From the NCBI GenBank assembly GCA_964612745.1, contig CAZTCH010000002.1, positions 1,009-65,008 of the forward strand: 64,000 bases of DNA, written 5' to 3'. Each line of letters begins with the position of its first letter. Positions within the stretch are counted from its first letter, which is position 1. A program made the position numbers and the translations under genes. Shown here one piece after another: positions 1 to 64,000 of the stretch. This stretch comes from an uncultured Candidatus Saccharibacteria bacterium. Its GTDB lineage: Bacteria > Patescibacteriota > Doudnabacteria > UBA920. The notes beneath the pieces were generated by a model that saw only the letters and a program-made list of their open reading frames with translations, ran no database searches and had not been told where the DNA came from.

Positions 1-766
1 CGGTCACAAATCGTGCAATGCGCTTTGGCGCTGCCCAGACTGCGGCGAGCGCTACAAGCAAGTACGCCAAAATCCAAATTGCACCACCGAACAGTGCCGC
101 GCGTGCAACTTCCATTGCAGTACGTTCAGCGTGAATTGCTGTGTAGTCGATAGTGCTCACTTGTGCACCTTCCATGACTACTGGTTCTTTCTGTGCTTGA
201 ATGGAAATAGTACCCTTCGCCACTGCCTTCGCGCCAAAGGTAACCATGTCTGCACCCTTTACCACGACTGGTCCAGTTATGGTGTTGTTGATGCTAATAA
301 CACCACCACCAATCCACAACTTACCAGTCACTGGAGCGTCAATGGAAATAGTACCGCCAGCAATAATCAGATCGCCACCAATTTTAGCGCGTTCGCTAAT
401 GGAAATTTTTCCACCAGCCACAATGACGTCGCCCACTACCTCGCTGTTAATGGTCAGTGTACCACCAGCAGCACGGACATCGCCACCTACTTTATTGTTC
501 AAGACGACTGTACCACCAGCCACGACTACGTCTGACTCGACAGGACCGTCTATGGTAATGCTACCACCAGCGACGTAGGCGTCACCCGAAACAGTGCTGT
601 TTACGGTAACGTTACTCCCTGCAGTGTACAAATTTTTGTAAGTCGCAGTAGTACTTAACACAACATCGCCCGTGTCGTCGGATGGGGCAGCAAAATCTGC
701 TGCAAGCGCAGGAGTCGCCACCAAGGCAAACACACTGCACAAAAAGAGAAACGCGAATTTACGCAT
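1..766 (-). CDS. Secreted beta-helix repeat protein (bactofilin/DUF583-like G-x-I-x-I repeats), C-terminus runs off window
   Basis: Manual minus-strand translation from ATG at 766: MRKFAFLFLCSVFALVATPALA signal peptide, then repeated GGxIxI..V.GDV.VAGG units. The + strand ORFs at 131-578 are compositionally odd shadows of it. Confidence 0.45.
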   Translation of the reverse strand, partial: MRKFAFLFLCSVFALVATPALAADFAAPSDDTGDVVLSTTATYKNLYTAGSNVTVNSTVSGDAYVAGGSITIDGPVESDVVVAGGTVVLNNKVGGDVRAAGGTLTINSEVVGDVIVAGGKISISERAKIGGDLIIAGGTISIDAPVTGKLWIGGGVISINNTITGPVVVKGADMVTFGAKAVAKGTISIQAQKEPVVMEGAQVSTIDYTAIHAERTAMEVARAALFGGAIWILAYLLVALAAVWAAPKRIARFVT

Positions 767-786
767 AAAATTACTGAAGAGATTAA

Positions 787-814
787 TAAAAGCTATACTG
801 TAGTATAGCTTTTT
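787..814. terminator. Palindromic hairpin aaaagctatactgtagtatagctttt with flanking T/A runs, downstream of the 845..1702 minus gene
   Basis: Perfect 10-bp stem inverted repeat seen directly. Confidence 0.5.
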
Positions 815-844
815 TGGGCAAAAAATGGAAGAAACCAACTCTTG

Positions 845-1702
845 CTAAAACAAAGTCTGCCCCTGCTCCCCTGCACCAGTTTTAGCCTTTTTTACCTTTT
901 TTACAGGCACCTCGAGTACCGGTACAGACGCCGCAGGAGGGGTTACTTGTTTTACTTCCACCACTTGTGTACCCACCCGATAGTTACAGTACTCGCAGTC
1001 TGGCGAAAGCGCGGGAAGTTCTCCCAATAAGCATGCCTTCATGCGCTCCAGTTGGCCGTCCACCCAATCGCTCGACCCTGTGTACGCAATGAGCGCGACA
1101 TCAAACTCCAAGCGAGCGTGGAATGCTGGCAAATCTTTTTTGGCGTTTACGTACACAAAGTAGCCGGTGTTGGAAACAGAAAAACCATTTTGCCGGAGCA
1201 ACCACTGGTATATTTCCATTTGCCTGCGGTACTGGTCATGCCACTTGGTGTCTTCCAACTGCACAACTGGTGCATCTTTGCTGGTGGCTTTATAGTCCAC
1301 CACCAAGAGCTCTCCTGTAGGTGTCACCCACACGTCATCAACCGCACCAAATACCAGCAAGTTTGTGGGCGCATGCAATGTTTGCACCCCCACAAAATTT
1401 TCTCGCCACTGGTCTAACTGCTCATGGCGAAATGGTACAGCGTCTATACCATACTGCTCTTGCAACGGGTGCTTTGTGCCTACTGCGCGGTGCGCGTCAA
1501 ATTCTTTTTTTAGCAGCACGTCCACGGCAATGTTCAAAGTAAAACTCGCCATGCTCGGACGTTTGCAGCCAAACCGCGCTTCCATGTAATAGCAGCGCGG
1601 ACAATCCATGAAAAAATCTATTTTGCTTCTGGACACACGAAAAGGCTCTGGGGACTGTGGATCAAAGGTGCGTGGTTTGTAGGACTTGTAAAATGCTGCC
1701 AT
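845..1702 (-). CDS. PD-(D/E)XK nuclease superfamily protein (Cas4/RecB-like fold with 4 Cys)
   Basis: D..VDD...VDYK catalytic-type motif; N-terminal CPRCYY plus C-terminal CEYCNY cysteines. Confidence 0.45.
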   Translation of the reverse strand: MAAFYKSYKPRTFDPQSPEPFRVSRSKIDFFMDCPRCYYMEARFGCKRPSMASFTLNIAVDVLLKKEFDAHRAVGTKHPLQEQYGIDAVPFRHEQLDQWRENFVGVQTLHAPTNLLVFGAVDDVWVTPTGELLVVDYKATSKDAPVVQLEDTKWHDQYRRQMEIYQWLLRQNGFSVSNTGYFVYVNAKKDLPAFHARLEFDVALIAYTGSSDWVDGQLERMKACLLGELPALSPDCEYCNYRVGTQVVEVKQVTPPAASVPVLEVPVKKVKKAKTGAGEQGQTLF

Positions 1703-1760
1703 AGGTAAAATCCGTTCTTATTCGCTGTATTATAGCACGCAGCAACAAACCAGAGCAGCG

Positions 1761-3236
1761 CTATGCAGCAGCCTCGTGTCTACCTCGGTGCTTAATCCTT
1801 CTGGGACTTACCACTCGTTTCCCACTCAAACTACGAATATCTTTCGGGTCAAAGATAGCCGCTGGGAGCACTTTCCCTGCCAGCACCTGCGCAATTTTCC
1901 ACCCACCGTACAAAGATGGCATGAGCCCCACGCCGTTACACCCTAAGTTGTACAACATGACTGGGTTTAAAGGCTCAGCACCAATAAGTCGTACACCGTT
2001 CGGTGTAAAACCCATTAAGCCATGCCACAAGAACTTATACTCCACACGGTCGTCTGTATCGCGTTTGTAGGTGTAGCGCAAAAATGTGTCTATTTGCTCC
2101 CGCGCTTCTGCAGGAAACGGGTGCTCGACGTTGTAGTTGTTCGTGTCGTCCATGAGCGCCTCTGGCCCACCAATGCAGATTAAGTTTTGCGCCCGCCCTT
2201 CGTGTACAAATGGGCGTCTGGTTAAGTAGAAGTATGGGTCTTCGGCATAAATATCCGCACCGTGATTACCCGTCGATTTTGGTAAGTAACTAATTTCTGC
2301 TGGTGGCTTCCCTTCTGCTTCCAAGTAACCAGCCATGTAGCCAACAATACCACGCACCAAGTAGTGGAATTTTTTACTGACACTTTCGCCAACGGCGTTC
2401 ACGAGTGTAATATTTTCAAAACCGTTGGTGCACAACACCACCCGTCCAGCTTCTACCACTTGTCCAGCGTGCAACAGCAACTCACCATGCGCACTGTGCA
2501 ACGTCAGCCGTGCCACTGGAGCTTGCTCTGCGAGTGTAAACCGCTCGGGGTAGGTAGCAAGTAAGTACAAAGCCAGCTCTTCGGTAAACAGCGCACTGTT
2601 CATGACCCCTTTTTGTTCAGGAAGTACTGCAAAATAATCTTCGTCTGCAGTTTCCAAAAGTTCCAAGAGCTCTGCTTTGGGCACCATTCGGTACAGTTCT
2701 TTGTAGAGTGCAGGAATTCTCGCACTGTGTACGTACGCGTCTGACACGAGCACTACCGGCGCCGAAAGTCCTGCTTTTTTTCTAAGTGCGTTATTGCGCA
2801 GATGCACCAGCAGTTCTTCTTCTGTGGCAATCGCTGCATATCCCGTAAACTTCCAGAGTGGTGTAGAAAGCTTTGCATCGGCCCGTATTTCTTCCAAAAG
2901 TTCCCAACTCGAATCAATTGCTCTTTGGGCATCTGCTGCCATTTCGAAACCAAACTCTTGGATAAGACTTTTAAAACTGCGTTCAAAGTAGGTCGCCAAA
3001 AATCCGCCATTGTGGCCCGTAGCACCGTGTGCCACTTTCCCCGCTTCTAACACCACCACAGTTTTCTGCGTATGTTTCAACGTAAAATACGCCGTTGCAA
3101 TCCCTGCAATCCCTGCTCCAACTATTGCCACGTCTACCTGCATATTTCCGGTAAGCAGGGCTTCTGGACGAGTTCGGTTTAATTGGTGTAACCAAGGAGA
3201 GTAATTTGTGTGCATAAAAAAAAGAAACCGACACAA
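1761..3236 (-). CDS. FAD-dependent oxidoreductase (DAO family); true start probably the internal MQVDVAIVGAG near 3143
   Basis: VAIVGAGIAGIATA Rossmann dinucleotide-binding motif. Confidence 0.6.
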   Translation of the reverse strand: MCRFLFFMHTNYSPWLHQLNRTRPEALLTGNMQVDVAIVGAGIAGIATAYFTLKHTQKTVVVLEAGKVAHGATGHNGGFLATYFERSFKSLIQEFGFEMAADAQRAIDSSWELLEEIRADAKLSTPLWKFTGYAAIATEEELLVHLRNNALRKKAGLSAPVVLVSDAYVHSARIPALYKELYRMVPKAELLELLETADEDYFAVLPEQKGVMNSALFTEELALYLLATYPERFTLAEQAPVARLTLHSAHGELLLHAGQVVEAGRVVLCTNGFENITLVNAVGESVSKKFHYLVRGIVGYMAGYLEAEGKPPAEISYLPKSTGNHGADIYAEDPYFYLTRRPFVHEGRAQNLICIGGPEALMDDTNNYNVEHPFPAEAREQIDTFLRYTYKRDTDDRVEYKFLWHGLMGFTPNGVRLIGAEPLNPVMLYNLGCNGVGLMPSLYGGWKIAQVLAGKVLPAAIFDPKDIRSLSGKRVVSPRRIKHRGRHEAAA

Positions 3237-3480
3237 AAAATGCGCCGATAGTAACTAATGCGTAAACGCGACTCAAGCACGCATTCAAGGCACGGGTAGT
3301 ATAGCACGAGTAGCGGGATAGGTTATAGGAGGTTAGGAATTAGATTGAAACACAGTCGAAAAAGTATTTCTAAAAGCTAGCAGCTAGTTCCTAGTCCCTA
3401 TTTACACACCTCCAGTTTCCATGGTTAAATGGTTCTATACCTACAGTCGCTACCTCCCTACTTCGTCTCATAGTCACTCT

Positions 3481-3523
3481 GGCGTGAAGACCTTAAGACT
3501 TTATAACCTGACGACTCCCCTCG
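3481..3523 (+). repeat. Copy 1 of GGCGTGAAGACCTTAAGAC...CTGACGACTC motif family, about 50 bp upstream of the 3573 start
   Basis: Near-identical strings at 5841-5886, 22406-22445 and, reverse-oriented, 49100-49133. Confidence 0.55.
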
Positions 3524-3572
3524 TTGCTCTTCTGGCTACAACCTACTCCCTACCACCTAACTCCTAATTCCT

Positions 3573-3953
3573 ATGTCCCTCACCACCACCCGCGACCACT
3601 TACTACATCTTCATAAAGCACTACTGGACTACCAGAAAACTGCGTACGAAGCCACTCACCCAGCAGTCCAGAACCCGAACCACTACTACCAACTGGTACT
3701 GGGTGATCCAGCATTTGCATGGCTCCGCACTTTATCTGCACTGGTAGTCAGCATAGACGAACTACTAGAAAAGCCAGCGGAACTGACTGATGCAAAAGAA
3801 GCAGAAATCGCTACCTACACCAGAAGACTCCTGACCATTTCTAACCAAACAGACGAGTTTAGCACCAACTACCAAGCAGCAATAGGCAATTCAGAAACAG
3901 TTGCAGCGCTCCACGCGCAAGTACTACAAGCTCTCGACACAAAAGCTGCTTAG
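3573..3953 (+). CDS. Hypothetical protein
   Basis: 126-aa ORF, followed by an intrinsic terminator at 3964-4002. Confidence 0.4.
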   Translation: MSLTTTRDHLLHLHKALLDYQKTAYEATHPAVQNPNHYYQLVLGDPAFAWLRTLSALVVSIDELLEKPAELTDAKEAEIATYTRRLLTISNQTDEFSTNYQAAIGNSETVAALHAQVLQALDTKAA

Positions 3954-3963
3954 TCTATAACAT

Positions 3964-4002
3964 AAAAGGTCACCCCTGCGCTATGCAAAGGTGACCTTTT
4001 GT
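3964..4002 (+). terminator. Rho-independent terminator (aaaggtcacc...ggtgaccttt then a T-run)
   Basis: 9-bp perfect stem plus TTTTGTATT. Confidence 0.6.
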
Positions 4003-4050
4003 ATTGTGTCTAGAAGATGCCCATCAAGACAAACTACACCGTTTGAAATT

Positions 4051-5217
4051 TTATTGTATTTTTAGCCGAATAATTTTGTCATCCCCCGCCGTGATCTTAC
4101 CCCGCCCATCGGTGTTCGATGTAGTAATGTACAAAAAGCCATCTGGCCCAAGCACCACCGCACGCAGCCTGCCGTATGTATTTCGTAACTGTACAGAAAG
4201 GTCAACTGTAGCGTCTGCATTGATCTTGCCCACATACAGAGACTGGCCACGCAAACCGGTAAAATACAATTTTCCATTTGCATACGCCATGCCTGCAGGC
4301 GCCCAAGTTTCTTTGGTGCCAGAATTAACCACCGGCGATACCATACCTACTTTTGTTTCAACCCCTCGAATCACTGGCCAGCCATAGTTTTTGCCAGACT
4401 CAATGCGGTTAAGCTCATCACTTCCTGATTGCAGACCAGAAGGCCCATGCTCAGTCGCCCAAAGCCTGCCTTGGTCGTCCCACGCAAGCCCTTGCGGATT
4501 ACGATGCCCGTAGGAATACACTGTATTTCCAAACGGATTACTTTCTGGAATAGACCCATCATCTCGCACCCGTAAAATCTTTCCTGCAAGAGAGGTAACG
4601 TCTTGTGCTAACTCCGGTTTTTCTGCGTCACCTGTGGTTATATACAAATACCCATCTGGCCCAAACGCAATCCTACCACCATCGTGATTGCTGCTCCCAG
4701 GGATATTCTCTAAAATACTTTTCCTGTCTCGTAATGTGTTGTTTTCTAAACGGTAGCTTTCCACTCTATTGGTCAGCGCACCACCAACACGCGTCGTTGC
4801 GTATACATAGACACGTTGATTATTTTGAAAATCTGGGTGCAACGCCATGCCGAGCAAGCCGCCCTCCCCCACTGCAACAACACCCGCAACAGGTATGGTT
4901 GCTTTCGTTGGAGTAATGCGCACCACACTCCCCGCGCGCTCTGTTACCAACATGCTGCCATCTGGTAAGAAAACCAGCTCCCATGGCGCACGTAAATCTT
5001 TTGCCACCACCTCTTCCACGGGCCCTGCTTGAGTGCTCGCTGGATTTACCGGAGCAATAGTCGGAAGCGTGCTTGCCGTGGGTGCAAATACAAGTGGCAA
5101 AATAGCGCCTCTATTGAACCATACCACACCCACAACAACCAAAACTAGTACCACGCTACCCAGCGCAATTTTTGTATACGTTTTCATAGAAACTACAGCT
5201 ACCGTTAACTTGTACAA
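4051..5217 (-). CDS. PQQ-dependent sugar (glucose/sorbosone) dehydrogenase, membrane anchored
   Basis: GLLGMALHPDF family signature; beta-propeller-like repeats; N-terminal TM helix. Confidence 0.6.
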   Translation of the reverse strand: MYKLTVAVVSMKTYTKIALGSVVLVLVVVGVVWFNRGAILPLVFAPTASTLPTIAPVNPASTQAGPVEEVVAKDLRAPWELVFLPDGSMLVTERAGSVVRITPTKATIPVAGVVAVGEGGLLGMALHPDFQNNQRVYVYATTRVGGALTNRVESYRLENNTLRDRKSILENIPGSSNHDGGRIAFGPDGYLYITTGDAEKPELAQDVTSLAGKILRVRDDGSIPESNPFGNTVYSYGHRNPQGLAWDDQGRLWATEHGPSGLQSGSDELNRIESGKNYGWPVIRGVETKVGMVSPVVNSGTKETWAPAGMAYANGKLYFTGLRGQSLYVGKINADATVDLSVQLRNTYGRLRAVVLGPDGFLYITTSNTDGRGKITAGDDKIIRLKIQ

Positions 5218-5265
5218 TGCAAAACTAACTTTATCTAGAAGATGCCCATCGAGACGTTTAATTGA

Positions 5266-5490
5266 TTACCAACCACGAATGGTGCCCACATAGAGAGCTT
5301 CTACCTGTTCCCGCGCCCACGGGGTCCGTCGCAAAAATTTTAAGCTCGATGCAACGCTTGGATTAACCACAAAGCAATTTATTTTAATACGCTCTCCTAA
5401 ATTAGCCCACCCATACTCCGCCACTAAAAACTCCAAAATAGCTTGGAGCGTTTTTCCATGTAGCGGGTCGTTTGTGTGGCTATTTTCCAT
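5266..5490 (-). CDS. DUF2132 (VF530-like) small protein
   Basis: LHGKTL..ILEFLV..YGW..L...I.INCF...PS..SSLKFLRRTPWAR pattern. Confidence 0.45.
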   Translation of the reverse strand: MENSHTNDPLHGKTLQAILEFLVAEYGWANLGERIKINCFVVNPSVASSLKFLRRTPWAREQVEALYVGTIRGW

Positions 5491-5519
5491 CTCAGTATTT
5501 CAGCAGTCGCAATACATGT

Positions 5520-5753
5520 TTACTTTTTCCAACGAGGAGCAAAACGGATCATGAAAGTAGCAAAGCGAGCAAACAATTTGTTTGACCCGTGTGCAACCAT
5601 GCTGTCGTACACCACTTTTTGGAATTCTTTTATGTCTGTACCTTCGTAGCACAGCTTGCCGTCTTTATAGCACAAGCTGCAGTACTTGTCGGATTCACGT
5701 TTGCCCGTATCTTTTGCAAAGGGCATCATGCAACTTTCGCAATATTGGTTCAT
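5520..5753 (-). CDS. Putative zinc-ribbon domain protein
   Basis: CESC...KYCSLC cysteine pairs in a 77-aa protein. Confidence 0.4.
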   Translation of the reverse strand: MNQYCESCMMPFAKDTGKRESDKYCSLCYKDGKLCYEGTDIKEFQKVVYDSMVAHGSNKLFARFATFMIRFAPRWKK

Positions 5754-5840
5754 ATGGTTTTAAATAGAAGAATTAGAAGAAATAGTAGAAGTAGAAGAAT
5801 TAGCCTCCCATACGGGAAAATAAGTAATTTTCAATTTTTG

Positions 5841-5886
5841 TCTGGCGTGAAGACGTTAAGACATGAAGACCTGACGACTCTTCTCC
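5841..5886 (+). repeat. Copy 2 of the GGCGTGAAGAC..TTAAGACATGAAGACCTGACGACTC motif
   Basis: Sequence identity to 3481-3523. Confidence 0.55.
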
Positions 5887-5899
5887 TTCTTACTAACGC

Positions 5900-6340
5900 C
5901 TATGCTTGCCTTTTCTCCGCAAGGCCTTCTGCGTACAACTTAAACGACTGCAAAATACTTTGCCACCCTTGTTGCTGCATGACTACAGTGTTTTCTGTTT
6001 CTGGGTCAAAGTGTTCGGTTATGCGCACACCCCCAGGCTCTTGCGCAAACAATACGCTCACTTTTCTTCCATCGTCCATGGTGTAAGCCAACTCCTTTTT
6101 TGGAACAATGTGGGTGTATGTTCCCCCAAAATCAAAACCCGCACTCCCATCTTTGGCTTCCATGCGAGCAGTCAGCTTACCACCCACTTCCAAGTTGTTT
6201 GTAGCAGTGGTAGTGTGCCAATCACTCGAGGCAGCGTTCCATTGCACAATGTGCTCTGGAGTAATCCACGCTTCCCACACTGTCTCTAGTGGAGCCACGA
6301 CACTTACTTCTACCGTCACTTGTTCATTTGTATCTGTCAT
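5900..6340 (-). CDS. SRPBCC/Aha1-like domain protein
   Basis: Aha1/START-like composition; the overlapping + ORF is an antisense artefact. Confidence 0.5.
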   Translation of the reverse strand: MTDTNEQVTVEVSVVAPLETVWEAWITPEHIVQWNAASSDWHTTTATNNLEVGGKLTARMEAKDGSAGFDFGGTYTHIVPKKELAYTMDDGRKVSVLFAQEPGGVRITEHFDPETENTVVMQQQGWQSILQSFKLYAEGLAEKRQA

Positions 6341-6375
6341 ATGTATATAGCAACGCTAAACCAAACTAATTTAAA

Positions 6376-6801
6376 TTACAAAGACAAGAAAAATGCGGTC
6401 AACATGAGCGCTACCAATTGGTAGGAAAGCATAACAAATATCTGCTTTGCCCAAAACTTCTTCTTGGTGTTTGCCCACATAACAGCAGAAATTTGTGTTG
6501 GTGCAAAGAAGCCCAACCAAAGCCAGCCAGCAACGCCGTAGGCATGAAAGCTAGGTTCGCCAGCACGCATGTAATGGATAACCATTGCCAAAACAAATGT
6601 AGACACAATGGTTAAGACTAACTGCAAGCCGTAGAACGGTGCCATTTCTTTTTGCATCTGCTCTAATTCTGCTTTGGTGGCGTTTGTCTTTTCCATTATT
6701 TGCATCCACCATTTCCCAAACATGAGCGGCGAATACCATAACGCACCAAGCACAAATTGCACGAGCACTGCCACTGCAAACCACATCGCATTTATTTCCA
6801 T
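6376..6801 (-). CDS. DUF1761 membrane protein
   Basis: WYSPLMFGKWWM motif; 4 TM segments. Confidence 0.5.
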   Translation of the reverse strand: MEINAMWFAVAVLVQFVLGALWYSPLMFGKWWMQIMEKTNATKAELEQMQKEMAPFYGLQLVLTIVSTFVLAMVIHYMRAGEPSFHAYGVAGWLWLGFFAPTQISAVMWANTKKKFWAKQIFVMLSYQLVALMLTAFFLSL

Positions 6802-6845
6802 ACAATACCTTTTTTAATTCCTACTTATACTATAGCAAACCAAAA

Positions 6846-7241
6846 CTACTCTTTGTCATTCCACGGAAAGCCCCACTGCCACTTTGGCTTTTCCCCTTTT
6901 TTGTAACAAATGCGTAAGAGCGTCACCGTAAGTAACACTGCCGGAAGCACGAACAGAAACATGACTTCGCGCCCCGAAGAGCGTTCATCTATCGTGAGCG
7001 CGCACAGCACCAGCGCCGCAACATATACCCCCACCGTAAGCCAACCCTGCCACGTCACAGGGGTCCACCCCCACCCAAACCCTTTGCGTTTGAACCACAA
7101 ATGGTTTGGATTGTTTCGGACATAGTCCATATACTGCCTAAATAGTTTCATATGTTTTACTGCCAAGTGTGTTGGCAAGATTATATATATAGTATATTCC
7201 CCCACGTACCGACCGTCTAGATGACTACGCCCATATCCCAA
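6846..7241 (-). CDS. Hypothetical membrane protein
   Basis: Hydrophobic segments; uncertain start. Confidence 0.3.
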   Translation of the reverse strand: MGYGRSHLDGRYVGEYTIYIILPTHLAVKHMKLFRQYMDYVRNNPNHLWFKRKGFGWGWTPVTWQGWLTVGVYVAALVLCALTIDERSSGREVMFLFVLPAVLLTVTLLRICYKKGEKPKWQWGFPWNDKE

Positions 7242-7292
7242 ATGGTAAAAGTACTATATGCTTACCAGTAGTAACTAACAAAGCATAACAAA

Positions 7293-7517
7293 ATGAAAGA
7301 AATGACTTGCGCCGCCATGGGTGGCCCTGCAGAATGCACAACCATAATCTCGGGTGAAACCGCCGAAGAAATGGCAGCCAACGGCACCGCTCATGTAATG
7401 GCCTCCCACCCTGACATAGCAGCTCAAATGGGCTCCATGTCCGAAGAAGAAAAAGCCGAGTGGACAACCAAACACAACGAAGCTTTTGCAGCACTTCCAG
7501 AAGTAGCAGCAGAATAA
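7293..7517 (+). CDS. DUF1059 small protein
   Basis: MKEMTCAAMGGPAEC...GETAEEM pattern; terminator follows. Confidence 0.45.
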   Translation: MKEMTCAAMGGPAECTTIISGETAEEMAANGTAHVMASHPDIAAQMGSMSEEEKAEWTTKHNEAFAALPEVAAE

Positions 7518-7522
7518 CCCCA

Positions 7523-7548
7523 CCCCGACGCCTGTCGGGGTTTTTTAT
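7523..7548 (+). terminator. Rho-independent terminator ccccgacgcctgtcggggtttttt
   Basis: GC stem plus a T-run. Confidence 0.6.
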
Positions 7549-7660
7549 TTAAAATAAAAAAATGACGCCGGTTCTTGTGTAAACACAAGTCGTGCGCCAA
7601 GCTGGCAATCCCAGCCGTATCAATACCCTTCCTCAAATTTAGTCGCGACTTACTCTGAGT

Positions 7661-8098
7661 CTAAAAAGTTTGTGCTGTGCGGATAAATCCATACGACTGG
7701 GCACCAAAGGCATGCCCACGCATGATATCTCTTAAACCTCGGTATTCCTCCGGATAACCAAGGTTAAAAGAAAATCTATTCGCCCACCAATAGTAACGAA
7801 ACCCTTCCACTTCAAGAAACTCCTGCCATCTCTCGGGGACAAACTCCACCAGCTTACAGTTATACCCCCTGCCGGCTGATGTGAGACATACGCGCATCGG
7901 CCTCTTGTCTATTCTTACTACTTTTACCCAAGGAGCGGTTAGATGCATGCCCGCTCGCACGTCTACGCTCGTCTCGCCAGTCAGATAATTCCTCTGTATA
8001 GCAAGATGGTACGCTTCTGTGTAATGAAAGCAGAAAAGATAACAACAAACCGATAGAGTCAATATGCCGTCGGCGATAGCGACTTTACTGATAGTCAC
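7661..8098 (-). CDS. Membrane-anchored hypothetical protein, paralog A (GTG start overlapping the upstream stop as GTGA)
   Basis: Shares RPM.VC....NCKLVEF.P....EQFL motif with the 8095..8727 protein. Confidence 0.45.
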   Translation of the reverse strand: MTISKVAIADGILTLSVCCYLFCFHYTEAYHLAIQRNYLTGETSVDVRAGMHLTAPWVKVVRIDKRPMRVCLTSAGRGYNCKLVEFVPERWQEFLEVEGFRYYWWANRFSFNLGYPEEYRGLRDIMRGHAFGAQSYGFIRTAQTF

Positions 8099-8727
8099 TT
8101 TACCTCCGTTGTTGGCACAGCACTAGGAGTAGGGACCACTCCTACCCCACTAGCCTCGTCCGGTTTAAGCTCGCGTTTAATCGTGAGGAACGGATAGGAC
8201 TTTCCGCTGCCGTCATACGCATAGCTTTTCAGAATGTCCGGCAGCCGGCTTTCGTCGCCGCTATAATCGTCGCGACCATGCCATGCCAGAAATTGCTCAA
8301 GACCAGCAGGGTTAAACTCGACAAGCTTGCAGTTAAGCACGCGAGAGTTTGCGTTATTGCAAACCTGCATCGGACGCAAATCAATCTTGTGTACTTTGAC
8401 CAGAAAGGGTGGTGTAATAACATACCCCGTCCTGCCAATGCGTTCAATTTTGCCCGACCTAGCATCGTATTTGTACGCCAACTCATAGTTGTCAACAAAA
8501 TCAACGCAAAGAGCGTAAAACGCGCCAACGCCGATAAGCAAGGTAACAAACAGAACCGCAACAAGTATCAGAGCCTTAACCCAAAGGCTAAACTCTGTGA
8601 ACCAGCTTGTTATGTGTTCAGCGACTTCCTCAACGGATCCTTGTTCCATGACTTCCTCCTGGATTGATTGTAAAAGTGGTAAACTACGTATTTTTTGCAA
8701 CAACGCCTGTTGCAAACTCGAAACCAA
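8095..8727 (-). CDS. Membrane-anchored hypothetical protein, paralog B (possible SPFH-like fold)
   Basis: TM helix then a conserved block shared with paralog A. Confidence 0.45.
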   Translation of the reverse strand: MVSSLQQALLQKIRSLPLLQSIQEEVMEQGSVEEVAEHITSWFTEFSLWVKALILVAVLFVTLLIGVGAFYALCVDFVDNYELAYKYDARSGKIERIGRTGYVITPPFLVKVHKIDLRPMQVCNNANSRVLNCKLVEFNPAGLEQFLAWHGRDDYSGDESRLPDILKSYAYDGSGKSYPFLTIKRELKPDEASGVGVVPTPSAVPTTEVK

Positions 8728-8878
8728 TCAACTGCGTGCTAACACCAAAAATGGTATAGTGCGCATGTGAAAAGCCTTGAAGAATGCATTATACAATAAA
8801 ATTGTACTATTGTCCATAGTAAACTTAGGTAATAATGACCATTTTTTGCAATAAAATATAGGTAGAGTAAGGGACATT

Positions 8879-8920
8879 AAAAGCCAACACTTTTCACGGC
8901 CGTGAAAAGTGTTGGCTTTT
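8879..8920. repeat. Hairpin family copy H1 aaaagccAACACTTttcacggccgtgaaAAGTGTTggctttt
   Basis: Perfect 16-bp stem, conserved loop TTCACGGCCGTGAA; immediately 5' of R1. Confidence 0.7.
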
Positions 8921-8926
8921 AAATTA

Positions 8927-8948
8927 TTACGAAGGTGACCATGGTAAC
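8927..8948. repeat. Array repeat R1 ttacgaaggtgaccatggtaac
   Basis: One of 11 copies of the 22-26 bp conserved repeat. Confidence 0.8.
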
Positions 8949-9014
8949 TACAATATCGCTACAAGACAACCCCTAAGGCTCACCGTATGAAGATTTTGAC
9001 CACGTACAAAGCAA

Positions 9015-9521
9015 TTACGCCTGCGCTGGTTTATTCAATTCTTGTTCAGCTTTTTCTGCAAGGTCTAAAAAGTCCCCCACGTCTGCCACACTCATTTCTC
9101 GGGGAACGTAATCTTTTATACAAAAGACCCCTACAGGCATATTACTCGCGCGGTCATACAAAGATTTACCTGCGTAAAATCGTATATGCGGCTCCCCTAC
9201 CACCATTGGATTGTCTGCAAAACACGGGTCGGCCAGTGTGTCGTTAATAATTAAAATAACTTGCGACAACAACGCATGTCCACAAAAAGAAATATCCCGC
9301 GGTCCCCCAGTGGACTGCAGCCCCTGCACGGACTTAAACCACTCTCGGGCTTTATCCACAAGTGCAATAGTAGAGATTGGCACACCGAATCTTTTGACTG
9401 CTTCTCTCGTAAGACAGTCGAACCTTTCTTCTGCTGCAGTGTCTAACAAATGTAAACCCTGCACTGCACAAACGCGCTCTACATCGTTCTCTGGAATTGG
9501 TGCTTTTTGCATATGTAACAA
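9015..9521 (-). CDS. GAF domain protein
   Basis: GAF-like pattern (DTAAEERF...FCGHALL). Confidence 0.55.
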   Translation of the reverse strand: MLHMQKAPIPENDVERVCAVQGLHLLDTAAEERFDCLTREAVKRFGVPISTIALVDKAREWFKSVQGLQSTGGPRDISFCGHALLSQVILIINDTLADPCFADNPMVVGEPHIRFYAGKSLYDRASNMPVGVFCIKDYVPREMSVADVGDFLDLAEKAEQELNKPAQA

Positions 9522-9685
9522 AAATGAATGAATTATATAAACATAAAAAAGTACCGCACAATCGTACGTGTACTTTTAAACCATTTTATATGTATAAATA
9601 AAAATGCCCATAGAAATTCTAGGCCTGCTTCACCAGGTCAGAGCTTCTACGAGCTTCGTTACTTACAGTATAGCAAATAAAAATG

Positions 9686-10192
9686 CTACACCACAATTTC
9701 TATCCCCACAAAAAACATAATTGCACCTTTTGTATCTAAAATTGGTGACACCAAAAGTTCTACGTCGTACAGCTCTCCACTTTTCTTTTTGTTCGTGATA
9801 TGTAATTTCACAGATGTCTTTTTTTCAGTCATCTGCTTCCACATGTCTTTGTAAAATGCTTCTGGCATATGACCGCCCCACAACTCAGAAGGGCGCTTCC
9901 CCACCGCCTCATGCATTTGGTAGCCAGTAACTTTTTCTACCGCAGCGTTTATAAATAAAATTACTCCGTGTGCGTTGGTAATAATTACTTGCTCAATAGT
10001 ACTTTCTAATATCCGGTTCAAAGTACCACACCGCACGCACTTAATCTCCGGCCCAGTAGTGCCTTGGTCTTTCGCCAACATCTTACCGCACTTCATGCAC
10101 CGAAATTCTTTCGAATCGTGCATGAGCACCTGCGGCAAAAAACTTGCACTGCTCGTAGCATCTACATTTGTATTGATATTTTTTTCTGTCAC
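9686..10192 (-). CDS. PAS domain protein with N-terminal zinc ribbon
   Basis: CMKCG....CVRCG followed by PAS-like core. Confidence 0.5.
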   Translation of the reverse strand: MTEKNINTNVDATSSASFLPQVLMHDSKEFRCMKCGKMLAKDQGTTGPEIKCVRCGTLNRILESTIEQVIITNAHGVILFINAAVEKVTGYQMHEAVGKRPSELWGGHMPEAFYKDMWKQMTEKKTSVKLHITNKKKSGELYDVELLVSPILDTKGAIMFFVGIEIVV

Positions 10193-10524
10193 ACAGTTGT
10201 GTTAAAGGCTGCCCTCTTACCGCTTGCGCACACTTTGCATTGTCGTGCTTTCTTTGCTTGCAAATTTTACCTTTGTTCTACTGGTAGTATAGTGCTACTT
10301 TTTTTGCATTACAAGCCCGTACACAAATATAGACGCACTCCACAGAGGGCAAATAAACCTTTCGCTCAAAAGTCAACACTTTTCGTTACTACGCGCGCCT
10401 GGTAACGAAAACAGTACAAAGATACATTTGCATTGGTTATTAAACCTGCAAACTGAGCATCTTCACTTCTCTTTAATGTGAAATTGTCATACTTCCTTCG
10501 CTATTAACAGTACACTATACACAT

Positions 10525-10986
10525 ATGCCACACTCATTTGCCGTGCTGCGCAAAGACCATCGCGCGGTCGAAGAGCTGTTCAAACAACTAGAAGACACAA
10601 CTGAACGAGCGGAAAAAGGTCGGACTGAACTGTTCGCGGAACTGAAAGAACTTTTGGACCAGCACACCGAAATAGAAGAAACCATTCTCTACCCTGCACT
10701 AGAGAAAGTAGAGCTCACCCACGACGCCACTTTAGAGGCAGAAGAAGAGCACAACGTGGCAAAAACATTATTAGCAGAACTGGAAGCAAGCGACCCCACC
10801 ACGGAGCACTGGACCGCCAAGCTAACCGTGCTCAGAGAAAGTATTGAGCACCATGTAGAAGAAGAGGAGAATGAATTGTTCCCACAAGCAGAGAAAGCAC
10901 TAGACCAAGACACGCTTGCTGAGCTGGAAGAGCAGCTCAATAAGGAGAAAGAAAACTCGGATAGCATTTTAGAAGAAATCTTGTAG
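10525..10986 (+). CDS. Hemerythrin-like metal-binding domain protein
   Basis: H..E...H....E spacing typical of hemerythrin HHE; only + strand gene in the array. Confidence 0.55.
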   Translation: MPHSFAVLRKDHRAVEELFKQLEDTTERAEKGRTELFAELKELLDQHTEIEETILYPALEKVELTHDATLEAEEEHNVAKTLLAELEASDPTTEHWTAKLTVLRESIEHHVEEEENELFPQAEKALDQDTLAELEEQLNKEKENSDSILEEIL

Positions 10987-10998
10987 ATAGACGAAAAA

Positions 10999-11035
10999 AC
11001 ACCCTGACATTCCCTGAATGCTAGGGTGTTTTGTA
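10999..11035 (+). terminator. Terminator hairpin caccctgacattccctgaatgctagggtg then a T-run
   Basis: Direct reading. Confidence 0.5.
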
Positions 11036-11065
11036 TTCTGGATGAATCCTAGCTTTATTTCTAGC

Positions 11066-11689
11066 CTACACACCTAGCAATATTCGCAGGTTTTCAAAAT
11101 GATGCAGAAACGAGTACAGAGCAAAATACGCATAGGCAAACCCAGGAAGCATGAACAGCAGGGCAACCAGCACTAGTCCGCCGGACCTGTTTACACTTGG
11201 CTTGTTAACAGGGTGGAAAGCTGCAATAAGCAACGCAGACCCCAAAAAGTGAGCGTATGCAGCAACGGAACCAAAAAATCCAATCAAAATAAAAGCTTGA
11301 TACCATTCGGGTAGACCCCCAACCGCATACACCAAAATAGCCAAAGCCAAATCCAGAACAAAAAAATACGCTAACTCTTTTATCAGTTTTTCTGCTGAGT
11401 TTCGATACTCCACATCTACTGCAGCCATTTTTGTGGTATCAAATGTTACCTTGTGTCTTTTTGCAACAATTCTATGTATGATCTCGTACTCAAATGCGCT
11501 CAGACCAAAAAGTAAAATAGTTGTTAGAAAAACGTTTGGCAAAATACTGTTGAGGTACGGTGTAATAGTCGCAAAGAAAAACAAACCTGTGCAATAGGCC
11601 AACACCCTCACAGACACAACCAAGTACCCACTCAAAACCGCCACGGCTTTACTCTTTTCAAAATCCGAACTCACAATCTCCTGCTCCAT
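11066..11689 (-). CDS. Hypothetical polytopic membrane protein
   Basis: Multiple hydrophobic helices. Confidence 0.4.
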   Translation of the reverse strand: MEQEIVSSDFEKSKAVAVLSGYLVVSVRVLAYCTGLFFFATITPYLNSILPNVFLTTILLFGLSAFEYEIIHRIVAKRHKVTFDTTKMAAVDVEYRNSAEKLIKELAYFFVLDLALAILVYAVGGLPEWYQAFILIGFFGSVAAYAHFLGSALLIAAFHPVNKPSVNRSGGLVLVALLFMLPGFAYAYFALYSFLHHFENLRILLGV

Positions 11690-11743
11690 AAATAAAATAT
11701 CTTAAAACTTCTGCTGACTATTTAAGTATACCCCCATAGCTAC

Positions 11744-11765
11744 TTACGAAGATGGCCATGGTAAC
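11744..11765. repeat. Array repeat R2 ttacgaagatggccatggtaac (2 mismatches), 3 bp after the NUDIX stop
   Basis: Sequence match. Confidence 0.7.
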
Positions 11766-11770
11766 ATCTG

Positions 11771-12268
11771 TTATCTAAAATCGTTTGGATTAAAATAATC
11801 TTTAAGACCATTTGTTTGCTCGCAAAGTTCAATAGAGTTAAGCTCCTCTTTTGAAAAAAATCCGACTTCTTCACACTCGTCTGTAGGGGTAAACTCCAAA
11901 CTTTCTATCTCAATCTGATAAGCCAATACGAGGGAGTAATACCAATCCATGCTCCTACTATTTTCAAATCGCCATGTCCAAGCATACACTGGTTTTTCAG
12001 AAATCTTTTTTATCTGCATACCCGTCTCCTCCTCAATCTCACGCTTAAGTCCATTTTTTATATCTTCGCCAAAATCTAACCCTCCTCCTGGAAGCTCCCA
12101 CTCCCCACCTAGCTTTTGAGATTCTTTGAGTAATAGAATTTTACCTTCTTTAACAAAAATACCTTTTACAGAAACTCTGTAAAAGCTGTCGGGGAAATCT
12201 TTAGATTTATGAAGTGATGTCATATGTTTAATACTCGTATTATTAGCAATAATAGCACACAAACGCAA
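11771..12268 (-). CDS. NUDIX hydrolase
   Basis: Nudix box GGGLDFGEDIKNGLKREIEEETGM. Confidence 0.7.
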   Translation of the reverse strand: MRLCAIIANNTSIKHMTSLHKSKDFPDSFYRVSVKGIFVKEGKILLLKESQKLGGEWELPGGGLDFGEDIKNGLKREIEEETGMQIKKISEKPVYAWTWRFENSRSMDWYYSLVLAYQIEIESLEFTPTDECEEVGFFSKEELNSIELCEQTNGLKDYFNPNDFR

Positions 12269-12462
12269 TTTAGAATTTTGTGGTAATACCTACGTCGCCC
12301 TTCAACGAACCACTGTATAGCTTAGTGATCGTCGTCATGACGGCAGCCCTCTTTGGCTGTACTCATACTCAACCCAGCCTGGTCAGAATATCAATTTGGA
12401 TACTTAAAATTCTTTATCCATCTCTACAATTTTTAGCTCATCAGCAGAGAATAATCTTTTCG

Positions 12463-12484
12463 TTACGAAGGTGACCATGGTTGC
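12463..12484. repeat. Array repeat R3 ttacgaaggtgaccatggttgc (3' end degenerate)
   Basis: Sequence match. Confidence 0.65.
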
Positions 12485-12588
12485 GGTGACAAAAAGTTTC
12501 TTAGTTTTTTGTCGCAATAAAAAATGCCCGAAGTCTTTTTAAGAACTCCGGGCCAACATCGTGTTCGGGTATTATCTGGATAGCAATT

Positions 12589-13182
12589 CTATAACTCTAT
12601 TGCTTTCCAAAAACCACCTTCAATTGGAAGCTTGCCAGTCCTACACCAGCTGGTAAGCACATCACTATAGTACGCCTCCCAAGCCTGCATTTGAACTTGC
12701 GCCCACATATCTGAATCCTCCACAAGCGAGTTGGGGCAACCTGCTTTATTGTGAACATTTAGATACAAATACCTACTAGTACGAGAGCGAATATACCAGT
12801 AGATACATTTTTGGGGCTGGCTTGGCAAGGAACATCCTTTAAGGGTGTAAGCCTTAGTTTTGCCACAGTCGATGATTCCTCGTAGATTCGCAACCCCTTT
12901 CCGAACCAAAGCTTGATAGCCGTGTACAATGTCTAAGTCGTTCTGAGAGAGACCACGCGACAGCTCCGGCGATTGTCCATAAAAAGGGAGAAACATTGCA
13001 AAATTCAGGATGCCGGATTTTTGCCCGGATCGAACAATGTCACAGAGTTCCCCGCTCATGTACGGCACGGAAGTGCAAGTGGCACCCACAAAGACTGGCT
13101 TTCCTAGCGTTAGGAGCCTAGTAAGAGTAAGCACCATGCCATCGGGGGAAACCACTTTCTCTTTACGAAATTTCATATCCAC
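12589..13182 (-). CDS. Hypothetical protein (cassette cargo)
   Basis: 197-aa ORF between R3 and R4. Confidence 0.35.
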   Translation of the reverse strand: MDMKFRKEKVVSPDGMVLTLTRLLTLGKPVFVGATCTSVPYMSGELCDIVRSGQKSGILNFAMFLPFYGQSPELSRGLSQNDLDIVHGYQALVRKGVANLRGIIDCGKTKAYTLKGCSLPSQPQKCIYWYIRSRTSRYLYLNVHNKAGCPNSLVEDSDMWAQVQMQAWEAYYSDVLTSWCRTGKLPIEGGFWKAIEL

Positions 13183-13380
13183 CTCCTCGAAGTTTGAATT
13201 CTAATATTAAATCATATTTTCTAACTTTAGTCAAGTCTTTGACGCTCAATACGACTTCTAATACACTCGGATTACAAAAAATACGATCTGCAATCCTATT
13301 TTTGCAAAAATCGAAATATGATCCGGGAATTTTTAGGGTGCCATAAAGAAAATACGCACGTAACCGATTTAGTGCCTCGC

Positions 13381-13402
13381 TTACGAAGATGACCATGGTA
13401 AC
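13381..13402. repeat. Array repeat R4 ttacgaagatgaccatggtaac
   Basis: Sequence match; the 93-aa ORF 13163..13444 reads through it and is probably spurious. Confidence 0.75.
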
Positions 13403-13453
13403 GGGTTCCATACTTACTAAGGCGGGCACATGACAGAAAAACACCTAACACTA

Positions 13454-13493
13454 AAAGCCAACACTTTTCACGGCCGGGAAAAGTATTGGCTTG
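13454..13493. repeat. Hairpin family copy H2 (imperfect) aaaagccaacacttttcacggccgggaaaagtattggctt
   Basis: Same loop and stem ends as H1. Confidence 0.6.
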
Positions 13494-13550
13494 AAAGTTG
13501 GGTTAGTTGCAAGCAAATCCTCCCCCACTCCCACAAATTTACCAAATTTA

Positions 13551-13592
13551 AAAAGCCACTAGTTTTCACGGCCGTGAAAACTAGTGGCTTTT
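13551..13592. repeat. Hairpin family copy H3 aaaagccACTAGTTttcacggccgtgaaAACTAGTggctttt
   Basis: Stem differs from H1 by compensatory changes on both arms. Confidence 0.7.
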
Positions 13593-13616
13593 GGCGCTAG
13601 GCACGCATGGTAGAGA

Positions 13617-14006
13617 CTAGGACATTTTTGTGCACAGTTCAACCAAAAAGCCGTTTATGTCCGCAACATAGGCAATTGTTTGCCCCCACGGTTTTTGCTC
13701 TGGCTCTTTCACAACCTTTGCACCTGCTTGAGTTGCTTTGCTAAATGCAGCCGCAAGGTCTTCTACCACAAATGCAATTTCTGCTGGAGGTGGTAACATG
13801 CCTGCATCACTCTTTGCAATCGCCACGCCGTTGTACTCCGCTATGCTGTATGATGCAAACGCAAGCGTGGTGCCACCAGTTTCTAACTCGGCATAGTCTT
13901 TTTCTGGAGTAATAAATTTTTGGGCAAACCCAAACGCGTCAACATAAAAAGCAATCGTCTTTTCGACATCTGCTACGTAAAGAATTGTGTATCCGTATGT
14001 AATCAT
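13617..14006 (-). CDS. VOC/glyoxalase-bleomycin resistance family protein
   Basis: Two beta-alpha-beta-beta-beta modules. Confidence 0.6.
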   Translation of the reverse strand: MITYGYTILYVADVEKTIAFYVDAFGFAQKFITPEKDYAELETGGTTLAFASYSIAEYNGVAIAKSDAGMLPPPAEIAFVVEDLAAAFSKATQAGAKVVKEPEQKPWGQTIAYVADINGFLVELCTKMS

Positions 14007-14046
14007 ATTGGTATTTTACCACAACGCACACAGCTCTACATCTTGG

Positions 14047-14068
14047 TTACGAAGGTGATCATTGTAAC
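14047..14068. repeat. Array repeat R5 ttacgaaggtgatcattgtaac (preceded by TTGG)
   Basis: Sequence match; about 5 bp after the AlkD-like stop. Confidence 0.7.
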
Positions 14069-14073
14069 CATGT

Positions 14074-14844
14074 CTAGCGCTGGGCGTGTTTAAGAATCCA
14101 CGTAGTATGCTCGTTTTTGGAACGCGACCAGCGCGCGACAACTTTTTGCGCTTCTTTGGGATTCACTTTCAGCCAGTCGCGCAAATGATTTGCCACAGAC
14201 TTTTTTACGAACTTCACACTGTCTTCTTTGAGTAATTCGAGTATTTCCAAAACTGGTTTCGGGTTTTCGCTCCACACGTCCAGCTTGGGTGCCCAAGGTA
14301 GTTTTGGACGCAAGCCTTCGCTGGCAAGCCGCCGCAAATGAAAATTTTTACTCTTTGCCCACCGCGCACACACCGCAAGCGTTTGCACTGGGTAGGCACG
14401 AGCAAAAGGACGGATAGCGTACTCCCCCGTGTTCCGCTTAGTTATTTCTTCTAGAACTTGCATGGAAACCCGAAAGTGCGCCACACCGTATTTTTCTACA
14501 AACTTACCCACGGGCATGAGCCAGTAGTAGTTAGTGAACATGCCGGTCTCGTGTGGATTTTCCGGACCTAAAATCTGCATGAGCACTGCCAGTGCTGCAG
14601 GATATGACTCTGGCAAATACCGCTGCAAGTTGTCTGCAATAATTTCTACCCGCGCTGTATATGTTTTGCCTACCACTTCTTTTTTCACACTCGCACAAAA
14701 CGCTTTTTTCTGAAACTCGGGATACACCACAACCAACTTGTCTGCCAACAATAGTGCCAGACTCTCCCCAAACGCATCGGTAATAGAATATTTCCCCGTT
14801 TCCGGATTTTTAAAACTATGCTTCTGCACCTCTTGTTTCGCCAT
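14074..14844 (-). CDS. DNA alkylation repair enzyme (AlkD/AlkC-like HEAT-repeat glycosylase family)
   Basis: HEAT-like repeat composition (C-terminal VKFVKKSVANHLRDWLK). Confidence 0.5.
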   Translation of the reverse strand: MAKQEVQKHSFKNPETGKYSITDAFGESLALLLADKLVVVYPEFQKKAFCASVKKEVVGKTYTARVEIIADNLQRYLPESYPAALAVLMQILGPENPHETGMFTNYYWLMPVGKFVEKYGVAHFRVSMQVLEEITKRNTGEYAIRPFARAYPVQTLAVCARWAKSKNFHLRRLASEGLRPKLPWAPKLDVWSENPKPVLEILELLKEDSVKFVKKSVANHLRDWLKVNPKEAQKVVARWSRSKNEHTTWILKHAQR

Positions 14845-14930
14845 ACTACTCCCCTGCTTTACTTACTTCTACTGTACCACACCCTTCAACCCTAATGAAG
14901 GCGGGCTTATATCAGAAAAGCACACAAATC

Positions 14931-14970
14931 AAAAGCCAACACTTTTCACGGCCGTGAAAAGTGTTGGCTT
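14931..14970. repeat. Hairpin family copy H4 aaaagccaacacttttcacggccgtgaaaagtgttggctt, followed by a degenerate R-like gaagaaggtgaaaggtaagcc
   Basis: Identical to the H1 core. Confidence 0.7.
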
Positions 14971-15026
14971 GAAGAAGGTGAAAGGTAAGCCAAAAACGAG
15001 CATTCGCACTCCAAAATTACCTGCAT

Positions 15027-15070
15027 GAAAAAGCCATCAGTATTCACGGCCGTGAATACTGATGGCTTTT
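15027..15070. repeat. Hairpin family copy H5 aaaaagccATCAGTAttcacggccgtgaaTACTGATggctttt
   Basis: Third distinct covarying stem variant. Confidence 0.7.
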
Positions 15071-15556
15071 AGTTTTATGATTGGGATGGGTGTAGATAGA
15101 GCGTGCACGGTAACGGGCTAGGCGCGCAATCCAGGGTTTTTTGCTGCGAGTTGGAGTACTTTTTTTTAGTCCCACAAGATTCACGTCTTCCAGCTTTTTA
15201 AACCGTATGCAGCTTTTACCCACACTAACCTTGCCTAGTTCTGTTGCATGCTTTTCGGCAATGTACTGACCTGCCTCCAAAGCACACACATACACGCTTA
15301 CGTACTGCTTCTGGTTGGCCAGCGCAACAACGGGCCACTGCACTGTCTCTTTTTTGTGATTCAAGTATGGGAAACTACCATACCCCAGCATGTTAGACGC
15401 CATGTGAGGCTTTAGTTTTGGCACAGCCTTTTGGATAAATTCGTGCAAAAACAAAATAAGCTCTTTCCGCTCTGCCGGAACCGCCGCAAGATACTCTTTA
15501 ACCGATTTCGCTTCTACGGGTTTAAACATGTTCATATGTACTGGGTTAGCCAACAA
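15044..15556 (-). CDS. DUF1801 (YdhG-like) domain protein
   Basis: N-terminal composition; C-terminus overlaps hairpin H5. Confidence 0.4.
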   Translation of the reverse strand: MLANPVHMNMFKPVEAKSVKEYLAAVPAERKELILFLHEFIQKAVPKLKPHMASNMLGYGSFPYLNHKKETVQWPVVALANQKQYVSVYVCALEAGQYIAEKHATELGKVSVGKSCIRFKKLEDVNLVGLKKSTPTRSKKPWIARLARYRARSIYTHPNHKTKSHQYSRP

Positions 15557-15616
15557 TGCGTACAGTATATCCTAAAAATTACGTTCGAAGTATTGCCAGC
15601 ATGCCCCTACCTTTGG

Positions 15617-15638
15617 TTACGAAGGTGACCATGGTAAC
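15617..15638. repeat. Array repeat R6 ttacgaaggtgaccatggtaac (perfect, preceded by TTGG)
   Basis: Sequence match. Confidence 0.8.
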
Positions 15639-15643
15639 AGATT

Positions 15644-16204
15644 CTAGCTTTGCAGGTGGGACACGTCGTTCCAAAACATAATGCGCCACTTCCCTTTTTC
15701 TTCGTTAAACATACATTTTGAAATGCCACAATTATCCATGACGAGAGATTCATCAAAACTTTGGAGCAAGCTTTCAGTCAGCCCATCACCCAACATACAG
15801 TACGCAACCAAAGCTTTAAAAAATGCAGCATGACCTACAAGAACATTGTGTTTTGTTGAAAGACTTTCCAGAAAGGTCTTTGTCTCTATCAAGCGTGCAT
15901 GCAACTCCGAGTAACCTTCTGCGTAGCCATAGGCGCCATCGGTAAACTTACCGCGACGCTCCTTTAGACATACTTTTACTTGGGACCGCACACCAGTTAC
16001 TTTTTCTATCTCCGCCGCGGTCTGAGCCGCTCTGGTAATTCCTGAATGGTAGATTGAATCAATAGCAGCATGCCCAAAACGCTTCGCAACCAAAGTTGCC
16101 TCTGAAGCACCTTTTTCAGTCAGCGGATCTTCCGCCCCTGCAAAATTAGTATCTACATTCGACATGCATTCACCATGCCGAATGAAATAATAGTATTTTC
16201 TCAT
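15644..16204 (-). CDS. Histidine phosphatase (phosphoglycerate-mutase-like) family protein
   Basis: IRHGE catalytic RHG motif. Confidence 0.6.
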   Translation of the reverse strand: MRKYYYFIRHGECMSNVDTNFAGAEDPLTEKGASEATLVAKRFGHAAIDSIYHSGITRAAQTAAEIEKVTGVRSQVKVCLKERRGKFTDGAYGYAEGYSELHARLIETKTFLESLSTKHNVLVGHAAFFKALVAYCMLGDGLTESLLQSFDESLVMDNCGISKCMFNEEKGKWRIMFWNDVSHLQS

Positions 16205-16225
16205 TTCTTGCCTTGTTCTTATTGG

Positions 16226-16247
16226 TTACGAAGGTGACCATGGTAAC
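16226..16247. repeat. Array repeat R7 ttacgaaggtgaccatggtaac (perfect)
   Basis: Sequence match. Confidence 0.8.
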
Positions 16248-16251
16248 AATA

Positions 16252-17049
16252 TTATAGACTAACCAACTTATGCTTTACTTTGCTGCCCAACCACTTTTGA
16301 CTTAGCTTTTCATAATGCTCTGTTAAGTCAGTCACCCTCAGATCAATTTTCTTGCGTCTACTTAGTACCTTTTCAATCTCCGGATGTTTTTGCAAGTATG
16401 ATTTTAATTTAGCGGGCACAATGTCATCTTGGGATATTATCTGTATGCCCTTGCCAACAACGCTGCGAATCCCTCTCTTCAATATCGGATAATGAGTACA
16501 ACCTAATACTATCGCCTCAACTTTTTGCTTTAAAAGCGGTTTCAGATATTCACGAAGGATTGGCCCTGCCCACTGCAACCCATCGTTCTCGATAAGTGGA
16601 ACTAGTAAGGGCGCTGCTTGCTGATACACCTTCACATTCGGCTTTATTTTTTTAAATTCTTCCACAATAGCATTCGAGCTAACTGTGGCTTGCGTTGCCA
16701 ATACGCCAATACGACTACTACCTATCTGAACAGCTGTTTCAACCGTGGGAACAATTACACCTAACACCCTTCTATCCGGATAATACTTTGGTAAATATTC
16801 ACGTTGTATCCTACGTAATGCTCTTGTTGAAGCAGTGTTACAAGCCAAGATAATTAACTTGCAATCATTCTGAAACAAATACTCAACAGCTTCCAATGTA
16901 AACTGATATATTGTTTCTTGTGACCGACCACCATAAGGTACTCGCTTAGTGTCTCCTAAGTAAAGATAATCATACTGAGGTAGCTGCTTCGAAATACTTT
17001 TTAGTAAAAGCAAACCGCCTACACCACTGTCAAATATGCCTATTTTCAT
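16252..17049 (-). CDS. murI: Glutamate racemase
   Basis: IFDSGVGGL motif; the ORF-track N-terminus MVTFVTKNK is translation of repeat R8, so the true start is at MKIGIFDSG. Confidence 0.7.
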   Translation of the reverse strand: MKIGIFDSGVGGLLLLKSISKQLPQYDYLYLGDTKRVPYGGRSQETIYQFTLEAVEYLFQNDCKLIILACNTASTRALRRIQREYLPKYYPDRRVLGVIVPTVETAVQIGSSRIGVLATQATVSSNAIVEEFKKIKPNVKVYQQAAPLLVPLIENDGLQWAGPILREYLKPLLKQKVEAIVLGCTHYPILKRGIRSVVGKGIQIISQDDIVPAKLKSYLQKHPEIEKVLSRRKKIDLRVTDLTEHYEKLSQKWLGSKVKHKLVSL

Positions 17050-17074
17050 TCCGGTATCATACCATAAAATTAAC

Positions 17075-17506
17075 TTATTTTTGGTTACGAAGGTGACCAT
17101 GATAACGGGGGTTGAACTGTTGTGGAAAGCGCTTGGTTGATATGCCTAACTTGTTCAAAATCAGCCCCGATACCTTAAAACAAAGAGGATACAGCAACAC
17201 GACAATTGCGATGTTCACATATTCATTCGCAAAAAGCTCTGGCCCTGCTAAAAGAGCCAGCAGCGCTAAGCATCCGAAATACAAAGTATGATATAGCAAT
17301 CTACCAAGCATACCCCAACGCCCCACCCGGGCTTCGAAAAATGCCACAGTATACAGCAGCAGTGTGAAGACCAAAATATACACCCAATACTGACTGACGA
17401 GCCGCACAACAATCCCCCACACTATTCTGTACCCCTCACGCAATCCAGTGTCCATTAAAGATGGTAAAGCCTGAGCCACCTGCGCTACTTCATTTGTTTG
17501 TTGCAT
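17075..17506 (-). CDS. Hypothetical membrane protein (C-terminus reads through R8)
   Basis: Hydrophobic helices. Confidence 0.35.
   Translation of the reverse strand: MQQTNEVAQVAQALPSLMDTGLREGYRIVWGIVVRLVSQYWVYILVFTLLLYTVAFFEARVGRWGMLGRLLYHTLYFGCLALLALLAGPELFANEYVNIAIVVLLYPLCFKVSGLILNKLGISTKRFPQQFNPRYHGHLRNQK
17085..17106. repeat. Array repeat R8 ttacgaaggtgaccatgataac
   Basis: Sequence match. Confidence 0.75.
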
Positions 17507-17517
17507 ATCCTATTTGG

Positions 17518-17539
17518 TTACGAAGGTCACCATGGTAAT
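17518..17539. repeat. Array repeat R9 ttacgaaggtcaccatggtaat
   Basis: Sequence match. Confidence 0.7.
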
Positions 17540-17563
17540 CAAAACTCAGAATGAAGCACTTAG

Positions 17564-18145
17564 CTAACCACTAGAAACAGCCTCGCCACTAACAATCTTT
17601 TCTAAAACCTTACGCGCTTTCTCTGAATGCCCCAAAGCAAGCTTACGAATTACTCCTAAATTTTCCGGATTGTTCATAGGAAGCGTACTTGTTGCAGAAA
17701 ATAAAAAATTTAAACTTGCTACCACCTCAGCAAGAGTTTTAACTATGTCCTCATTCTGAGTACTTAATGCCAATGGCGTACTTAAACCATTTAAAGCCTG
17801 TGAAATGTTTGAAATATGCTGGTTAAATCGGTGCGACGTGTCTTTGGTCACCCACCCCGGAGAGTATTCTTCCATTGTACTATATATTAACTTTGCATCA
17901 AGGTTACTCCCATCGTGCAAACTAATTTGCCCAAGATAGTCTTGCATGGCAACATTAATTAACGTCAAAAGACTAACGGCAAGATCGTGCACTTTTTCGT
18001 TCCTTAAGGTTTCAATATCAATCTTCTTTTGCTTCCTATATAACCAAACACCGGAGTATGCAATTATTAAACCAGCAAATAAAGTTCCCACAAATGTATT
18101 ATCTGCAGTCTGTGCTAGAGCATTAGAAAATGTATTTATATCCAT
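17564..18145 (-). CDS. Hypothetical protein with N-terminal TM helix
   Basis: ORF only. Confidence 0.35.
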   Translation of the reverse strand: MDINTFSNALAQTADNTFVGTLFAGLIIAYSGVWLYRKQKKIDIETLRNEKVHDLAVSLLTLINVAMQDYLGQISLHDGSNLDAKLIYSTMEEYSPGWVTKDTSHRFNQHISNISQALNGLSTPLALSTQNEDIVKTLAEVVASLNFLFSATSTLPMNNPENLGVIRKLALGHSEKARKVLEKIVSGEAVSSG

Positions 18146-18190
18146 AAGCGACTAATATACAATCAAGTAACAGTACCACTCACGTGCATC

Positions 18191-19126
18191 CTACCTTTGG
18201 TTATGAATGTCACCATGGTAACGGACATGGGAGCTTATATTTTTGGGGAGGAGTTTCTGTGCTAGTAATTCAAAAGTAATGCCTGCGGCCTTGGCAGCTT
18301 TGGGTAGTAAGCTTTCCGAAGTGAGTCCTACGCCACAAGGGGTGTTTATCTCCAAAATATAGAGCACACCATCTTGCAATATAAAATCAGCCCGAGAATA
18401 ACTACCCAGCTGTAAATCTTTGTGAATTTTAAGAGAAATAGCCTGCGCTTTCTTTTGAACCCCCACATCTACAGAAGGAGCGAATGGAATTTCTTTAGCC
18501 ATGCCTGAATACTTGCTTTTGTAATCAAACCACTTTCCATTTGGCGGTACAATCTCAACCACGGGGAGTGCTTTTCCATTTAACACTCCAACTGTTATTT
18601 CAACACCAATAAGCTGCTTCTCCGCATACACACGACAGGGAAGTTGGAGGATTTTCTTCACCAAAAAGCCAGAGAGGTCTTTTAGCTTGTGTAATATTAC
18701 TACTTCATGAGACGAACCCCCATAAGTAGCCTTAAGAACGCAGGGAAAACCAAACTTAATTATATCTTGCTTTGTTTTAACAATTTTCCATGGAGCAGTT
18801 ACAATACTATTTCTATCACAATATTGCTTAAAAAGAATCTTATCAAAAGCAATCTTTGCTCCTTTGGGCTCTGAACCAACATAAGGTATTTTAGAAGACT
18901 TTAGGAATCTGTAGAGAGTACCATCCTCCCCTTCTCTGCCGTGCATTACCGGGAAGGCTACATCACACACTTTTATGGCAGAACGTAACTCAGAATAACC
19001 TCGTTTAAAGTCAAACACCTGCACTGCGTGGCCATTTGATATCAATGCCTTTTTAACCATACTTGCTGAAAGCAAGGAAATTTTTCGCTCTGATGAAGAT
19101 CCGCCAGTAATAATCAAAATATTCAT
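18191..19126 (-). CDS. ddl: D-alanine--D-alanine ligase-like ATP-grasp enzyme
   Basis: N-terminal MNILIITGGSSSERKISLLSA and ATP-grasp-like C-terminal half. Confidence 0.6.
   Translation of the reverse strand: MNILIITGGSSSERKISLLSASMVKKALISNGHAVQVFDFKRGYSELRSAIKVCDVAFPVMHGREGEDGTLYRFLKSSKIPYVGSEPKGAKIAFDKILFKQYCDRNSIVTAPWKIVKTKQDIIKFGFPCVLKATYGGSSHEVVILHKLKDLSGFLVKKILQLPCRVYAEKQLIGVEITVGVLNGKALPVVEIVPPNGKWFDYKSKYSGMAKEIPFAPSVDVGVQKKAQAISLKIHKDLQLGSYSRADFILQDGVLYILEINTPCGVGLTSESLLPKAAKAAGITFELLAQKLLPKNISSHVRYHGDIHNQR
18201..18222. repeat. Array repeat R10 ttatgaatgtcaccatggtaac
   Basis: Sequence match. Confidence 0.65.
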
Positions 19127-19202
19127 ACAGTAACCATACCAAAAAATCGCCAGCCAAGCGATTCTATACAAAAAAACTACCAAATCTCAGTAATTTGATT
19201 GG

Positions 19203-19224
19203 TTACGAAGGTGACCATCGTAAC
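19203..19224. repeat. Array repeat R11 ttacgaaggtgaccatcgtaac, 30 bp from the tRNA-Gln 3' end
   Basis: Sequence match. Confidence 0.75.
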
Positions 19225-19254
19225 GAGGGTTGGATTTTTTTATTCATACTTTTT

Positions 19255-19328
19255 TGGCTGGGGTACTAGGATTCGAACCTAGGATGACGGGACCAGAACC
19301 CGTTGCCTTACCGCTTGGCTATACCCCA
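19255..19328 (-). tRNA. tRNA-Gln (anticodon CUG), CCA encoded
   Basis: Minus-strand cloverleaf: UGGGGUA acceptor with U1-A72, GGUUCGAAUCC T-arm, UUCUGGU anticodon loop, G73-CCA. Close to the canonical bacterial tRNA-Gln. Confidence 0.85.
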
Positions 19329-19354
19329 TTGTTACCACAGGTATGACACTTACG

Positions 19355-19511
19355 TGCCTTATCCCGACTCCGAGTCGGGACCATACCCACTGCACAAAAA
19401 CATGTGCGGGAACCCCAGCCAAAAAAATACGAATGTCTATATTTTGTTATGAAAGAAGTGCTGCATGTCCGTTGCCTTATCCCGACTCGGAGTCGGGACT
19501 GTACCCCATCC
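19355..19511. repeat. Two copies of G(T)TGCCTTATCCCGACTC(C/G)GAGTCGGGAC..TACCC hairpin repeat adjacent to the tRNA
   Basis: Units at 19355-19390 and 19471-19511, each with perfect hairpin cccgactc.gagtcggg. Confidence 0.55.
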
Positions 19512-19617
19512 AACTATAAAAAATTCGAAAGTATTTATAGGAAAAGTACCGGAAATTGCTAAAGTATTATACAATACATAGGTTAAATTGCAACTAAATT
19601 AAATTAGCTAGAAACCC

Positions 19618-20067
19618 ATGCAAAACGAACCTCAGACAGCCCAAAACTACCAAAACCACAGAAAATTTGTAGTTGCCTTCCACGCGGTGGTGTCCACCCT
19701 GCTTGTACTTGGCCTTATTTTCTCCATTGTCGCTCTTGTAAAAGCTTTTGGAGACGCAGGTATTCCTTGGACAGAACTTGCCCTTGTCGCCCTTGCGTTG
19801 GGTAGCAGCATTCTTATGTGGTACGCTCGTGCCTTCCCTGTTGGCGTACAAGACCGCGTCATTCGCCTAGAAGAGTCGTTACGCGCCCAAACACTAACCG
19901 GCAAACCACTCGACCCTGCTCTGACCATGTCGCAAGTAATTGCACTGCGCTTTGCATCTGACGAAGAATACGCAGCTCTTGTTACCCGCGCAGTTGCAGA
20001 AAAGCTAACCAACGACCAAATAAAGCAAGCTGTTAAGAACTGGCGCGCCGACAACGCCCGTATTTAA
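19618..20067 (+). CDS. Hypothetical membrane protein
   Basis: Two TM helices. Confidence 0.4.
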   Translation: MQNEPQTAQNYQNHRKFVVAFHAVVSTLLVLGLIFSIVALVKAFGDAGIPWTELALVALALGSSILMWYARAFPVGVQDRVIRLEESLRAQTLTGKPLDPALTMSQVIALRFASDEEYAALVTRAVAEKLTNDQIKQAVKNWRADNARI

Positions 20068-20100
20068 ATTTGCCGAACACTTTTTTGTCATACTAAACCT

Positions 20101-20535
20101 ATGCCACAAGAAATTATAGATTACCTTGCCACACAACGAGTAGGAGTACTTGCAGTAGAAATGCCGGACGGGTCACCACACGGAGCAACTCTGCATTTTG
20201 CTACTAACACAGAAGCAAATGAGTTCTATTTTCGCACCTCCCCTGCTTACAAAAAAATGGAATCGCTTGCAGAGCGCACAACTACACGCGCATCGTTTGT
20301 TGTTGGCACCACAGAAGCAGAAATGAAAACCTTTCAGCTTGATGGCGTGCTTAGAAAAATTACAGCAGAAGAACAAGCAGCATTTGAGGCAGCTTATCTC
20401 GGCAAGCTCACCGAAAAAAAGGGTAAATCTTCGGACGGTGTGGGATTAGTTTTTACCCCCACATGGTGGCGCTTTACCGACTGGACCAAACCAGAAGGAA
20501 AATTCGTTCTGAGTTCGGAGACCACGAGCAATTAG
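20101..20535 (+). CDS. Pyridoxamine 5'-phosphate oxidase-like FMN-binding protein
   Basis: PNPOx-like split-barrel composition. Confidence 0.5.
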   Translation: MPQEIIDYLATQRVGVLAVEMPDGSPHGATLHFATNTEANEFYFRTSPAYKKMESLAERTTTRASFVVGTTEAEMKTFQLDGVLRKITAEEQAAFEAAYLGKLTEKKGKSSDGVGLVFTPTWWRFTDWTKPEGKFVLSSETTSN

Positions 20536-20584
20536 ATTCTTTAAGCACCTCTTCGCAACTCAATATTATACTAACCATACCCAT

Positions 20585-21172
20585 ATGAGCACTGAACGTG
20601 GCTGGCAAAACTACTACGAACAAACTAAAGACAATCCACCAAGTGTGCTATTAGCAGAAGCTCTTTCTCTTTGCCCACAAAAATCATCGGCTTTAGATTT
20701 GGGGGCTGGCGCATTGAAGGATTCAAAATATTTACTCAGCCAAGGGTTTGAACACGTCACAGCCGTAGACAGCTCACAGGCACCGGAACAACTAATCGAA
20801 GGACTGTCAAAAGATAAATTCGAATACGTCATCGTCCCTTTTGACGAGTTCTCGTTTCCAGAAAATGAGTACGACTTAGTCAGCGCACAATTTTCCCTCC
20901 CGTTTAACCCACCAGCAAGTTTCGATGCAGTATTTGCAAGCATTAAAAACTCACTCAAACAAGGTGGCGTTTTTACAGGACAACTATTTGGAGAAGAAGA
21001 TGAGTGGAACACGCCCGAAACTAAACTTACTTTCCACAGCAAAAACAGAGTAGAACAGCTGCTTTCTGGTATGGATATTAGCAAGCTCGAAGAAACAATC
21101 AGAGACGGTACACTCGCGAACGGACAAGCAAAGCATTGGCATTTGTTTAACATTATTGCGCGAAAAAAATAG
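20585..21172 (+). CDS. Class I SAM-dependent methyltransferase
   Basis: LDLGAGALKD motif I. Confidence 0.55.
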   Translation: MSTERGWQNYYEQTKDNPPSVLLAEALSLCPQKSSALDLGAGALKDSKYLLSQGFEHVTAVDSSQAPEQLIEGLSKDKFEYVIVPFDEFSFPENEYDLVSAQFSLPFNPPASFDAVFASIKNSLKQGGVFTGQLFGEEDEWNTPETKLTFHSKNRVEQLLSGMDISKLEETIRDGTLANGQAKHWHLFNIIARKK

Positions 21173-21662
21173 ATTGGTCACCACAGCCACAAACACACTT
21201 GTTGTGAAGACTACCAGAAATGGCAAAGGTATTTTTACTGCGCGCAAGTTTAGTGCGGGGCAAACACTGTACGAAGTCACTGGCAAACGGTTTCACTACA
21301 CTACGTTACTTACCCACGGTGGCACGTTTCTGGACAACTGCTTCCGGCTTTCTGAAAACTACTACCAAAGCCCAGAAGGACAGATTGGTGTGTACCAAAA
21401 CCATTCGTGCACACCGAACGCACGTGTGGTCAAACAACACGGCAAACTGTTGGTGGTAGCAGTGGAAGATATTGAGAAAAACACAGAGGTACTTATTGAC
21501 TACTCCACCATTACGGCAAGTGACGACATTTGGACCATGCGCTGTAACTGCGGAGCAAAAGGTTGCAGAAAAGTGGTACGGAACTGGACCAAGCTTCCCC
21601 GCGCGACAAAAGAGTACTACATAAAATCACAAATTTTGCCTCGCTACATTCAGAAGTTGTAA
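21156..21662 (+). CDS. SET domain protein (putative lysine methyltransferase)
   Basis: NHSCTPNA ... Y plus Cys-rich post-SET CNCGAKGC. Confidence 0.55.
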   Translation: MREKNRLVTTATNTLVVKTTRNGKGIFTARKFSAGQTLYEVTGKRFHYTTLLTHGGTFLDNCFRLSENYYQSPEGQIGVYQNHSCTPNARVVKQHGKLLVVAVEDIEKNTEVLIDYSTITASDDIWTMRCNCGAKGCRKVVRNWTKLPRATKEYYIKSQILPRYIQKL

Positions 21663-21796
21663 AAGTAACTCAAAAGTCAAAGAGAACAATTTAACTCCCC
21701 TAACCCCTCTTTGGAAAAGAGGGGGAACAGATGGTGCCCATCTTCTGCTCAAAAATGACATACATTTACTAGAGTGATATACTAAATATGTAGATA

Positions 21797-22063
21797 TTGC
21801 ATACGAACATGAGTGACACAAATTTTCAACCAATCTTTGAGTACCTAGACGAACGATTTTCTAAACTAGAAGATCGCCTTGGCTCTATAGAAGAAAAAAT
21901 TGGCACGCTACAAACATCGACCGATGGTCTCACCAAAATCGTCAAAGACTATCAAGATGAGCATATTATTTTAAGATGCAGAGTAGAACTATTGGAAGCA
22001 TGGGCGAAAACTGTTTCCGCAAAAGTGGGAATCCCACTACCTCAAGGGTTACTTTCTGATTAA
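21797..22063 (+). CDS. Hypothetical coiled-coil protein
   Basis: 88-aa ORF. Confidence 0.3.
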   Translation: MHTNMSDTNFQPIFEYLDERFSKLEDRLGSIEEKIGTLQTSTDGLTKIVKDYQDEHIILRCRVELLEAWAKTVSAKVGIPLPQGLLSD

Positions 22064-22134
22064 AAATCCATTAACTACATATCTTGCAGATACTAAAGAC
22101 AAAGATAGCCTTTGTCTTTTTCTTTTTGAAAGAC

Positions 22135-22410
22135 AAGAACAGATGGGTGCCATCAAGAGAAACTCCAAATCCCAAGCACCAAATATCAAATAAATTACAA
22201 TCCGCCAGCTGGCGGACAAAATTCAAATCAAAACTGTAAACTGAAATGCAATTTAGTTATGAGTTTATAGTTGCAGTTTTGCGTTCCTGTCGTTAGATGG
22301 GCACCATCTGACACCATGCTCGTAGTTATGGTTTGAGGGCGCATCGACACAAATAAGTATAAAACTTACCTGTCAGATGGTGCCCATCTAACTCTACCGT
22401 TTTTCTTGCG
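22135..22410. mobile_element. MITE-like repeat copy A: AC-rich word arms plus long hairpin cagatgggcaccatctgaca...tgtcagatggtgcccatct
   Basis: Shares arm words (ccaaatcccaagcaccaaatatcaaataaatt; agttgcagttttgcgtt) with copies at 36.8, 38.1 and 48.0 kb. Confidence 0.5.
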
Positions 22411-22425
22411 TGAAGACCTTAAGAC

Positions 22426-23247
22426 ATGACGGCGTTCGACTCGTACTCGGTTGCTGTTGATAAATCCCGCTTGACTAACAGTTTTTTTCCTGTAATGGTA
22501 CAGGTAGTATTAACAAAAATGCATATGCAGCCAAACAGTCAAAAGAGTTCGGGAGGATTTTTTCAGGACAACAAGAACGCCCTTATTGTTGCCGCAATAG
22601 TCGTTATTATTATTGCTGTCTACTTTGTGACACGGGACACCGCCAAAGTAGGCGTGCAAGACCAAAAAGAGAACACAGAAACCAGCGAAAGCATGGAAGT
22701 TGACGGAGACAAGATGGCAGATGACGCCAAAATGGAAGGCTCGGACACAGCTAAGCAACCAAAGCCAGAAAGCGACACAACAAGCCAGACTGGTGACGCA
22801 GTTACCTTTACCGGTACCCTTATGGCCTCTACCAACCCAGCCAAAGGTAACTATGTCGTAGACAGCAATCGTGGCATGGTGTACATCCAAAGCAGCCGTG
22901 ACATGAGCGCGCTAGTAGGCAAAGCAGTAAAAGGCACTGCCACTGGTAGCATTACCAACTTTAGCAATGTCATGCTAACCCCAGCAGACGCCGCTCCAGA
23001 CGCCATGCAAGACAAAGGTGGTTCTGCAGAAATGCCAGACATGACCGCTAAGCCAGAAGTCACTTTTAGCGGTATCTTGCAAGAAAGTGCAGACAAGAGC
23101 AAAGGCGCATACAGCATTACCTCTGGTAAAACAGTGGTATATGTCATGACTAGCAAAAACCATGCAGATCACGTGGGCAAAGAAGTCACTTTGACCGCAC
23201 AAGGCACCTTACAAGCATTCCACCACGCAATGATCGCTGCAAAGTAA
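22426..23247 (+). CDS. Hypothetical membrane-anchored protein with internal tandem duplication; true start likely downstream near the MHMQPN methionines
   Basis: Two homologous ~50-aa units (FTGTLMAST... / FSGILQESA...). Confidence 0.4.
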   Translation: MTAFDSYSVAVDKSRLTNSFFPVMVQVVLTKMHMQPNSQKSSGGFFQDNKNALIVAAIVVIIIAVYFVTRDTAKVGVQDQKENTETSESMEVDGDKMADDAKMEGSDTAKQPKPESDTTSQTGDAVTFTGTLMASTNPAKGNYVVDSNRGMVYIQSSRDMSALVGKAVKGTATGSITNFSNVMLTPADAAPDAMQDKGGSAEMPDMTAKPEVTFSGILQESADKSKGAYSITSGKTVVYVMTSKNHADHVGKEVTLTAQGTLQAFHHAMIAAK

Positions 23248-23342
23248 GATGTATCGTTACGCACAAACCACTCTCATCCGAGGGTGGTTTTTTCTATATC
23301 ACACCATGTTACACTACCAATAGATACTAACACTACAAAACA

Positions 23343-23915
23343 ATGCGCACACAACCCACAGAAACATACGTTGTGATCGTCGTTCCCCCAAAACACATAC
23401 AAACGCTGGTGCACGATTTTCGCAACCATTTTAAAGACACAAGCGAGTACAAACTACCGCCGCACATTACACTGCTCCCGCCTTTCCAACTTGCTCCCAC
23501 GCATGGCAAAGAGTTAATTGGCGTCATTCGGAGCATTGCGGCAGCCACCTCCCCAATGGACGCGTTACTGACACACACCGGAGTGTTCGAAAACAGACCC
23601 CCTGTGTGGTTCTGTGGGTTTTCACCCAGCACCACCCGCTCGCTTCGGTCGCTCCACAAAAAACTACTCAAAGCTATAGTTGCACTACACAGCGAACACA
23701 CACTGGCATACAAAACTGGTCCCAAACACAACGTGTTCAACCCCCACATGACCTTGATAGAAAAAGTGCCCAAAGCGAACAAAAAAAGCATCGCCGCACT
23801 TATTGAACCGCTTATACACCCCTTTAGCTTTGCAGTAGGCAGCATTGAGCTGTACAAGCGCCAGAGCGACGACAAAACCTACACACGGGTACAAAAATTC
23901 ACTTTGCGTGGTTAA
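23343..23915 (+). CDS. thpR: 2'-5' RNA ligase / 2H phosphoesterase
   Basis: Two H-x-T-x motifs (PHITLL, PHMTLI). Confidence 0.6.
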   Translation: MRTQPTETYVVIVVPPKHIQTLVHDFRNHFKDTSEYKLPPHITLLPPFQLAPTHGKELIGVIRSIAAATSPMDALLTHTGVFENRPPVWFCGFSPSTTRSLRSLHKKLLKAIVALHSEHTLAYKTGPKHNVFNPHMTLIEKVPKANKKSIAALIEPLIHPFSFAVGSIELYKRQSDDKTYTRVQKFTLRG

Positions 23916-23979
23916 ATAGCTCTGTTTGCCATTCGCCCAAATCCTGCTATAGTAAGAAAAATTAAGTATTCAGACATTC

Positions 23980-24624
23980 ATGAACAAACGAAACACCCTT
24001 TTGGGTACTTGGGTTGTGCTTGCCGCAATCTTTACCACAGTTATCGGCCTCGTCTACGTTGCAACCCAACAAACATACAGACAAACTGCCAATGACCCAC
24101 AAATCGAAATAACCGAAGAAATTTCTGCTGCTATTGCCAAAGGCGCACCTGCGGACCAACTTATCCCCTCTGCTGGCGGCACAGACATCAAAACCAGCCT
24201 TTCTGCCTTTGCCATGATTTTTGACAAAGACAGCAAAGTGCTTGGCTCCTCTGCCAAACTGAACGACTCTGACCCAATTCCTCCAAAAGCAGTGTTCGAA
24301 GCTGCTGCAAAAAATGGTCGCACCATGATAACGTGGGAACCAGAAAAAGGTACTCGTGTTGCAGCAGTCATTACCAGCGTAAAAAGCGGTGAAGACACTG
24401 TCTACGTCCTTGCAGGAAAGAACATCCGTGAAGTAGAAAAGCGCACTGTTGGTTTGCTCTACGCAGTTATTACCGCATGGGTAATCTCCCTTCTGCTTTC
24501 TTGGCTGTTGGTACGCGCTATCGACACCCTTGCCAAGTTTTATGCTGGTGCTCCAAGCATCGAGCAAACGGAAGTAGTCATAATCGAAGAAACAACCACT
24601 CCACCACAAGAACCACTGCTGTAA
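23980..24624 (+). CDS. Hypothetical secreted/membrane protein
   Basis: N- and C-terminal TM segments; terminator at 24644-24669. Confidence 0.4.
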   Translation: MNKRNTLLGTWVVLAAIFTTVIGLVYVATQQTYRQTANDPQIEITEEISAAIAKGAPADQLIPSAGGTDIKTSLSAFAMIFDKDSKVLGSSAKLNDSDPIPPKAVFEAAAKNGRTMITWEPEKGTRVAAVITSVKSGEDTVYVLAGKNIREVEKRTVGLLYAVITAWVISLLLSWLLVRAIDTLAKFYAGAPSIEQTEVVIIEETTTPPQEPLL

Positions 24625-24643
24625 TTTTCTGACTTACACAACA

Positions 24644-24669
24644 AACACCGCCTTCGGGCGGTGTTTTTG
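24644..24669 (+). terminator. Rho-independent terminator caccgccttcgggcggtgttttt
   Basis: Direct reading. Confidence 0.6.
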
Positions 24670-24709
24670 CATGAAGACTGCTATACTATAGGTATAAGGA
24701 GCTACAGAA

Positions 24710-25615
24710 ATGAAAAATGAAAAACCGATAAAAAGAATAGACGTGGTCGCACCAGCTACTGCAGCCAAAAAGAGTGGCAAACCACAAGTAAAAATAACAA
24801 AACGACACTTAAAGAAGCTTATGGGCGGGCAAGATAACTTGTTTTCCCCGAGCCGTATTTGGCGTATTGTATCCGAGTTTGCAGACGGATTCCGCTTTAT
24901 TGCCCAGTTCGAACATGCAGTGAGCTTTTTTGGTTCTGCTCGCTGGGGTGCAGAACACGATGTGTATCGCGATGCACAAAAGCTGGGGTACCTCCTTGCC
25001 AAAGACGGCTTTGCGGTTGTGACTGGCGGGGGCCCTGGCATTATGGAAGCTGCCAACCAAGGCGCGCGCGAAGCAGGTGGAAAATCTGTTGGGCTCAACA
25101 TTCAACTCCCTTTGGAGCAACGGGTAAACCGCTACGTTACCGAAAGCGAGTCGTTCCACTACTTCTTTACTCGCAAAGTCATGTTGGCTTCTGTGTCGCA
25201 GATATACATTTTCTTCCCTGGGGGCTTTGGCACACTCGACGAACTCTTTGAAATCCTCACACTTATCCAAACCCGCAAAATTACTGGCGCGTACGTTATT
25301 TTGGTAGACAAAGACTTTTGGGCCCCGCTACTGAAGTGGATAGACACCACTGTCTTAAAAGAACACGGCGGTATCTCCCCTGAAGATACGAAGCTCTACT
25401 ACTTAGTCGAACATGCAGAAGCAGCGCATAACTACATTCAAAAACTTATTTTAAATGGAGCATTCCAGTCCGAACGAGCAGTACACCTCGAGCACAACCC
25501 TATTGGCGTGCAAATGGCAGACTCGGCTCCTGGCTATCTCAAGCCGCTCCAAGCTACTAGCTTTGTGAAAAAACCTCGTACCAGAACCACCAGCGTTAAA
25601 AAGAAAACTGACTAA
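24710..25615 (+). CDS. LOG family protein (TIGR00730, cytokinin riboside 5'-monophosphate phosphoribohydrolase-like)
   Basis: [17 protein letters not shown] and [11 protein letters not shown] motifs. Confidence 0.65.
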
Positions 25616-25618
25616 GTC

Positions 25619-25834
25619 ATGAAAATCAAAGAACATTACTCCCGCTCGGTAGTAAAAGCCATTACCTACCGAGCAATCATACTGTTTACCGATAGTTTAA
25701 TTATCTTTTTTGCCACCAAGCAGTACGACACCACGCTAAAAGTTATTGCGTGGTCCAACCTTGCCAGTACTGTGCTCTATTTTTGCCACGAGCGCCTCTG
25801 GGATAACATTCAGTGGGGGAAGAGAAAAGCGTAG
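25619..25834 (+). CDS. DUF2061 small membrane protein
   Basis: 71 aa; TM plus ERLWDNIQWG tail. Confidence 0.4.
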   Translation: MKIKEHYSRSVVKAITYRAIILFTDSLIIFFATKQYDTTLKVIAWSNLASTVLYFCHERLWDNIQWGKRKA

Positions 25835-25865
25835 ACCACTGAAAAGAAGCAGTACAGAAATAACA

Positions 25866-25988
25866 AACTACAAAAATCAAAACTCAAACAAGTTCCAATA
25901 CACAATGTCCAAAATAAGAAAGTGTATTTGTTTGGGATTTTGAATATTGTAATTTATTTGTTATTTCGTGCTTGTGATTTGGAATTTC
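25866..25988. repeat. ~125-bp repeat, inverted copy of 55343-55468
   Basis: Reverse complement matches 55343-55468 with only a few mismatches by eye. Confidence 0.7.
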
Positions 25989-26028
25989 TTTTACTGACTC
26001 CTAACTCCTAATTCCTAATTCCTAGCTT

Positions 26029-27777
26029 CTACTTGGTCCTTGTCGGTGGCACATTTAAGTACGACAGGATAAACTCTGCCAGCTGCCCCCACGCTGGAGC
26101 TGCGGTACTTTCTGCGAACTGCACCGTGCGCGGGTGGTTTACCCGAACGAGCATCACAAATTTCGGGTCTTCTACCGGGGCGTATCCCACAAATGTTCCA
26201 ATGTTATTGTCTGGGTCATATCCCCCACCTTCTTTTTTCGCAACTTGCGCTGTTCCAGTTTTTCCCGCGACATAATACCCTTTTACCCCTGCTCGCTTGC
26301 CATGTCCGCGTTCAACCACGCCTACCAACATAGCAGACACTGCAGCAGCAGTTTGCGGCTTCACAATCTGCGCAGATTCAGGCAAAACAGTTGGCACAGT
26401 CTCCCCTTCTGGGGTGATTTGCGATGCCACCACATGTGGCGTTGGCATTTTCCCGCCGTTTGCCAGTGCAGCATACGCCCGCACCATTTGCAGCGGGGTT
26501 ACTGAAATACCCTGCCCGAAACTAGCAGTATGGTAGTTCACCGTAATATTCCCTTTTAGGTTAGACAAACTCCCCGCAACTTCTGGCAAATCCACACCAG
26601 TCAGTTCGCCAAAACCAAATTTTTTCGTATACTTTAGAAAATCTGCATTACCAACTTTATTTTTCACAAAAATCATCCCTGTGTTCAAAGACTCTTCCAA
26701 GACTTGGGACATAGTCTGCACACCGTGCGCTTTGTTGTCTGAGTTGCGAATAGTGTACCCATCCACTTCCACTGACCCCGTGTCGGTAAATGTCGTATCT
26801 GGCCCAACTACCCCTTCGTCCACACCCGCAGCCATGGTAACCGCTTTGAACACTGACCCTGGTTCGTAGCCCGCCGTAGTGCACTGACTATTGAACACAG
26901 ACTGGTCAGTTACTTTGTTGTACTGGTTTGGGTCGTAGCTCGGGTTACTCGCCATGGCTAAAATAGCCCCTGTCTTTGGGTCCATAACAATCGCACAGCC
27001 GCTGTCTGCTAAGTTGTCGGTTACTGCTTTTGCCAACACCCGCTCAGCTTGCATTTGTATACTGCGGTCAATGGTGAGGAGTAATTGGTTGCCATTGCGC
27101 GCTGGAGCAAACTCGGTGCCAGAACCAAACAACCAACGTCGGGCAATCGAAGTATCTGCCCGCGCCGCCCCAGACACCCCAGCTAAAGTAGTATCATATT
27201 CCCGTTCCAACCCGTAGACCCCCACTTTTTGTGACCCCGAATCTTCACGGTACCCCAAAAACCCGACAATATGGCTCAAGAACTCATGCTCAGGATAGAA
27301 CCGAACTACTTCTGTGTCGAACCGCACCCCCGTCAGTTGTAGCGCTTCCACCGCTGCACGCTCAGCCACGGTAATATTTCGTTTGAGTGGTACGTAGACT
27401 TTGTCTTGGTTGTTACGAATGCGTCCTTCGACATCCGCCTCCACGAGCCCTAAGGCTTGTGCCAATACCCGCGCAGCCACCGCTGGTTGTGCAATCTCTT
27501 TCGGTACGACATATACCAGTGGCGCTTCGACATTGGTTGCCACTGGCACGGCTTCTGGACTTAACTGATCAAATATTTTAATATCGCCCCGCGCTGGAGC
27601 AAGCTTCGCAAAAAAGGCGTGCTGGTCTTCCGCAACACCACGGTAGTACGAACTAGAAGACACCTGCAGCACCGACAAACGAAACACAAGCATTGCGAAC
27701 AGAACAAAAAAGAGCCCGCCCAATAGACGCACCCTCCCCACATAGAGACTTGGTTTTACTTCGTGCTTTCCAGACAT
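26029..27777 (-). CDS. ftsI: Penicillin-binding protein transpeptidase (FtsI/PBP2 class)
   Basis: SVFK (SxxK), SDN-like and KTG motifs; N-terminal TM; dcw context. Confidence 0.75.
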   Translation of the reverse strand: MSGKHEVKPSLYVGRVRLLGGLFFVLFAMLVFRLSVLQVSSSSYYRGVAEDQHAFFAKLAPARGDIKIFDQLSPEAVPVATNVEAPLVYVVPKEIAQPAVAARVLAQALGLVEADVEGRIRNNQDKVYVPLKRNITVAERAAVEALQLTGVRFDTEVVRFYPEHEFLSHIVGFLGYREDSGSQKVGVYGLEREYDTTLAGVSGAARADTSIARRWLFGSGTEFAPARNGNQLLLTIDRSIQMQAERVLAKAVTDNLADSGCAIVMDPKTGAILAMASNPSYDPNQYNKVTDQSVFNSQCTTAGYEPGSVFKAVTMAAGVDEGVVGPDTTFTDTGSVEVDGYTIRNSDNKAHGVQTMSQVLEESLNTGMIFVKNKVGNADFLKYTKKFGFGELTGVDLPEVAGSLSNLKGNITVNYHTASFGQGISVTPLQMVRAYAALANGGKMPTPHVVASQITPEGETVPTVLPESAQIVKPQTAAAVSAMLVGVVERGHGKRAGVKGYYVAGKTGTAQVAKKEGGGYDPDNNIGTFVGYAPVEDPKFVMLVRVNHPRTVQFAESTAAPAWGQLAEFILSYLNVPPTRTK

Positions 27778-27781
27778 ACTT

Positions 27782-28234
27782 TTAGCGCATACTTACTGTT
27801 TCTACTTTGGCACTCTTTATAAACTCTGGTGTTCCCACCGGTACAAACCCTTCTGCACCAGCTGCAATCCCGCGCATACGCACGCCTGCAGTAACCTCTG
27901 CAATTTGCACTTGCAACTGACGCTGCGCAGACTTTTGCTTTTCTAGCTCATTTTGCTGTTGTCGCAACGAAAACGCAGACCCTTCTAACCCATTCACCGA
28001 AAACAAATACAACCCAAACAGCACCACGTTGGAAATAGCGAGTGCTACCACAAACATGCGAGCGTAGAGTGGGCCGAATCTGTTGACTGTCGGAGCAACT
28101 GCTTTGGCGCTTGTGCGCACCGGAACTACCACAGAACGAGAAGTACGAGTGGTGCTGGCAAGGTCTTTTGTAATTTCAAAGGAAGGTAGTTGGACACCGA
28201 CGGTACTGGAACTAATTGTTGGGGCTAGTGACAT
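27782..28234 (-). CDS. Cell division protein FtsL-like (TM plus coiled coil)
   Basis: Position between rsmH and ftsI. Confidence 0.4.
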   Translation of the reverse strand: MSLAPTISSSTVGVQLPSFEITKDLASTTRTSRSVVVPVRTSAKAVAPTVNRFGPLYARMFVVALAISNVVLFGLYLFSVNGLEGSAFSLRQQQNELEKQKSAQRQLQVQIAEVTAGVRMRGIAAGAEGFVPVGTPEFIKSAKVETVSMR

Positions 28235-28276
28235 ACGTTTGAAGGTTTTGATTTTACGAGTTGCTTTTGAACTGCT

Positions 28277-29224
28277 TTATATTTTTCGTATCGCTCGAAG
28301 CTTGGCAGAGAGTGAGCGACTATTTCGCTCTTGTTCTCCTACTCCGGCAATAATTGGTTTTTTCGTTATACTTTGCGCAGCTGGAGTTTGACCACACTGG
28401 CAAATAGGGAAATCTTTCGGGCAAATACACCCAGTTGTTGCTGCTTTAAAAAATTGTTTAACTATCCTGTCTTCGAGTGAATGGAATGTTACGACTGCCA
28501 GCACCCCACCTGGTGCAAGAATATCGAGCGCTGCAGGTAAAAACGCTTCAAGGTTTTCTAGTTCAGCATTGACTGCAATGCGCAGCGCTTGAAATATGCG
28601 CCGGACAGAGTCTTGGGCTCGGAACCGAACCCGCGCTGGAACCCCTTTGGTAATCGCTTCTACCAACTGCGGCGTGCGGGTAATGGCTTCTCCTGCTCGC
28701 TGCTGTACAATTTGTTTGGCAATGAGTGGAGCGTATCGTTCTTCACTGTAGTGTTTAAACAGGTGCGCCAACTCAGCTTCGGTAGATTCAGCCAGCAAGA
28801 ATGCTGCAGTAGGTTTACCGGACGACTGGTCAAAGCGCATGTCCAACGGTTCGTCCCGCTGGAAGCTAATGCCTCTCCCTGACTGGTCGAGTTCGTAACT
28901 GGACAAGCCAATGTCTGCCACAATCCCCTGTACCGGACCAAAGTCGTGACTGTGCGCCACATGCCCAATTTGGGAAAAGTTGCTATGCACCAACACCAAC
29001 CGATCTTGCGCACTCCCCGAAAGAGTCTGCTTTGCATGAGCCAGTGCGTCATGGTCAAGGTCTAGTGCCAGCACTCGCCCACTTGGAGCTGTGCGAGCAA
29101 GCAATGCCTCGGTATAACCACCGCCACCGAGCGTAGCATCAACAAACTGTTGTGCAGGCTGTGGGTCGAGTAGTTCTAACACTTCTTCTAAAAGAACAGG
29201 AATGTGATGGTAATCTTGAGTCAT
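28277..29224 (-). CDS. rsmH: 16S rRNA (cytosine1402-N4)-methyltransferase
   Basis: HIPVLLEEVLE..FVDATLGGGGY..VLALDLD motifs. Confidence 0.85.
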   Translation of the reverse strand: MTQDYHHIPVLLEEVLELLDPQPAQQFVDATLGGGGYTEALLARTAPSGRVLALDLDHDALAHAKQTLSGSAQDRLVLVHSNFSQIGHVAHSHDFGPVQGIVADIGLSSYELDQSGRGISFQRDEPLDMRFDQSSGKPTAAFLLAESTEAELAHLFKHYSEERYAPLIAKQIVQQRAGEAITRTPQLVEAITKGVPARVRFRAQDSVRRIFQALRIAVNAELENLEAFLPAALDILAPGGVLAVVTFHSLEDRIVKQFFKAATTGCICPKDFPICQCGQTPAAQSITKKPIIAGVGEQERNSRSLSAKLRAIRKI

Positions 29225-29313
29225 AGTACATGTAATCAGAGAAGCATATAAGCAATAAGGGTCTGTCTTTTATTTCAGCGCTTGCATGTTTGTATGCTTG
29301 TTTGTTTACATGG

Positions 29314-29745
29314 CTACACCCCAAGGCTGCCAAGTGCTTCTGCGATAGCAGTGCTTTCTTTTTCTGTTTCTGCTTTGTATGCGGTCCACTTCTCTTCGCT
29401 CCAAAGTTCGATGCGGTTATACAAACCCGCAAACACAACTCGTTTTTGCATACCCCCAAACTCTTTTAAATAGCTCGGGATACCAATGCGACCTTGCTTG
29501 TCTATGTCGCATTCCATAGCACCCGCCAACATGAGCCTGGAAAAAGCTCTTGTATTTGCAGTAGAAATTGGGAGACTCGCTAACTTCTCTGCCATGATTT
29601 TCCATTCTTGGCTGGGGTACAAAAACAACGAATTGTCTAAACCGCGGGTAATAACCACTTTACCTTCTAAAGACGCACGAAACTTGGTAGGCACTGCTAC
29701 CCTACCTTTTTCATCTATGGAAGCTTCGTATTCGCCAATAAACAT
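29314..29745 (-). CDS. mraZ: Transcriptional regulator MraZ (ORF track extends upstream to 29874; likely start MFIGEY)
   Basis: Duplicated MraZ motif DEKGRVAVP / DKQGRIGIP. Confidence 0.7.
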   Translation of the reverse strand: MFIGEYEASIDEKGRVAVPTKFRASLEGKVVITRGLDNSLFLYPSQEWKIMAEKLASLPISTANTRAFSRLMLAGAMECDIDKQGRIGIPSYLKEFGGMQKRVVFAGLYNRIELWSEEKWTAYKAETEKESTAIAEALGSLGV

Positions 29746-30000
29746 GTACGGGTTATTCTTTGGTGCGCTTATTTCTACAGATTTCTCTGCAGAATAGAGG
29801 TGGTTTTTGAAAGCAAATGGTAGGTGTTGGTAAGTTATCCACTCTTTGAACCACTTATCCCCACTTTTATCCACTTTCTACCACTACAAATCCAGTATAC
29901 CCCACAAAAACCCTCAGGGTCAAAGGTTTCACACCAACAAAAAACCGCTCTCTTGAGCGGTAATTTAACAGTCAGAATAAAGTACTTCACATTATCCCCA

Positions 30001-30024
30001 CCCCTTGGTAAGTTATGGTATTTT
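30001..30024. repeat. 24-bp perfect direct repeat ccccttggtaagttatggtatttt (copy 1)
   Basis: Identical to 31520-31543. Confidence 0.75.
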
Positions 30025-30195
30025 GGTTTTCACCTGACTCACTCTCGGACTGGGATTCCTGTTTATTTGGTTCTGTTACGACAGCTTATCCACCAATAGT
30101 TTTATGAAGTAGACCAAAAAAACTTCACATTATCCCCATCTGGTTGTGCAACCATAATACTGGTATAATATTATCAATTACGATACCCTACAAAT

Positions 30196-30456
30196 ATGGC
30201 CATCTCACAATTCGACAACAAGCAAGAGCTTACCCAATCCGACGTTGAAGGGTTTCTTTTGGTCTTAAATAATGGCGACAAGGCCGCTTTGGACAAGATT
30301 ATTGAACGCTGGGATTTTAAGGATGCAACAAGCTTCCTTAGATTTGTCATGGCTGTGATGCTTAAGGCAGAAAACAACAAACTATTTTTCGAGGTCCAAG
30401 GGATTCAAACCGGTGCCACTCCTAGCGATGACCTTTTAACACCTAAAAACATCTAA
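30196..30456 (+). CDS. Hypothetical protein
   Basis: 86-aa ORF. Confidence 0.35.
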   Translation: MAISQFDNKQELTQSDVEGFLLVLNNGDKAALDKIIERWDFKDATSFLRFVMAVMLKAENNKLFFEVQGIQTGATPSDDLLTPKNI

Positions 30457-30462
30457 CGCTCT

Positions 30463-30813
30463 ATGGCCACCCCCCCTAAAACTACCTACGAACCTGAAGC
30501 ACAATTTGATACCGACAAACAACTGAAGCTAGACAACGTTCACGATGTGATTCAGCATCCTGATAAGTTTGCGCAAGTATTCGTTAGCGCAGCAAATACT
30601 CAAGTCAAAATCAAGCAACTAATTAGGAAAGAAATAAAAGAAAGCCTAACTTTAGACCCCGATTTAATTAAGCATGTCAAAGGTTTAATTAAAGATCAGT
30701 TTAAGGAAGATTGGCGAGCGTTCCTGAAATCTACTGGTGGCAAAATTGCTTTTGGTATATGGACTATTGGACTATTGATATTAGGAGCATGGCTGGGACA
30801 TGTTTGGAAATAA
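30463..30813 (+). CDS. Hypothetical protein with C-terminal TM helix
   Basis: 116-aa ORF, terminator at 30816-30840. Confidence 0.4.
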   Translation: MATPPKTTYEPEAQFDTDKQLKLDNVHDVIQHPDKFAQVFVSAANTQVKIKQLIRKEIKESLTLDPDLIKHVKGLIKDQFKEDWRAFLKSTGGKIAFGIWTIGLLILGAWLGHVWK

Positions 30814-30840
30814 AAAACTGCCGACTGGCGGTTTTTGTTT

Positions 30841-31330
30841 TATCCACAGGTACGCAGCAAAAAACTAATGTTATAATGTATATAGTAGTTGATTGGGTTC
30901 GTGGTTGTTCCCAAAGCAATGCTCATTTACAAATCATCAATCCATTTCTTTCCCGGCGTAGGTTCTTAAAAACAACCAACGCCACGTTAAGTGGCAATCA
31001 AACATTTTACATATTGTTCAATGTGCATTGCTACCTACGTCGGGTAAGGTATGGATTTTTTCATACCCCACGGTCTGGCCAGGTATCTCATGAGAACCGG
31101 ATTGACATTAAAGCTAGAAATAGCAGAACCTCTTTCCCATGGCCGTAGTCTACCGTGCAAGCAAACGCTTGCCCAACGGTAAGGTTATCTATGCTAAGAA
31201 TTATGGTAAGAAAGCTTTTCCAATGCGGTTTAACCGTAAGAAAAAGCCTACCCCTAAATCTTAGTAGGTAGACCTTATCTTGTTTCAAGCAAAACATCCC
31301 TATCAATTGTACGGGGTGTTTTGTTTTTTT
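30841..31330 (+). ncRNA. Candidate structured non-coding RNA of unknown class; ORF-free unit bounded by two intrinsic terminators
   Basis: No credible ORF (the overlapping ORFs are W/C-rich). Upstream terminator at 30816-30840. Strong downstream terminator aaaacatccc..ggggtgttttgttttttt at 31291-31330. Internal long-range complementarity (ccggcgtaggttct / gagaaccgg). Confidence 0.3.
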
Positions 31331-31519
31331 CACCATTTCTGGCAAGGGCTTATAATTACATAGTTACACTCCCTTGTCAAAAACCCTACTATAACAACTT
31401 TAAATTAAATTTTTATGATTTGTTTCGGTGTGGCAGTACCTACATGTAGGTTACCACACTATGCCGCTACCCACTAGCATACTTATCCACAAATTACTTG
31501 CTATAAAAGGATAAGCGGG

Positions 31520-31543
31520 CCCCTTGGTAAGTTATGGTATTTT
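31520..31543. repeat. 24-bp perfect direct repeat ccccttggtaagttatggtatttt (copy 2)
   Basis: Identical to 30001-30024. Confidence 0.75.
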
Positions 31544-32030
31544 ACTTTTTTGGTTTGGGGATTTTAAGACTATTTCGCAAGGAAAATGCTGCAATTCCGA
31601 ATGCCACAGAGACGTTGAGTGACTCTTTTTTGCCAAACTGCGGAATTTCTACAAACACGTCACATTGCTTTTGCAGAGCTTTGGGAATCCCAGAGACTTC
31701 TTCCCCCAACACAAGCAAAACAGGCCCTGTAGGCTTGTACAGTTGCAAAGGTGTAGCCTGTAGCCCTTTGGGCAAATTGTTTTCCAGTCCCACCACAACT
31801 AAATGTGGAACATCTCGGCGCAGCTTGCGAATAAGTAGCGTTGCGGACTTGCCGTATCGCCACGACACCAATGTATCTGCACCCAAAGCCACTTTGGAAA
31901 GCTTTTCGTCTGGCGGGTGCCCTGTGTACCCACTCAAGAGCAACTCGGTCACCCCAAACACCTCACTGGTCCTGAAAATAGAACCAACGTTGTGCAGCGA
32001 ACGTATGTTGTGCGCGAGGACGTAGAGCAT
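31542..32030 (-). CDS. SpoU/TrmH-family RNA 2'-O-methyltransferase (TrmL-like)
   Basis: SPOUT motifs LVLGEEVSGIP and ESLNVSVAFGIA. Confidence 0.6.
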   Translation of the reverse strand: MLYVLAHNIRSLHNVGSIFRTSEVFGVTELLLSGYTGHPPDEKLSKVALGADTLVSWRYGKSATLLIRKLRRDVPHLVVVGLENNLPKGLQATPLQLYKPTGPVLLVLGEEVSGIPKALQKQCDVFVEIPQFGKKESLNVSVAFGIAAFSLRNSLKIPKPKK

Positions 32031-32039
32031 AGGACATTA

Positions 32040-32200
32040 AAGCATACAAACATACAAACATCTAAACACAGGGAGAATTTTTAATTTTTAATTTTTAATT
32101 TTTTTAGAACTAAACTCTAAACTAATCAGTGTGTATCTGGAAAATTGAAAATTGTAAAATTAAAAATTGTCCGCCTGTTTACATGTTTACATGTTTAAAT
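32040..32200. repeat. Degenerate micro-tandem word repeats (catacaaa x2, tttttaat x3, aaaattg x3, gtttacat/gtttaaat x4) upstream of trmH-like gene
   Basis: Direct reading. Confidence 0.6.
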
Positions 32201-32202
32201 GT

Positions 32203-32736
32203 TTAAATGCCTTCCCGCTTCTTCATGTCTTTCCGCACCCAGAAGAGTATTGCGACAAGCGCGAGCCAGTTCAGGCCAAACACCCACGGGTTCGCCCACG
32301 AAAGTCCCCTACCAGCAAACGTAAAGTCGGACAAAGGAAATAAAAATGGAGTACTAAAGAAGTCAGGGTGCGTTGGGATATCCATGAGCACATGCACTCC
32401 CCATGCAACAAGTGGCCACCAGACTACAGACATCTTTTTGTATGCCCGTACTGCGCACACCACCGCAAATACTAGCAAAAACAACACAAAGCTGTGGGTG
32501 TAGTTATAGCTCTGTATGGCCCACGCAAACACCCAATGCTGGGGTACAGGGAAAAACAAACTCGCAGAAAAGCTTGTTTGGGTCAGTAAAAAATAGAGTT
32601 GTACTGGTAAAAACGGAATCACATCTGGCAGCATGCCCACGACCAAACCCCACAAAGCCTTTTTGGGCTTGCCTTCTTTTTGTGCTTTTGGGTAACTAAG
32701 GGCAAAGCCCCAGAGGCCATGAGAAAATACGTCCAT
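32203..32736 (-). CDS. DUF457 membrane-bound metal-dependent hydrolase (YdjM-like)
   Basis: MDVFSHGLWG start with His-containing TM helices. Confidence 0.45.
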   Translation of the reverse strand: MDVFSHGLWGFALSYPKAQKEGKPKKALWGLVVGMLPDVIPFLPVQLYFLLTQTSFSASLFFPVPQHWVFAWAIQSYNYTHSFVLFLLVFAVVCAVRAYKKMSVVWWPLVAWGVHVLMDIPTHPDFFSTPFLFPLSDFTFAGRGLSWANPWVFGLNWLALVAILFWVRKDMKKREGI

Positions 32737-32747
32737 GAAAATATGAA

Positions 32748-32830
32748 GTCGTAACGTCTTAACGTCTTAACGTCTTAACGTCTTAACGCTCAAAGCCTAC
32801 TGTATAGACTTTGAATAACTACTAAGAACT
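32748..32830. repeat. Tandem cgtcttaa x4 (inverse of the TTAAGACG core of the GAAGAC/TTAAGAC motif family) plus actaag word repeats
   Basis: Direct reading. Confidence 0.6.
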
Positions 32831-32835
32831 AAGTA

Positions 32836-33222
32836 CTAAGCACTAGCCTGCTGATTTCTTGCGAGGACTTGGCGTACTTTTTCTATGATATTGTCGATAG
32901 ACTGGTCACTTTTGAGCAAATAGTCAGTTCCCCCAGCTTCCATAATCTTAGAAAAAGTTTCCATGTCTGCCATGTTAGTTAGTACCACTGCAGGAATTTG
33001 GGAAGTCTCTGCGTCTGCTTTTATTTCCCACAACACGCCAATGCCATCGAGCTTTGGCATCATAATGTCCAGCAGTGCTACGTCTGGCTTGATTTCTTTT
33101 ATCTTGGCAATGGCTTCTTCGCCGTCGTATGCTGGGTGCACTTCGAAACCAGCTTCGGTAAAACCAGAAACTAAAGACCCGGACAAGAGTTTATCGTCTT
33201 CTGCAATAACAATTTTTGTCAT
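32836..33222 (-). CDS. Response regulator receiver domain protein (CheY-like)
   Basis: IVIAEDD...LLDIMMPKLDG phospho-acceptor region. Confidence 0.75.
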   Translation of the reverse strand: MTKIVIAEDDKLLSGSLVSGFTEAGFEVHPAYDGEEAIAKIKEIKPDVALLDIMMPKLDGIGVLWEIKADAETSQIPAVVLTNMADMETFSKIMEAGGTDYLLKSDQSIDNIIEKVRQVLARNQQASA

Positions 33223-33333
33223 ATGTCACATTCACAGATACACAGATACCGCAGATAACACAGATGTACGAAACGCTCATGGGCGCAACATCCGGACAAT
33301 CTACTAAATCGATATACCTGTGATTAGATTAAT

Positions 33334-34995
33334 TTATAAAGGTAAGCTGAAGGAGAAGGTTGTACCCATGTTCTCCCCTGGGCTTTCGGCCCAAATCTGC
33401 CCGCCGTGTGCTTCAATAATACCCTTGGTCACCACCAACCCAAGACCAGTCCCCTTGCGAGCATTGTCCACATTTTTAAGCTGGCGGAACTTGGAGAACA
33501 GCATGGACAAGTCTTCTTTCGGCACACCAACTCCAGAGTCTTTTACCGAAACAATGCCAATCTTCTTCTGTTGGTCTTGTGTAAAGGTAACCATGACCTC
33601 CCCACCATCGGTGTATTTGATGGCGTTTGAAAGCAGGTTTTCCAGCGCTTGGCTTATGCGTATTTTATCACACTTTAAGACAAATTTCTCTGGCAAAGTC
33701 ACCTTAATCTCCAAGTGTTTACTTTCTGCCAAAGCACGAAATGTCTGTACTTGCTCTTGAATAATGGCAACTATGTCGTATTCCTGAATATTCAGGTCAA
33801 ACTTCCCTGCTTCGATTTTCGCCACATCGAGCAAGTCGTTGACCAATTCCAACATATTACGGCTTGCAGCGCCAATGGTAACTGCAGTTTCTTTCACCTT
33901 TTGTTCGTCTGCCTTCCCTGCGCCAACTGCTTTTTCGAGAGATTCACTCGACCAACGCACCGCAGTCAGTGGCGCGCGTAGTTCGTGCACCATCATAGCA
34001 GTAAAGTCTTGACGCACTTTTTCCAAATCTTTTTCGGTGGTAATGTCGTGGAAAACCACAGCGGCACCAAGCTGATCCCCTTGTTGGCTTCGCACTGGAG
34101 TAATAGTCATTTGCAACACGTGATTCCGCAGTTGCACTTCTGGTACCACAATTGGCTCGTGCATCCCCACCGCTTGCTCAATCTTTGTTCGCAAATCCAC
34201 ATGCCCTGCCAACGCGTCCACCACGTCATACATGGTTGCTTGTTGGTCGCCCGTTATTTCCAACAGTTTCCGTACTGCAGGGTTAGACACCAAAATCTGG
34301 TTGCGCATGTCTACCATGAGCACACCATCGGTCATGGAGTTAATAACAGACACCAACTTCCCTTTTTCACTTTCCAGCATGGCTTGCAGTTTGCTTACTG
34401 CAGTGGCTGCTTGGTTGGTAATAGAGTACAAAATAGACGCTTGCGCATCACCATACTGCCCTTTTTCATGCGAGGCAACGGTAATAAGCCCAACTAACTT
34501 GTCGCCAATAACGACTGGTAAGTTAAAGTACGACTGCAGGCTCACCCGCATGTTGTCGTCCAAGATGTTACCAGTCACACTCTCGTCTAGCGCCTCTTGC
34601 TTATACTCTTTATTTAAAATAGTAGATACCGCCAACAGCATCTTGGCTTTTACTTCATCCAAAAATGAATGCGGGACGGTGTTGTTCACATGACACTTAA
34701 AAATAAGTTGGTCACTGTCTTCCTGTACCACCATGTACGACACCGTGTCGTACTCGAGTAGGTTGCCTAAACTACTGGTAATAATTTCTACGGTCTTGCC
34801 TGTGTCCAAGGTGTACCCAATACGTTCGCCAATCTCTTTTAACACCTGAATTTGGTACAGCCGCTGCTGCAGTTCGTGTGCTTGCCCTACCTGCCCTTGC
34901 AATCGCGCTCTGTCTTTTAGGGAATATCGAACAAAGACCGCAATCATTACGGCCAACAAAATAAAATCAATTATAAGAACAAAGTACAGCAGCAT
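33334..34995 (-). CDS. Sensor histidine kinase (TM, GAF, PAS, HisKA, HATPase_c)
   Basis: H-box HELRAPL; N, G1 (DSGVGV) and G2 (GTGLGL) boxes. Confidence 0.8.
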   Translation of the reverse strand: MLLYFVLIIDFILLAVMIAVFVRYSLKDRARLQGQVGQAHELQQRLYQIQVLKEIGERIGYTLDTGKTVEIITSSLGNLLEYDTVSYMVVQEDSDQLIFKCHVNNTVPHSFLDEVKAKMLLAVSTILNKEYKQEALDESVTGNILDDNMRVSLQSYFNLPVVIGDKLVGLITVASHEKGQYGDAQASILYSITNQAATAVSKLQAMLESEKGKLVSVINSMTDGVLMVDMRNQILVSNPAVRKLLEITGDQQATMYDVVDALAGHVDLRTKIEQAVGMHEPIVVPEVQLRNHVLQMTITPVRSQQGDQLGAAVVFHDITTEKDLEKVRQDFTAMMVHELRAPLTAVRWSSESLEKAVGAGKADEQKVKETAVTIGAASRNMLELVNDLLDVAKIEAGKFDLNIQEYDIVAIIQEQVQTFRALAESKHLEIKVTLPEKFVLKCDKIRISQALENLLSNAIKYTDGGEVMVTFTQDQQKKIGIVSVKDSGVGVPKEDLSMLFSKFRQLKNVDNARKGTGLGLVVTKGIIEAHGGQIWAESPGENMGTTFSFSLPL

Positions 34996-35052
34996 GAACT
35001 ATGCGAAAACCAACATTAGTTGCGCACCACCAGCATGAACAAAAACACAAGC

Positions 35053-35322
35053 CTAGATACTATCGAGGCCTGGGTATTTTTCGAGCAATGTATTCAAGGT
35101 CATTTGAGCGATCTGCCCAGACAAGGTCATATATTCGTTCGCCACACCTTTCAAGACGAGTCGCGGGTCACCGGAAATAGCGGTCACCTCACCAGCATCG
35201 TCAATGGTAAGCCCTGGCACTTTGCGCGCTTTGTCCAACGCAATGTTTGGGCCAAGCATGACCATTTGCTTTTTAATCAAATCGGACAACATTTTCTTGT
35301 AATTGGAAATATCTTCAGTCAT
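35053..35322 (-). CDS. Hypothetical small protein
   Basis: 89-aa ORF. Confidence 0.3.
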   Translation of the reverse strand: MTEDISNYKKMLSDLIKKQMVMLGPNIALDKARKVPGLTIDDAGEVTAISGDPRLVLKGVANEYMTLSGQIAQMTLNTLLEKYPGLDSI

Positions 35323-35362
35323 ACACTATTGGTTAGTATTACTTGAATTATACCACACAGCG

Positions 35363-36736
35363 CTAGCCACCCCGCTTGAAATCTGCGACACGAAACTCTT
35401 TCATACGTCCAAAGCCCACAGAGTCACGAATAATGTTTCGCGCGAAAAATGCTGGTGCTGGCAAAATAACATCGTCCGCCCTGTTGTAGTTGGGCACACC
35501 CGCAAGTGCGGATCGCATTTGCATGGACTTCGGTGCTATTCCTCCATACTTTGCGTTAATCTTATCGAGCGCTGTCCCGAGCGAACGCTTTTTGTCTACC
35601 GCAGCAAACAAACTGAGCTGGGTCGCAGCAGAAACTGGCACAAGCCCAAAAGCAGTCACCCCAATCCGGTAGATTTGATTTGGCCACTGCCCTGCAGTTT
35701 CCCGAAAGATTGCCGCGCGTGCTGCTCGAAAGATTTCGTTACCTGCATCGACAGGTGCGTCAAACGTTGCTTTCCCACCAGCAAATTGGTAGTCCTTGTC
35801 GGTAATCCACGCGCCAACAGCAGAAGCACCCTGTCCCAGCCCACGCAACCGCCGTGCTACCATTTCGGACAACCGAGACAGTACCCGCTCTGCCACCAAA
35901 GGCTGCTTACGAAATTCCTGTGCCACAGTGTACATATGCCCCACCGAACGCAGTGGTGTTGGCGTGGCGAAACCTTCCTGCCACGAGCCACGTAACTGAC
36001 CCATGGACCACATATGCTGCCCCATAACCGGACCAAACCACTGCCGCAAGTGCGATACTGGACACCGGCGCAAATCTTGCAAAGTACGAATGCCGTACAA
36101 ACCAAGCCTGCGCGCTTGCCTGTTACCAATTCCGGGAATATCGGTTAGGGTAATGTTTTGATACAACCATTCACGGTCTTGTGGTCGTACCACCACTAAG
36201 CCATCTGGCTTTTTCATATCAGACGCTATTTTGGCCACCAACTTGTCTTCGGCTATCCCTACCGAGCACCGCAAGTAGTCTCCCACTTCACGCGTTATCC
36301 GCTGTTTAATCTCTTTCGCTAACGCTTCCGCTTCTGCAAACGGGTCAGCTAACTGCCACTCCATTACGCCTTCCGCAGTCAACACTTTCGTTTTCACGTT
36401 ACAGACTTTGGTAATGTCTAAAAAAGCTTCGTCTATGCTGTACCTATCTACTGCATCGGTGTACTCTTCGAGGAGGCTAATAAACTTCGCGGTATACGTG
36501 CGGTAACGGTCTGGGTTGGTTTTAGTTAATACAATCTGCGGACACAACTTATTTGCTTCCCACACAGGCGTGCCCGTTTTCACGCCCCACCGCTTCGCTT
36601 CTACTGAAGGAGCGATGATGATTCCGCCCAAATGTTCGCACACACCCAAAGGCTTCCCGCGCCACGCCGGATTGTCTTGCTGCTCGCACGACGCAAAGTA
36701 GCTGTTCATGTCGATGTGAAGGACAATAGGTTGCAT
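35363..36736 (-). CDS. dinB: DNA polymerase IV (Y-family); ORF track extends upstream to 36811, the start taken is MQPIVLHIDMNSYFAS
   Basis: N-terminal HIDMNSYFASCE catalytic motif and Y-family body. Confidence 0.75.
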   Translation of the reverse strand: MQPIVLHIDMNSYFASCEQQDNPAWRGKPLGVCEHLGGIIIAPSVEAKRWGVKTGTPVWEANKLCPQIVLTKTNPDRYRTYTAKFISLLEEYTDAVDRYSIDEAFLDITKVCNVKTKVLTAEGVMEWQLADPFAEAEALAKEIKQRITREVGDYLRCSVGIAEDKLVAKIASDMKKPDGLVVVRPQDREWLYQNITLTDIPGIGNRQARRLGLYGIRTLQDLRRCPVSHLRQWFGPVMGQHMWSMGQLRGSWQEGFATPTPLRSVGHMYTVAQEFRKQPLVAERVLSRLSEMVARRLRGLGQGASAVGAWITDKDYQFAGGKATFDAPVDAGNEIFRAARAAIFRETAGQWPNQIYRIGVTAFGLVPVSAATQLSLFAAVDKKRSLGTALDKINAKYGGIAPKSMQMRSALAGVPNYNRADDVILPAPAFFARNIIRDSVGFGRMKEFRVADFKRGG

Positions 36737-36744
36737 AGAAAAAT

Positions 36745-37015
36745 AAATTCCAAATCTCAAGCACCAAATAACAAATAAATTCCAAAATCCAAAGTAAAAA
36801 TCAAAACTCAAAAGTCAAAACGCAAAACTGCAACTCAAAAATGTAACAACTTTTCTTCTACAGGAGCCCTTGATGGGCATCTTCTCACATAATTCTGTTG
36901 AAATATCTGCAGCGTACACAACGCTCGTGGTGCGTTACAAAGTTTTTGTGAGAAGATGCCCATCAAGACATGCTTTGCACTTTCTATTTCGGATTTGAAA
37001 ATTAGAAATTAAAAA
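36745..37015. mobile_element. MITE-like repeat copy B with 21-bp perfect inverted repeat cttgatgggcatcttctcaca (36869-36889 / 36948-36968) and AC-rich word arms
   Basis: Whole element is the reverse complement of the copy at 47915-48165, including the loop. Confidence 0.6.
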
Positions 37016-37111
37016 TTACCAAGAGCTCTGCTCTTGATAATGGTATACTATCGTCCACCTTTTGGCAAACAAAAAAACACGGGTGACCGTGTTTTGTGTA
37101 AGTACCTATTT

Positions 37112-37486
37112 TTACGCAGCAAGTTCTTTCCGGCGAGCGATGTGGCGCTTGTGGTGGAAAAAGATTATGACCGAAGCAAGCACAACGTACCCAACTGCCA
37201 TGTTCGGGTCCACCAAGACTTTGTACCCTACCAATAACCCTGTTATGAGCACATCACCCAAAAGCTCAAGCACAAGCCAGAGCACCAACACTATGAGTGC
37301 TTCAAGCACCGTAATAGCACCCAACTGGCGCACTGCAAACACAGCTGCTACCCCCACCACCACCCAGTACACTGCGTGAATCAAAAACGAAGTCTCCCAC
37401 GCAGCAAAAGAGTAAAACACCGATTTTGTAACAACCAAAAATGCTGCTAAACCCAACCCATACCCAAACAGTTTTACATAGGTCAT
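37112..37486 (-). CDS. Hypothetical membrane protein
   Basis: 4 TM helices. Confidence 0.35.
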   Translation of the reverse strand: MTYVKLFGYGLGLAAFLVVTKSVFYSFAAWETSFLIHAVYWVVVGVAAVFAVRQLGAITVLEALIVLVLWLVLELLGDVLITGLLVGYKVLVDPNMAVGYVVLASVIIFFHHKRHIARRKELAA

Positions 37487-37513
37487 ATCAGTAGTATTCT
37501 AGAAGCAGAAATC

Positions 37514-38056
37514 TTAGGCAGCTTTCTTTGCCAATGCACGTCGTGTCGGACGGACTGTCTTTGGGCTTGCCACATGTGCGCGTCGACGAATGGTCTTCGT
37601 ACTCGCTGCAGGTAAACTGCTGGACTGCATGTACTCAGTTTCCACTTCCCCACCACCTTGTCGCATTGCCACCACTTCGTCTGTGGTTACACCATGAGAT
37701 GTTTTTGTTCGGCGGAGAATAAAACTCGCCATGCTTTGTGTGGTTCTGTCTTCGTAAATTGCAGCGTACCAGATAAGTCCCAACCAAACACCGTACCATG
37801 CACCAAAAGAAACAGCGACAGCAGTGGTAATAACCCCCAAGGCTTGTGCATACAAACTAGAAATATCTGCACCAAGCAAAAATGCAGCAATAAAGGCAGC
37901 GCGTTGTACCATCAAAAACAACAGCACCCCTAAGACCATAGCAAGAAAAATGTAGAAAGATTTTCTTGTATTTTCGTTCATGACTTTTGTTTCACTATTA
38001 AAGTTGTAATTTGATTTTATTATACCACATTTTAAAAAACTTAACTCAAAATGCAA
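37514..38056 (-). CDS. Hypothetical membrane protein
   Basis: TM helices; start uncertain. Confidence 0.35.
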   Translation of the reverse strand: MHFELSFLKCGIIKSNYNFNSETKVMNENTRKSFYIFLAMVLGVLLFLMVQRAAFIAAFLLGADISSLYAQALGVITTAVAVSFGAWYGVWLGLIWYAAIYEDRTTQSMASFILRRTKTSHGVTTDEVVAMRQGGGEVETEYMQSSSLPAASTKTIRRRAHVASPKTVRPTRRALAKKAA

Positions 38057-38156
38057 AAGTCAAAAGTAAAAACTGCAACTAAAAACTGTAAACTGAGATA
38101 CTTTCTGTAGTTCACAATTTTTGAGTTGCAGTTTTGCGTTTTCAGTTTTGACTTTT
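38054..38156. mobile_element. MITE-like copy C: ~40-bp terminal inverted repeats (caaaagtcaaaagtaaaaactgcaactaaaaactg / tttttgagttgcagttttgcgttttcagttttgactttt) around a short core, lacking the central hairpin module
   Basis: Arms are mutual reverse complements and match the arms of copies B and D. Confidence 0.55.
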
Positions 38157-38159
38157 TAG

Positions 38160-38235
38160 TTTCCTTTTTTGACCTAAGCCTTATCCGTAGATATCCGTAG
38201 GTATCCGTAGATTCGTAGGTATCCGTATATCAGCG
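38160..38235. repeat. Micro-tandem repeat atccgtag(g/a)t x5 (degenerate)
   Basis: Direct reading. Confidence 0.6.
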
Positions 38236-39252
38236 TTATTTTATACTGAGTATGCTTCGTTTGTAACTGTCCAAATTATCGAGCGCTACACCAGTACCTT
38301 TTGCGACACACAAGAGCGGATCTTCTGCCACAAAACATGGCACGCCAATTGCTTCGGAAATATACCGATCAAGGTTGCGCAGTTGTGCGGTCCCACCAGT
38401 CATAACCATACCTTTGTCTATAATGTCTGCAACAAGTTCTGGTGGGGTGTCTTGCAAAACTGTTTTAATCGCACGTACTATCTCCTGTAAGTCTTCTGTA
38501 ATTGCTTCTACCACTTCGTTCGTAGACACCGTGAGCGTGCGTGGCAAACCCGTGACGCCATCACGCCCCTTGGTTTCCATGACTTCTTCTTCGGGTAATG
38601 CTTGCGCACTGCCAATAGTAATTTTGATTTCTTCTGCGGTTCTGTCGCCAATGGCAAGCCCATGGCGCTTACGCACAAAGTCTACAATGCTCTGGTCTAG
38701 CCGGTTCCCTGCGACACGTACCGAAGTGGAATTCACAATACCACCCAAAGACAACACTGCCACATCGGTAGTCCCGCCACCAATATCAATCACCAAATTT
38801 CCTGCAGCACTGCCAATTGGAATCCCCGCCCCTATTGCCGCAGCAACTGTTTCTTTAATAACAAACGCTTGGCGAGCCCCCGCAGCACGAGCCGCGTCCA
38901 ACACCGCACGACGTTCAGTCGAAGTCACACCCCCTGGCACACTAATCATAACTTCTGGCCGCACCAATCGGAACCCTGGCAACGCTTTGTTAATAAAATA
39001 ACGCAGCATTGCTTCAGTCACTCGATAGTCTGCAATCACCCCGTCTCGCATTGGCCTTCGGGCAACAATGGTTTCTGGTGTTCTACCCAACATGTCTTTT
39101 GCCTCTTGTCCCACAGCTAAGACACGGTTGTCGTCGAGCGTAATAGCTACAACGGTGGGCTCATTGATTACAATCCCTTGATGGGGCAAAAATACCAGCG
39201 TATTTGCTGTACCCAAGTCTATCCCAACTTTGTTTTGAAACCATTTAGACAT
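38236..39252 (-). CDS. mreB: Rod shape-determining protein MreB (ORF track extends upstream to 39321)
   Basis: IGIDLGTANT phosphate-1 motif and actin-fold body. Confidence 0.85.
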   Translation of the reverse strand: MSKWFQNKVGIDLGTANTLVFLPHQGIVINEPTVVAITLDDNRVLAVGQEAKDMLGRTPETIVARRPMRDGVIADYRVTEAMLRYFINKALPGFRLVRPEVMISVPGGVTSTERRAVLDAARAAGARQAFVIKETVAAAIGAGIPIGSAAGNLVIDIGGGTTDVAVLSLGGIVNSTSVRVAGNRLDQSIVDFVRKRHGLAIGDRTAEEIKITIGSAQALPEEEVMETKGRDGVTGLPRTLTVSTNEVVEAITEDLQEIVRAIKTVLQDTPPELVADIIDKGMVMTGGTAQLRNLDRYISEAIGVPCFVAEDPLLCVAKGTGVALDNLDSYKRSILSIK

Positions 39253-39423
39253 ATGCTTCTTCAAGTTACACCTGTAGGCAGAAAGAGCTGTTTTTGCAGT
39301 ACTTTTCAGAGCTTCCCACAAACCACACGACCTCTACATGCATCTAGTATACCAAACCCTACCAGTTTGTAGTAGAGCCCAAAAGTGACTATACTATATT
39401 GAGATTATATTTATTTTTTCCTC

Positions 39424-40719
39424 ATGAAAGTTCGATACCGCTACACACTTATCGCCCTTGGCATTGCCACCTTCCTTATTCTTGCCCCATCCCTATTACT
39501 CTATGTACAGGGCAAACGGTGGACGACAAAACCAACACAGTCTCCCAAAACAGGCATTATCTCTATCGAAACAGAGCCGAATAATGCCACTGTCTTTGTA
39601 AACTCCACAGAAGAGCTCACCACCCCTGGCGCAGTCCGGTTTCTTCCTACTGGCAGATACGACACCCGTATAACCAAAGAAGGTTACAAAACATGGGAAA
39701 AAACTTTGTCGGTTATTGCCGGACGCGTGACCCACGCCAACCCAAACCCAGCCAAGCTCGCACTGGTGAAAGACACGCAACCTCAAACAATCGCTACAAA
39801 CGTCACTCATGCAGCAAGTAGCGACGAGCACATTGCGTACACTACAACCGGAAAAAAACTGGTTATTACTGACCGCACCGGAAGCACTGCAGAGTCCACA
39901 ACCTTACCAGCAGAAGCAACAACGCTGCAAACAGGAGCACAAAAAAATCAGTTCATAGTGACTGGACCAGCGTATGCATGGGTGGTTGCGCCCAACACAG
40001 CACCAATACAACTCCCCGCAAACTTTTCGGAAGGAACCACCTTCCCTACTGTAGATGCAGTCGTACACCTTACCCCCACAGGCGACCTACTCTACACCAC
40101 CCTCGCACAACCAAACAATGTAAAAATCTTAGCTCGAAAAGTGAAAGGTTTTACGCTGCACAGTTCGGATGTCTACTACCTCGCCGCAAAAGAAACGCAA
40201 CAAGACAAACCACAACAACTCCTACTCATACATGGCACACTCAAAGAAGGAGCAGTTATTGGCATGCAGGAATTTAGCACAAACCTGAACGATACAGAGA
40301 GCAGCGTGTTTCTCGACGAAGGCAAAAGCGTGTACATACTCCAAGCAAACACATTGTACCGACTCGCGGAAAATGCAAAGCAAATCGCAACGGGAGTGAC
40401 CAGTGCCAGCACTACCTCTGGAAACCTGACCTACACGACCCCGAGCGAATTTTGGTCTTACTCCAGCACGAGTGACAGCTCGTCACTAATCTCTCGTTCC
40501 TCGCAGCCCTTTAGCACGTACTTGATTGCCCCAAACAAGCAGTACGTTCTCGCTGCACCAGACAAAGAGCTGGTAGCCTTAGAAATAAATGCGGAGTTTG
40601 GGCAAAACCGTTACACCTTGGATACCGCCACAGACAAACTATCCCCGATTGCATTTATGCAAAATACCCACGCTCTGTACCTCTCAGGGACGACTCTAAA
40701 ACTGATTGAGCTATTTTAA
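39424..40719 (+). CDS. PEGA domain-containing membrane-anchored protein
   Basis: N-terminal TM then PEGA-like IETEPNNATVFVN..G..P. Confidence 0.45.
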   Translation: MKVRYRYTLIALGIATFLILAPSLLLYVQGKRWTTKPTQSPKTGIISIETEPNNATVFVNSTEELTTPGAVRFLPTGRYDTRITKEGYKTWEKTLSVIAGRVTHANPNPAKLALVKDTQPQTIATNVTHAASSDEHIAYTTTGKKLVITDRTGSTAESTTLPAEATTLQTGAQKNQFIVTGPAYAWVVAPNTAPIQLPANFSEGTTFPTVDAVVHLTPTGDLLYTTLAQPNNVKILARKVKGFTLHSSDVYYLAAKETQQDKPQQLLLIHGTLKEGAVIGMQEFSTNLNDTESSVFLDEGKSVYILQANTLYRLAENAKQIATGVTSASTTSGNLTYTTPSEFWSYSSTSDSSSLISRSSQPFSTYLIAPNKQYVLAAPDKELVALEINAEFGQNRYTLDTATDKLSPIAFMQNTHALYLSGTTLKLIELF

Positions 40720-41135
40720 CGTTCCGCGTGTGCATCCAGCGCTTGGTTAACCATTCGGTCAGCGTCTTTGTTAAACTCGCGCCTCACGTGTTCAAACGTT
40801 ACTTCCGTAAAATTATTTTTTAGTTGGATTACTTTTGCAGCCAATACTTGTAGTGTTGGCTCTTTTATTTTGTACCGGCCCTGCATTTGTCGCACGATCA
40901 GTTCGCTATCCATGTACACGGCAACCGCTTGCGCACCAAGGTCTTTTGCTGTTTCCAGTGCTTTTACCAGTGCACTGTACTCCGCTACGTTGTTGGTAGC
41001 GATGCCAATGTATGACCCATGTTCAAAAATAACTTCAGAAGTTTCTGCGTTACGAATGACTACTCCAATTGCTGCGTGCCCTGGGTTACCCCGTGACCCA
41101 CCATCAGTATGTACTGTTACTTTTTGTATATGCAT
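40716..41135 (-). CDS. rnhA: Ribonuclease HI
   Basis: TDGGSRGNPG motif and DEDD-type RNase H residues. Confidence 0.8.
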   Translation of the reverse strand: MHIQKVTVHTDGGSRGNPGHAAIGVVIRNAETSEVIFEHGSYIGIATNNVAEYSALVKALETAKDLGAQAVAVYMDSELIVRQMQGRYKIKEPTLQVLAAKVIQLKNNFTEVTFEHVRREFNKDADRMVNQALDAHAER

Positions 41136-41140
41136 ATATT

Positions 41141-42874
41141 TTAGTGTACCTCAGTTTCTGCGAGGCGTATATCTATAACTCGACACTTCAACTTCCGCAC
41201 CCCATTCCACGCATCTGCCATCAACTCTACGACGACATCGCAGCGTGTCTCCAGTGGGAACATGTCGGCGATGTGCGCCATGCTAAATCCTATTCCCGCC
41301 AGTGGCACCCCACCCACGTCGAATACCACCTGCACGTGCGTAGACTCTTTACCCACTTTACGCGCTTGCTGCAACACCGCTCCGCGCAGCAAAAACACCG
41401 GCTTCGGGTTACCAGCTCCAAATGGTGCCAAACGCTCGAGCTGGTCAAAACAATCCAGTGTGAGATCTTCTACTCCCAGTACTGCGTCAACATCTATCCC
41501 TTTTTCGGATTCGAACCCTGCTGCAGTTTCGGCATAGCGAGCGATAGCAATACGAAATGCTTCTAAGTTTTCTGGTAAGAGACTCAAACCAGCTGCTTCT
41601 TTGTGGCCGCCATATTTTACTAAATACTCACTCGTCGCTTGTAGCGCAGCCACCACGTCAAATTCACCCCACGTGCGCGCCGAACCAGTGCACATATCTG
41701 TAGCTGCTTCTAGTACAATGACTGGCTTCATGAACTCGGTTGCCAAGCGGCCCGCAGCTATCCCCACAATCCCTTTAGGCCAATCTGTCCCTGCGAGCAC
41801 CAATACTTTGCGTTCACCTTGCAGCTGTGCTTGCTCTCTTGCTTCAGAAATAAGCCGACTGGTAAGCTCTTGCCTTCGTGTATTCACTTTGTCCAGCACC
41901 AGCGCTGCTTGCCCTGCCACTACAGGGTCACGAGCAAGGAGTGTGTCTAGCGCGATGTTTGCGTGCTCCAGTCGCCCTGCTGCGTTAATCCGCGGTGCAA
42001 GCAAAAACCCCAACGTGTACGTCGTGAGTTCGCTTGCTGCATCCTTAACCGCCAGCCCGAGGATGGCACGCAACCCTGCCCATTTAGTACGCGCCAGCAC
42101 TTTTAAGCCATACTTCACAAAAATACGATTTTCGCCAAGGAGACTATGACAATCTGCCACTGTTCCTATCGCTACCAAATCGAGCAGCCACTTATCCCAA
42201 TTGGCTACGTATTGCTCTTCGGAAATCCCTTTCAGTTTTACGACCTTCGCTTTTTCGTCTAAGAGCGCCTTCGCCAGTTTGTACGCCACACCCACACCAG
42301 TAATCTGATGGTCAGGATACTGCTCGGTTGGATTTTTTGGATTAATCAAAGCGTACGGTGTCGGCACTTCCCCCGTAATTTCGTGGTGGTCGGTAATAAT
42401 CAAATCGATTCCCTGCTTTTTACACCACTCCGCGACGTCCACCGAGTTAGTCCCACAGTCTACCGTTATAACCACTTGCGCACCATCTGCTTGGATTTTT
42501 TCGAATGCTTCAATGTTCAAGCCGTACCCTTCGGTAAAACGGTCAGGAATATAGCTCCCAATATCTACCCCCAAATACCGAAAGGTTTGGGTCAACACAG
42601 CGTTAGCCGTTACGGCATCTGCGTCGTAGTCACTGTAAATGACTATGCGCTCGCCTGATTCTATAGCTTTCCAAATTCTATCCACCGCCACGCGCATAGA
42701 CAAAAATGCGTAGGGGTCGTACTGGTCAGCGTAATCAATCTCCAAAAAGTGTTTAGTTTCACTTGCCGTCACCCCTCGCTGCCACAACAGCGTGGCAACC
42801 AGTGGAGTCACAGCCTCATATTCTGCCAAAACCGCCGCTGCAGGTATTTCTTTTTGCTTCCAAATCTTTGCCAT
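41141..42874 (-). CDS. recJ: Single-stranded-DNA-specific exonuclease RecJ
   Basis: DHH motifs (YSDYDADAV; ITDHH) plus DHHA1 region. Confidence 0.8.
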   Translation of the reverse strand: MAKIWKQKEIPAAAVLAEYEAVTPLVATLLWQRGVTASETKHFLEIDYADQYDPYAFLSMRVAVDRIWKAIESGERIVIYSDYDADAVTANAVLTQTFRYLGVDIGSYIPDRFTEGYGLNIEAFEKIQADGAQVVITVDCGTNSVDVAEWCKKQGIDLIITDHHEITGEVPTPYALINPKNPTEQYPDHQITGVGVAYKLAKALLDEKAKVVKLKGISEEQYVANWDKWLLDLVAIGTVADCHSLLGENRIFVKYGLKVLARTKWAGLRAILGLAVKDAASELTTYTLGFLLAPRINAAGRLEHANIALDTLLARDPVVAGQAALVLDKVNTRRQELTSRLISEAREQAQLQGERKVLVLAGTDWPKGIVGIAAGRLATEFMKPVIVLEAATDMCTGSARTWGEFDVVAALQATSEYLVKYGGHKEAAGLSLLPENLEAFRIAIARYAETAAGFESEKGIDVDAVLGVEDLTLDCFDQLERLAPFGAGNPKPVFLLRGAVLQQARKVGKESTHVQVVFDVGGVPLAGIGFSMAHIADMFPLETRCDVVVELMADAWNGVRKLKCRVIDIRLAETEVH

Positions 42875-43245
42875 ACGAGTAGTCTACCACACTTTAATAA
42901 AGCATTTAGAATAAGCCATATTTATACAACTTAATTGACATAATATGTATTATATGCTATAATATTTTTAATAATTTAACAATATCGTTAAATTTATTCC
43001 CAAAAGGAGCGATGCGATGCAATTGGAACATGACTTCACCTACGTTAGAACAGACGATGGACAACATCTTTTATCCCGCAAGTGCAGCACCTGCGGACTC
43101 GAGCAACAAGCAAACCAAGACACTTTCCCACAACCGGATGTGGAGTGTAATGGTTAATAAAAGGTTCCAACAGCAACAACAAAGAAGAGGCTATTCTCAT
43201 AGTCTCTTCTTTCATTTCCACGCATTATGGACATAACTCACGATT

Positions 43246-44847
43246 CTAAGTCAACGCTCGGAGCAGGCTCACCGCGGTCATTTCAGGCGGTTTTTCTAAG
43301 CCCATAAGGGCAAGCACGGTCGGTGCCACGTCACTTACTACTCCATCTGGAACTACGGTAGCCAATGAAGCATAATCTGGGCGCTCTTCTCTTATACGCC
43401 GCAAATCTTCTGCCACTAAAATAAATGGAATAGGATTGGTAGTGTGGTCTTTATCTATTTGCCCTGTTTTTACATTGACCATTTGCTCTATGTTGCCGTG
43501 GTCTGCAGTAATAATAAGGGCCCAGTCGTTCGCCAAAGCAGCTTCTGCCAGTTTCCCCATAGCGTCATCTATCGCCGCGACTGCTTGTATCCCCGCTTCC
43601 AAATTTCCGGTATGCCCCACCATGTCGGCGTTCGCATAGTTGGCCAAAATAAAATTCAGCTGTGGGTCTGCAAATTTTTCGAGCAGTACTTCGGTGAGAG
43701 CGGGTGCTGCCATTTGTGGCTGGTCAGAATAGTTGTTGCTATTGGAAGGACTGCGCACAATTTGCCTATCCTCCCCTGGGAGTGGGTCCGTGACGCCGCA
43801 ATTAAAGAACGCGGTCACGTGGGCGTATTTCTCACTTTCGGCTGCGTGAAATTGCTTTAATCCTTTTGCAGATAAATATTCTGCTAAGTTACCGTCGAGT
43901 ATTGGTGCAGAGTACGCCACGTGCACAGGCAGCCCTTGGCGATACTCCGTCATGGTGGCAAAATAAATGTTTTGCAACACCCGAATCTGCGAAGCCAACG
44001 GTGTGCGTACAGTTTCTACAAATGCTTGCGTGAGCTGCAGTGCTCGATCTTGGCGGAAATTAAAAAAGATAATTGCATCGCCATCGGCAATTTTGCCCAC
44101 CGCATGACCTTGCTCATCTACCAACACACTCGGTGGGATCATTTCGTCGTACACACCACTCGCATACTGGCCTTGGACACAGCTCTCTGCCCCTGCTGCT
44201 TCCACCCCCACACCTTCGACTAATGCGCGGTACGTCTGTTCGATTTGGTTCCAGTGTCCACCCCGATCCATTGCATAAAACCTACCCGTAATAGTCGCAA
44301 TCTTACCCACTCCAATCTCTGCAATTTTTTGCTCGAGCCTAGCTATATCTTGCAATGCTACTCGTTCTGGTGTGTCTCTGCCATCCAAAAAGATATGCAC
44401 AAACACACGGGAGATCCCCCGCATTTCCGCCAAAGCCAAAAGAGCAAATAGATGGTCAATAGACCCGTGCACGCCACCTGAGCTCGTTATGCCCATCAGG
44501 TGTAAAGCCGAGTTGTTAGCCCGAGCGTGCTCACACGCCCCCACGAGCGCTGGATTGCTATAGAAGCTGTCGTCCTGAATAGCAGCATTTATACGGGGTA
44601 AATCTTGCGCCACAATACGCCCTGCACCCATGTTTAAATGCCCCACTTCGGAGTTGCCCATCTCACCCCATGGCAAACCAACGAGAGGTCCAGATGCTTG
44701 CAAAGTCGTAGAAGGAAACTGCCCTACGAGATTATCGATGTGTGGCGTACCTGCTAACGATATGGCATTGCCCCGCGAAGGACTTGCCACGCCAAAGCCA
44801 TCCAACACAACGAGCGCTACTTTTGTATATTGTTTTGGTGTTACCAT
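43246..44847 (-). CDS. gpmI: 2,3-bisphosphoglycerate-independent phosphoglycerate mutase
   Basis: VALVVLDGFG start, SEVGHLNMGAGR, TADHGN motifs. Confidence 0.85.
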   Translation of the reverse strand: MVTPKQYTKVALVVLDGFGVASPSRGNAISLAGTPHIDNLVGQFPSTTLQASGPLVGLPWGEMGNSEVGHLNMGAGRIVAQDLPRINAAIQDDSFYSNPALVGACEHARANNSALHLMGITSSGGVHGSIDHLFALLALAEMRGISRVFVHIFLDGRDTPERVALQDIARLEQKIAEIGVGKIATITGRFYAMDRGGHWNQIEQTYRALVEGVGVEAAGAESCVQGQYASGVYDEMIPPSVLVDEQGHAVGKIADGDAIIFFNFRQDRALQLTQAFVETVRTPLASQIRVLQNIYFATMTEYRQGLPVHVAYSAPILDGNLAEYLSAKGLKQFHAAESEKYAHVTAFFNCGVTDPLPGEDRQIVRSPSNSNNYSDQPQMAAPALTEVLLEKFADPQLNFILANYANADMVGHTGNLEAGIQAVAAIDDAMGKLAEAALANDWALIITADHGNIEQMVNVKTGQIDKDHTTNPIPFILVAEDLRRIREERPDYASLATVVPDGVVSDVAPTVLALMGLEKPPEMTAVSLLRALT

Positions 44848-44855
44848 AAAAAACG

Positions 44856-46100
44856 TTATTCAAGCGCGCGAATACCGGGAAGTTCTTTACCCGCTAGATA
44901 TTCCAACAAAGCTCCACCACCTGTCGACACATGATCTACATAACTTGCTTGCCCTGCCTGCCTGACCGCGTCCACTGTTTCACCACCACCCACCACTGCA
45001 AAGGCTCTACCAGTTCCGACTCCACCAACCACACGGGCCAGCGCCATCGTCGCATGATGAAACGGAGGATGCTCAAAAAATCCAAGCGGCCCGTTCCAAA
45101 TAACTGTTTTTGCTTGCTTGAGCACTTTCGCAAAGGCTAATATAGTTTTTGGTCCTGCGTCTAAAATAAGCTCACTCTTTTTTACTTCGTGAGGTGCACA
45201 CGTTCGAATAGAAGACTTTTCTAACTTAGCGTTCGCAACCACAACATCTACCGGCAACACTAATTTGCCTTTAAAGTTTTTATCCATTTGCCATGCAAGC
45301 TTCACCGCTTCACTTTCAGCTTTCGATTTCCCTATCTCATATCCCCGTGCCGCAAAAAACAAGTTTGCCAACCCACCACCAACTAAAATAGTATCGGCAC
45401 GCTGCCCAAGGTTTTGTAATGTTTTAGCTTTATCAGAAATTTTTGCCCCGCCCATCATGACTACAAATGGGCTCTTTGGGCGATGCAATAACTTTTGCAA
45501 CCCTTTAATCTCTTGCTCCAGCAACAACCCAGCAAACGAAGCAGCTGCATATTTCGGAATACCAGTAATGGAAGCTGCACGCCGATGATCAACCGCAAAC
45601 GCTTCGTTCACGTAGGCCTCACCAAGACTCGCCAACATCCGTGCGAACTTAGTGTCATTCGCTTCTTCTTCTGGATAGAACCGAATATTTTCAAGCAAAA
45701 CCAAACTCCCCAAAGGAAGTGCAGTAAGTGTTTCTCGTTCTGCTTCTTGTGTTATATCTCCGGTAAAAAAGAATAACTTCTTCAGCGCTTGTTCACCTGA
45801 TATGCTCTTTCCTTCTTGTAGTGGCACCGAAAGCAACTCTGCCAGCTTCTTCGCGACAGGCAACAGAGAATACTTTTTTACCCACGCACCATCTGGACGA
45901 CCTAAGTGACCACACAAAATAACTGTGCAACCCCTCTCTCGCAAGTAGGCAATGGTTGGCAAGATTGCACGAATCCGAAAATCGTCAGACACCTGCCCTG
46001 CGTCAGACAATGGCGTATTGATGTCGACACGCATGACTACTGTCTTGTTTTTGATTTTGCTAGACCTGAGATATGTTATTGCCATAATATAAGATACCAA
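44856..46100 (-). CDS. pgk: Phosphoglycerate kinase
   Basis: RVDINTPL N-terminus and GGGA hinge motifs. Confidence 0.85.
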   Translation of the reverse strand: MVSYIMAITYLRSSKIKNKTVVMRVDINTPLSDAGQVSDDFRIRAILPTIAYLRERGCTVILCGHLGRPDGAWVKKYSLLPVAKKLAELLSVPLQEGKSISGEQALKKLFFFTGDITQEAERETLTALPLGSLVLLENIRFYPEEEANDTKFARMLASLGEAYVNEAFAVDHRRAASITGIPKYAAASFAGLLLEQEIKGLQKLLHRPKSPFVVMMGGAKISDKAKTLQNLGQRADTILVGGGLANLFFAARGYEIGKSKAESEAVKLAWQMDKNFKGKLVLPVDVVVANAKLEKSSIRTCAPHEVKKSELILDAGPKTILAFAKVLKQAKTVIWNGPLGFFEHPPFHHATMALARVVGGVGTGRAFAVVGGGETVDAVRQAGQASYVDHVSTGGGALLEYLAGKELPGIRALE

Positions 46101-46123
46101 TATACTAATAAATACGAATATAA

Positions 46124-46546
46124 CTAATACGTACCAATGGGATTTCGAAAGTTATCAATCCGAACAACCCGTGTTGGTTTAATATACTTATTTCTAAAAT
46201 TAACAAGAAGCGCCAACTTCAGCTGAGTCTCCTGCAAGTACCTTTGCGTTTGCTCATAGTCACTCTTCGTAAGCATTCGCTTACTTTTCATCTCAATCAC
46301 AATTTTGTTATCGATAACAAAATCTACTCTATTTCCACTTTCCCCTACTCGCAGTTCGCGTGCATATGCAAGCTTGGCGCTTCTTAAGCATTCTTCAAAC
46401 AGGTCACCATATTGCTTCTCGCGCGCATACGCCCCTAATTCGTTATGCACTTTAAACAACAACCCAGTCACTACATACGATAATTCACCGTACAAGAGCT
46501 TTGAAGATTGCATGGTAGTAGTACCTATTCGTATCATTAGTACCAA
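46124..46546 (-). CDS. GxxExxY protein (PD-(D/E)XK fold family), inserted between pgk and gap
   Basis: LLYGELSYVVTG (G-x-x-E-x-x-Y) and D..IEMK motif. Confidence 0.6.
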   Translation of the reverse strand: MVLMIRIGTTTMQSSKLLYGELSYVVTGLLFKVHNELGAYAREKQYGDLFEECLRSAKLAYARELRVGESGNRVDFVIDNKIVIEMKSKRMLTKSDYEQTQRYLQETQLKLALLVNFRNKYIKPTRVVRIDNFRNPIGTY

Positions 46547-46563
46547 TTCGTTGATTGGTATCT

Positions 46564-47595
46564 TTATTTGCTTCCGACATGAATCACTTGTTCAACTAAT
46601 CGATTGCTATAGCCAAACTCATTGTCGTACCACGCAATCACTTTTACAAAGTTTCCATCGACTACTTGTGTCAGTGCTAAATCCACAATACACGAAGCTG
46701 CGTTTCCAACTATGTCAGATGAAACAATAGGTTCATTCGTTACTTCCAAAATACCTTTAAACCGAGGAGAAGCTGCGGCTGCAGATAGCACCTGATTGAT
46801 TTCTTCTTTGCTGGTGCGCTTACCGAGTAACAAGGTAAAGTCAGACAAACTTCCGACTGGTGTTGGCACACGAATAGCTAACCCGTCGAATTTTCCTTTC
46901 AAATCTGGCAATGCTTGTGTTGCAGAAATTGCAGCACCGGTCGTAGTCGGAATAATATTCACCGCTGCAGCACGAGCACGGCGCAAATCGCCACTCTTTC
47001 CCCCTGGTGGCAAACCATCTATTAAGTTCTGCTCTGCAGTGTAACTATGAATAGTGGTCATGAAAGCTTTTTCGATACCAAAGGCATCATGTAGCACACT
47101 CATGACTGGAGTAATACAGTTAGTAGTGCAAGAAGCATTACTTATAATTGGTTGACCAGTATATTCTGCGTCATTTACGCCAAGTACGATGGTTGGAGTC
47201 ACCCCTTCGTCTTTTGCTGGTGCAGAAATAACGACATGCCGCGCCCCTGCGGTAATGTGTGCTCCAGCTTTTTCGCTGTCGGTAAACCGACCAGTGCATT
47301 CAATAACCACATCTACTGCCATTGCCTTCCAAGGCAAATTCACTGGCTCTTTCTCGCCGAGGATTGGATATTCTTTTCCATCTACACTGATTGCGCTTTC
47401 CGTATGGGTTACGGTGCGATGGTATGGGCCGTAGTTGGAATCGTACTTAAGCAAATGAGCCAATACTTCAGGGCTGGTAAAGTCATTAATCGCCACAATC
47501 TCCAGTTCTGGCTTTTCCAGCGCCAACTTAAACGCTTGACGACCGATGCGTCCAAAACCATTTATACCTACACGAATCTTCTTCTGTTCTGACAT
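46564..47595 (-). CDS. gap: Type I glyceraldehyde-3-phosphate dehydrogenase
   Basis: INGFGRIGR NAD motif and ASCTTNC active site. Confidence 0.9.
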   Translation of the reverse strand: MSEQKKIRVGINGFGRIGRQAFKLALEKPELEIVAINDFTSPEVLAHLLKYDSNYGPYHRTVTHTESAISVDGKEYPILGEKEPVNLPWKAMAVDVVIECTGRFTDSEKAGAHITAGARHVVISAPAKDEGVTPTIVLGVNDAEYTGQPIISNASCTTNCITPVMSVLHDAFGIEKAFMTTIHSYTAEQNLIDGLPPGGKSGDLRRARAAAVNIIPTTTGAAISATQALPDLKGKFDGLAIRVPTPVGSLSDFTLLLGKRTSKEEINQVLSAAAASPRFKGILEVTNEPIVSSDIVGNAASCIVDLALTQVVDGNFVKVIAWYDNEFGYSNRLVEQVIHVGSK

Positions 47596-47611
47596 ACTTG
47601 TTCTGTGTTAC

Positions 47612-47836
47612 TTAATTTTCTAGTAAATAGCTCGGTACTTTGAGCTTCCCCGTTGTTGCCTGCTTGACCTTCTTATCATGCTGCGGCAACTCGACATAAT
47701 CAGTGGAAACAAACAAAGCCCCTCGCCAATACAATACCGTACCCAGCGCAAAGAGCGCAACTGTGAAAAATGCATACATGCGAAATCGGACATTGATGTC
47801 CCGAACCGACGAGCCCGCCATACCTGAGCTAAACAT
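47612..47836 (-). CDS. Small hypothetical membrane protein
   Basis: 74 aa, one TM. Confidence 0.25.
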   Translation of the reverse strand: MFSSGMAGSSVRDINVRFRMYAFFTVALFALGTVLYWRGALFVSTDYVELPQHDKKVKQATTGKLKVPSYLLEN

Positions 47837-47914
47837 AGTGGTTGTTAGTTAATAAATGTTAAAAGAAATAGGCAAATAACTTATAGTTATCTCACTCTCT
47901 AGAGATGAGAATAA

Positions 47915-48165
47915 CTGAGAAGTCAAAATTCAAAAGTCAAAACTACAACTATAAACTGAAAACTATGTACGGAGCGTGTCCTGATGGGCATCTTCTCACA
48001 AAATCTTTGTAGCGCACTGCGGGCACTGTTTATACTACAGATATTTTAATAGAAGTATGTGAGAAGATGCCCATCAAGGGCTCGTGCATAAGAAAAGTTT
48101 TTAAATTTTTGAGTTGCAGTTTTGCGTTTTGATTTTTGAGTTTCTAGTTTTGTGGTTTTCCCACC
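47915..48165. mobile_element. MITE-like repeat copy D with perfect inverted repeat gatgggcatcttctcaca (47983-48000 / 48058-48075) and ~57-nt loop
   Basis: Arms and loop are the reverse complement of copy B. Confidence 0.6.
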
Positions 48166-48182
48166 CCCTGCACCCCTGACGT

Positions 48183-49058
48183 TCAGGCGTGACGACTCAC
48201 TACATTCATTGTTCCAAACTGTGCTATTTTTTTTGCAGCGGCTGCAGTTACGGCAGCAATAGCTGGCTTAAATAAAACCCGAGGGTCAACCTCTTCTGGT
48301 TGCGTCTTCAGAGACAACCGAAGGGCATCGGTAAATGCAATGCGTAGTTCGGTGTCTATATTTATTATAGCAACCCCTGCAGCAATGGATGCACGAATAA
48401 CTTCCGCATCTACCCCACTGGCCCCATGAAGCACTAAAGGAATACCCACGCGCTCTGATACTTGAGCAATGCGCTTAATATCTACCTGCGGTACTACCCC
48501 ACCACGAATTTTAATCACCCCATGCACAGTCCCAAATGCACCTGCCAAAGTATCTACACCAGTCGCCTTATAAAACTGCTCTGCTTCTTCTGGCTCAGTA
48601 AGCAAGCTCTCCGCTTCGGACACAGCGACCCAATCCTCACTCCCCCGAATTTTTCCAATCTCCCCTTGCACCCACGCACCGTGCGCATGCGCAAACTCCA
48701 CCATCGCTTTGGTATCACGCACATTCTCTTCGTATGCAAGCTTCGAGTGGTCAATCATGACACTCGAAAAGCCCAATTCAATCCCTCGCTTGAGTTGGTC
48801 CATGTCTTTCCCGTGATCCATGTGTATCGCAATAGGCACACTTGCAGCTTCGGCAACAGTCGCAAGAATCTCATAGAGTGTCGGCAGTCCTGCATAGGCA
48901 ATTGCCCCTTCCGAAACTTCCATAATAACCGGCACACCCGCAGCTTCTGCTGCAGCAACAATACCTCTGGTAATTTCCAAGTTCATGGTGTTGAATGCAG
49001 GATACGCAAACTTCCCCACGACATCAGAAGCAAATAGTTCTTTTATGTGTACGAGCAT
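48183..49058 (-). CDS. fba: Class II fructose-bisphosphate aldolase
   Basis: AFNTMNLE start; IHMDHG and HGASG zinc-binding motifs. Confidence 0.8.
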   Translation of the reverse strand: MLVHIKELFASDVVGKFAYPAFNTMNLEITRGIVAAAEAAGVPVIMEVSEGAIAYAGLPTLYEILATVAEAASVPIAIHMDHGKDMDQLKRGIELGFSSVMIDHSKLAYEENVRDTKAMVEFAHAHGAWVQGEIGKIRGSEDWVAVSEAESLLTEPEEAEQFYKATGVDTLAGAFGTVHGVIKIRGGVVPQVDIKRIAQVSERVGIPLVLHGASGVDAEVIRASIAAGVAIINIDTELRIAFTDALRLSLKTQPEEVDPRVLFKPAIAAVTAAAAKKIAQFGTMNVVSRHA

Positions 49059-49099
49059 AGGAGTTAGCGCTTAGAAATTAGGTGTTAGTAAGAAGGCAA

Positions 49100-49133
49100 G
49101 AGTCGTCACGTCTTCATGTCTTAAAGTTGAACG
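49100..49133 (-). repeat. Copy 4 (reverse orientation) of the GAAGAC/TTAAGAC motif family, upstream of fba
   Basis: Reverse complement cgttcaactttaagacatgaagacgtgacgactc. Confidence 0.5.
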
Positions 49134-49262
49134 AACGGACAAAGGGTAGAGAACAGAGAGTAGAATAACATTTATTTTTATAACTAACTCCTACCACCTA
49201 CCCTTCGGCCGTGAGCTCAGGGTCGAGCGGCAACCTAATTCCTAACTCCTAGCAGCTATAAT

Positions 49263-50294
49263 TTAGTCTTTTTTCTTATCCACCAGCTTTTGCACTTTGG
49301 CTTTGTCTTTCGCAGTCACAATTGGCACTACCCGAAACGAAGACAAACGTTCGAGCTTGGCTTCCAATTGGTGCCGAGTCAACAACCCTTCCAACGGGCC
49401 CACTTTTTGCACCACACTCCCTGCATTTACCGGACCCCAGCGAAGCGCTTCTGCATGACTCTTGCCATAGATAAGCGCAGCGATATAGGCAGTGGTAAAA
49501 CTATCACCCGCGCCAGTAGCTTCTACCCGTGGCCCAGGGAATTCAGATACATAGAAAAATCCTTCGTCACTGTGCGAATACGCACCTCGACGACCGTCCG
49601 TTAACGTAATCGCCTTTGGTCCCAAAGCACGCAACCGTTTACACAGCTCTTCTGGGTCGCGTGTATCACTACCCACCCAACGCTGTGCCTCTTCTACGTT
49701 TACAGACAACACACTGGTTCGCTCTAAAATAGGTTTGTTTACTTTTATTCCCGCCTTCAATTGGTACGTCCCAGGGTTAAACCCAAGAGAGACCTTGTAC
49801 GCATCTAAGTATTCAGCAAGTGGGGCGTATATTTTCTGAAACCCTTCCGGCATACTCGTTAAATACACCCACTTACTACGCGCGAGCTTGGGGAAGTGGT
49901 ACTGCCTATGTTCGTGGTATACAAAAATTGTTCGCTCCCCGTCATGCGAAAGCACCATGTGGTAGTTGGTGCCATGTTCTTTATCAAAATACAAATAGTC
50001 AGTGGAGACCCCTTCTTGGCTCATGCGGTGTTTAATCTCTCGCCCACCCGCATCATCTCCGGTGATGCAAAAATATGCAGTACGCAACCCGAGCCGAGAT
50101 GAGCCTATTGCATTATTAGAAGCATTTCCCGCAACACTTTTAAAGAATTTTTGCACAGGGAGCTTATCCCCCCAGTTAATAATTGCTTTTAAGTCACCGT
50201 CAATCCGCTTTACTTCTACATCGTCCCCAAATAAAAACGAATCTATAACAGGATCGCCAATAGCGATAATATCAAATTTTGGTTTTCCAAACAT
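49263..50294 (-). CDS. PfkB-family carbohydrate kinase
   Basis: C-terminal GAGDSFTTAYIAAL ATP-binding signature. Confidence 0.65.
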   Translation of the reverse strand: MFGKPKFDIIAIGDPVIDSFLFGDDVEVKRIDGDLKAIINWGDKLPVQKFFKSVAGNASNNAIGSSRLGLRTAYFCITGDDAGGREIKHRMSQEGVSTDYLYFDKEHGTNYHMVLSHDGERTIFVYHEHRQYHFPKLARSKWVYLTSMPEGFQKIYAPLAEYLDAYKVSLGFNPGTYQLKAGIKVNKPILERTSVLSVNVEEAQRWVGSDTRDPEELCKRLRALGPKAITLTDGRRGAYSHSDEGFFYVSEFPGPRVEATGAGDSFTTAYIAALIYGKSHAEALRWGPVNAGSVVQKVGPLEGLLTRHQLEAKLERLSSFRVVPIVTAKDKAKVQKLVDKKKD

Positions 50295-50295
50295 A

Positions 50296-51285
50296 CTACT
50301 TCCCTTTCCGCTTAAGAACTTTTTTTACGGCTGCGACAATTGCAGGACCGTCCATTTCATATTTCTGCAATAACTGCTCTGGGTTACCACTCTCACCAAA
50401 TGAGTCTTGCATCCCTACCCGCTCTACGGGAACCGGATAGGCAGACGCTAAGAACTCACAAACTGCAGAGCCCAAACCACCAGCCACTTGGTGTTCTTCC
50501 ACCGTCACCACTGCCCCGCACTGTGTTGCCGCTTGCAAAATAGTTGCAGTATCCAGGGGTTTAATTGTGTGACTATTCACAACCATAGCTTCTATACCCT
50601 CACGAGCAAGTACCGCCGCGGCAAACAGCGCACCGTACAACACAGGCCCTGCGCCAATAATAACCACATCGGTGCCTGTGCGAAACACTTGTGCTTTGCC
50701 AATTGCAAACGGCATTGCGTCAGTCACCATAAGTGGCGTGGCTTCACGTGTTAACCGCAAATACGCTGGGCCGACGAGCGTAGCAAGCGCTTGGGTCGCT
50801 TGGCCCGCCTGAATAGCATCACACGGTACTACCACCGTCATATGTGGCAACACACGCACCAGCGCAATATCTTCCAGGGCTTGGTGTGTTGCACCATCTG
50901 GGCCCACCGAAAGCCCCGTGTGGCAACCAACCACTTTGACATTTGCTTTGCTATAACACACGCTCACCCGTAATTGATCCCAATTTCTGCCAGGGCTAAA
51001 CGTGGCATAGCTCGTCACAAAGGGCACTAAACCAGAGAGTGCCAAACCTGCTGCTACCCCCATCATATTTTGTTCCGCTACACCCATTTCAAAAAATCGT
51101 TCTGGGTAGCTTTCCGCAAATGCAGTGACTTTTGTGGAGTCTTTTAAGTCTGCAGTCAAAGCAACCACTTTTTCATTTTGCCCGCCGACCAAAGCCAAAG
51201 CCGTTCCAAAACCACTGCGAGTTGGAGTTTGGGTAATGTCTGGGTGACCAATCTTCGGTTGTAAAGCTTTATGTAATTTGCTCAT
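50296..51285 (-). CDS. Transketolase C-terminal subunit
   Basis: Pyrimidine-binding and C-terminal domains; the separate N-terminal half lies at 53074-53937. Confidence 0.8.
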   Translation of the reverse strand: MSKLHKALQPKIGHPDITQTPTRSGFGTALALVGGQNEKVVALTADLKDSTKVTAFAESYPERFFEMGVAEQNMMGVAAGLALSGLVPFVTSYATFSPGRNWDQLRVSVCYSKANVKVVGCHTGLSVGPDGATHQALEDIALVRVLPHMTVVVPCDAIQAGQATQALATLVGPAYLRLTREATPLMVTDAMPFAIGKAQVFRTGTDVVIIGAGPVLYGALFAAAVLAREGIEAMVVNSHTIKPLDTATILQAATQCGAVVTVEEHQVAGGLGSAVCEFLASAYPVPVERVGMQDSFGESGNPEQLLQKYEMDGPAIVAAVKKVLKRKGK

Positions 51286-51286
51286 A

Positions 51287-53050
51287 CTATTCTATGCCGT
51301 CAGAGTTTTTCTTTATATCTTGTTCACCAGTAATCAAACGTGCGACTACATCTTTATGTTTTTGATAATAAAACGCCACCACCAACAGAATTATGCCAAG
51401 TAACATGAAAGAAACAACGCGATACTCTAAATCCAGCGTCTGCACGTCAAACAAGAACACCTTCAACACAGCAAGTACAAATAACAACATGGCAAACCTG
51501 CGCAACACCCGCAAGAATGGCACCATACCTGCCACAGTCATGCACGCTGCATACACTATCCACCACACGCTCAACAACAAGTTTCGGGTATTGAGTAAAT
51601 CAACCCCATGGTAATAAAATACTATTTCACCAGATACAGCCAACCACAGCAGCGCCGCAGGCACTACCACAAGTGTCGAGCCAAACTGTGCATCTGCGTC
51701 ATTATGCAAATGCTTCTTTAACACAACAGCAAAGGTTGTCAGTTCAGCTATAACAGCCAGCTCAAGGGCAAAACGTGCATTCAAAAAGAGTGGTAATGCT
51801 TGCTCTGAAAAATTAATACTGACGATGGTCACCACTCCAAAAATACTTGCAATCACACCCCAAAACCACAATTCTTTTCTACGTAACGCAATTCCTGCAC
51901 CAAAAAGCAATGCGCTCACCAAAAGCACATACCAGCTTTGTACTACCCCATCGAATTGCCACATGACCGCAAACAATAAGAACTTCACTATGGTGAATAC
52001 TAAGGTATGGTTCAAAACTGTAGCCTCAAGTCTATCGACCAGCGCATACGCCATACAAGTACTAATTGCCAACAAGAGCAATATCGTTGTTCGGGCTTCA
52101 GCCATAACGCCAAGGGGTAGATAGCTCAACGCAACAGATACCAGAACTCCTAAAATACCATAGACTACAGCTAATTTTTCAGTATCGCTATCCTTCACCG
52201 GCCCTGTTTCTTTGAGCTTGCGATATATGAATGCAAGCACCATACTCACCAAGAAATAATTGCTAATAATAAACACAACAGTTGGTGTATTGGCATCGCC
52301 GGCCCAGCCTTGCCAAAACACATGTGCCACGCTTCCAAAAATACCTAAGAACAATAACTCAGGCCAAAAATAGAGTGACTGCATTGCAAGTAAGCCCACC
52401 GTCACCAAAGACAGATATGCATACAAAGCCACTGTATGACCCGAACTAAAGTACAGCAAAAATGGAGAAAGATATGCACCGACCATACTCACCAGCGCAA
52501 GAATGCGCGACCGCTGTAAAGCTGCCAAACACGCGCCGAGAACAGTTACAGCCACCATACCCAAAAACCCTACTGGTTCGGTGACTTTTTCGTAGAACTG
52601 ATACGAAGCAAACACGGTAAAATACAAAATCGCCAACCCGCCACCAGAAAGAATTTCTGCATATCGAGGAAATTTTTCTCTCCAGAGTAGTGCCAAAGTA
52701 ACAAACAGCAGGCCAATACCAAGCCCTGTCCCAATCCGCGCCCACTCTGTAACCCAACCTTGGTTAATAGCAAATTTATAGAAAAATGCGAAAGCAAATA
52801 GTAAGGCAACCACACCCACACCACCCACCCATTGGGCAAAGCTAATTTTCGAATCCGGAACAGTTGGGAGCGGCGCGGATACCGGCGCAACACGCGCCTC
52901 AGGCATGACAGAAGGGTGTGTAGCAGCTTGCGCAGTAGAAGCAGTGACAGGTTGCTTTTGCTGTGCACGCTCCAATACCACCACCCGTTCAGATAGCTTT
53001 GTTATACTCCATATGCACCAAATAATCGCCACTAGCAAAATGAATGTCAT
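51287..53050 (-). CDS. DUF2339-like large polytopic membrane protein, inserted between the two transketolase halves
   Basis: More than 14 hydrophobic helices; low-complexity A/P/V linker after the first TM. Confidence 0.45.
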   Translation of the reverse strand: MTFILLVAIIWCIWSITKLSERVVVLERAQQKQPVTASTAQAATHPSVMPEARVAPVSAPLPTVPDSKISFAQWVGGVGVVALLFAFAFFYKFAINQGWVTEWARIGTGLGIGLLFVTLALLWREKFPRYAEILSGGGLAILYFTVFASYQFYEKVTEPVGFLGMVAVTVLGACLAALQRSRILALVSMVGAYLSPFLLYFSSGHTVALYAYLSLVTVGLLAMQSLYFWPELLFLGIFGSVAHVFWQGWAGDANTPTVVFIISNYFLVSMVLAFIYRKLKETGPVKDSDTEKLAVVYGILGVLVSVALSYLPLGVMAEARTTILLLLAISTCMAYALVDRLEATVLNHTLVFTIVKFLLFAVMWQFDGVVQSWYVLLVSALLFGAGIALRRKELWFWGVIASIFGVVTIVSINFSEQALPLFLNARFALELAVIAELTTFAVVLKKHLHNDADAQFGSTLVVVPAALLWLAVSGEIVFYYHGVDLLNTRNLLLSVWWIVYAACMTVAGMVPFLRVLRRFAMLLFVLAVLKVFLFDVQTLDLEYRVVSFMLLGIILLVVAFYYQKHKDVVARLITGEQDIKKNSDGIE

Positions 53051-53073
53051 GTGTGTAAATACGTATTAAATCG

Positions 53074-53937
53074 TTAGTCGTGTTCAGATTGAATCTTACC
53101 TTGCAGCGAACGAAGCTCTTTCAGCGCTACTGCAGCTTGCACCTTATTCGGTGGAGCCCCATGCCAGCGATAATCACCTTCCATAAAATCCACACCCTTC
53201 CCTGGAATGGTGTGCGCAATAATTACTGTTGGCTTTTCGTATATCGCTTTTGCTTCTTGGAGTGCGTCAATCACTTGTTGCAAATTATGTCCATCCACTT
53301 CGAGTACATGCCAACCAAACGCTTCGTATTTCGCACGAAGGCTTTCCAGTGGCAAGACATCTTCGGTGTACCCATCAATCTGAATATTGTTACGGTCGAT
53401 AATAGCAGTCATGTTATGCAGCTTATGGCTACCTGCAAACAATACTGCTTCCCAAATCTGCCCTTCTTGTTGTTCGCCATCGGACATGATTGCATATACT
53501 CGTTGACGCGAATGTTGCAGTCGAAGCGCAAGCGCCATTCCAACAGCCTGACTCAAACCTTGCGCGAGCGGACCACTAGTTGTCTCCACTCCAGGCAACG
53601 CGAGATTATGTGGGTGCCCTTGTAACCGTGTCTCAAATTTTCGAAGCGTCTGTAACTCGGCTCTTTCAAAGTATCCTGCATGAGCTAAGGTTGCGTATAA
53701 AACTGGACAAATATGCCCACAGGACAAAACAACCCGATCTCGGCCATCCCAGAGAGGGTTGTTTGGGTCATGCTGAAGCACGCGAAAATAAAGCGCAGTA
53801 AACACATCCGCCATTCCTAATGGACCGGCACTATGTCCACTTTCTGCTGCGAGCAACATAGATATAATATCTTGCCGTATCTCGCTTGCTTTGTAGGTTA
53901 ACTCTGTGATTGGAAGATTGTAAGGATTCATGCGCAC
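53074..53937 (-). CDS. Transketolase N-terminal (TPP-binding) subunit
   Basis: GHSAGPLGMAD and GDG thiamine-diphosphate motifs. Confidence 0.8.
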   Translation of the reverse strand: MRMNPYNLPITELTYKASEIRQDIISMLLAAESGHSAGPLGMADVFTALYFRVLQHDPNNPLWDGRDRVVLSCGHICPVLYATLAHAGYFERAELQTLRKFETRLQGHPHNLALPGVETTSGPLAQGLSQAVGMALALRLQHSRQRVYAIMSDGEQQEGQIWEAVLFAGSHKLHNMTAIIDRNNIQIDGYTEDVLPLESLRAKYEAFGWHVLEVDGHNLQQVIDALQEAKAIYEKPTVIIAHTIPGKGVDFMEGDYRWHGAPPNKVQAAVALKELRSLQGKIQSEHD

Positions 53938-53997
53938 AAAAAAATACCACTACTATACAGTATACAACATGTATCTGCATTCGTGTGGTACTTTGTA

Positions 53998-54639
53998 CTA
54001 CTTCTGAAGACTACTTTGCAAATCTTGAAAATTTCTCACTGGCTCTGTACCCAAAGCGGAACCCACAACCAGTAAATCTGCTCCAGCAGCAGCTACGGCC
54101 GCGCAGTTTTCTTTTTTTACACCACCATCCACTTCAATTACCGCATTCGGCAACAACGCTCGCAACTCCGCAATGCGCGACAGCGCACTTGGCAACATAG
54201 CTTGTCCTTGTCTCCCAGGGGGAATGGTCATGAGTGTAAACTGTTGTGCAATATCAGCCAACGGCACCACAGCTGCAAGTGGTGTTTCTGGATTTACCCC
54301 AACCCCCGCTTGCAAACCGAGACTTTGAATTTGCAACAACGCAGTCCTCAGCTCTGCCGCTGTCGGATACGCTTCTATATGCACAATTATTGTAGAAAAG
54401 CCGACCAATTGGTAGTCAAAAAAGTCGCTAGGCGCCACAGCCATAATGTGTGCTTCCCACTGAAACGCTGGGTTCAGTAGCTCAACGTCTTTTACTTGTA
54501 CCGTCTCGGTCTGCACAAACTGCCCATCGCAAAAATCCACCTGAATTCGCTGCGCTTCGGGTAAATGCTCCAAGTCTTCCGCTTTATTTTTGAAAGCTGG
54601 AACTGTTTGTTCTAAAATTGCTGGAACTAATAATGCCAT
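53998..54639 (-). CDS. rpe: Ribulose-phosphate 3-epimerase (ORF track extends upstream to 54678)
   Basis: DFCDGQFV, GVGVNPETP, MTIPPGRQGQAM and IEVDGGV motifs. Confidence 0.7.
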   Translation of the reverse strand: MALLVPAILEQTVPAFKNKAEDLEHLPEAQRIQVDFCDGQFVQTETVQVKDVELLNPAFQWEAHIMAVAPSDFFDYQLVGFSTIIVHIEAYPTAAELRTALLQIQSLGLQAGVGVNPETPLAAVVPLADIAQQFTLMTIPPGRQGQAMLPSALSRIAELRALLPNAVIEVDGGVKKENCAAVAAAGADLLVVGSALGTEPVRNFQDLQSSLQK

Positions 54640-54740
54640 AGTGTATGTAACCACGGATACACAGATTGCACGGATCACACAGATATAAGTGCCTTTTTGA
54701 TTGGCAGTATCTGTGAAATCTGTGTATCTGTGGTTTGTAT
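54640..54740. repeat. Degenerate cacagata / atctgtg word repeats in both orientations upstream of rpe
   Basis: Direct reading; same words as 33225-33300. Confidence 0.5.
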
Positions 54741-54744
54741 AATT

Positions 54745-55188
54745 TTACCTCTCCAACGCACTCACTTTCTTGACTCTCCGAATATGGCGCTTCTCTTTCG
54801 ACCAAGGTGTATTGAGCCAAACCTGTACAATCTTGAGCGCCATCGCAGGTGTAATATAATCAGACGGCAAACAAAGCACATTGGTGTGGTCATCGTTGCG
54901 GCTCGCACGCGCCTCTTTGACATTCCAGACCAAGCCAGCACGCACCCCTGCAAACTTGTTTGCTGCAATACACATCCCTTGCCCACTCCGACAAATCAAA
55001 ATACCAAAATCTGTTGTTGGATTTTTAGACACTTTTGCTGCCACCTTTTTTGCGTAATCTGGGTAGTCGTCGTCTGGCACGAGAGCACTGGGCCCCATGT
55101 CGGACACTCGCCCACCTTCTTGCGCAAGGTTGGAGGTAATAAATTCTTTTAATTGAAACCCACCGTGGTCAGATGCGATGTATAACAT
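54745..55188 (-). CDS. rpiB: Ribose-5-phosphate isomerase B
   Basis: MLYIASDHGG start and ICRSGQGMCIAANK active-site region. Confidence 0.8.
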   Translation of the reverse strand: MLYIASDHGGFQLKEFITSNLAQEGGRVSDMGPSALVPDDDYPDYAKKVAAKVSKNPTTDFGILICRSGQGMCIAANKFAGVRAGLVWNVKEARASRNDDHTNVLCLPSDYITPAMALKIVQVWLNTPWSKEKRHIRRVKKVSALER

Positions 55189-55300
55189 AAAATGAGGACA
55201 GAGGTTAGAGAATAGAGGGTAGAGAGTAGAAAGAATGCAGAGGGCTAAGGGCTAAGGGCTAAGAAAAAATACAATTTCTAATTTTCAATTTTTAATTTTT

Positions 55301-55514
55301 CTTTCTCGTTACTCGCAACTAGTTACTCGTTACTACTTTTGGGAAATTCCAAATCACAAGCACGAAATATCAAATAAATTACAATATCCAAAATCCCAAA
55401 CGAATACACTTTCTTATTTTGGACATTGATGCATTGGAACTTGTTTGTTATTTGATTTTTGTCATTTGTGTTTTTTATCTTTCTCGCAACTCGCAACTAG
55501 TTACTCGTCACTAT
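55301..55514. repeat. ~142-bp segment (55337-55478; inverted copy of 25866-25988) bracketed by 36-bp imperfect direct repeats ctttctcg..actcgcaactagttactcgt.act at 55301-55336 and 55479-55514
   Basis: Direct reading of both direct repeats and of the inverted homolog. Confidence 0.65.
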
Positions 55515-55515
55515 A

Positions 55516-56205
55516 TTACCAGCTGGCATTAATCATTTGGTTAAAATCTTTCGGAAGCAGACTCGCGCCACCAACGAGCAGGCCGTCGATATTCGGTTGA
55601 GACAAATACTCTCCAGCATTTGTCGCATTTGCACTTCCGCCGTATAGCACCTTTGCTGGTTTGAACTGTGTGCGAATAAAAATAGCAATTTTTTCTGCGT
55701 GGTCAGGTGTGGCTGGTTTTCCCGCACCAATAGCCCAGACTGGCTCATATGCCACGACCACCTGAGTCGAATCTACTCCTTTTAATGCAGACTTTAACTG
55801 TGTGCGCAACACATCTGCTACTTCTAACTCATCTTGCTTCACACTAGTACCATGGCCAACACACACCACTGGAGTAATCCCCACCGACAAGAGCGCTTCT
55901 ACTTTTTTATGAATCCCTTCTTCGGTTTCACCCGTATTGCGCCGTTCACTATGACCAACCAAACAATACTTTACCTTCAAACTTTTGAGAGTCAGTGGCG
56001 ACACTTGTCCCGTATGCGCACCTTTATTTTCCCAAAAACAATCTTGCGCACCTAAGCGAGGAAATGTCACGACAGACAAAAACACAGATGGAGGGCAAAT
56101 AACCGCTTCATGCTTGGACTTTGTGTCTATCTTCTGCGCAAGTCGGACTGCTTCTTGCTTTGTCAGTGGATTTAACTTCCAATTTGCAATTATCAATTTT
56201 TTCAT
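55516..56205 (-). CDS. tpiA: Triosephosphate isomerase
   Basis: IANWKLN start, VGHSERR and AYEPVWAIGAG motifs. Confidence 0.85.
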   Translation of the reverse strand: MKKLIIANWKLNPLTKQEAVRLAQKIDTKSKHEAVICPPSVFLSVVTFPRLGAQDCFWENKGAHTGQVSPLTLKSLKVKYCLVGHSERRNTGETEEGIHKKVEALLSVGITPVVCVGHGTSVKQDELEVADVLRTQLKSALKGVDSTQVVVAYEPVWAIGAGKPATPDHAEKIAIFIRTQFKPAKVLYGGSANATNAGEYLSQPNIDGLLVGGASLLPKDFNQMINASW

Positions 56206-56221
56206 AGGAGTTCTTCTGTGA

Positions 56222-57208
56222 TTAGCTTTTCAAAAACAGCGCAGTTTGCTCTGGTGGTACTGGGTTTATCGGAATTCCTGTAGCGTATTCAAACCCTGCC
56301 CAAATAGAAATACGAGGGAACACAGTTAAGTGCCAATGGTAACTCCCCTCTTCGTGCATGGTGTGCTGCGTCTTGGCAGGTGGCATAGTATGCACATAGA
56401 AGTTCAACGCAGGATCCCCCAGCTTCACGTACAGCTGACCGAGCACGGTCTTGAGCACGTACGCCAAATGCCCACGCTCTACTGCGTCAATATCTTCAAA
56501 TCGCGCAGCATGCTTTTTCGGTAAAATCCACGTCTCAAAGGGCTGCCGTGAGGCATATGCAGACAATACGACAAAGTGTTCTGTTTCTAGTACTATCCTA
56601 TCTTTTACGCTAAGCTCTTCGCGGATAATGTCACAGTATATGCACGTATGATTCAGCTGGTGGTAGTGATAGCACCCCGACACCTCTGCGTGAATATGCG
56701 GTGGCAACAGAGGCACCGCCAAAAGTTGGTAGTGTGGATGCACGAGCGAAGCACCAGCATCTCTGCCGTGATTATGAAACGCTTGGACATATGCCACGTG
56801 TTCGTCTTCCAACATGGCTTTTTGTCGGGCAATAATCATCTGCAAAGACAAATCGATTGTTGCAGCAGATTGGAGCGCAATAGGCTCATTATGCCTTCGC
56901 GTTACCACCACTTCGTGGTCGCCATACCCTGCTTGATTTACATAAAAATCTTTGTGCCTGTAGGTAGTGGTGTGCTCGAGTGCCTGAAATTTATTTTCTA
57001 TTACTCTGGCTTGCCACTCGCGCCCAGCTGGGCTGCGCATAACTTCCACATTCAACGCTTCTTTCCCTGGGCAAAATACACATGCTGGGTCGTGGTCCGG
57101 CAACCCTGCCATGACACTATGCGCTTTGTAATCCTCTGGTCGCTTCGCCCTACCAGGAGCAATAAGCACCCATTGTTTGGTGATTGGATTTTGCCTGAAT
57201 TGACTCAT
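56222..57208 (-). CDS. galT: Galactose-1-phosphate uridylyltransferase-like (HIT superfamily)
   Basis: CVFCPG zinc knuckle and HPHYQ HIT-like histidine motif. Confidence 0.6.
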   Translation of the reverse strand: MSQFRQNPITKQWVLIAPGRAKRPEDYKAHSVMAGLPDHDPACVFCPGKEALNVEVMRSPAGREWQARVIENKFQALEHTTTYRHKDFYVNQAGYGDHEVVVTRRHNEPIALQSAATIDLSLQMIIARQKAMLEDEHVAYVQAFHNHGRDAGASLVHPHYQLLAVPLLPPHIHAEVSGCYHYHQLNHTCIYCDIIREELSVKDRIVLETEHFVVLSAYASRQPFETWILPKKHAARFEDIDAVERGHLAYVLKTVLGQLYVKLGDPALNFYVHTMPPAKTQHTMHEEGSYHWHLTVFPRISIWAGFEYATGIPINPVPPEQTALFLKS

Positions 57209-57314
57209 AAAAATCTGTGCTTTTCAAAATTTGTTTTATCCCGCCTTCGCTAAAGCTTCGGCGGGTTCTGTTTTTCGAATCCTCTCCCTAATTCTTCTGT
57301 TTCTTCTAACTCTT

Positions 57315-57704
57315 CTATTTCTTCTTCCCCGCCTCCCTATTCAAATAATTCTGCAACACAATCTGTGCTGCTAAGCTATCGGTGCGGTCGTGCCCTGTAG
57401 GCACTTGTTCAGCCATAACAGAAGAGAGCCTTTCATCCATAAGTATAACAGGTACGCTCACTACCCGCTCAAGCGCTACTTTAAAATTTTCCACTTCTTC
57501 AGTCTTTTTTGTTTTTTGTCCGCTCATACCAAGTGGAAAACCCAAGACAATACTCTCCAGCTCCAGCTCAGTAAGCAGTTTTGGAAGCTCATGCCAAAAC
57601 TGTGTAGGAGAATACACAGCTAATTCCCGCGCCAGCATGTGTAGCTCGTCTGAAACTGCAATCCCAATCCGTTTTGTGCCAAAATCAATACCTAAAATTC
57701 GCAT
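57315..57704 (-). CDS. ruvX: Putative pre-16S rRNA nuclease / Holliday junction resolvase-like
   Basis: MRILGIDFGTKRIGIAVSD start (RNase H-like YqgF family). Confidence 0.75.
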   Translation of the reverse strand: MRILGIDFGTKRIGIAVSDELHMLARELAVYSPTQFWHELPKLLTELELESIVLGFPLGMSGQKTKKTEEVENFKVALERVVSVPVILMDERLSSVMAEQVPTGHDRTDSLAAQIVLQNYLNREAGKKK

Positions 57705-57715
57705 AGTGCCTCTGT

Positions 57716-58942
57716 TTACTTCTTTTCACCCAGCGTAACCCGAACTTGCTTTTCAACTCCATCGCGGAATACCACAAGTGCGACAGTGCTCCCAACCTCA
57801 AAATTACGGAGAGCATTTGCCAACGTGTGGTCTTCGGTAATATCCACCCCTTCGACACTCAGAATTATATCTCGCTCCTGCAAACCAGCTTGCGCTGCAG
57901 GGCTATTGGGTATTATTGCTGGTCCTGATTCACTTCCACTCACCAGCAAAGCGCCATACGTTTTAGCCAGATTCTCTTTTTTGGCGAGTGCTGGAGTTAT
58001 AAGTGTGTACTGCACACCGAGAAATGGCCGAGTAATTTTCCCCGTTTTGCGGAAACTATCCAGCGCGCGTGCTGCGTCAGAAGATGGGATAGCAAACCCC
58101 ACCAACTGCCCTTCGCGGTCAATAGCTGTGTTTATACCAATCACTTGCCCAACTATGTTCAGCAAAGGACCACCAGAGTTGCCCGGGTTAATAGCAGCAT
58201 CTGTTTGAATCACTCCTTCCAGCTGTTCACTCCCGCCACTGCCTCCTGCAGTAATACTTCGCCCAATACCAGAGACAACCCCTGTAGTCACCGTATTGGC
58301 GTATTGCCCCAACGAATTCCCAATAGCAACTACACGTTGCCCAATCTCGAGCTTTGATGCATCCGCCAACTCCAAGTAAGGCGTATTGGTAGCCTCAATT
58401 TTCACAATGGCCAAATCGTTCACAGGGTCTCGAGTCAACACTTTCGCCTCGTACTCGGTACCGTCGTTTAAGACAATCGTATATTGCGCTGTCTCGTCAC
58501 TCACTACGTGTTTATTTGTCAGAATTAATCCATCATTCGAAACCAAAAAGCCACTCCCCGCCCCCACCTGTTGAATATTGGGCTCTGTATTTTTTGGTTG
58601 CTGCTGCGGGGGTACTATTCCAAAAAACTGAGAGAAAGGATCGAAACCAAAAGGAAAGGCATTAGACTGCACTTGTTTGCTCACGTCTTTACTCACCACG
58701 ATAGAGACCACCGCAGGGCTCGTTTTTTTGACCACATCAATAACCGCAGACCCCTCTTCCACCACAACAGTCTGCCCTGCAGAATGATTTGGGTTTACGT
58801 TCGTGCCAAACCCACGCATCGCCCCAATATACCCCCCGAAAAAACCAGCAACGACACTTACGAGAAGCCCAGCAGCAAGGTACTGCTTGGCAAACTTCGG
58901 CATATGTATTTTTTCTGACTCTTCGTGTATTTCTTCGTTCAT
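57716..58942 (-). CDS. htrA: HtrA/DegP-family serine protease with PDZ domain
   Basis: TNKHVV (His), D, GNSGGPL (Ser) triad motifs; C-terminal PDZ; N-terminal TM. Confidence 0.8.
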   Translation of the reverse strand: MNEEIHEESEKIHMPKFAKQYLAAGLLVSVVAGFFGGYIGAMRGFGTNVNPNHSAGQTVVVEEGSAVIDVVKKTSPAVVSIVVSKDVSKQVQSNAFPFGFDPFSQFFGIVPPQQQPKNTEPNIQQVGAGSGFLVSNDGLILTNKHVVSDETAQYTIVLNDGTEYEAKVLTRDPVNDLAIVKIEATNTPYLELADASKLEIGQRVVAIGNSLGQYANTVTTGVVSGIGRSITAGGSGGSEQLEGVIQTDAAINPGNSGGPLLNIVGQVIGINTAIDREGQLVGFAIPSSDAARALDSFRKTGKITRPFLGVQYTLITPALAKKENLAKTYGALLVSGSESGPAIIPNSPAAQAGLQERDIILSVEGVDITEDHTLANALRNFEVGSTVALVVFRDGVEKQVRVTLGEKK

Positions 58943-59005
58943 ACTCCTTATGAAACTAGTTCTTATTTACATTACTACAAGAGAATAGCGATCTTATTTC
59001 ACTAC

Positions 59006-60541
59006 TCACTCAACCAACTCGCCACCAAAAATCTTCAGCGCATCACCCAATACTTCGGCAACCGGCACATCAGCCTCTTCACGTTCAACAAAGGTAGCAC
59101 CCACGCGCACTGCAGTCCCAAAAATCGCCTGCGCTACTTCCGCAATCATCAAGCGGTTTTTTGCTGACTCTAACCGCTCTTTATGAAAGAGATACTTCAC
59201 ACCCAGGACAATCAAATCTCCTTCCACAGATACTATAGGCGAATCTTTAATAAGCGTAGCCAACGGTCCATTTATATCTTTTAGCTTGTCACAAACCTCT
59301 GGCCAGCGTTCACGCACGACACTTTCTTGCAGTGCAGTAGCACCAACTGTAGGCACAGGCACCTCCGCGACAATGTGTGCTACTGGTGGAGCAGTAACTG
59401 GCGGTACGGGTGGCGCTTCTCTCTTTGGCTCAATCTTGAATGGCGCCCCAGTATCTGTAGAAGCTACCGATGGTGCTACAGGAGCAGCTTTCGCAACCGC
59501 TTGCACTGGAGTAAATTTGACTGTTGCTTCAAGAGCCGCAACAAGGAGCGGCAGTGTAGGATCAGGCGTAGCTGCTAATTCTTTGTACGATCGCATGAAC
59601 TGACGCAGTAAAAAGAGCAGTTCGGGCTCAGAAAACTCTCCTCCCCCACCACGCAAACGTGTTTCCAGCAACTCCCGAATATACAAAAGCAAGTCTCTGT
59701 TTACCGCTACCATATCAAAATAGCGCGTGCTCAGCGTGTCGAAAAATGGAGGCAGTGCTTCTCCAGTACCCGCACGAATAATCCGCAAGAGCTCCTGAAA
59801 CACACTACTGTCAGTTACGCCAAGTAATCGAGCTACTTCATCCGCTGTTGGGCTCGTACCCAAAGACAACACCTGATCGAGCAACGTCAATGCATCGCGC
59901 ATGCCGCCTGCTGCTGCAAGAGCAATAAGATTCAAAGCTTCGGTAGGCAACTGTTTCTTTTCTGCATCCAACACAAACTGCACCTGTGCAACTAATTCTG
60001 CAGTGGAAAATTTTAAGAAATCAAAACGCTGCGCTCTAGAACTAATTGTGGCAGGCACTTTACCAATTTCTGTTGTGGCCAGAACAAATATAGTTCGCTC
60101 CGGAGGCTCTTCTAAAGTTTTCAAAAGTGCATTCCACGCCCCACGAGATAACATGTGCGCTTCATCTATAATATAGACTTTATAGCGCCCCATAGTAGGC
60201 TGGTAACGTACCGTTTCAATCAGTGCTCGAATGTTATCTACACCGGTATTAGATGCAGCGTCCACCTCCACTAAATCCAAAAAGGTACCCGCATCAAGAT
60301 GCGCGCACACAGCACAAGACAAACACGCTTCACCCGTCGTACCCTGCTGACAGTTCAATGCACGAGCAAGCACGCGAGCAAGAGTAGTTTTACCCAACCC
60401 TCTACTTCCACAAAAAAGATACGCGTGTGCAGGAGCTTCTGCCACTACTGCATTACGCAATGTTTGGACAATATGCGGCTGGCCTACCACCTCAGAAAAC
60501 CGCCGAGGTCTATATGTTCGGTACAATGCAGGCATACGCAA
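59006..60541 (-). CDS. dnaX: DNA polymerase III subunit gamma/tau
   Basis: Walker A GSRGLGKTT, zinc module CLSCAVC, DEAH-like IIDEAHML. Confidence 0.8.
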   Translation of the reverse strand: MRMPALYRTYRPRRFSEVVGQPHIVQTLRNAVVAEAPAHAYLFCGSRGLGKTTLARVLARALNCQQGTTGEACLSCAVCAHLDAGTFLDLVEVDAASNTGVDNIRALIETVRYQPTMGRYKVYIIDEAHMLSRGAWNALLKTLEEPPERTIFVLATTEIGKVPATISSRAQRFDFLKFSTAELVAQVQFVLDAEKKQLPTEALNLIALAAAGGMRDALTLLDQVLSLGTSPTADEVARLLGVTDSSVFQELLRIIRAGTGEALPPFFDTLSTRYFDMVAVNRDLLLYIRELLETRLRGGGGEFSEPELLFLLRQFMRSYKELAATPDPTLPLLVAALEATVKFTPVQAVAKAAPVAPSVASTDTGAPFKIEPKREAPPVPPVTAPPVAHIVAEVPVPTVGATALQESVVRERWPEVCDKLKDINGPLATLIKDSPIVSVEGDLIVLGVKYLFHKERLESAKNRLMIAEVAQAIFGTAVRVGATFVEREEADVPVAEVLGDALKIFGGELVE

Positions 60542-60684
60542 AAAAGTAATTTAAAACCAAGAAATACGAGCTGTTTTTCTCTACCCACCAACCAGTAACA
60601 AGCCGGACTGCCCAATAAAACAGCAAGCACCCTCCACAGCACAGTATATCATATTGCCCACACCCCTACCCACACACGTGGTTT

Positions 60685-61374
60685 TTAGCGCTTGAACACG
60701 AAGAACTTATACCCTGCAAAATTCCACACAAGTGAGATAAACACCGCCGCAAATTTTGCTATATTTTTTGCTAAAGAAGCAGAAAAATCAGGCATCAACC
60801 AAAGCAAGACAGAGGCAATTGCAAACAACGCAAGGCTGTTAATCACTACCCCAACGACGCTCACCAAAATAAATTTGGCAAACTGACCCATCTCAAAAGG
60901 AGCGCTTACCCCCGCAGTCTTATGGAACAAGCCTAAGTTGACTGCGAGAATCAATTGTAAGAACAAAAACCCTGCTAATACCACCCAGTAAAACTGCGTT
61001 GTATAGTTGAATGCAACCGGCACACCGTAGGACGCAAGTAATGGTGCGGCAGAAGGCAATACCGCTAAACAAAAAGTAACAAACCCAAGACCACCGACCA
61101 AGACCGCGCCAATAAACTGGTACACCAGAGAATGCATTTGCTGCGCCGCAAATGCCCAATACTTATTCCAGAGGTAACTTTGAATAATCGCGGCACATAC
61201 ACCAATAATATTTAGCACTGCAAGCTTTGGACCTGACTGCACTCCAAATGAGAGAGTGACTAAGTTTAGAAGCAAAAAATCTAATGCAGCGTTCATGGCA
61301 CCAATGCCTGCAAAACGCACAAGCTGAAACACAACTGGTCGACGGGTGAGCAACTGCTCAATCATTTGTAACAT
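60685..61374 (-). CDS. Tandem GtrA-like domain membrane protein
   Basis: Two units each with 4 TM helices and a NKYWAF / YKFFVFK terminal motif. Confidence 0.45.
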   Translation of the reverse strand: MLQMIEQLLTRRPVVFQLVRFAGIGAMNAALDFLLLNLVTLSFGVQSGPKLAVLNIIGVCAAIIQSYLWNKYWAFAAQQMHSLVYQFIGAVLVGGLGFVTFCLAVLPSAAPLLASYGVPVAFNYTTQFYWVVLAGFLFLQLILAVNLGLFHKTAGVSAPFEMGQFAKFILVSVVGVVINSLALFAIASVLLWLMPDFSASLAKNIAKFAAVFISLVWNFAGYKFFVFKR

Positions 61375-61473
61375 ACTATTTGTTTATAAATAAAAACAAG
61401 ATAACGCTCTAACAAACAGGAAAGAAAAAATCTAGCGTGTCGTTACATTGTTATCTTGAAATATATTGAAAGT

Positions 61474-62139
61474 TTAGAGTTCTTCCTCTTCAGGAAGTAC
61501 AGAGGCTGTAGCCGCTGGAGCTACTGCTCCATCGCTTGCGCTGTGACTTTCGTCAGAAGAGTCGGACTCGGAAATAAGTTCGTGTGGCTGTCCTTGCCCC
61601 TTCTTAATCACATTTTCAACTGCTGCCCACACCACTTGCGGGTTCGCTTCTGGGACAATAATGGTTACTTCGTCTCCAGGTTCTGCTTTGAAATAGGTCA
61701 GAGATGCCAAGAGCACTCGATATGGATGACCTTCTGCCAACACGCGAAAATCACCGCGCTCATCCTGCACCAAAATACCCATCATCTTACGGCGTTCGAT
61801 TGGACCAATTTGTTTGTATATAAACGATCCGTCATCGGCAATAGTCAGTTTGAGCACGTCACCTTCGACAAGTTTACTCTTTGAGGCATAGTTAGCAGGC
61901 ACTGGATATTGCTTGCCGTCTGGACCAAGCATGTTTTGCCCGTCAAAGACACCTTCGATTACTTTGCCGCCGCCACTCATAGATAGTGCTGCAGCTTTTG
62001 CTGCAATAAGATCTGCACTGGCTGCACGAACCGGCGCGCCACCTAAGACATCCCGCAACAATTGCTTTGCAGACTGCAGGTTCTTTTCCGCAGATTCAAT
62101 CATTTGGCTAAGTAAAGCCAAATTCTCTAACTTGTCCAT
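61474..62139 (-). CDS. Hypothetical protein (N-terminal coiled coil, acidic C-terminus)
   Basis: ORF only. Confidence 0.35.
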   Translation of the reverse strand: MDKLENLALLSQMIESAEKNLQSAKQLLRDVLGGAPVRAASADLIAAKAAALSMSGGGKVIEGVFDGQNMLGPDGKQYPVPANYASKSKLVEGDVLKLTIADDGSFIYKQIGPIERRKMMGILVQDERGDFRVLAEGHPYRVLLASLTYFKAEPGDEVTIIVPEANPQVVWAAVENVIKKGQGQPHELISESDSSDESHSASDGAVAPAATASVLPEEEEL

Positions 62140-62237
62140 ATCTTTTTATTTATGTTTCAACGAGTATTATAACAGTATATACAGTATATCACGTCTCATA
62201 ATAATGGCAAGTACAGAAAAACCGCTACCTAGTAGCA

Positions 62238-63620
62238 TCAATAATCCCTATACAAAGCACGCGCCCGAGCTTCATCCCCGCTTCCAACCAAATAGCTTTC
62301 TATTTCAGTCTGGTCCGCACCAGCATTTTCTCCGTAAAATAATGCTTTATTAAAACACTCTCTCGCTTTTTTCTCATTACCAATTTTCTGGTACATTTCC
62401 CCTGCTTGCCCGTAAAAATAAGCACCGTTTCTACCCTGTGCGTCACGCTCATAGCTTGCAGCAGCCAACGCGTATGCTGCGTTACCCAACTCAGACGCAC
62501 CTTCACCCATTAAGCTATCAGCAACAGACTCCCACTGTTCAGACCGAACTAAATCGGGAGATGCAAGATACGAATGGTATGTCTGCTTGCTCTTTTCCAA
62601 TCTATTTTCCATGGAAGCTAAGTATGTATGTTTAGCCTCTAAAGCTGCGATGGTTTTCTGATTAGCCAATAAAATTGGGCTACTTTGCACCCTCTTTTCT
62701 TCTCTGTGAATAACCTCTTCTGGTAAGTACATATAGGGTTTGTCTGCTTCTTCCCAAAAATCGGCACGTGCGTGCACTTTTTCCAATGGAATATTGTAAG
62801 CCTCAGCCTTCTCCAGCTCACCCTTTTGCGCATGGTACTCCCGCAAGCGCTGGTTCAGAGCAAAAACCTGCTCCCTACCCTTCTGAATTTTATCGTGAAT
62901 TGCACTACCGTCATAATGCACGCTCCCATCTACAAATCTGACCGTTTGTCCTTTAAACCCAAAAGACTCGTGAAACGGAGCAGAAGTGCCAGGGCTCAGT
63001 TGCGTATATCCCATCCCGCTTTCTATACTGCCAACCATCAGCTGTACTCGACCCCCAGCGCCAACTTGGAATGACCGCTCCACCGCGATTTCGTGGCACC
63101 GCAAACCAAGGCCTTTCAGTCCACGCCCTCGAGACTTCATCTCATCAACAAACACCCTCGGTCGCCTGTCGGGTACGACATCGCCATAATTCTTTTTTGG
63201 GTTCTCGACTATGCCCTCCTCAACCTTTATATCTCGGAGTTGCTCTAGCTTGCCCGTGTCCAAAACTTCCAACTCAATATAGGCGAGCTGCTCTCCTTCG
63301 GCGCTCACCAGCACAAATCTTGGTTGAATCCCTGAATACGGGTCAAATGTTACTGAAACTTTTTCTACCTGACCTGTTTCTTTCTGTATAACCGTAGTTT
63401 CTCCAACTTTTGGGCCAAAGGGACTACGCTCAACATACTCAGTCAAAAACTCTGGTTGAATACCAGAAAGTAGATCAGCAGAGTCAGGTGCCAATACAGG
63501 ACAGCCCTTATTGTGCCCGCCTAACTTTGGCCGAGAACAAAACAGACAAGCAGGTTCTGCTGTTTCTACAGTTTGACCGTAGTACTGGGAAATATCATAG
63601 CCACCTTCTCGCATGAGCAA
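62238..63620 (-). CDS. Hypothetical protein with C-terminal TPR-like repeats and N-terminal C..C....C cluster
   Basis: ORF only. Confidence 0.35.
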   Translation of the reverse strand: MLMREGGYDISQYYGQTVETAEPACLFCSRPKLGGHNKGCPVLAPDSADLLSGIQPEFLTEYVERSPFGPKVGETTVIQKETGQVEKVSVTFDPYSGIQPRFVLVSAEGEQLAYIELEVLDTGKLEQLRDIKVEEGIVENPKKNYGDVVPDRRPRVFVDEMKSRGRGLKGLGLRCHEIAVERSFQVGAGGRVQLMVGSIESGMGYTQLSPGTSAPFHESFGFKGQTVRFVDGSVHYDGSAIHDKIQKGREQVFALNQRLREYHAQKGELEKAEAYNIPLEKVHARADFWEEADKPYMYLPEEVIHREEKRVQSSPILLANQKTIAALEAKHTYLASMENRLEKSKQTYHSYLASPDLVRSEQWESVADSLMGEGASELGNAAYALAAASYERDAQGRNGAYFYGQAGEMYQKIGNEKKARECFNKALFYGENAGADQTEIESYLVGSGDEARARALYRDY

Positions 63621-63700
63621 ACAATTTAAAGAAAATCTAACTGATGCATACGCAGTATGAACACGCCTCTATTGCGAGTGCCTAGAAATTAACTCTATCC

Positions 63701-63982
63701 TTAGAGGCTTTTTTCTACTCCAGCCGAGCCTGCCGCAAGCATATCCGCTACCATACTGGTTTCTAAAATTTCTGCTTCTACTTGTGCTCGTGGTCTGCCG
63801 TGCTTGAGCCTGCTTAACTGCCGAATCGCTTCCGCAACTTCTTTCTGCCTGTCGGTTGGTTTCGGCAGCGCGTACGTTGCCATATTAAATGGCTTCGATG
63901 CAGTCCCATTGAGCATCAGTTTAATAAAGCCGTTAAACCGTTCTACATTCACTAAATCAAACTCGTTAAACGTCGGACTCAT
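63701..63982 (-). CDS. Hypothetical small protein
   Basis: 93-aa ORF. Confidence 0.3.
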   Translation of the reverse strand: MSPTFNEFDLVNVERFNGFIKLMLNGTASKPFNMATYALPKPTDRQKEVAEAIRQLSRLKHGRPRAQVEAEILETSMVADMLAAGSAGVEKSL

Positions 63983-64000
63983 TTCTTTGGCAATACTCTC

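Follow-up and report, generated by a model that had tools for sequence, protein, structure and literature searches.

An integron comprises the integrase IntI, an attI site and a Pc promoter beside an array of gene cassettes, and these three elements are absent in CALIN. The attC sites of such arrays are ~55-141 bp long, carry inverse core sites R'' (RYYYAAC) and R' (GTTRRRY), and fold as single strands into an imperfect hairpin with extrahelical bases. Site-specific recombination also occurs at dif; the sites of Xer/dif modules measure 28 bp, have XerC and XerD arms whose consensus follows a ..ATAA-N6-TTAT.. pattern, and lie at the terminus or alternate in orientation. In the naturally competent Neisseria, hotspots are known where single genes between conserved anchors are swapped via transformation and recombination. 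DNA uptake sequences, finally, are spread roughly evenly over a genome at ~1 per kb. Here we describe a short repeat, R, in a 64-kb window (the whole 64,000-nt stretch analyzed) from one Saccharibacteria (CPR) genome, where it punctuates, largely gene by gene, a hypervariable accessory-gene island adjoining a tRNA-Gln gene. We tentatively suggest, at a probability of about 40%, that R is a REP/REPIN-like repeat, lineage-specific and self-copying, and that modules are exchanged with R as their junction or recombination point.

Read on the gene strand, R is GTTACCATGGTCACCTTCGTAAC(CAA), and 11 copies occur between 8923 and 19224 in a single orientation, confirming the number that an earlier note had given for 10.3 kb. 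A pattern search with the 26-mer (≤3 mismatches) found 10 copies and one with a 20-nt core (≤3 mismatches) recovered all 11; in both searches every match was on the + strand, from 8923 to 19224, with 0.00-0.01 expected from shuffles. The 26-mers start at 8923, 11740, 12459, 13377, 14043, 15613, 16222, 17081, 17514, 18197 and 19199, and are the copies that the note had listed at positions offset by 2-4 nt. A profile HMM of R, run over the whole 64 kb, found no copy beyond these and zero in the 54 kb outside the island. R was rejected as a DNA uptake sequence, because its 11 copies are packed into 10 kb and the other 54 kb have 0. The core measures 23 bp, followed by a less conserved CAA; it is near-palindromic (GTTAC-N4-GTCAC-N4-GTAAC) and has a mean pairwise identity of 87%; all copies are intergenic or at ORF ends. 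Several properties argue for the preferred reading: R occupies 11 of 15 island junctions downstream of tRNA-Gln vs. 0 of 44 intergenic spacers outside the island (Fisher p = 4e-7 with a conservative count of 9/15), information content falls to about zero at both edges, the co-oriented copies number one more than the units, and two of them (R5 and R6) are identical over 26/26 nt.

The array begins at tRNA-Gln(CTG) (19255..19328, - strand), the anchor at its head. R1 (19199..19224; GTTACGATGGTCACCTTCGTAACCAA on the - strand, as are all positions of R given here) lies 30 nt downstream of the tRNA gene and 72 nt upstream of the ancestral anchor gene ddl (D-Ala-D-Ala ligase; 18191..19126, -); contrary to what had been claimed, a protein gene does not precede every copy. 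R2 (18197..18222) is embedded in the ddl ORF at its 3' end; the ORF continues through R2 and gains a C-terminal extension of ~16 aa that is absent from homologues. R3 (17514..17539) separates the 193-aa and 143-aa genes, and R4 (17081..17106) overlaps the end of the 143-aa ORF, 31 nt before murI. Two consensus copies follow, R5 (16222..16247), which begins 4 nt past the murI stop and leaves 17 nt to the His-phosphatase start, and R6 (15613..15638), 5 nt after the His-phosphatase stop. The same 5-nt distance separates R7 (14043..14068) from the AlkD-like stop and R10 (11740..11765), the most diverged copy with a GGCCATC centre, from the NUDIX stop. Terminator hairpins precede R8 (13377..13402), which comes after double-hairpin module 1, and R9 (12459..12484), which comes after the terminator of the 195-aa gene. 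The terminal copy R11 (8923..8948) is fused to hairpin H (8879..8920, no strand assigned), a conserved terminator-like palindrome AAAAGCC..TTCACGGCCGTGAA..GGCTTTT, and this R+H composite ends the array. Stop-to-R distances thus range from overlap, where the Ddl and 143-aa ORFs run through R, up to 66 nt (4-5 nt exactly in four cases), and R-to-next-start distances from 7 to 235 nt; the 0-25 bp and 20-200 bp proposed before were too narrow. Further copies of H occur at 13455-13492, 13551-13592, 14933-14970 and 15029-15070. Double-hairpin module 1 (13405..13592, -) consists of H, a 56-nt spacer with a decayed repeat, a second H and a conserved tail (..ttttctg..gcccgcctt), and module 2 (14885..15070, -) includes a degenerate repeat at 14971-14990; both the longer module and the degenerate copy noticed previously are real.

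Cargo modules (9015..18145, - except for hemerythrin) encode a 193-aa protein, a 143-aa membrane protein, MurI, His_Phos_1, DUF1801, AlkD-like and VOC proteins, a 195-aa protein, NUDIX, a 207-aa membrane protein, hemerythrin (+ strand), PAS with a Zn ribbon, and GAF. Pfam agreed with the domains first named (GAF, PAS, hemerythrin, NUDIX, VOC, AlkD-like, DUF1801, His_Phos_1, Glu racemase and Ddl), and 8 of the 10 R-to-R intervals indeed hold a single gene. The GC content of the units is heterogeneous (0.37-0.48), consistent with exchange at R as we prefer to read it. The resemblance to integrons and CALIN is considerable: co-oriented, tightly packed and mostly single-gene units are divided by one conserved repeat, carry accessory-type cargo, are mostly promoterless and vary in content between relatives, and some ORFs end within the repeat. 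However, R lacks the attC architecture in its length, in the R''/L''/L'/R' boxes and in the folded bottom strand with its extrahelical bases. Single copies with their flanks gave weak, inconsistent folds (z-scores +1.1 to -3.6) with no common structure, and attC core-site pairs number 2 vs. 2.0 expected, neither at a repeat, in line with the mismatch to attC already suspected. Moreover, the window has no IntI, attI or Pc, and R occurs outside the array as inverted pairs and flanks an ancestral ddl. R as attC is refuted, being too short, without the fold and without R''/R' boxes. "Cassette-like array" is a fair description of the locus, whereas "integron-like recombination system" would go beyond these observations.

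Comparison with relatives reveals how the island changes. The orthologous locus of a sister MAG (L007) has the same flanks and the same R with a different module set and order (MBL, 143 aa, a murI remnant, 208 aa and His_Phos), and the 207/208-aa module does not have the same place in the two arrays. L007 copies at 3719 and 5203 equal R5 of the window over 26/26 nt while the flanking DNA is only 80-94% identical; such identity, within the window and across species, points to copying rather than to ordinary binding-site conservation. Homology of downstream genes starts inside R, its right half ACCTTCGTAACCAA accompanying the 143-aa and murI leaders, and the left half varies with the upstream neighbour between window and L007 junctions. 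In addition, one L007 copy bears a scar exactly at its centre, and a third array (L009) holds an R-flanked DUF1697 gene whose 77%-identical homologues lie elsewhere in different contexts. These observations support exchange at R. The array is carried by three genomes only. More distant genomes share just the anchors, tRNA-Gln/ddl and an AHSA1-like gene, and between them the window, L007, L024 and L032 hold 4.6-13 kb of largely unrelated cargo. Conserved anchors with differing cargo indicate a flexible island whose single-gene modules are bounded by the repeat; the view of a hypervariable, tRNA-linked island of accessory genes is upheld, and R marks nearly every module boundary in the array of the window.

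R is also found outside the array. In the sister MAG, copies lie close to tgt/pnp, to an ABC-F gene and to ribosomal-protein operons, all of them housekeeping loci; most of these copies form perfect inverted pairs, with a promoter-like site immediately downstream. A repeat at housekeeping genes, which the earlier note had set against its own proposal, is thus partly realized in the sister MAG, and none was found elsewhere in the window. The doublets (L002 836-882, L003 391-437, L004 874-926, probably another at L005 from 7974 onward, and diverged pairs in L022) include perfect 47-bp palindromes, of which one subvariant is common to three loci, as expected of a self-copying repeat; they fold at -38 to -43 kcal/mol, and none lies inside the window. 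Diverged variants at L024 and L032 occur in both orientations relative to genes. Between lineages both arms change together (GTTAC/GTAAC, GTTGC/GCAAC, ATACA/TGTAT).

The architecture of R is REP/REPIN-like: like REP, BIME and REPIN elements, R is a short imperfect extragenic palindrome found just past stops, between operon genes and at transcription-unit ends; it occurs singly or in inverted doublets, which form long hairpins, and its variants are lineage-specific. R is restricted to a small Saccharibacteria clade and, in the window genome, is concentrated between tRNA-Gln/ddl and the AHSA1-like anchor. As in REP/REPIN systems with a RAYT, the sister genome has a RAYT-like Y1 transposase gene (L002 6980-7579; Y1_Tnp 1.9e-10, NF047646 39 bits, under the cutoff of 80), and it also encodes an Xer-like recombinase; both would suit the preferred reading. 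Unlike classical REPs, a single R has only a 5-bp stem and no stable fold, copy number is low (6 sister-MAG contigs match, with one real match in 241 million metagenome records), and the window copies are all co-oriented and confined to one island rather than dispersed genome-wide. In addition, the RAYT-like gene is bordered by GGGTWACCC-type palindromes, not R, and a conserved GTAG-type 5' tetranucleotide is absent. The missing hairpin, the low copy number and the different palindrome count against our reading, as does the 64-kb window, where no recombinase or transposase was found; no scanned ORF matched Phage_integrase and tblastn with Xer and IntI C-termini gave no match, in keeping with the lack of a tyrosine recombinase reported from the start.

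Directly seen, then, are R itself, sharply edged and confined to the island, different modules at an orthologous locus, and doublets elsewhere. We infer that R could be the actual crossover point, on which an enzyme would act. The likeliest mechanism would be that modules are gained, lost and moved by recombination with R as the common joint, mediated either by an unlinked recombinase acting on R or by short-homology and homology-facilitated recombination once R-flanked DNA has been acquired from relatives. Each insertion would add one R without changing its orientation, and the array would therefore resemble a cassette array in its behaviour although it is no integron.

A quite possible alternative, although we think it improbable, is that R is passive REP-like punctuation, a selfish or structural repeat accumulating in a permissive, non-essential island with no role in gene flux, which would proceed through ordinary illegitimate and homologous recombination. 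Much of what counts against the preferred reading fits here. Relatives with 0-3 diverged copies have an equally variable island, a single-gene indel beside the island has no flanking repeat, and the murI truncation and duplicated R+H fragment of L007 are illegitimate events, not clean R × R exchanges. Furthermore, ddl is 71-76% identical to homologues likewise adjoining tRNA-Gln in related, repeat-poor genomes, and so is ancestral and not a captured cassette; since it lies between R1 and R2, R is able to arise around resident genes. Because R is in nearly all spacers, a breakpoint "at R" counts for little as evidence. Passive spread also agrees with the doublets and singles seen near housekeeping genes and beside terminators in several genomes, and with a RAYT-like gene in the clade. 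On the other hand, 11/15 junctions vs. 0/44 spacers are hard to reach through independent insertions, and the co-orientation of all 11 copies, the unstable single R, the low copy number and the different palindrome flanking the RAYT-like gene are all difficult for such a repeat.

Nearly as plausible, and still unlikely, is a dedicated, undescribed, non-integron cassette system of CPR bacteria, in which R would be a double-stranded core site with two ~8-bp inverted arms around a GGTCACC centre. A trans-encoded recombinase, for which the sister genome's Xer-like or Y1/RAYT-like enzyme is a candidate, would insert circular single-gene cassettes into a tRNA-Gln-linked platform and remove them again, in the manner of an integron but at a short double-stranded site. 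If so, the ultra-small Saccharibacteria would own a dedicated gene-capture device. With its 23 bp, the quasi-palindrome has a suitable length for a tyrosine-recombinase core site, and uniformly direct orientation, n+1 sites and tight packing (stops 4-5 nt before R at four junctions) are what such a system would produce. A crossover at the centre of R would agree with the half-site pattern at junctions and with the central scar in L007. The variant positions 11 and 14 (GGCCATC) flank that centre; this variant precedes the 207-aa unit in the window and follows the 208-aa unit in L007. However, the window is without a recombinase, no circular or empty-site evidence was found, and the His_Phos stop-to-R spacer is non-homologous between the two genomes. 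Inverted doublets at housekeeping loci, variants facing both ways at L024 and L032, and an ancestral ddl bordered by R also disagree with a cassette site.

We hold it rather doubtful that R is a protein-binding boundary element, i.e., the operator of a dimeric DNA-binding protein at transcription-unit ends that, as regulator, roadblock terminator or insulator, co-regulates or insulates island genes. Several features would suit an operator: R is a double-stranded quasi-palindrome, its core has the size of a footprint, it shows no RNA fold, its arms covary between lineages, and it usually lies between stop codon and terminator. Moreover, 3/3 inverted pairs sit 3-11 nt upstream of a -35 element, with R1 just upstream of the array's first promoter-like site. 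Yet the array shows no enrichment of promoter-like sites, and copies 7-31 nt before starts inside apparent operons leave no room for a promoter. Identity of 26/26 nt among copies and across species is atypical of operators, the asymmetry of R is conserved and co-oriented, and no candidate regulator was identified, MraZ having been excluded. It is very improbable that this is a canonical integrase-less integron array (CALIN) or an Xer/dif-type (pdif or IMEX) module array: small co-oriented accessory genes with cassette-typical cargo do recall both, and Acinetobacter pdif and IMEX modules share with R the 26-28-bp imperfect palindromes bounding accessory genes and sites usable by an unlinked host-encoded tyrosine recombinase, but R (23-26 bp, in whole spacers of 25-128 nt) is below or near the attC minimum, the ..ATAA-N6-TTAT.. 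pattern is absent on inspection, with no similarity to the arms of the dif consensus, the many sites are chromosomal, near a tRNA and direct rather than alternating, and GC skew is negative across the whole window with no switch.

Two further systems resemble the locus in part. Like R, the short inverted-repeat elements of Neisseria dRS3/NIME arrays punctuate intergenic arrays and, with minimal mobile elements, mark hotspots, but their sequence is unrelated, NIME units are non-coding where genes are found here, and no associated phage or IS110-type integrase was seen. As in tRNA-linked flexible islands such as the hypervariable regions of Prochlorococcus or SAR11, a conserved tRNA and a conserved distal anchor enclose near-wholly different cargo in the window, L007, L024 and L032; those islands lack a conserved 23-bp repeat between successive genes. 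Partial tRNA copies and small mobile genes were also observed at the tRNA, including GIY-YIG and, in L030, a serine recombinase.

Eleven copies of the 26-mer TTGGTTACGAAGGTGACCATGGTAAC and of its 20-nt core are present in the window, all on the plus strand and confined to 8923-19224, against a chance expectation of 0.00-0.01 in shuffled sequence. A profile HMM built from 25 copies detected no further copy in the 64-kb window at E < 0.01, and the repeat described in the earlier note is real. On the minus (gene) strand the repeat, designated R (R1-R11 in the window), reads GTTACCATGGTCACCTTCGTAAC followed by a weaker CAA, and information content drops to zero immediately beyond these 23-26 bp. 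R may be read as an imperfect palindrome, GTTAC-CATG-GTCAC-CTTC-GTAAC, or as three GTNACC units at 9-bp spacing. Its asymmetry (CATG left, CTTC right) is kept across copies, and all array copies hold a single, uniform orientation relative to the genes. Between 8.7 and 19.3 kb, 11 of the 15 junctions carry R; the 44 intergenic spacers in the rest of the window (6.3 kb) have none.

Read from its head, the array runs tRNA-Gln, R1, ddl, R2, a 193-aa gene, R3, a 143-aa gene, R4, murI, R5, His_Phos, R6, DUF1801, module 2, an AlkD-like gene, R7, VOC, module 1, R8, a 195-aa gene, R9, NUDIX, R10, a 207-aa gene, hemerythrin, PAS, GAF, R11 and a hairpin, H; all but one of the genes in the region are on the minus strand. 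Pfam confirmed every cargo annotation proposed in the earlier note, and 8 of the 10 R-to-R intervals hold one gene, as it had stated. Its placement of R after minus-strand genes holds in part: R1 instead lies 3' of a tRNA-Gln(CTG) gene (19255-19328, minus strand), and the Ddl and 143-aa ORFs (both minus) read through R2 and R4. The Ddl ORF has lost its native stop and extends by ~16 aa through R2 (18191-18240), its homologues all aligning at 94% query coverage, and the 143-aa ORF ends only after reading through R4 (17075-17110). In a protein search for more arrays, the 143-aa cassette protein matched only two clusters among 5.8 billion. Stop-to-R spacing, put at 0-25 bp, measured exactly 4-5 nt at four junctions and up to 66 nt elsewhere, and R-to-next-start spacing was 7-235 nt rather than 20-200 bp; complete R-bearing spacers are 25-128 nt long. 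The reported absence of a tyrosine recombinase from the window was upheld, neither Pfam on window ORFs nor tblastn revealing any recombinase or transposase there. The rest of the window is housekeeping, with the dcw genes mraZ, mraW and PBP, together with mreB, recJ, dinB, glycolysis and pentose-phosphate genes and dnaX.

At the end of the array, R and H stand joined as an intact composite (8948-8879). H, a perfect hairpin of 42 nt flanked by A and T runs (AAAAGCC-NNNNN-TTTTCACGGCCGTGAAAA-NNNNN-GGCTTTT), was seen inside the island only, with five copies in the window (8879-8920, 13455-13492, 13551-13592, 14933-14970 and 15029-15070) and two at the orthologous locus of a sister genome, L007 (3581-3619 and 3680-3722). 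Compensatory changes occur at four mid-stem pairs, base and apex being invariant and 92.5% of cells paired, and H scores as a bidirectional intrinsic terminator by consensus match only. What had been called a longer module and a degenerate copy proved to be two double-hairpin modules of ~190 nt, at 13405-13592 (module 1) and 14885-15070 (module 2), each running from one H through a spacer that contains a decayed R to a second H and ending in a conserved tail. The module occurs once in L007 (3580-3724), has no Rfam match and may represent former array ends that became stacked, a MITE or a small RNA. R or the array as a structured RNA or known RNA family was rejected, Rfam giving tRNA only, plus spurious miRNA-hairpin matches on H.

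Among 185,579 species-representative genomes scanned for R, a single genome matched, in six contigs: an uncultured Candidatus Saccharibacteria MAG (CAZZBG01), here the sister MAG. From 241 million metagenome records, scanning yielded a single real match (L009), in which two R copies flank a DUF1697 gene; the array is known from three genomes only, with no close strain pair among them. Contig L007 of the sister MAG is syntenic with the window on either side of the array, L007 1-3529 corresponding to window 3239-7200 at 80-94% identity and L007 6893-7083 matching the tRNA-Gln region at 96%. Between these shared flanks lie at least five co-oriented R copies with different array content, in the order tRNA-Gln, a GIY-YIG ORF, a partial tRNA copy, an MBL hydrolase, R, a homologue of the 143-aa protein (83% aa), half an R, a 20-codon murI remnant, R, an H fragment, R, a 208-aa protein (57% aa to the window's 207-aa protein), R, His_Phos (84% aa), R, H, a decayed R and H. 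Ddl, the 193-aa gene, DUF1801, AlkD, VOC, NUDIX and the sensor-domain genes are missing from L007, MBL is missing from the window, and the 207/208-aa unit occupies a different array position in each. Unit-level gain and loss at one locus, the key prediction of the earlier note, is therefore seen, because the two arrays differ both in their units and in this position.

In the units common to both arrays, homology of the downstream gene begins within R. Window and L007 have the right half of R (ACCTTCGTAACCAA) and the leader of the 143-aa unit in identical form, and the first nucleotides of the left half vary with the upstream neighbour (ATTAC vs. GTCGC). At the murI remnant of L007 only the right half of R survives, the centre GGTC being replaced by TAGATATTT. 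An R with the variant centre GGCCATC is found on the upstream side of the 207-aa unit in the window and on the downstream side of its 208-aa counterpart in L007. Half-R junctions of this kind would be expected from crossover near the R centre, weak evidence as it is, because R sits in nearly every spacer. The His_Phos stop-to-R spacer is 5 nt vs. 16 nt and non-homologous between the two genomes, which diverge overall by ~13%; truncation of murI in L007, and the duplication there of an R together with 15 nt of H, are illegitimate events.

We tentatively favor, at a probability of about 0.4, the reading that R is a self-copying repeat doubling as the island's recombination joint. Each module insertion in the lineage would use R as its joint, which is the most economical account because of the concentration of R (11/15 vs. 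0/44), the n+1 arithmetic and the uniform orientation. The identity pattern favours copying over ordinary binding-site conservation, because R5 equals R6 over 26/26 nt, both also equal two L007 copies despite the overall divergence of ~13%, and a private CAATGG subvariant is common to the dispersed doublets of L003, L004 and L005. Symmetry of R matters, since both palindrome arms change together between lineages (GTTAC/GTAAC, GTTGC/GCAAC, ATACA/TGTAT). Saccharibacteria are naturally competent, which would make it plausible that relatives exchange R-flanked DNA.

Like REP/REPIN sequences, R is an imperfect palindrome found as singles and inverted doublets, just past stops and beside terminators and promoters. 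In the sister MAG it occurs at tgt/pnp (L002), an ABC-F gene (L003), an unannotated RNA-like region (L004), rplC/rpsJ (L005) and rpsL/rpsG/fusA (L006), mostly as back-to-back inverted pairs with one base between, those in L003 and L004 being perfect 47-bp palindromes. A sigma-70-like promoter (consensus match only) lies 3-11 nt from the inverted pair in 3/3 pairs (TTGACT-17-TATAAT, TTGCAA-17-TATACT and TTGACG-17-TATAGT). RNase P RNA, suspected by eye 3' of the L004 pair, was not confirmed by Rfam at the gathering threshold. A RAYT-like transposase of the Y1 type is also encoded in the sister MAG (Pfam Y1_Tnp, 1.9e-10; 39 bits, below cutoff, for the NCBIfam REP-associated tyrosine transposase). 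Its gene, within L002 5935-7640, directly adjoins a Xer-like tyrosine recombinase gene. In contrast to REP-RAYT systems, however, the REPIN-like palindromes on either side of this gene (AAAGGGTWACCCTTT, loop, AAAGGGTWACCCTTT) differ from R. Moreover, unlike REPs, single R copies lack a fold, copy number is low, and the window copies are co-oriented and limited to one island. A purely passive role as REP-like punctuation is unlikely.

A dedicated site-specific cassette system is unlikely. The array is cassette-like in its working, yet it falls outside integrons/CALINs, REP-RAYT, Xer/dif modules and uptake sequences. The simple cassette or integron model is opposed by the lack of attC features, by the missing recombinase or transposase in the window, and by the presence of R, mostly in inverted pairs, at housekeeping loci of the sister MAG. 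It is opposed as well by ddl, which is not a captured cassette because homologues (71-76% aa) adjoin tRNA-Gln in other genomes. The tRNA lies directly upstream of ddl in L032 and nearby in L022, L030 and L031; in L022, L023, L030 and L031 no R flanks ddl, and the window shares the conserved hairpin of the ddl leader. From ddl to an AHSA1-like anchor gene (window ~5852-6341; L007 1631-2071; L024 6334-6759; L032 20192-20596), the island carries 4.6-13 kb of cargo, its genes almost wholly different between relatives. Diverged R-like copies number one in L032 and three in L024, two of the latter lying in opposite orientation within a 60-nt direct repeat flanking ddl; in L022 an R variant, GTTGCAATGGTCATCTTTGCAAC, forms two inverted pairs, and L030 and L031 have no R-like copies. 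The island is thus a flexible locus whether R is present or absent, which also counts against the cassette model, as does a repeat-free single-gene indel just across the tRNA, where a 240-aa ORF lies between DUF6526 and PNPOx in one of two contigs of one MAG (L015 vs. L016). The evidence falls short of the strong claim of a new recombination system, against which several observations speak.

A protein-binding boundary or regulatory element is a still less likely reading of R. A true integron or dif-type array is scarcely credible. Against attC, R spans only 23-26 bp, RYYYAAC..GTTRRRY pairs number 2 vs. 2.0 expected, and single copies with flanks have no common or stable fold.

Several other identities of R were tried and rejected. 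A MraZ operator was considered since R is readable as GTNACC three times at 9 bp, but the motif of the window's mraZ promoter differs (AGTGG). Upstream of mraZ, five AGTGG direct repeats at 10-12-bp spacing (29839-29885) form a classical MraZ-box arrangement heading the dcw cluster, and the true mraZ start is probably near 29754. As a promoter, R lacks a consistent -10/-35, and promoter-like sites (consensus matches only) are not enriched in the array. A leader peptide (MVTFVT..) starting from an ATG within R is contradicted by the unconserved ATG (ATT/ATC in several copies) and inconsistent frames, and SD/anti-SD mimicry, noticed by eye, was unsupported. A dif/Xer site, DNA uptake sequence and Ter site were ruled out by sequence and distribution, and a phage or plasmid att site by two viral-collection scans that gave chance coding matches only.

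The R locus is real and unusual. It belongs to the tRNA-linked flexible islands, a broad class, and forms a conserved hotspot from tRNA-Gln/ddl to the AHSA1-like gene with near-total cargo turnover between relatives. Saccharibacteria and other CPR bacteria have tiny genomes with few recognisable mobile elements, and their route of accessory-gene acquisition is poorly understood. If R is the crossover point, it would provide compact, integron-independent shuffling of single genes, and genetic tools for these bacteria would find in it a ready landing pad. If R is merely REP-like punctuation, it would be the first such repeat family described for the group as far as our literature searches go, which gave no prior description of an R-type repeat in Saccharibacteria or Patescibacteria.

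Several minor features were observed around the island. A small GIY-YIG ORF (~80-87 aa) adjoins tRNA-Gln in three relatives (L007 6569-6879, L022 6733-6996 and L032 9393-9632); in L007 the ORF separates the tRNA from a second tRNA-like copy, in which a hairpin encoding the ORF C-terminus takes the place of the D-arm. The window holds only two remnants of this hairpin/C-terminus, at 19355-19388 and 19473-19506 (also 19412-19434). ORF and tRNA copy together suggest a tRNA-targeting mini mobile element. In L022, just upstream of ddl, a different 27-bp direct repeat (TCKAACTTYGTCCCACAGTCTCAGCCA; 9144-9170 and 9930-9956) surrounds a single ART-PolyVal (toxin-like) gene, which is another repeat-bounded single-gene insertion at the tRNA-Gln/ddl hotspot. 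In the relative L030, an integrative element occupies the same tRNA family: at 7631-9333, a large serine recombinase (Resolvase, Recombinase, Zn_ribbon_recom) with an HTH_17 gene abuts and overlaps tRNA-Gln(TTG) beside ddl. Across the tRNA, the window carries DUF6526, PNPOx, methyltransferase and SET genes (19618-21662); the closest DUF6526 homologues beyond the clade are Bacteroidota-named proteins at ~50% identity, suggesting lateral acquisition. Just past the terminal R+H lie two adjacent paralogous ORFs, 34% identical (7661-8098, 145 aa; 8095-8727, 210 aa); neither matches Pfam or NCBIfam, and the sister locus lacks both. Finally, AT-rich low-complexity repeats such as aaaactgcaactaaaaactgtaaactga and aattccaaatcccaagcaccaaata occur at 22140-22440, 25900-26030, 36720-36860, 38030-38240, 47890-48190 and 55280-55530, often as inverted flanks round a GC-rich central hairpin (..gatgggcatc..), with copies in the sister MAG too.

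Follow-up and report, generated by a model that had tools for sequence, protein, structure and literature searches.

A discrete family of gene-end hairpins, putative intrinsic terminators, in a cassette array of an uncultured Candidatus Saccharibacteria bacterium

Short extragenic palindromes that are present in near-identical copies, often after genes, are known as REP/BIME and REPIN elements, Neisseria uptake-sequence pairs and Correia elements. The REP/BIME and REPIN elements of proteobacteria are lineage-specific and sometimes paired, and they can terminate transcription or stabilise mRNA. REP/REPIN copies number tens to hundreds per genome; they are imperfect palindromes with a conserved 5' GT(A/G)G-type tetranucleotide that is recognised by a RAYT, an IS200/IS605-like Y1 transposase. 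Intrinsic bidirectional terminators offer a second point of comparison, as they combine an A-tract, a GC-closed stem-loop and a T-tract right after stop codons, with a symmetry that permits function on either strand. In integrons, one attC site marks the 3' end of each cassette in an array of promoterless-looking single-gene cassettes, and these palindromes have conserved ends with a variable but complementary middle. A further related structure is parS, the ParB-binding centromere (TGTTNCACGTGAAACA), a 16-bp palindrome near the origin with contiguous halves and inner half-sites TTTCAC and GTGAAA.

The palindrome described here shares traits with each of these systems. It is ~42 bp long (AAAAGCC-N7-TTCACGGCCGTGAA-N7'-GGCTTTT) and occurs in five copies in the window, i.e., the whole 64-kb stretch of DNA from an uncultured Candidatus Saccharibacteria bacterium that was analysed. 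The copies lie in an array of promoterless-looking single-gene cassettes with functions typical of integron cassettes (among them glyoxalase, DNA-alkylation repair, NUDIX and DUF1801), which abuts a tRNA-Gln gene and is punctuated by a second, shorter repeat (R). The features are as follows:

8879–8920 (arms reach 8877–8922): hairpin type A (insert AACACTT), perfect palindrome, DNA dG −22.5, RNA dG −30.2
8927–19224, minus strand: R-repeat array, 11 copies (GTTACCATGGTCACCTTCGTAACCAA in gene sense)
10366–10411: remnant of type A, a left half-arm (AAAAGTCAACACTTTTC) fused to an R-like palindrome, GTTAC-N12-GTAAC
13453–13494: degenerate copy of type A (A'), with two changes that lack compensation, forming the lower half of doublet 1
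13495–13550: spacer of doublet 1, 56 nt, 82% identical to the spacer in a related metagenome-assembled genome (MAG; L004)
13551–13592: perfect hairpin of type B1 (insert ACTAGTT), forming the upper half of doublet 1
14931–14972: hairpin type A, perfect across 19-bp arms, lower half of doublet 2
14973–15028: spacer of doublet 2, 56 nt, equal in length to that of doublet 1
15029–15070: perfect hairpin of type B2 (insert ATCAGTA), forming the upper half of doublet 2 and overlapping the end of the DUF1801 ORF
19255–19328, minus strand: tRNA-Gln(CTG), with the array beginning ~30 nt past its 3' end

The number of copies agrees with a first-pass annotation of the same DNA, two of whose start positions (13454 and 15027) were 1–2 nt off the true ones (13453 and 15029). 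Allowing up to 2 mismatches, the 14-mer core was matched five times in the window against 0.25 matches expected from shuffled sequences, and zero matches are expected by chance for the full motif. A covariance model built from nine copies in two genomes, a check that the annotation had proposed, was run on the window with filters off and recovered all five hairpins with 48–73 bits and nothing else in the 64 kb; the next matches (≤ 18 bits) were ordinary terminators. The hairpins are a discrete family without intermediates in the window, and all five copies fall inside one 6.2-kb stretch of the 64 kb scanned. Could they nevertheless be unrelated ordinary terminators that look alike by chance? 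AAAAGCC...GGCTTTT is a common terminator base, and palindromes with the same core exist in unrelated genomes (L003, L093). However, together with the zero expectation and the score gap, the copies are 86–100% identical across 42 nt and their homology reaches into doublet spacers and flanks, so that chance similarity, which the annotation had named as its possible refutation, is itself refuted and has a negligible probability. In the Rfam search of the window only the tRNA-Gln reached the gathering threshold; the hairpins matched no Rfam family, and permissive searches gave sub-threshold matches to generic miRNA-precursor hairpins. A coding function was ruled out, as reading frames across the hairpins vary from copy to copy. 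One further hairpin, at 40839, has the outer stem of type A and lies within an RNase H-like coding region; it is probably coincidental.

The hairpins are laid out as an A-tract, a 19–21-bp perfect stem, a 4-nt GGCC loop and a T-tract, and a palindrome search gave perfect arms of 19–23 bp with 0 nt between them. The 14-mer was initially described as a conserved loop, which needs correction: it is a palindrome in its own right and forms the uppermost part of the stem, a conserved apical stem that leaves the 4-nt GGCC loop. The three stem inserts reported before were recovered as such, AACACTT being common to three of the five window copies, while an identical core with exactly complementary inserts holds for four of the five and fails in the degenerate copy at 13453 (core TTCACGGCCGGGAA, right arm AAGTATT). 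Across the nine copies with their three stem variants, both sides of the stem changed at 4 of 19 pairs, none via G.U, and unpaired exceptions occur at 5 of 19 pairs; uncompensated mismatches are found in one window copy (13453) and in one copy of the relative. The covariation is real but thin. The claim that selection acts on structure and not just on sequence stands for the compensatory changes at four pairs, but type A, the commonest variant, is identical over 38–42 nt in six copies from two genomes while the neighbouring DNA is 41–94% identical, a pattern that also suggests conservation at the level of sequence, recent copying or gene conversion. Stem variation is limited to the 7-nt middle with an invariant apex and base, and for three variable positions to fall all inside these 7 of 19 arm positions the chance is 0.036 per variant.

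In both window doublets the core-to-core spacing is exactly 98 bp. Aligned in register, the two spacers are only 41% identical, while the hairpin members around them remained 86–100% identical. The spacer of doublet 1 showed neither a conserved fold nor a conserved reading frame, and the idea of a structured RNA in the doublet spacer was accordingly dropped. The R repeat (23–26 bp, itself an imperfect 23-bp palindrome) is situated 20–60 nt upstream of a minus-strand gene at each of its copies and marks the cassette junctions, of which only 3 of ~12 carry a hairpin; read in gene sense, each window hairpin comes just after an R repeat, be it intact or decayed. The copy at 8879 closes the array distally: the last R repeat is 6 nt away, and the GAF gene, from which R separates the hairpin, lies 94 nt before it. 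A strong promoter-like site (11 of 12 matches, 8816 to 8788) comes after this copy on the minus strand. Placement after cassette genes, as reported earlier, was borne out by B1, whose gene sense is minus and which is 24 nt past the glyoxalase stop codon across a decayed R, and by B2 with its DUF1801 overlap. The copy at 14931 is 86 nt upstream of the start of the DNA-alkylation-repair gene, and the DNA-alkylation/glyoxalase gene pair is bracketed by the two doublets.

Outside the window, the scans confine the family to one lineage. The search of other genomes with variable stem lengths that the annotation had suggested covered 185,579 species representatives and found the hairpins in a single one, a related Saccharibacteria MAG; apart from it, the scan returned an unrelated palindrome from Verrucomicrobia, in which the core is the same, and one chance match. 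In the related MAG, four copies are located on two contigs. Its array has the same flanks as the window and different cassettes, and identical hairpins also follow unrelated genes outside the array. On one contig (L001), two type-A copies start 0–3 nt after plus-strand stop codons, and two identical hairpins enclose a small gene. The MAG also has a doublet, after which come an AT-rich stretch with TATAAT in it and, further on, the flanking gene; its orthologous copy B1' (L004/L147) tolerates three adjacent stem mismatches, L147 being a second assembly of the same MAG population that is 99.9% identical to L004. A comparison of the window with the related genome shows that the hairpins move as modules between R repeats, and assemblies break at hairpin copies as they do at repeats.

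A metagenome scan (pattern gap N{4,14}, by which very short inserts would be missed) yielded 11 matches, all of them non-palindromic chance matches in high-GC contigs. In viral scans the R repeat was absent, while the bare 14-mer gave > 120 chance matches and one true palindrome (L093) on an unrelated contig with 55% GC. The palindromes L003 and L093 are probably the result of convergence or ascertainment, since the search pattern had a fixed core and many terminators have GCC...GGC bases. BLAST searches of phages and plasmids with the hairpin produced no match, and a literature search found the 14-mer in no paper, no description of integron-like arrays in Saccharibacteria/Patescibacteria and no citation of the sample accessions. 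Orthologous arrays were sought by exact-protein lookups and two homology searches, which retrieved the window's own unitigs, L147 and distant relatives without this hairpin, and no further stem variants. The more distant relatives have long, repeated hairpins of their own, placed right behind genes or behind tRNA-Gln, indicating that multicopy gene-end hairpins recur in this group.

It is, in our view, somewhat more probable than not that the family, multicopy and specific to one lineage, consists of very strong intrinsic (factor-independent) terminators or of mRNA 3'-end hairpins, carried in cassette modules. Both the stem-loop with T-tract and the gene-end location of a terminator are present, from which termination itself would follow as a prediction of the sequence. 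A T-tract of at least four T directly after the stem is invariant in gene sense in 9 of 9 copies, while that of the opposite strand is lost in all three doublet type-A copies. At 14931 the minus-strand tract is accordingly intact and the plus-strand one lost; at 13453 the plus-strand tract is lost too, and a single-base stem change gives a G.U wobble in the gene-sense (minus) RNA and a C.A mismatch in the antisense RNA. The hairpins rank top of the region in a consensus terminator scan, form independently in folds of 200-nt gene-sense RNA (z −5.5 and −6.4), and are about twice as stable as the ordinary terminators of the window (RNA dG −26 to −30 vs. −10 to −17, DNA dG −19 to −22 vs. −8 to −13). 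Also in favour are the promoter-like site after the copy at 8879 and the TATAAT stretch after the MAG doublet, the conservation of the hairpins relative to the spacer, the compensatory changes, and the recurrent gene-end hairpins of more distant relatives. If the hairpins act as terminators, RNA polymerase transcribing the minus-strand cassettes would form the hairpin and be released at the T-tract, which would end the transcription unit and insulate downstream genes, and the most distal module of the array would shield the flanking core genes from read-through. The carriers are short non-coding modules located after genes and R repeats, either a single hairpin or a doublet of B, 56 nt and A, and the family would have spread by duplication or recombination of these modules along with cassettes. 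Under this proposal mismatches, which weaken the hairpin, would be kept out of the stems; constraint would act on the base (GCC/GGC with A/T tracts) and the GC-rich apex, while the AT-rich middle would drift with compensation.

Several observations speak against the terminator reading. The T-tracts are short (4–5 T), and stems of 19–21 bp far exceed what termination needs, the other terminators in the window having 8–12 bp. Ordinary intrinsic terminators are also gene-unique, whereas these are multicopy, near-identical and, in the window, confined to accessory cassette DNA; ~55 other genes have ordinary hairpins or none, a distribution unlike what a general terminator would show. Simple tandem terminators do not need an exact 98-bp spacing that persists despite spacer divergence, the identity of six type-A copies in two genomes implies copying or homogenisation beyond structural selection alone, and B1' withstands its three mismatches.

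A first rival reading is that the hairpin is a selfish palindromic DNA unit of the REP/REPIN or MITE type, copied to new sites by a trans-acting transposase (RAYT/IS200-like or other) with termination as a side effect. Identical 42-bp copies at non-orthologous sites in two genomes, the lack of intermediates, a fixed doublet spacing that recalls REP doublets, the repeat-like assembly breaks and the restriction to one lineage (a single MAG of the 185,579 species representatives, with nothing from the metagenome scan) are all in line with such an element. We regard it as unlikely, however, as the Pfam scan of the ~60 window ORFs detected no transposase, RAYT or recombinase, a conserved 5' GTAG-type tetranucleotide is missing (the flanks outside the stem are A/T tracts), no target-site duplication is visible at six type-A junctions, and within the array the hairpin moves with R-bounded modules and not alone. 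The copy number observed in the DNA scanned, five in the 64-kb window, all within one 6-kb stretch, and four on two contigs of the related MAG, is low; the palindromes are perfect instead of imperfect, and the doublet members are each self-symmetric and not inverted copies of each other as in REPINs. A quite improbable alternative is a DNA-level recombination joint, attC-like or acting as a 42-bp homology patch, for cassette exchange, e.g., after natural transformation. Array content does differ between close relatives, the small gene in L001 and the DNA-alkylation/glyoxalase pair are bracketed by hairpins or doublets, hairpins abut R repeats, and the chimera of half-hairpin and R-like palindrome at 10366 resembles a recombination scar. 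Yet the homology breakpoints between the two genomes are at R and not at the hairpins; R, unlike the hairpin, is present at every junction, and hairpins also occur outside the array. The attC-like role in particular is unsupported on all four counts (per-cassette site, core sites, imperfect fold, intI): the hairpins end in AAAAGCC/GGCTTTT without RYYYAAC/GTTRRRY (R''/R') core sites, they have neither extrahelical bases nor an unpaired central spacer, so that nothing tells the strands apart whereas attC needs asymmetry, and no Phage_integrase-type match or intI was found in the window.

A similarly small chance is given to the hairpin being an RNase III cleavage site in polycistronic array transcripts, or to its apex (TTTCAC-GGCC-GTGAAA) being bound by a dimeric ParB-like protein or regulator. 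A stem of about two helical turns suits RNase III and is unneeded for termination, the restriction of variation to the 7-nt middle and the fixed 98-bp spacing would fit recognition, and the apex half-sites are identical to the inner half-sites of parS. This partial resemblance is all that stands behind the protein-binding option of the first-pass annotation, and the GGCC insertion splits the halves by 4 bp. The core is embedded in a further 12–14 bp of palindrome and its copies cluster in the cassette array; the GC skew is uniformly negative in the window, with no skew switch and no sign of a replication origin, and there is no canonical parS in it, matches being at chance level, so that identity with parS is unsupported. 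Against binding in general, the core halves never occur outside the hairpins in the window, no regulator gene is associated with them, and the T-tract polarity is accounted for by termination but not by protein binding. A DNA-uptake signal (DUS/USS), a short motif with a marked genome-wide excess that extends to single copies within genes, was rejected, because GCCGTGAA/TTCACGGC occurs only inside the five hairpins and never as a single copy. Among the three functions proposed at the outset, cassette-borne terminators fit best, given the positions after genes, the gene-sense T-tract that is kept and the modular movement, whereas a recombination substrate fits poorly.

Most likely the hairpins stop transcription and are thus a lineage-specific version of a known class, the multicopy palindromic gene-end elements. 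Taken alone, the family is a modest result, which adds a CPR/Saccharibacteria example to these elements and shows that they can travel with gene cassettes. In practical terms, the repeats break short-read assemblies exactly at the accessory region, and the hairpins would delimit the transcription units of a variable gene array. Of greater interest is the setting, namely how cassettes enter and leave the array that R delimits beside tRNA-Gln, with no recombinase nearby. It is conceivable, if rather doubtful, that hairpin modules and R repeats are parts of an undescribed, integrase-distant, tRNA-Gln-anchored cassette-exchange system in CPR/Saccharibacteria, in which R would be the recombination site and the hairpin a mobile, ORF-less "terminator cassette" or end-of-array insulator whose apex and base are read by a dedicated protein. 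Such a system would explain why only the stem middle varies and why the doublet spacing is fixed, and should the hairpins turn out to be recognised parts of it, as opposed to passive terminators, the importance of the finding would rise considerably.

The hairpin is a palindrome of ~42 bp, AAAAGCC-N7-TTCACGGCCGTGAA-N7'-GGCTTTT, with five copies confined to one 6.2-kb stretch of the window and typed by their 7-nt stem insert (A, AACACTT; A', degenerate A; B1, ACTAGTT; B2, ATCAGTA):

8879-8920, type A
13453-13494, type A', with two uncompensated changes
13551-13592, type B1
14931-14972, type A
15029-15070, type B2

The last four form two doublets (13453 with 13551, 14931 with 15029), and four of the five copies are perfect palindromes with arms of 19–23 bp and no spacer. 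In the window, the core 14-mer with ≤ 2 mismatches has five matches where shuffled sequence predicts 0.25, and the full motif has a chance expectation of 0, by which chance similarity of the copies is refuted. A covariance model made from nine hairpin copies was searched against the whole window with filters off and, like the pattern search, returned exactly the five known copies (48–73 bits), while all other matches stayed at ≤ 18 bits and were ordinary terminators, so the family is real and discrete. The five copies described in the first-pass annotation were thus recovered with minor corrections, but the 14-mer is not the conserved loop it was taken for: it is itself palindromic and makes up the apical part of the stem, so that the loop is just the tetraloop GGCC.

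Pairing was counted in an alignment of the five window copies and four copies from a related genome, in which 91.7% of the cells were paired. Changes on both sides were present at 4 of the 19 pairs (8 cells), none of the changes at these covarying pairs passing through a G.U intermediate, and unpaired exceptions were seen at 5 pairs. Covariation in slid-register controls was 0 at -3 to +1 and 0.02–0.06 at +2/+3, compared with 0.175 in the true register. Compensation in the stems is therefore genuine, though it rests on three stem variants only (AACACTT in six copies, ACTAGTT and ATCAGTA), and the related-genome orthologue of the ACTAGTT copy has three adjacent mismatches, on which a second independent assembly agrees. 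All variable positions lie within the 7-nt middle of the arm (chance = 0.036 per variant), so base and apex are more constrained than the middle. The lone stem substitution at 13453 leaves a G.U pair when the RNA is read in gene sense, but a C.A mismatch in antisense RNA. Covariation, from which selection on structure had been proposed, thus holds for the compensatory changes at 4/19 pairs, but is weaker than stated and accompanied by conservation of the sequence itself.

The window comes from the chromosome of a CPR/Patescibacteria organism (genes for PBP2, MraW, MraZ, MreB, RecJ, and DnaX, together with glycolysis and pentose-phosphate genes), and the hairpins are enclosed by an array (8927-19224) that starts ~30 nt past tRNA-Gln(CTG). 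The array consists of cassettes of one gene each, with a 23–26-bp repeat, R (gene-sense form GTTACCATGGTCACCTTCGTAACCAA), ahead of every cassette; R is an imperfect 23-bp palindrome present in 11 copies, each with a minus-strand gene 20–60 nt downstream. Its genes comprise ddl, murI, histidine phosphatase, DUF1801, DNA-alkylation repair, glyoxalase, NUDIX, hemerythrin (on the strand opposite to the other array genes), PAS, GAF, and several unknowns; ddl and murI are normally core cell-wall genes. A Pfam scan of the ~60 ORFs of the 64-kb window found no recombinase or transposase, and R, on inspection, matched neither attC nor dif. The gene-sense order in the window is always gene, R (or decayed R), hairpin:

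8927, 11744, 12463, 13381, 14047, 15617, 16226, 17085, 17518, 18201, 19203, R copies
8948->8879, R, type-A hairpin
13616->13453, decayed R, B1, 56-nt spacer, A'
~15117->14931, possible decayed R, B2, 56-nt spacer, type A
10366-10411, type-A left half-arm, continuous with the R-like palindrome GTTAC-TACGCGCGCCTG-GTAAC

The 10366-10411 chimera, whose two parts make a 10-bp stem (TTTTCGTTAC/GTAACGAAAA), is flanked by the PAS gene and by the hemerythrin gene of opposite orientation, and looks like a scar of the R-hairpin arrangement. Upstream of tRNA-Gln (19255-19328, minus strand), two tRNA-Gln-like 5' fragments (19340-19520, minus strand) carry the hairpin GTCCCGACTCSGAGTCGGGAT in place of the D-arm region, with a good promoter-like site ahead of them (19593->19566).

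The search for the motif in other genomes (185,579 species representatives) yielded one related MAG, GCA_964652865.1, labelled uncultured Candidatus Saccharibacteria and the nearest public genome bearing the hairpin. One of its contigs (L004) is syntenic with the window, having the flanks and tRNA-Gln in common at 80–96% nucleotide identity, but the set and order of cassettes differ, with homology breakpoints at R, and these differences were confirmed in L147, another assembly of that population. Its doublet lies at the distal array end, directly adjoining the last R, and is homologous to the window doublet at 13453/13551 (89% over 142 bp). Core-to-core spacing is exactly 98 bp in all three doublets, and the two window spacers are 41% identical in register, with hairpins 86–100% identical. 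A further contig of this MAG (L001) holds two perfect type-A copies upstream of a pilB-like ATPase gene, one 2 nt past a NUDIX stop codon and the other overlapping a small ORF at its stop codon; no R is nearby, so the hairpin is not tied to R. Accessory-type genes accompany it in both genomes. Short-read unitigs of the source sample (Logan, SRR12762304; L016, L137, L138, and L146) end within hairpin cores, thus the family fragments assemblies of the array region.

Other features were noted in these regions. L004 carries one more tRNA-Gln copy, a partial one. The window has a pair of neighbouring paralogues of unknown function (7661-8098 and 8095-8727, minus strand), located between the conserved flank and the hairpin at the array end; they have the motif NCKLVEF... 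in common, had no Pfam match, and are missing at the corresponding place in L004. A dispersed intergenic repeat, GATGGGCATCTTCT, forms inverted pairs ~75 bp apart, and A-rich heptamer-type tandem repeats (AAAACTC, AAAAGTC, AAAACTG, and similar) adjoin it in several intergenic regions:

4009, 5234, 22295, 36871, 36948, 47982, 48059, GATGGGCATCTTCT repeat
~22160-22290, 36745-36846, 38029-38176, 47913-48150, 55273-55513, further regions with GATGGGCATCTTCT or heptamer repeats

The best-supported reading is that the hairpins act as putative very strong intrinsic terminators or 3'-end hairpins, which would end transcription in the gene sense. In four cases the hairpin starts 0–24 nt past a stop codon, the tract that becomes the gene-sense U-tract is kept in 9/9 copies, and on the other strand the tract is degraded in each of the three type-A copies that belong to doublets. 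They rank top in the terminator scan, are predicted to fold independently within 200-nt transcripts, and at the array end the hairpin is followed by a strong promoter-like site. Among the possibilities raised initially, terminators travelling with cassettes are best supported by the stop-codon position, the U-tract side, and the cassette modules. Compared with ordinary terminators of the window, however, the hairpins are ~2× as stable, multicopy, and restricted to accessory DNA, which fits modules duplicated and carried along during cassette shuffling.

The hairpins may instead be REP/MITE-like elements that spread autonomously, but they have no recognition tetranucleotide and no target-site duplications, the window has no transposase, and there is no sign of high copy number. 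Less probably, the hairpins are attC-like or recombination joints, in keeping with their place in an array and with some genes having hairpins on both sides; against this, the breakpoints fall at R, a hairpin is missing from most junctions, the symmetry is perfect, and the window has no integrase. Cleavage of the hairpin by RNase III, or a protein that binds its conserved apex, is likewise less probable, though it would account for the length of the stem, the invariance of the apex, and the constant spacing; the likeness of the apex to parS is partial, with the parS half-sites split by GGCC. A DNA-uptake signal was rejected because the core half-site never occurs outside hairpins in the window.

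Beyond these genomes, a metagenome scan gave only non-palindromic chance matches, and neither the phage and plasmid collections nor Rfam yielded a match. Perfect palindromes with the TTCACGGCCGTGAA core and the AAGCC/GGCTT base occur in two unrelated sequences, a Verrucomicrobia MAG (L003 340-395, 12-nt insert, no T-tract) and, intergenically, a viral contig with 55% GC (L093 9275-9312, 2-nt insert); this likeness is probably convergence, since the core was preset in the searches and terminators commonly have a GCC...GGC base. Within the window, a short hairpin at 40839-40861 (AGCCAATACT-TGT-AGTGTTGGCT) matches 19/20 nt of the type-A outer stem without the core, probably by coincidence, as an RNase H-like ORF (40716-41135, minus strand) spans it. 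More distant relatives (L142, L144, L145; flank protein 58–60% identical) bear repeated long hairpins of their own, among them AGAGGACGGCCCTCT-NGGA-AGAGGGCCGTCCTCT directly after genes and a 20-bp stem abutting the tRNA-Gln 3' end, so lineage-specific multicopy gene-end hairpins seem to recur in the group. The positions, with features of two other relatives (L148 and L149), are:

L144 1026-1063, 2503-2536, long hairpins
L145 821-858, long hairpin
L142 1708-1750, 1054-1083, long hairpins
L148 (AT-rich CPR relative) 5509-5602, 6666-6715, 7479-7591, 9605-9635, another palindromic junction repeat, CCGCTAGG-N5-CCTAGCGG, flanking a histidine-phosphatase cassette
L149 6861-19388 (another relative), a run of ~20 small accessory genes, all co-directional, immediately following tRNA-Gln(TTG), no obvious junction repeat

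As terminators, the hairpins would form modules that are duplicated and carried with shuffled cassettes, and the genes flanking the array would be insulated by the module at its end; termination itself, the mode of spread, and the cause of the constant 98-bp doublet spacing are inferences. The family is new and lineage-specific but of a kind already known, multicopy palindromic gene-end elements, and the cassette array around it, delimited by R and anchored at tRNA-Gln, is more unusual than the family itself.

Follow-up and report, generated by a model that had tools for sequence, protein, structure and literature searches.

Intact murI and ddl genes in a repeat-punctuated gene array that starts at tRNA-Gln(CTG) in a CPR bacterium

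Why should murI and ddl, two normally indispensable cell-wall genes, lie in an array of small modules, each bounded by copies of one short repeat? We addressed this question in a 64,000-nucleotide stretch of DNA (the window) from a CPR (Saccharibacteria-like) bacterium. The window is chromosomal, as it carries mraZ-mraW-ftsI, recJ, pgk, dnaX, mreB and glycolysis genes, and the order ddl-unk193-unk143-murI-HisPhos-DUF1801 recurs in an independent Logan assembly (L001, SRR12762304). The features of the array are given below from its tRNA end; all site copies except the degenerate one were placed by repeat search.

19255..19328, minus strand: tRNA-Gln(CTG), which anchors the array at its head (ARAGORN; Rfam RF00005, 63.9 bits)
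19199..19224, plus strand: site copy between tRNA-Gln and ddl (TTGGTTACGAAGGTGACCATCGTAAC)
18191..19126, minus strand: ddl, D-alanine--D-alanine ligase (Pfam, NCBIfam, alignment to PDB 5d8d)
18197..18222, plus strand: site copy overlapping the 3' end of the ddl ORF
17564..18145, minus strand: unk193, single-gene module between ddl and unk143
17514..17539, plus strand: site copy between unk193 and unk143
17075..17506, minus strand: unk143, single-gene module between unk193 and murI
17081..17106, plus strand: site copy upstream of murI
16252..17049, minus strand: murI, glutamate racemase (TIGR00067, alignment to 1zuw)
16222..16247, plus strand: site copy 4 nt past the murI stop codon
15644..16204, minus strand: histidine-phosphatase module, HisPhos (Pfam His_Phos_1)
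15613..15638, plus strand: site copy
14043..14068, plus strand: site copy after a DNA-alkylation-repair gene
13377..13402, plus strand: site copy
12459..12484, plus strand: site copy
about 11740..11765, plus strand: degenerate site copy (ACTTACGAAGATGGCCATGGTAAC), 5 nt past the NUDIX stop codon
8923..8948, plus strand: tRNA-distal and last site copy

The site that brackets both murI and ddl is 24-26 nt long (TTGGTTACGAAGGTGACCATGGTAAC), and its core is a 23-bp near-palindromic double-stranded sequence, GTTAC-GAA-GGT-G-ACC-ATG-GTAAC, in which 11-bp half-sites flank one central base. Eleven copies, all in one orientation, lie within 8923-19224, and none was found in the other ~54 kb of the window. 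A search with the pattern GGTTACGAAGGTGACCATGGTAAC, allowing up to 3 mismatches, returned 10 same-strand matches versus 0.00 expected from 100 shuffles; the degenerate copy at 11742 is the eleventh. Conservation is limited to ~26 nt of the site and does not extend into the flanking sequence. The site usually lies 4-30 nt downstream of the preceding stop codon and sometimes overlaps the end of the ORF, and its distance to the next start codon ranges from 7 to 195 nt. Consistent with the original prediction, the two enzyme genes are each flanked by the repeat (ddl by 19199-19224 and 18197-18222, murI by 17081-17106 and 16222-16247), and two small unknown cassettes, unk193 and unk143, separate them. 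The modules are co-directional and mostly single-gene, with miscellaneous functions (NUDIX, glyoxalase, DUF1801, phosphatase). For unk193, a singleton cluster with a GC content of 0.378, an N-terminal transmembrane helix was suggested by eye, and no match was obtained in Pfam, NCBIfam, PHROG or PADLOC; unk143 likewise has the look of a membrane protein by eye, and scanning the unknown modules against PHROG and PADLOC yielded no usable result.

By its sequence, MurI is a canonical, intact glutamate racemase. It scored 212.9 bits against TIGR00067 (cutoff 146.65) over model positions 1-250 of 251, aligned over its full length to B. subtilis RacE (1zuw), and carries the N-terminal DSGVGG motif in its translation as well as the two catalytic cysteine motifs, ACNTA and GCTHYP; moreover, it agrees with all 63 columns whose conservation across about 110 CPR homologues reaches 95% or more. 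We placed its start at MKIGIFDSGVGG, since the start called mechanically for this ORF, at 17100, is an ATG within the repeat.

Judged by its residues and motifs, Ddl is likewise a canonical, intact D-Ala-D-Ala ligase. Both Pfam domains were recovered well above cutoff (PF01820, Dala_Dala_lig_N, 66.5 bits versus 34.6; PF07478, Dala_Dala_lig_C, 97.1 versus 24). Alignment to A. baumannii Ddl (5d8d) revealed the SSERK, GGSSHE, SKY, YSRAD, EINT and SESL motifs, with retention of the Glu/Ser/Tyr triad, the omega-loop Lys-Tyr, and the Arg, Asp, Glu, Asn and Ser-Leu residues, all assigned by the E. coli DdlB numbering. The original prediction had also raised the possibility that this protein makes a different D-amino-acid dipeptide or depsipeptide; it would then be an ATP-grasp ligase of VanA/VanC type or one diverged in some other way. 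In favor of such an enzyme are a score narrowly under the NCBIfam PRK01372 cutoff (223.2 versus 243), two extra residues ahead of the Gly-x-Thr loop (TNTPGGVGLT) and a 16-aa C-terminal tail. The TIGR01205 score also falls narrowly short (201 versus 245.65). We attribute the sub-cutoff scores, which were obtained on the window protein only, to CPR divergence. The insertion is common to nine of nine close homologues inspected; the tail is read-through of the next site copy, which supplies the final ~16 codons of the ddl ORF, homology to other Ddl proteins (~295 aa) stopping near 18248. The unk143 ORF runs through its next site in the identical frame. The protein agrees with all 70 columns that reach 95% conservation or more in a set of 109 CPR Ddl homologues, and the Van-type models scored far below their cutoffs (VanA, 66.5 versus 775; D_ala_D_lac, 86.7 versus 550; D_ala_D_ser, 120 versus 520; VanG, 106.7 versus 495). 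The omega-loop Lys-Tyr is that of D-Ala-D-Ala ligases. Thus, the suggestion of a different product was not borne out, and we consider a divergent ligase scarcely credible. Searches with each of the two enzymes returned thousands of homologues, the best 120 listed declining smoothly from ~75% to ~55% identity, and the closest relatives of both among the matches listed are CPR orthologues at 70-76% identity.

The position of ddl within the array points to long residence. In L062, a contig of a related, site-free lineage, tRNA-Gln(CTG) likewise precedes ddl (73% identity), the orientation being the same, and the two loci share an outer synteny of SET ... tRNA-Gln-ddl ... AHSA1-like; in L002, L004 and L005, the distance between tRNA-Gln and ddl is 0.7-3.4 kb. 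Window Ddl is a simple outgroup (70-75% identity) to this syntenic clade, whose members are 76-90% identical to one another. No site was found beside the ddl or murI homologue in L002, L004, L023, L024, L055, L056, L057 or L062; among the contigs of the closest Ddl and MurI homologues, L052 is an exception, having a variant site beside the homologue gene. Since tRNA-Gln(CTG) and ddl are adjacent in the site-free L062, ddl is not captured cargo, and the earlier proposal that the array had captured essential functions fails for this gene, the macro-synteny being present without the repeat. Rather, ddl keeps the ancestral first position after tRNA-Gln and is an old resident that the repeats came to surround.

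Comparison with a sister genome, CAZZBG01, shed light on how the array varies; the basis of the cross-genome comparison is this one close relative plus two short contigs. Its contig L021 matches the flanks of the window mostly at 90-96% nucleotide identity (one 816-nt block, 80%), and between these flanks HisPhos, mem208, a murI stump, unk143 and an MBL-fold gene replace 12 kb of the window. More specifically, a HisPhos homology block runs exactly from site to site (window 15612-16247, L021 3718-4364; 86%, blastn), and a second block, 16998-17535, ends at a site on one side. Modules common to both genomes are 57-84% identical at the amino acid level versus 92-97% for flank genes. In L021, ddl is absent and only a 52-nt stump of murI is left, adjoined by an unk143 homologue (83% identical). 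The loss of murI was an illegitimate deletion rather than a site-to-site excision, and it implies that the array murI was dispensable in CAZZBG01. The perfect synteny expected of a fixed region was not seen, L021 differing in gene content, and the idea of a modular rather than fixed array held up: the sister genomes differ by whole modules.

In the genome collection, real matches to the site occurred in the sister MAG CAZZBG01 only; the metagenome collection yielded one real 1.3-kb contig, L028, along with 25 single chance matches, and the viral collection gave chance matches only. Further small arrays occur in L028 and L052, and diverged site variants with compensating arm changes (GTTGC...GCAAC) were found in L002 and L052. 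In CAZZBG01, site copies are present on eight contigs and include four abutting doublets, of which those in L009 and L011 are clean inverted pairs; outside arrays they lie beside tgt/pnp, an ABC-F gene, RNase P RNA, the rpsL region and a ribosomal-protein operon. Such dispersed single and inverted-pair sites are not predicted by a pure cassette model.

Base composition adds a further feature. The GC contents of murI and ddl are 0.397 and 0.404 versus 0.45-0.51 in 25 core genes, and ddl, murI, unk193 and NUDIX all fall 5-10 GC points under every core gene of the window. In the other contigs examined, ddl and murI agree in GC with their surroundings. The low GC of these four genes is better accounted for by horizontal replacement than by simple residence.

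The best explanation, to which we would give roughly even confidence, is that murI and ddl encode normal housekeeping-type enzymes that sit in a hypervariable, site-punctuated array of single-gene modules extending from tRNA-Gln(CTG). The sites would then mark where modules enter, leave or change order; a recombinase encoded elsewhere may bind the palindrome or, failing that, recombination could occur between the 26-bp repeats, with ddl and murI carried along as island residents and not as special-purpose paralogues. A bolder version, which we regard as doubtful, holds that the array belongs to an integron-like module system of an undescribed kind in this CPR clade, whereby single genes, including cell-wall genes, are exchanged, excised and re-inserted at the 23-bp core site by a recombinase encoded elsewhere, with the main array at tRNA-Gln and spare landing sites scattered. 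A Pfam scan of all window ORFs of at least 270 aa and most ORFs of ~140-230 aa detected no recombinase gene within the 64-kb window, and tblastn of the window with an Xer-like protein was negative; in the lineage, a Xer-like recombinase is encoded in L007 (5935-6924). The lack of a recombinase in the window tells against our best explanation, as do the dispersed sites of CAZZBG01, the low GC of ddl, murI, unk193 and NUDIX, and the illegitimate murI deletion. The original prediction had offered accessory paralogs as one reading; murI and ddl would then be horizontally acquired second copies, mobile single-gene cassettes, with the housekeeping copies elsewhere in the genome. This is possible, if on the unlikely side. 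The low GC of both genes relative to core genes, the origin of the nearest MurI homologues (74% and 70%) from contigs of 0.30-0.36 GC, the deletion of the array murI down to its stump in CAZZBG01 and the site on either side of both genes all fit it, as does the finding that, although the searched set included CAZZBG01 proteins, no Ddl above 76% and no MurI above 74% identity is among the matches listed. However, ddl occupies the same tRNA-Gln(CTG)-proximal position as in L062, Ddl simply branches outside the syntenic clade, the dcw cluster in the window lacks ddl, and the 64-kb window holds no second copy of murI or ddl; CPR genomes, moreover, usually carry a single copy of each.

It is also conceivable that the repeat does not serve recombination and that the cassette look is incidental, murI and ddl being plain housekeeping genes in a region where the repeat abounds; the repeat would then be a cis element to which a dimeric regulator binds, a 3'-end element or an intergenic element of the REP kind. 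Half-sites of 11 bp around a single central base are typical of homodimeric DNA binders, diverged variants with compensating arm changes are found in L002 and L052, copies occur singly and as inverted pairs beside housekeeping genes in CAZZBG01, and no recombinase lies nearby. Yet 11 of 11 window copies fall within 10 kb and none in the other 54 kb, the variable distance from site to start codon (7-195 nt) gives no fixed promoter geometry, the inter-genome homology breakpoints coincide with sites, and single-stranded folding of ten site copies gave no common structure, with z-scores mostly near 0, which argues against a REP-like or terminator-like hairpin; in addition, the IS200-like gene of CAZZBG01 is bordered by a different hairpin. 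We judge such a role of the repeat improbable. A canonical chromosomal integron or CALIN, with attC sites and IntI, is very improbable: co-oriented, mostly single-gene modules, a site tightly after or overlapping the end of the ORF, and content that varies between relatives are as expected, but neither IntI nor a tyrosine recombinase is encoded in the window, the 24-26-bp unit is conserved in sequence and has no R''-L''/L'-R' architecture or reproducible single-strand fold, and the 47-nt murI-HisPhos spacer is shorter than an attC site, such sites measuring roughly 55 nt and up.

Several known systems resemble the array in part. Sedentary integrons and CALINs share with it co-oriented single-gene modules of miscellaneous function, a repeat close after each, and content that varies between close relatives, and CALINs also have no integrase adjoining the array; in contrast to their 55-140-nt, structure-conserved attC hairpins, the array repeat is a sequence-conserved near-palindrome of 23-26 bp, and the array is tRNA-anchored, holds housekeeping cell-wall genes and uses a site that is also dispersed and found in abutting inverted pairs. 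An integron was rejected, with no IntI in the window and no attC, and the folding results led us to reject a terminator or attC hairpin. A role of the repeat as a phage-type or sigma-70 promoter was likewise dismissed, given the start-codon distances and an inconsistent consensus scan. Hypervariable islands anchored at tRNA genes are represented by the Prochlorococcus islands and tycheposons discussed by Hackl et al. (bioRxiv 10.1101/2020.12.28.424599). As in those islands, the variable stretch begins at a tRNA gene, the outer anchors are conserved while the inner genes turn over completely, and partial tRNA copies in L021 and L062 show repeated integration. The array repeat, unlike theirs, is not tRNA-derived (by eye, the site is unlike tRNA-Gln, and a tRNA-derived att repeat was rejected for this reason), and the modules are single genes without an integrase of their own, tycheposons reportedly being multi-gene elements that carry one.

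REP/REPIN-RAYT systems share a short palindromic intergenic repeat; in CAZZBG01, its copies stand alone or form inverted doublets close to the ends of genes, and this genome does contain an IS200-like Y1_Tnp gene. The array site, however, forms no stable hairpin, and its window copies all lie in one array and in one direction; REP/RAYT was rejected because the Y1_Tnp gene, in L007, has other, non-dispersed hairpins (GGGTTACCC) on its flanks, found nowhere else. Xer/dif sites and dif-module/IMEX arrays likewise have a site of ~26 bp whose inverted arms enclose a short center, a tandem site-module-site layout and a recombinase encoded elsewhere. A dif role was rejected on the grounds of 11 array copies versus one dif and the absence of a skew switch at the array locus, the cumulative GC skew being monotonic over the window; to our knowledge, the site resembles no known dif consensus. 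Modules of the pdif type are bounded by inverted sites, and the array modules here are flanked by direct repeats. Compared with canonical CPR MurI (TIGR00067) and Ddl (PF01820/PF07478), both enzymes are full-length with all conserved residues and differ in setting only, namely repeats on both sides, 16 extra ddl codons via the repeat, and GC under that of host core genes. In the literature on integrons, REPs and variable islands in CPR, we found no description of such an array.

The locus thus presents a reduced CPR genome that keeps normally indispensable cell-wall genes within a region turning over gene by gene between sister species, with a conserved palindromic site marking the module boundaries. 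If that site serves recombination, it would define a compact cassette system unlike the integron and a route by which ultra-small symbionts might swap or replace core genes; if it is a mere intergenic repeat, the locus would be one more tRNA-anchored variable island. As a separate observation, the homologue search with the neighboring DUF6526 gene was uninformative; this gene is patchy, and its nearest relatives are in Bacteroidota.

The original prediction described murI and a ddl-like gene as each bounded by the array repeat (here, the site), and the ORFs together with 11 site copies confirmed this at the following positions (array order is given in the sense of the genes; unk193 and unk143 are unknown single-gene modules):

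17049..16252, minus strand: murI, start MKIGIFDSGVGG
19126..18191, minus strand: ddl
Array head: tRNA-Gln(CTG), site, ddl, site, unk193, site, unk143, site, murI, site
Array middle, after murI: histidine phosphatase, site, DUF1801 plus DNA-alkylation-repair gene, site, glyoxalase, site
Array tail, after glyoxalase: unk197, site, NUDIX, site, membrane protein, further genes, last site (8923)

Searching the window with GGTTACGAAGGTGACCATGGTAAC at up to 3 mismatches returned 10 same-strand matches (0.00 expected), and a degenerate copy at 11742 brings the total to 11; all are within 8923-19224, with none in the other ~54 kb. Only ~26 nt of the repeat are conserved (TTGGTTAC...GTAAC), the flanks being unrelated between copies, and a longer mechanical ORF for murI starts at an ATG within the repeat. 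The same module order was found over 4.2 kb in an independent Logan assembly.

MurI scored 212.9 bits against TIGR00067 (cutoff, 146.65) and aligned over its full length with RacE of B. subtilis, with both catalytic cysteine motifs present. The Ddl-like protein contains both Ddl Pfam domains, scores narrowly under the NCBIfam subfamily cutoff (223 versus 243), and aligns along its entire sequence with solved Ddl structures. Its catalytic-triad Glu and Ser are retained, as are the Arg, Asp, Glu, Asn, and Ser-Leu residues and the Lys-Tyr pair of the omega loop, which distinguishes D-Ala-D-Ala from D-Ala-D-Lac enzymes; Van-type models scored far under their cutoffs. Compared with about 110 homologues each, every column conserved at ≥95% is kept (70/70 for Ddl, 63/63 for MurI). 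The proposal that the Ddl-like protein makes a different D-amino-acid dipeptide or depsipeptide is thus unsupported, and we rejected it. The protein's two-residue insertion (TNTPGGVGLT) is common to homologues from the candidate phyla radiation (CPR), and its one oddity is a 16-residue tail arising from read-through of the next repeat (homologues end at ~295 aa); the unk143 ORF also reads through its own repeat, in the same frame as ddl.

The window is bacterial chromosome, carrying mraZ-mraW-ftsI, mreB, recJ, dnaX, dinB, and genes of glycolysis and the pentose-phosphate pathway, and Ddl and MurI have their named best matches in CPR/Patescibacteria MAGs. Neither a tyrosine, serine, DDE, or HUH recombinase nor a second murI or ddl was found within it. 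The division/cell-wall cluster (26029-29874) comprises only mraZ, mraW, a small ORF, and ftsI, with no mur genes or ddl after it; ddl and murI are therefore unlinked from this cluster here.

In contig L062 from a related lineage, which has no sites, ddl (protein 73% identical) comes directly after tRNA-Gln(CTG) and is co-oriented with it. The outer landmarks agree, namely, a SET-domain gene to one side and, ~10 kb downstream to the other, an AHSA1-like gene, and all content between them differs. In L002, L004, and L005, tRNA-Gln lies 0.7-3.4 kb from ddl. Placed against its homologues, the window Ddl falls simply outside the syntenic clade (70-75% identity), whose members are 76-90% identical among themselves. 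Judged from this linkage, the site-free L062, and the outgroup position, this is an old island with ddl as its conserved first gene, onto which the repeats were overlaid in one lineage; the adjacency in L062 also overturns, for ddl, the idea that the array captured an essential function. No conserved context of murI was found among the relatives examined, and murI has the look of a genuine island module.

The sister genome CAZZBG01 supports a modular, nonsyntenic region. The flanks of its contig L021 correspond to window 3239-7241 and to the tRNA-Gln side. They are 86-96% identical in nucleotides in most blocks, falling to 80% in the outermost 816 nt, and 92-97% identical in amino acids, and they enclose 3 kb versus 12 kb in the window. 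The order in L021 is site, histidine phosphatase (84%), site, membrane protein (57%), two sites, murI stump, unk143 (83%), site, MBL-fold gene, partial tRNA-Gln copy, GIY-YIG gene, and tRNA-Gln. Homology around the histidine phosphatase begins and ends exactly at sites (window 15612-16247), and the block with unk143 extends from within murI to the next site (16998-17535). The stump, consisting of the murI leader and the first 52 nt of the gene joined 9 nt from a site, indicates that this locus once had murI and lost it by ordinary deletion. The shared modules are ordered differently in the two genomes, and deletion alone is therefore insufficient to explain the difference.

Other data point in another direction. 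The GC fractions of ddl (0.404), murI (0.397), unk193 (0.378), and NUDIX (0.361) are under those of every core gene of the window (0.45-0.51), whereas elsewhere, in other lineages, the GC of both ddl and murI is like that of the neighboring sequence. A search of 5.8 billion proteins, including those of the sister genome, found no Ddl above 76% and no MurI above 74% identity to the window proteins. Together with the murI stump, these observations leave room for horizontal replacement or redundancy.

The site is a 23-bp near-palindrome centered on one base (GTTAC-GAA-GGT-G-ACC-ATG-GTAAC), symmetric at 9 of 11 half-site positions, with direction given by the inner triplets. Ten copies folded as single-stranded DNA shared no common structure and were mostly no better than shuffles; this excludes an attC, a REP hairpin, and a terminator. 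Four copies lie 4-5 nt past the stop codon of the gene before, two overlap an ORF end, two follow the preceding gene (unk193 and tRNA-Gln) by 24-30 nt, and the remaining three do so by 66-214 nt; the next start codon is 7 to 195 nt away. Across 185,579 species genomes, the pattern matched in one MAG only, CAZZBG01 (labeled Ca. Saccharibacteria; eight contigs). In JGI metagenomes, one further contig (1.3 kb) was found, in which a DUF1697 gene lies between two copies, and viral contigs gave chance matches only. Outside its array, CAZZBG01 carries the site singly or as abutting inverted pairs with one base in common, these dispersed copies adjoining housekeeping genes, and also has hybrid sites of symmetric left-left and right-right forms. 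More distant relatives have diverged variants, in contigs L002 (GTTGC-AAA-GATGACC-ATT-GCAAC) and L052 (TACAAAGGTGACCAATGTA, flanking ddl on both sides), the latter also having a good copy after a DUF1697 gene.

The best-supported reading is that a dimeric protein encoded outside the window would bind the site as double-stranded DNA, that modules would be gained, lost, and reordered at or through sites, and that murI and ddl are probably working housekeeping genes that happen to reside in the island. Site-specific recombination fits some observations, namely, that sites within arrays all point one way, that homology blocks run between sites, that hybrid sites occur, and that sites are packed tightly against ORF ends, but it is at odds with the abutting inverted pairs and with the lack of a nearby recombinase. 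Modules could also have moved by recombination between the 26-bp repeats, or the site may serve only in regulation or as a structural element. The finding on murI and ddl is itself of modest interest; the site-punctuated island is the part worth pursuing.

Several further features were seen in the window and in related contigs. The DUF6526 gene adjoining tRNA-Gln (19618-20067) has its nearest non-CPR relatives in Bacteroidota/Chitinophagaceae (~50% identity), with three closer matches only; it was probably acquired horizontally, and the far side of tRNA-Gln would therefore also be variable. Just past tRNA-Gln lies a 34-nt repeat, TGCCTTATCCCGACTCCGAGTCGGGAC... (19355-19388 and 19473-19506), which recurs in the sister genome after a 56-nt partial tRNA-Gln copy, beside the GIY-YIG gene (L021:6566-6650, 7004-7037); L062 has a partial tRNA-Gln 3' copy ahead of ddl (about 9830-9860). 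These copies and repeats resemble scars left where elements integrated repeatedly at tRNA-Gln. Immediately upstream of ddl in L002, a distinct 27-nt direct repeat, TCGAACTTTGTCCCACAGTCTCAGCCA (9144-9170 and 9930-9956), brackets an ART-PolyVal gene; single-gene modules may thus have another type of boundary as well. In CAZZBG01, an Xer-like tyrosine recombinase gene adjoins an IS200-like Y1_Tnp gene (L007:5935-7640) bracketed by its own hairpins, AAAGGGTTACCCTTT...AAAGGGTAACCCTTT, which were absent from the window and from any other locus examined. Just beyond the last site copy lies a tandem pair of unknown paralogous genes (7661-8098 and 8095-8727; 34% identity), which the sister contig lacks. 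Elsewhere, transketolase is split (region 50296-53937) into N-terminal (53074-53937) and C-terminal (50296-51285) genes, with a 587-aa DUF2339 membrane-protein gene (51287-53050) between them. Other repeats were also seen, one family array-only and also at the array edge of the sister genome, and further families outside the array:

8862-8920, 13436-13494, 13534-13592, 14914-14972, 15012-15070, and L021:3578-3720: perfect terminator-like hairpins AAAAGCCAACACTTTTCACGGCCGTGAAAAGTGTTGGCTTTT, mostly doublets ~98 nt apart (a doublet in L021)
22160-22247, 25858-25920, 36745-36846, 38029-38176, 47913-48150, and 55344-55392: families of A-rich intergenic repeats of ~30-49 nt, e.g., AAATTCCAAATCTCAAGCACCAAATAACAAATAAATTCCAAA, some with an internal period of ~14 nt
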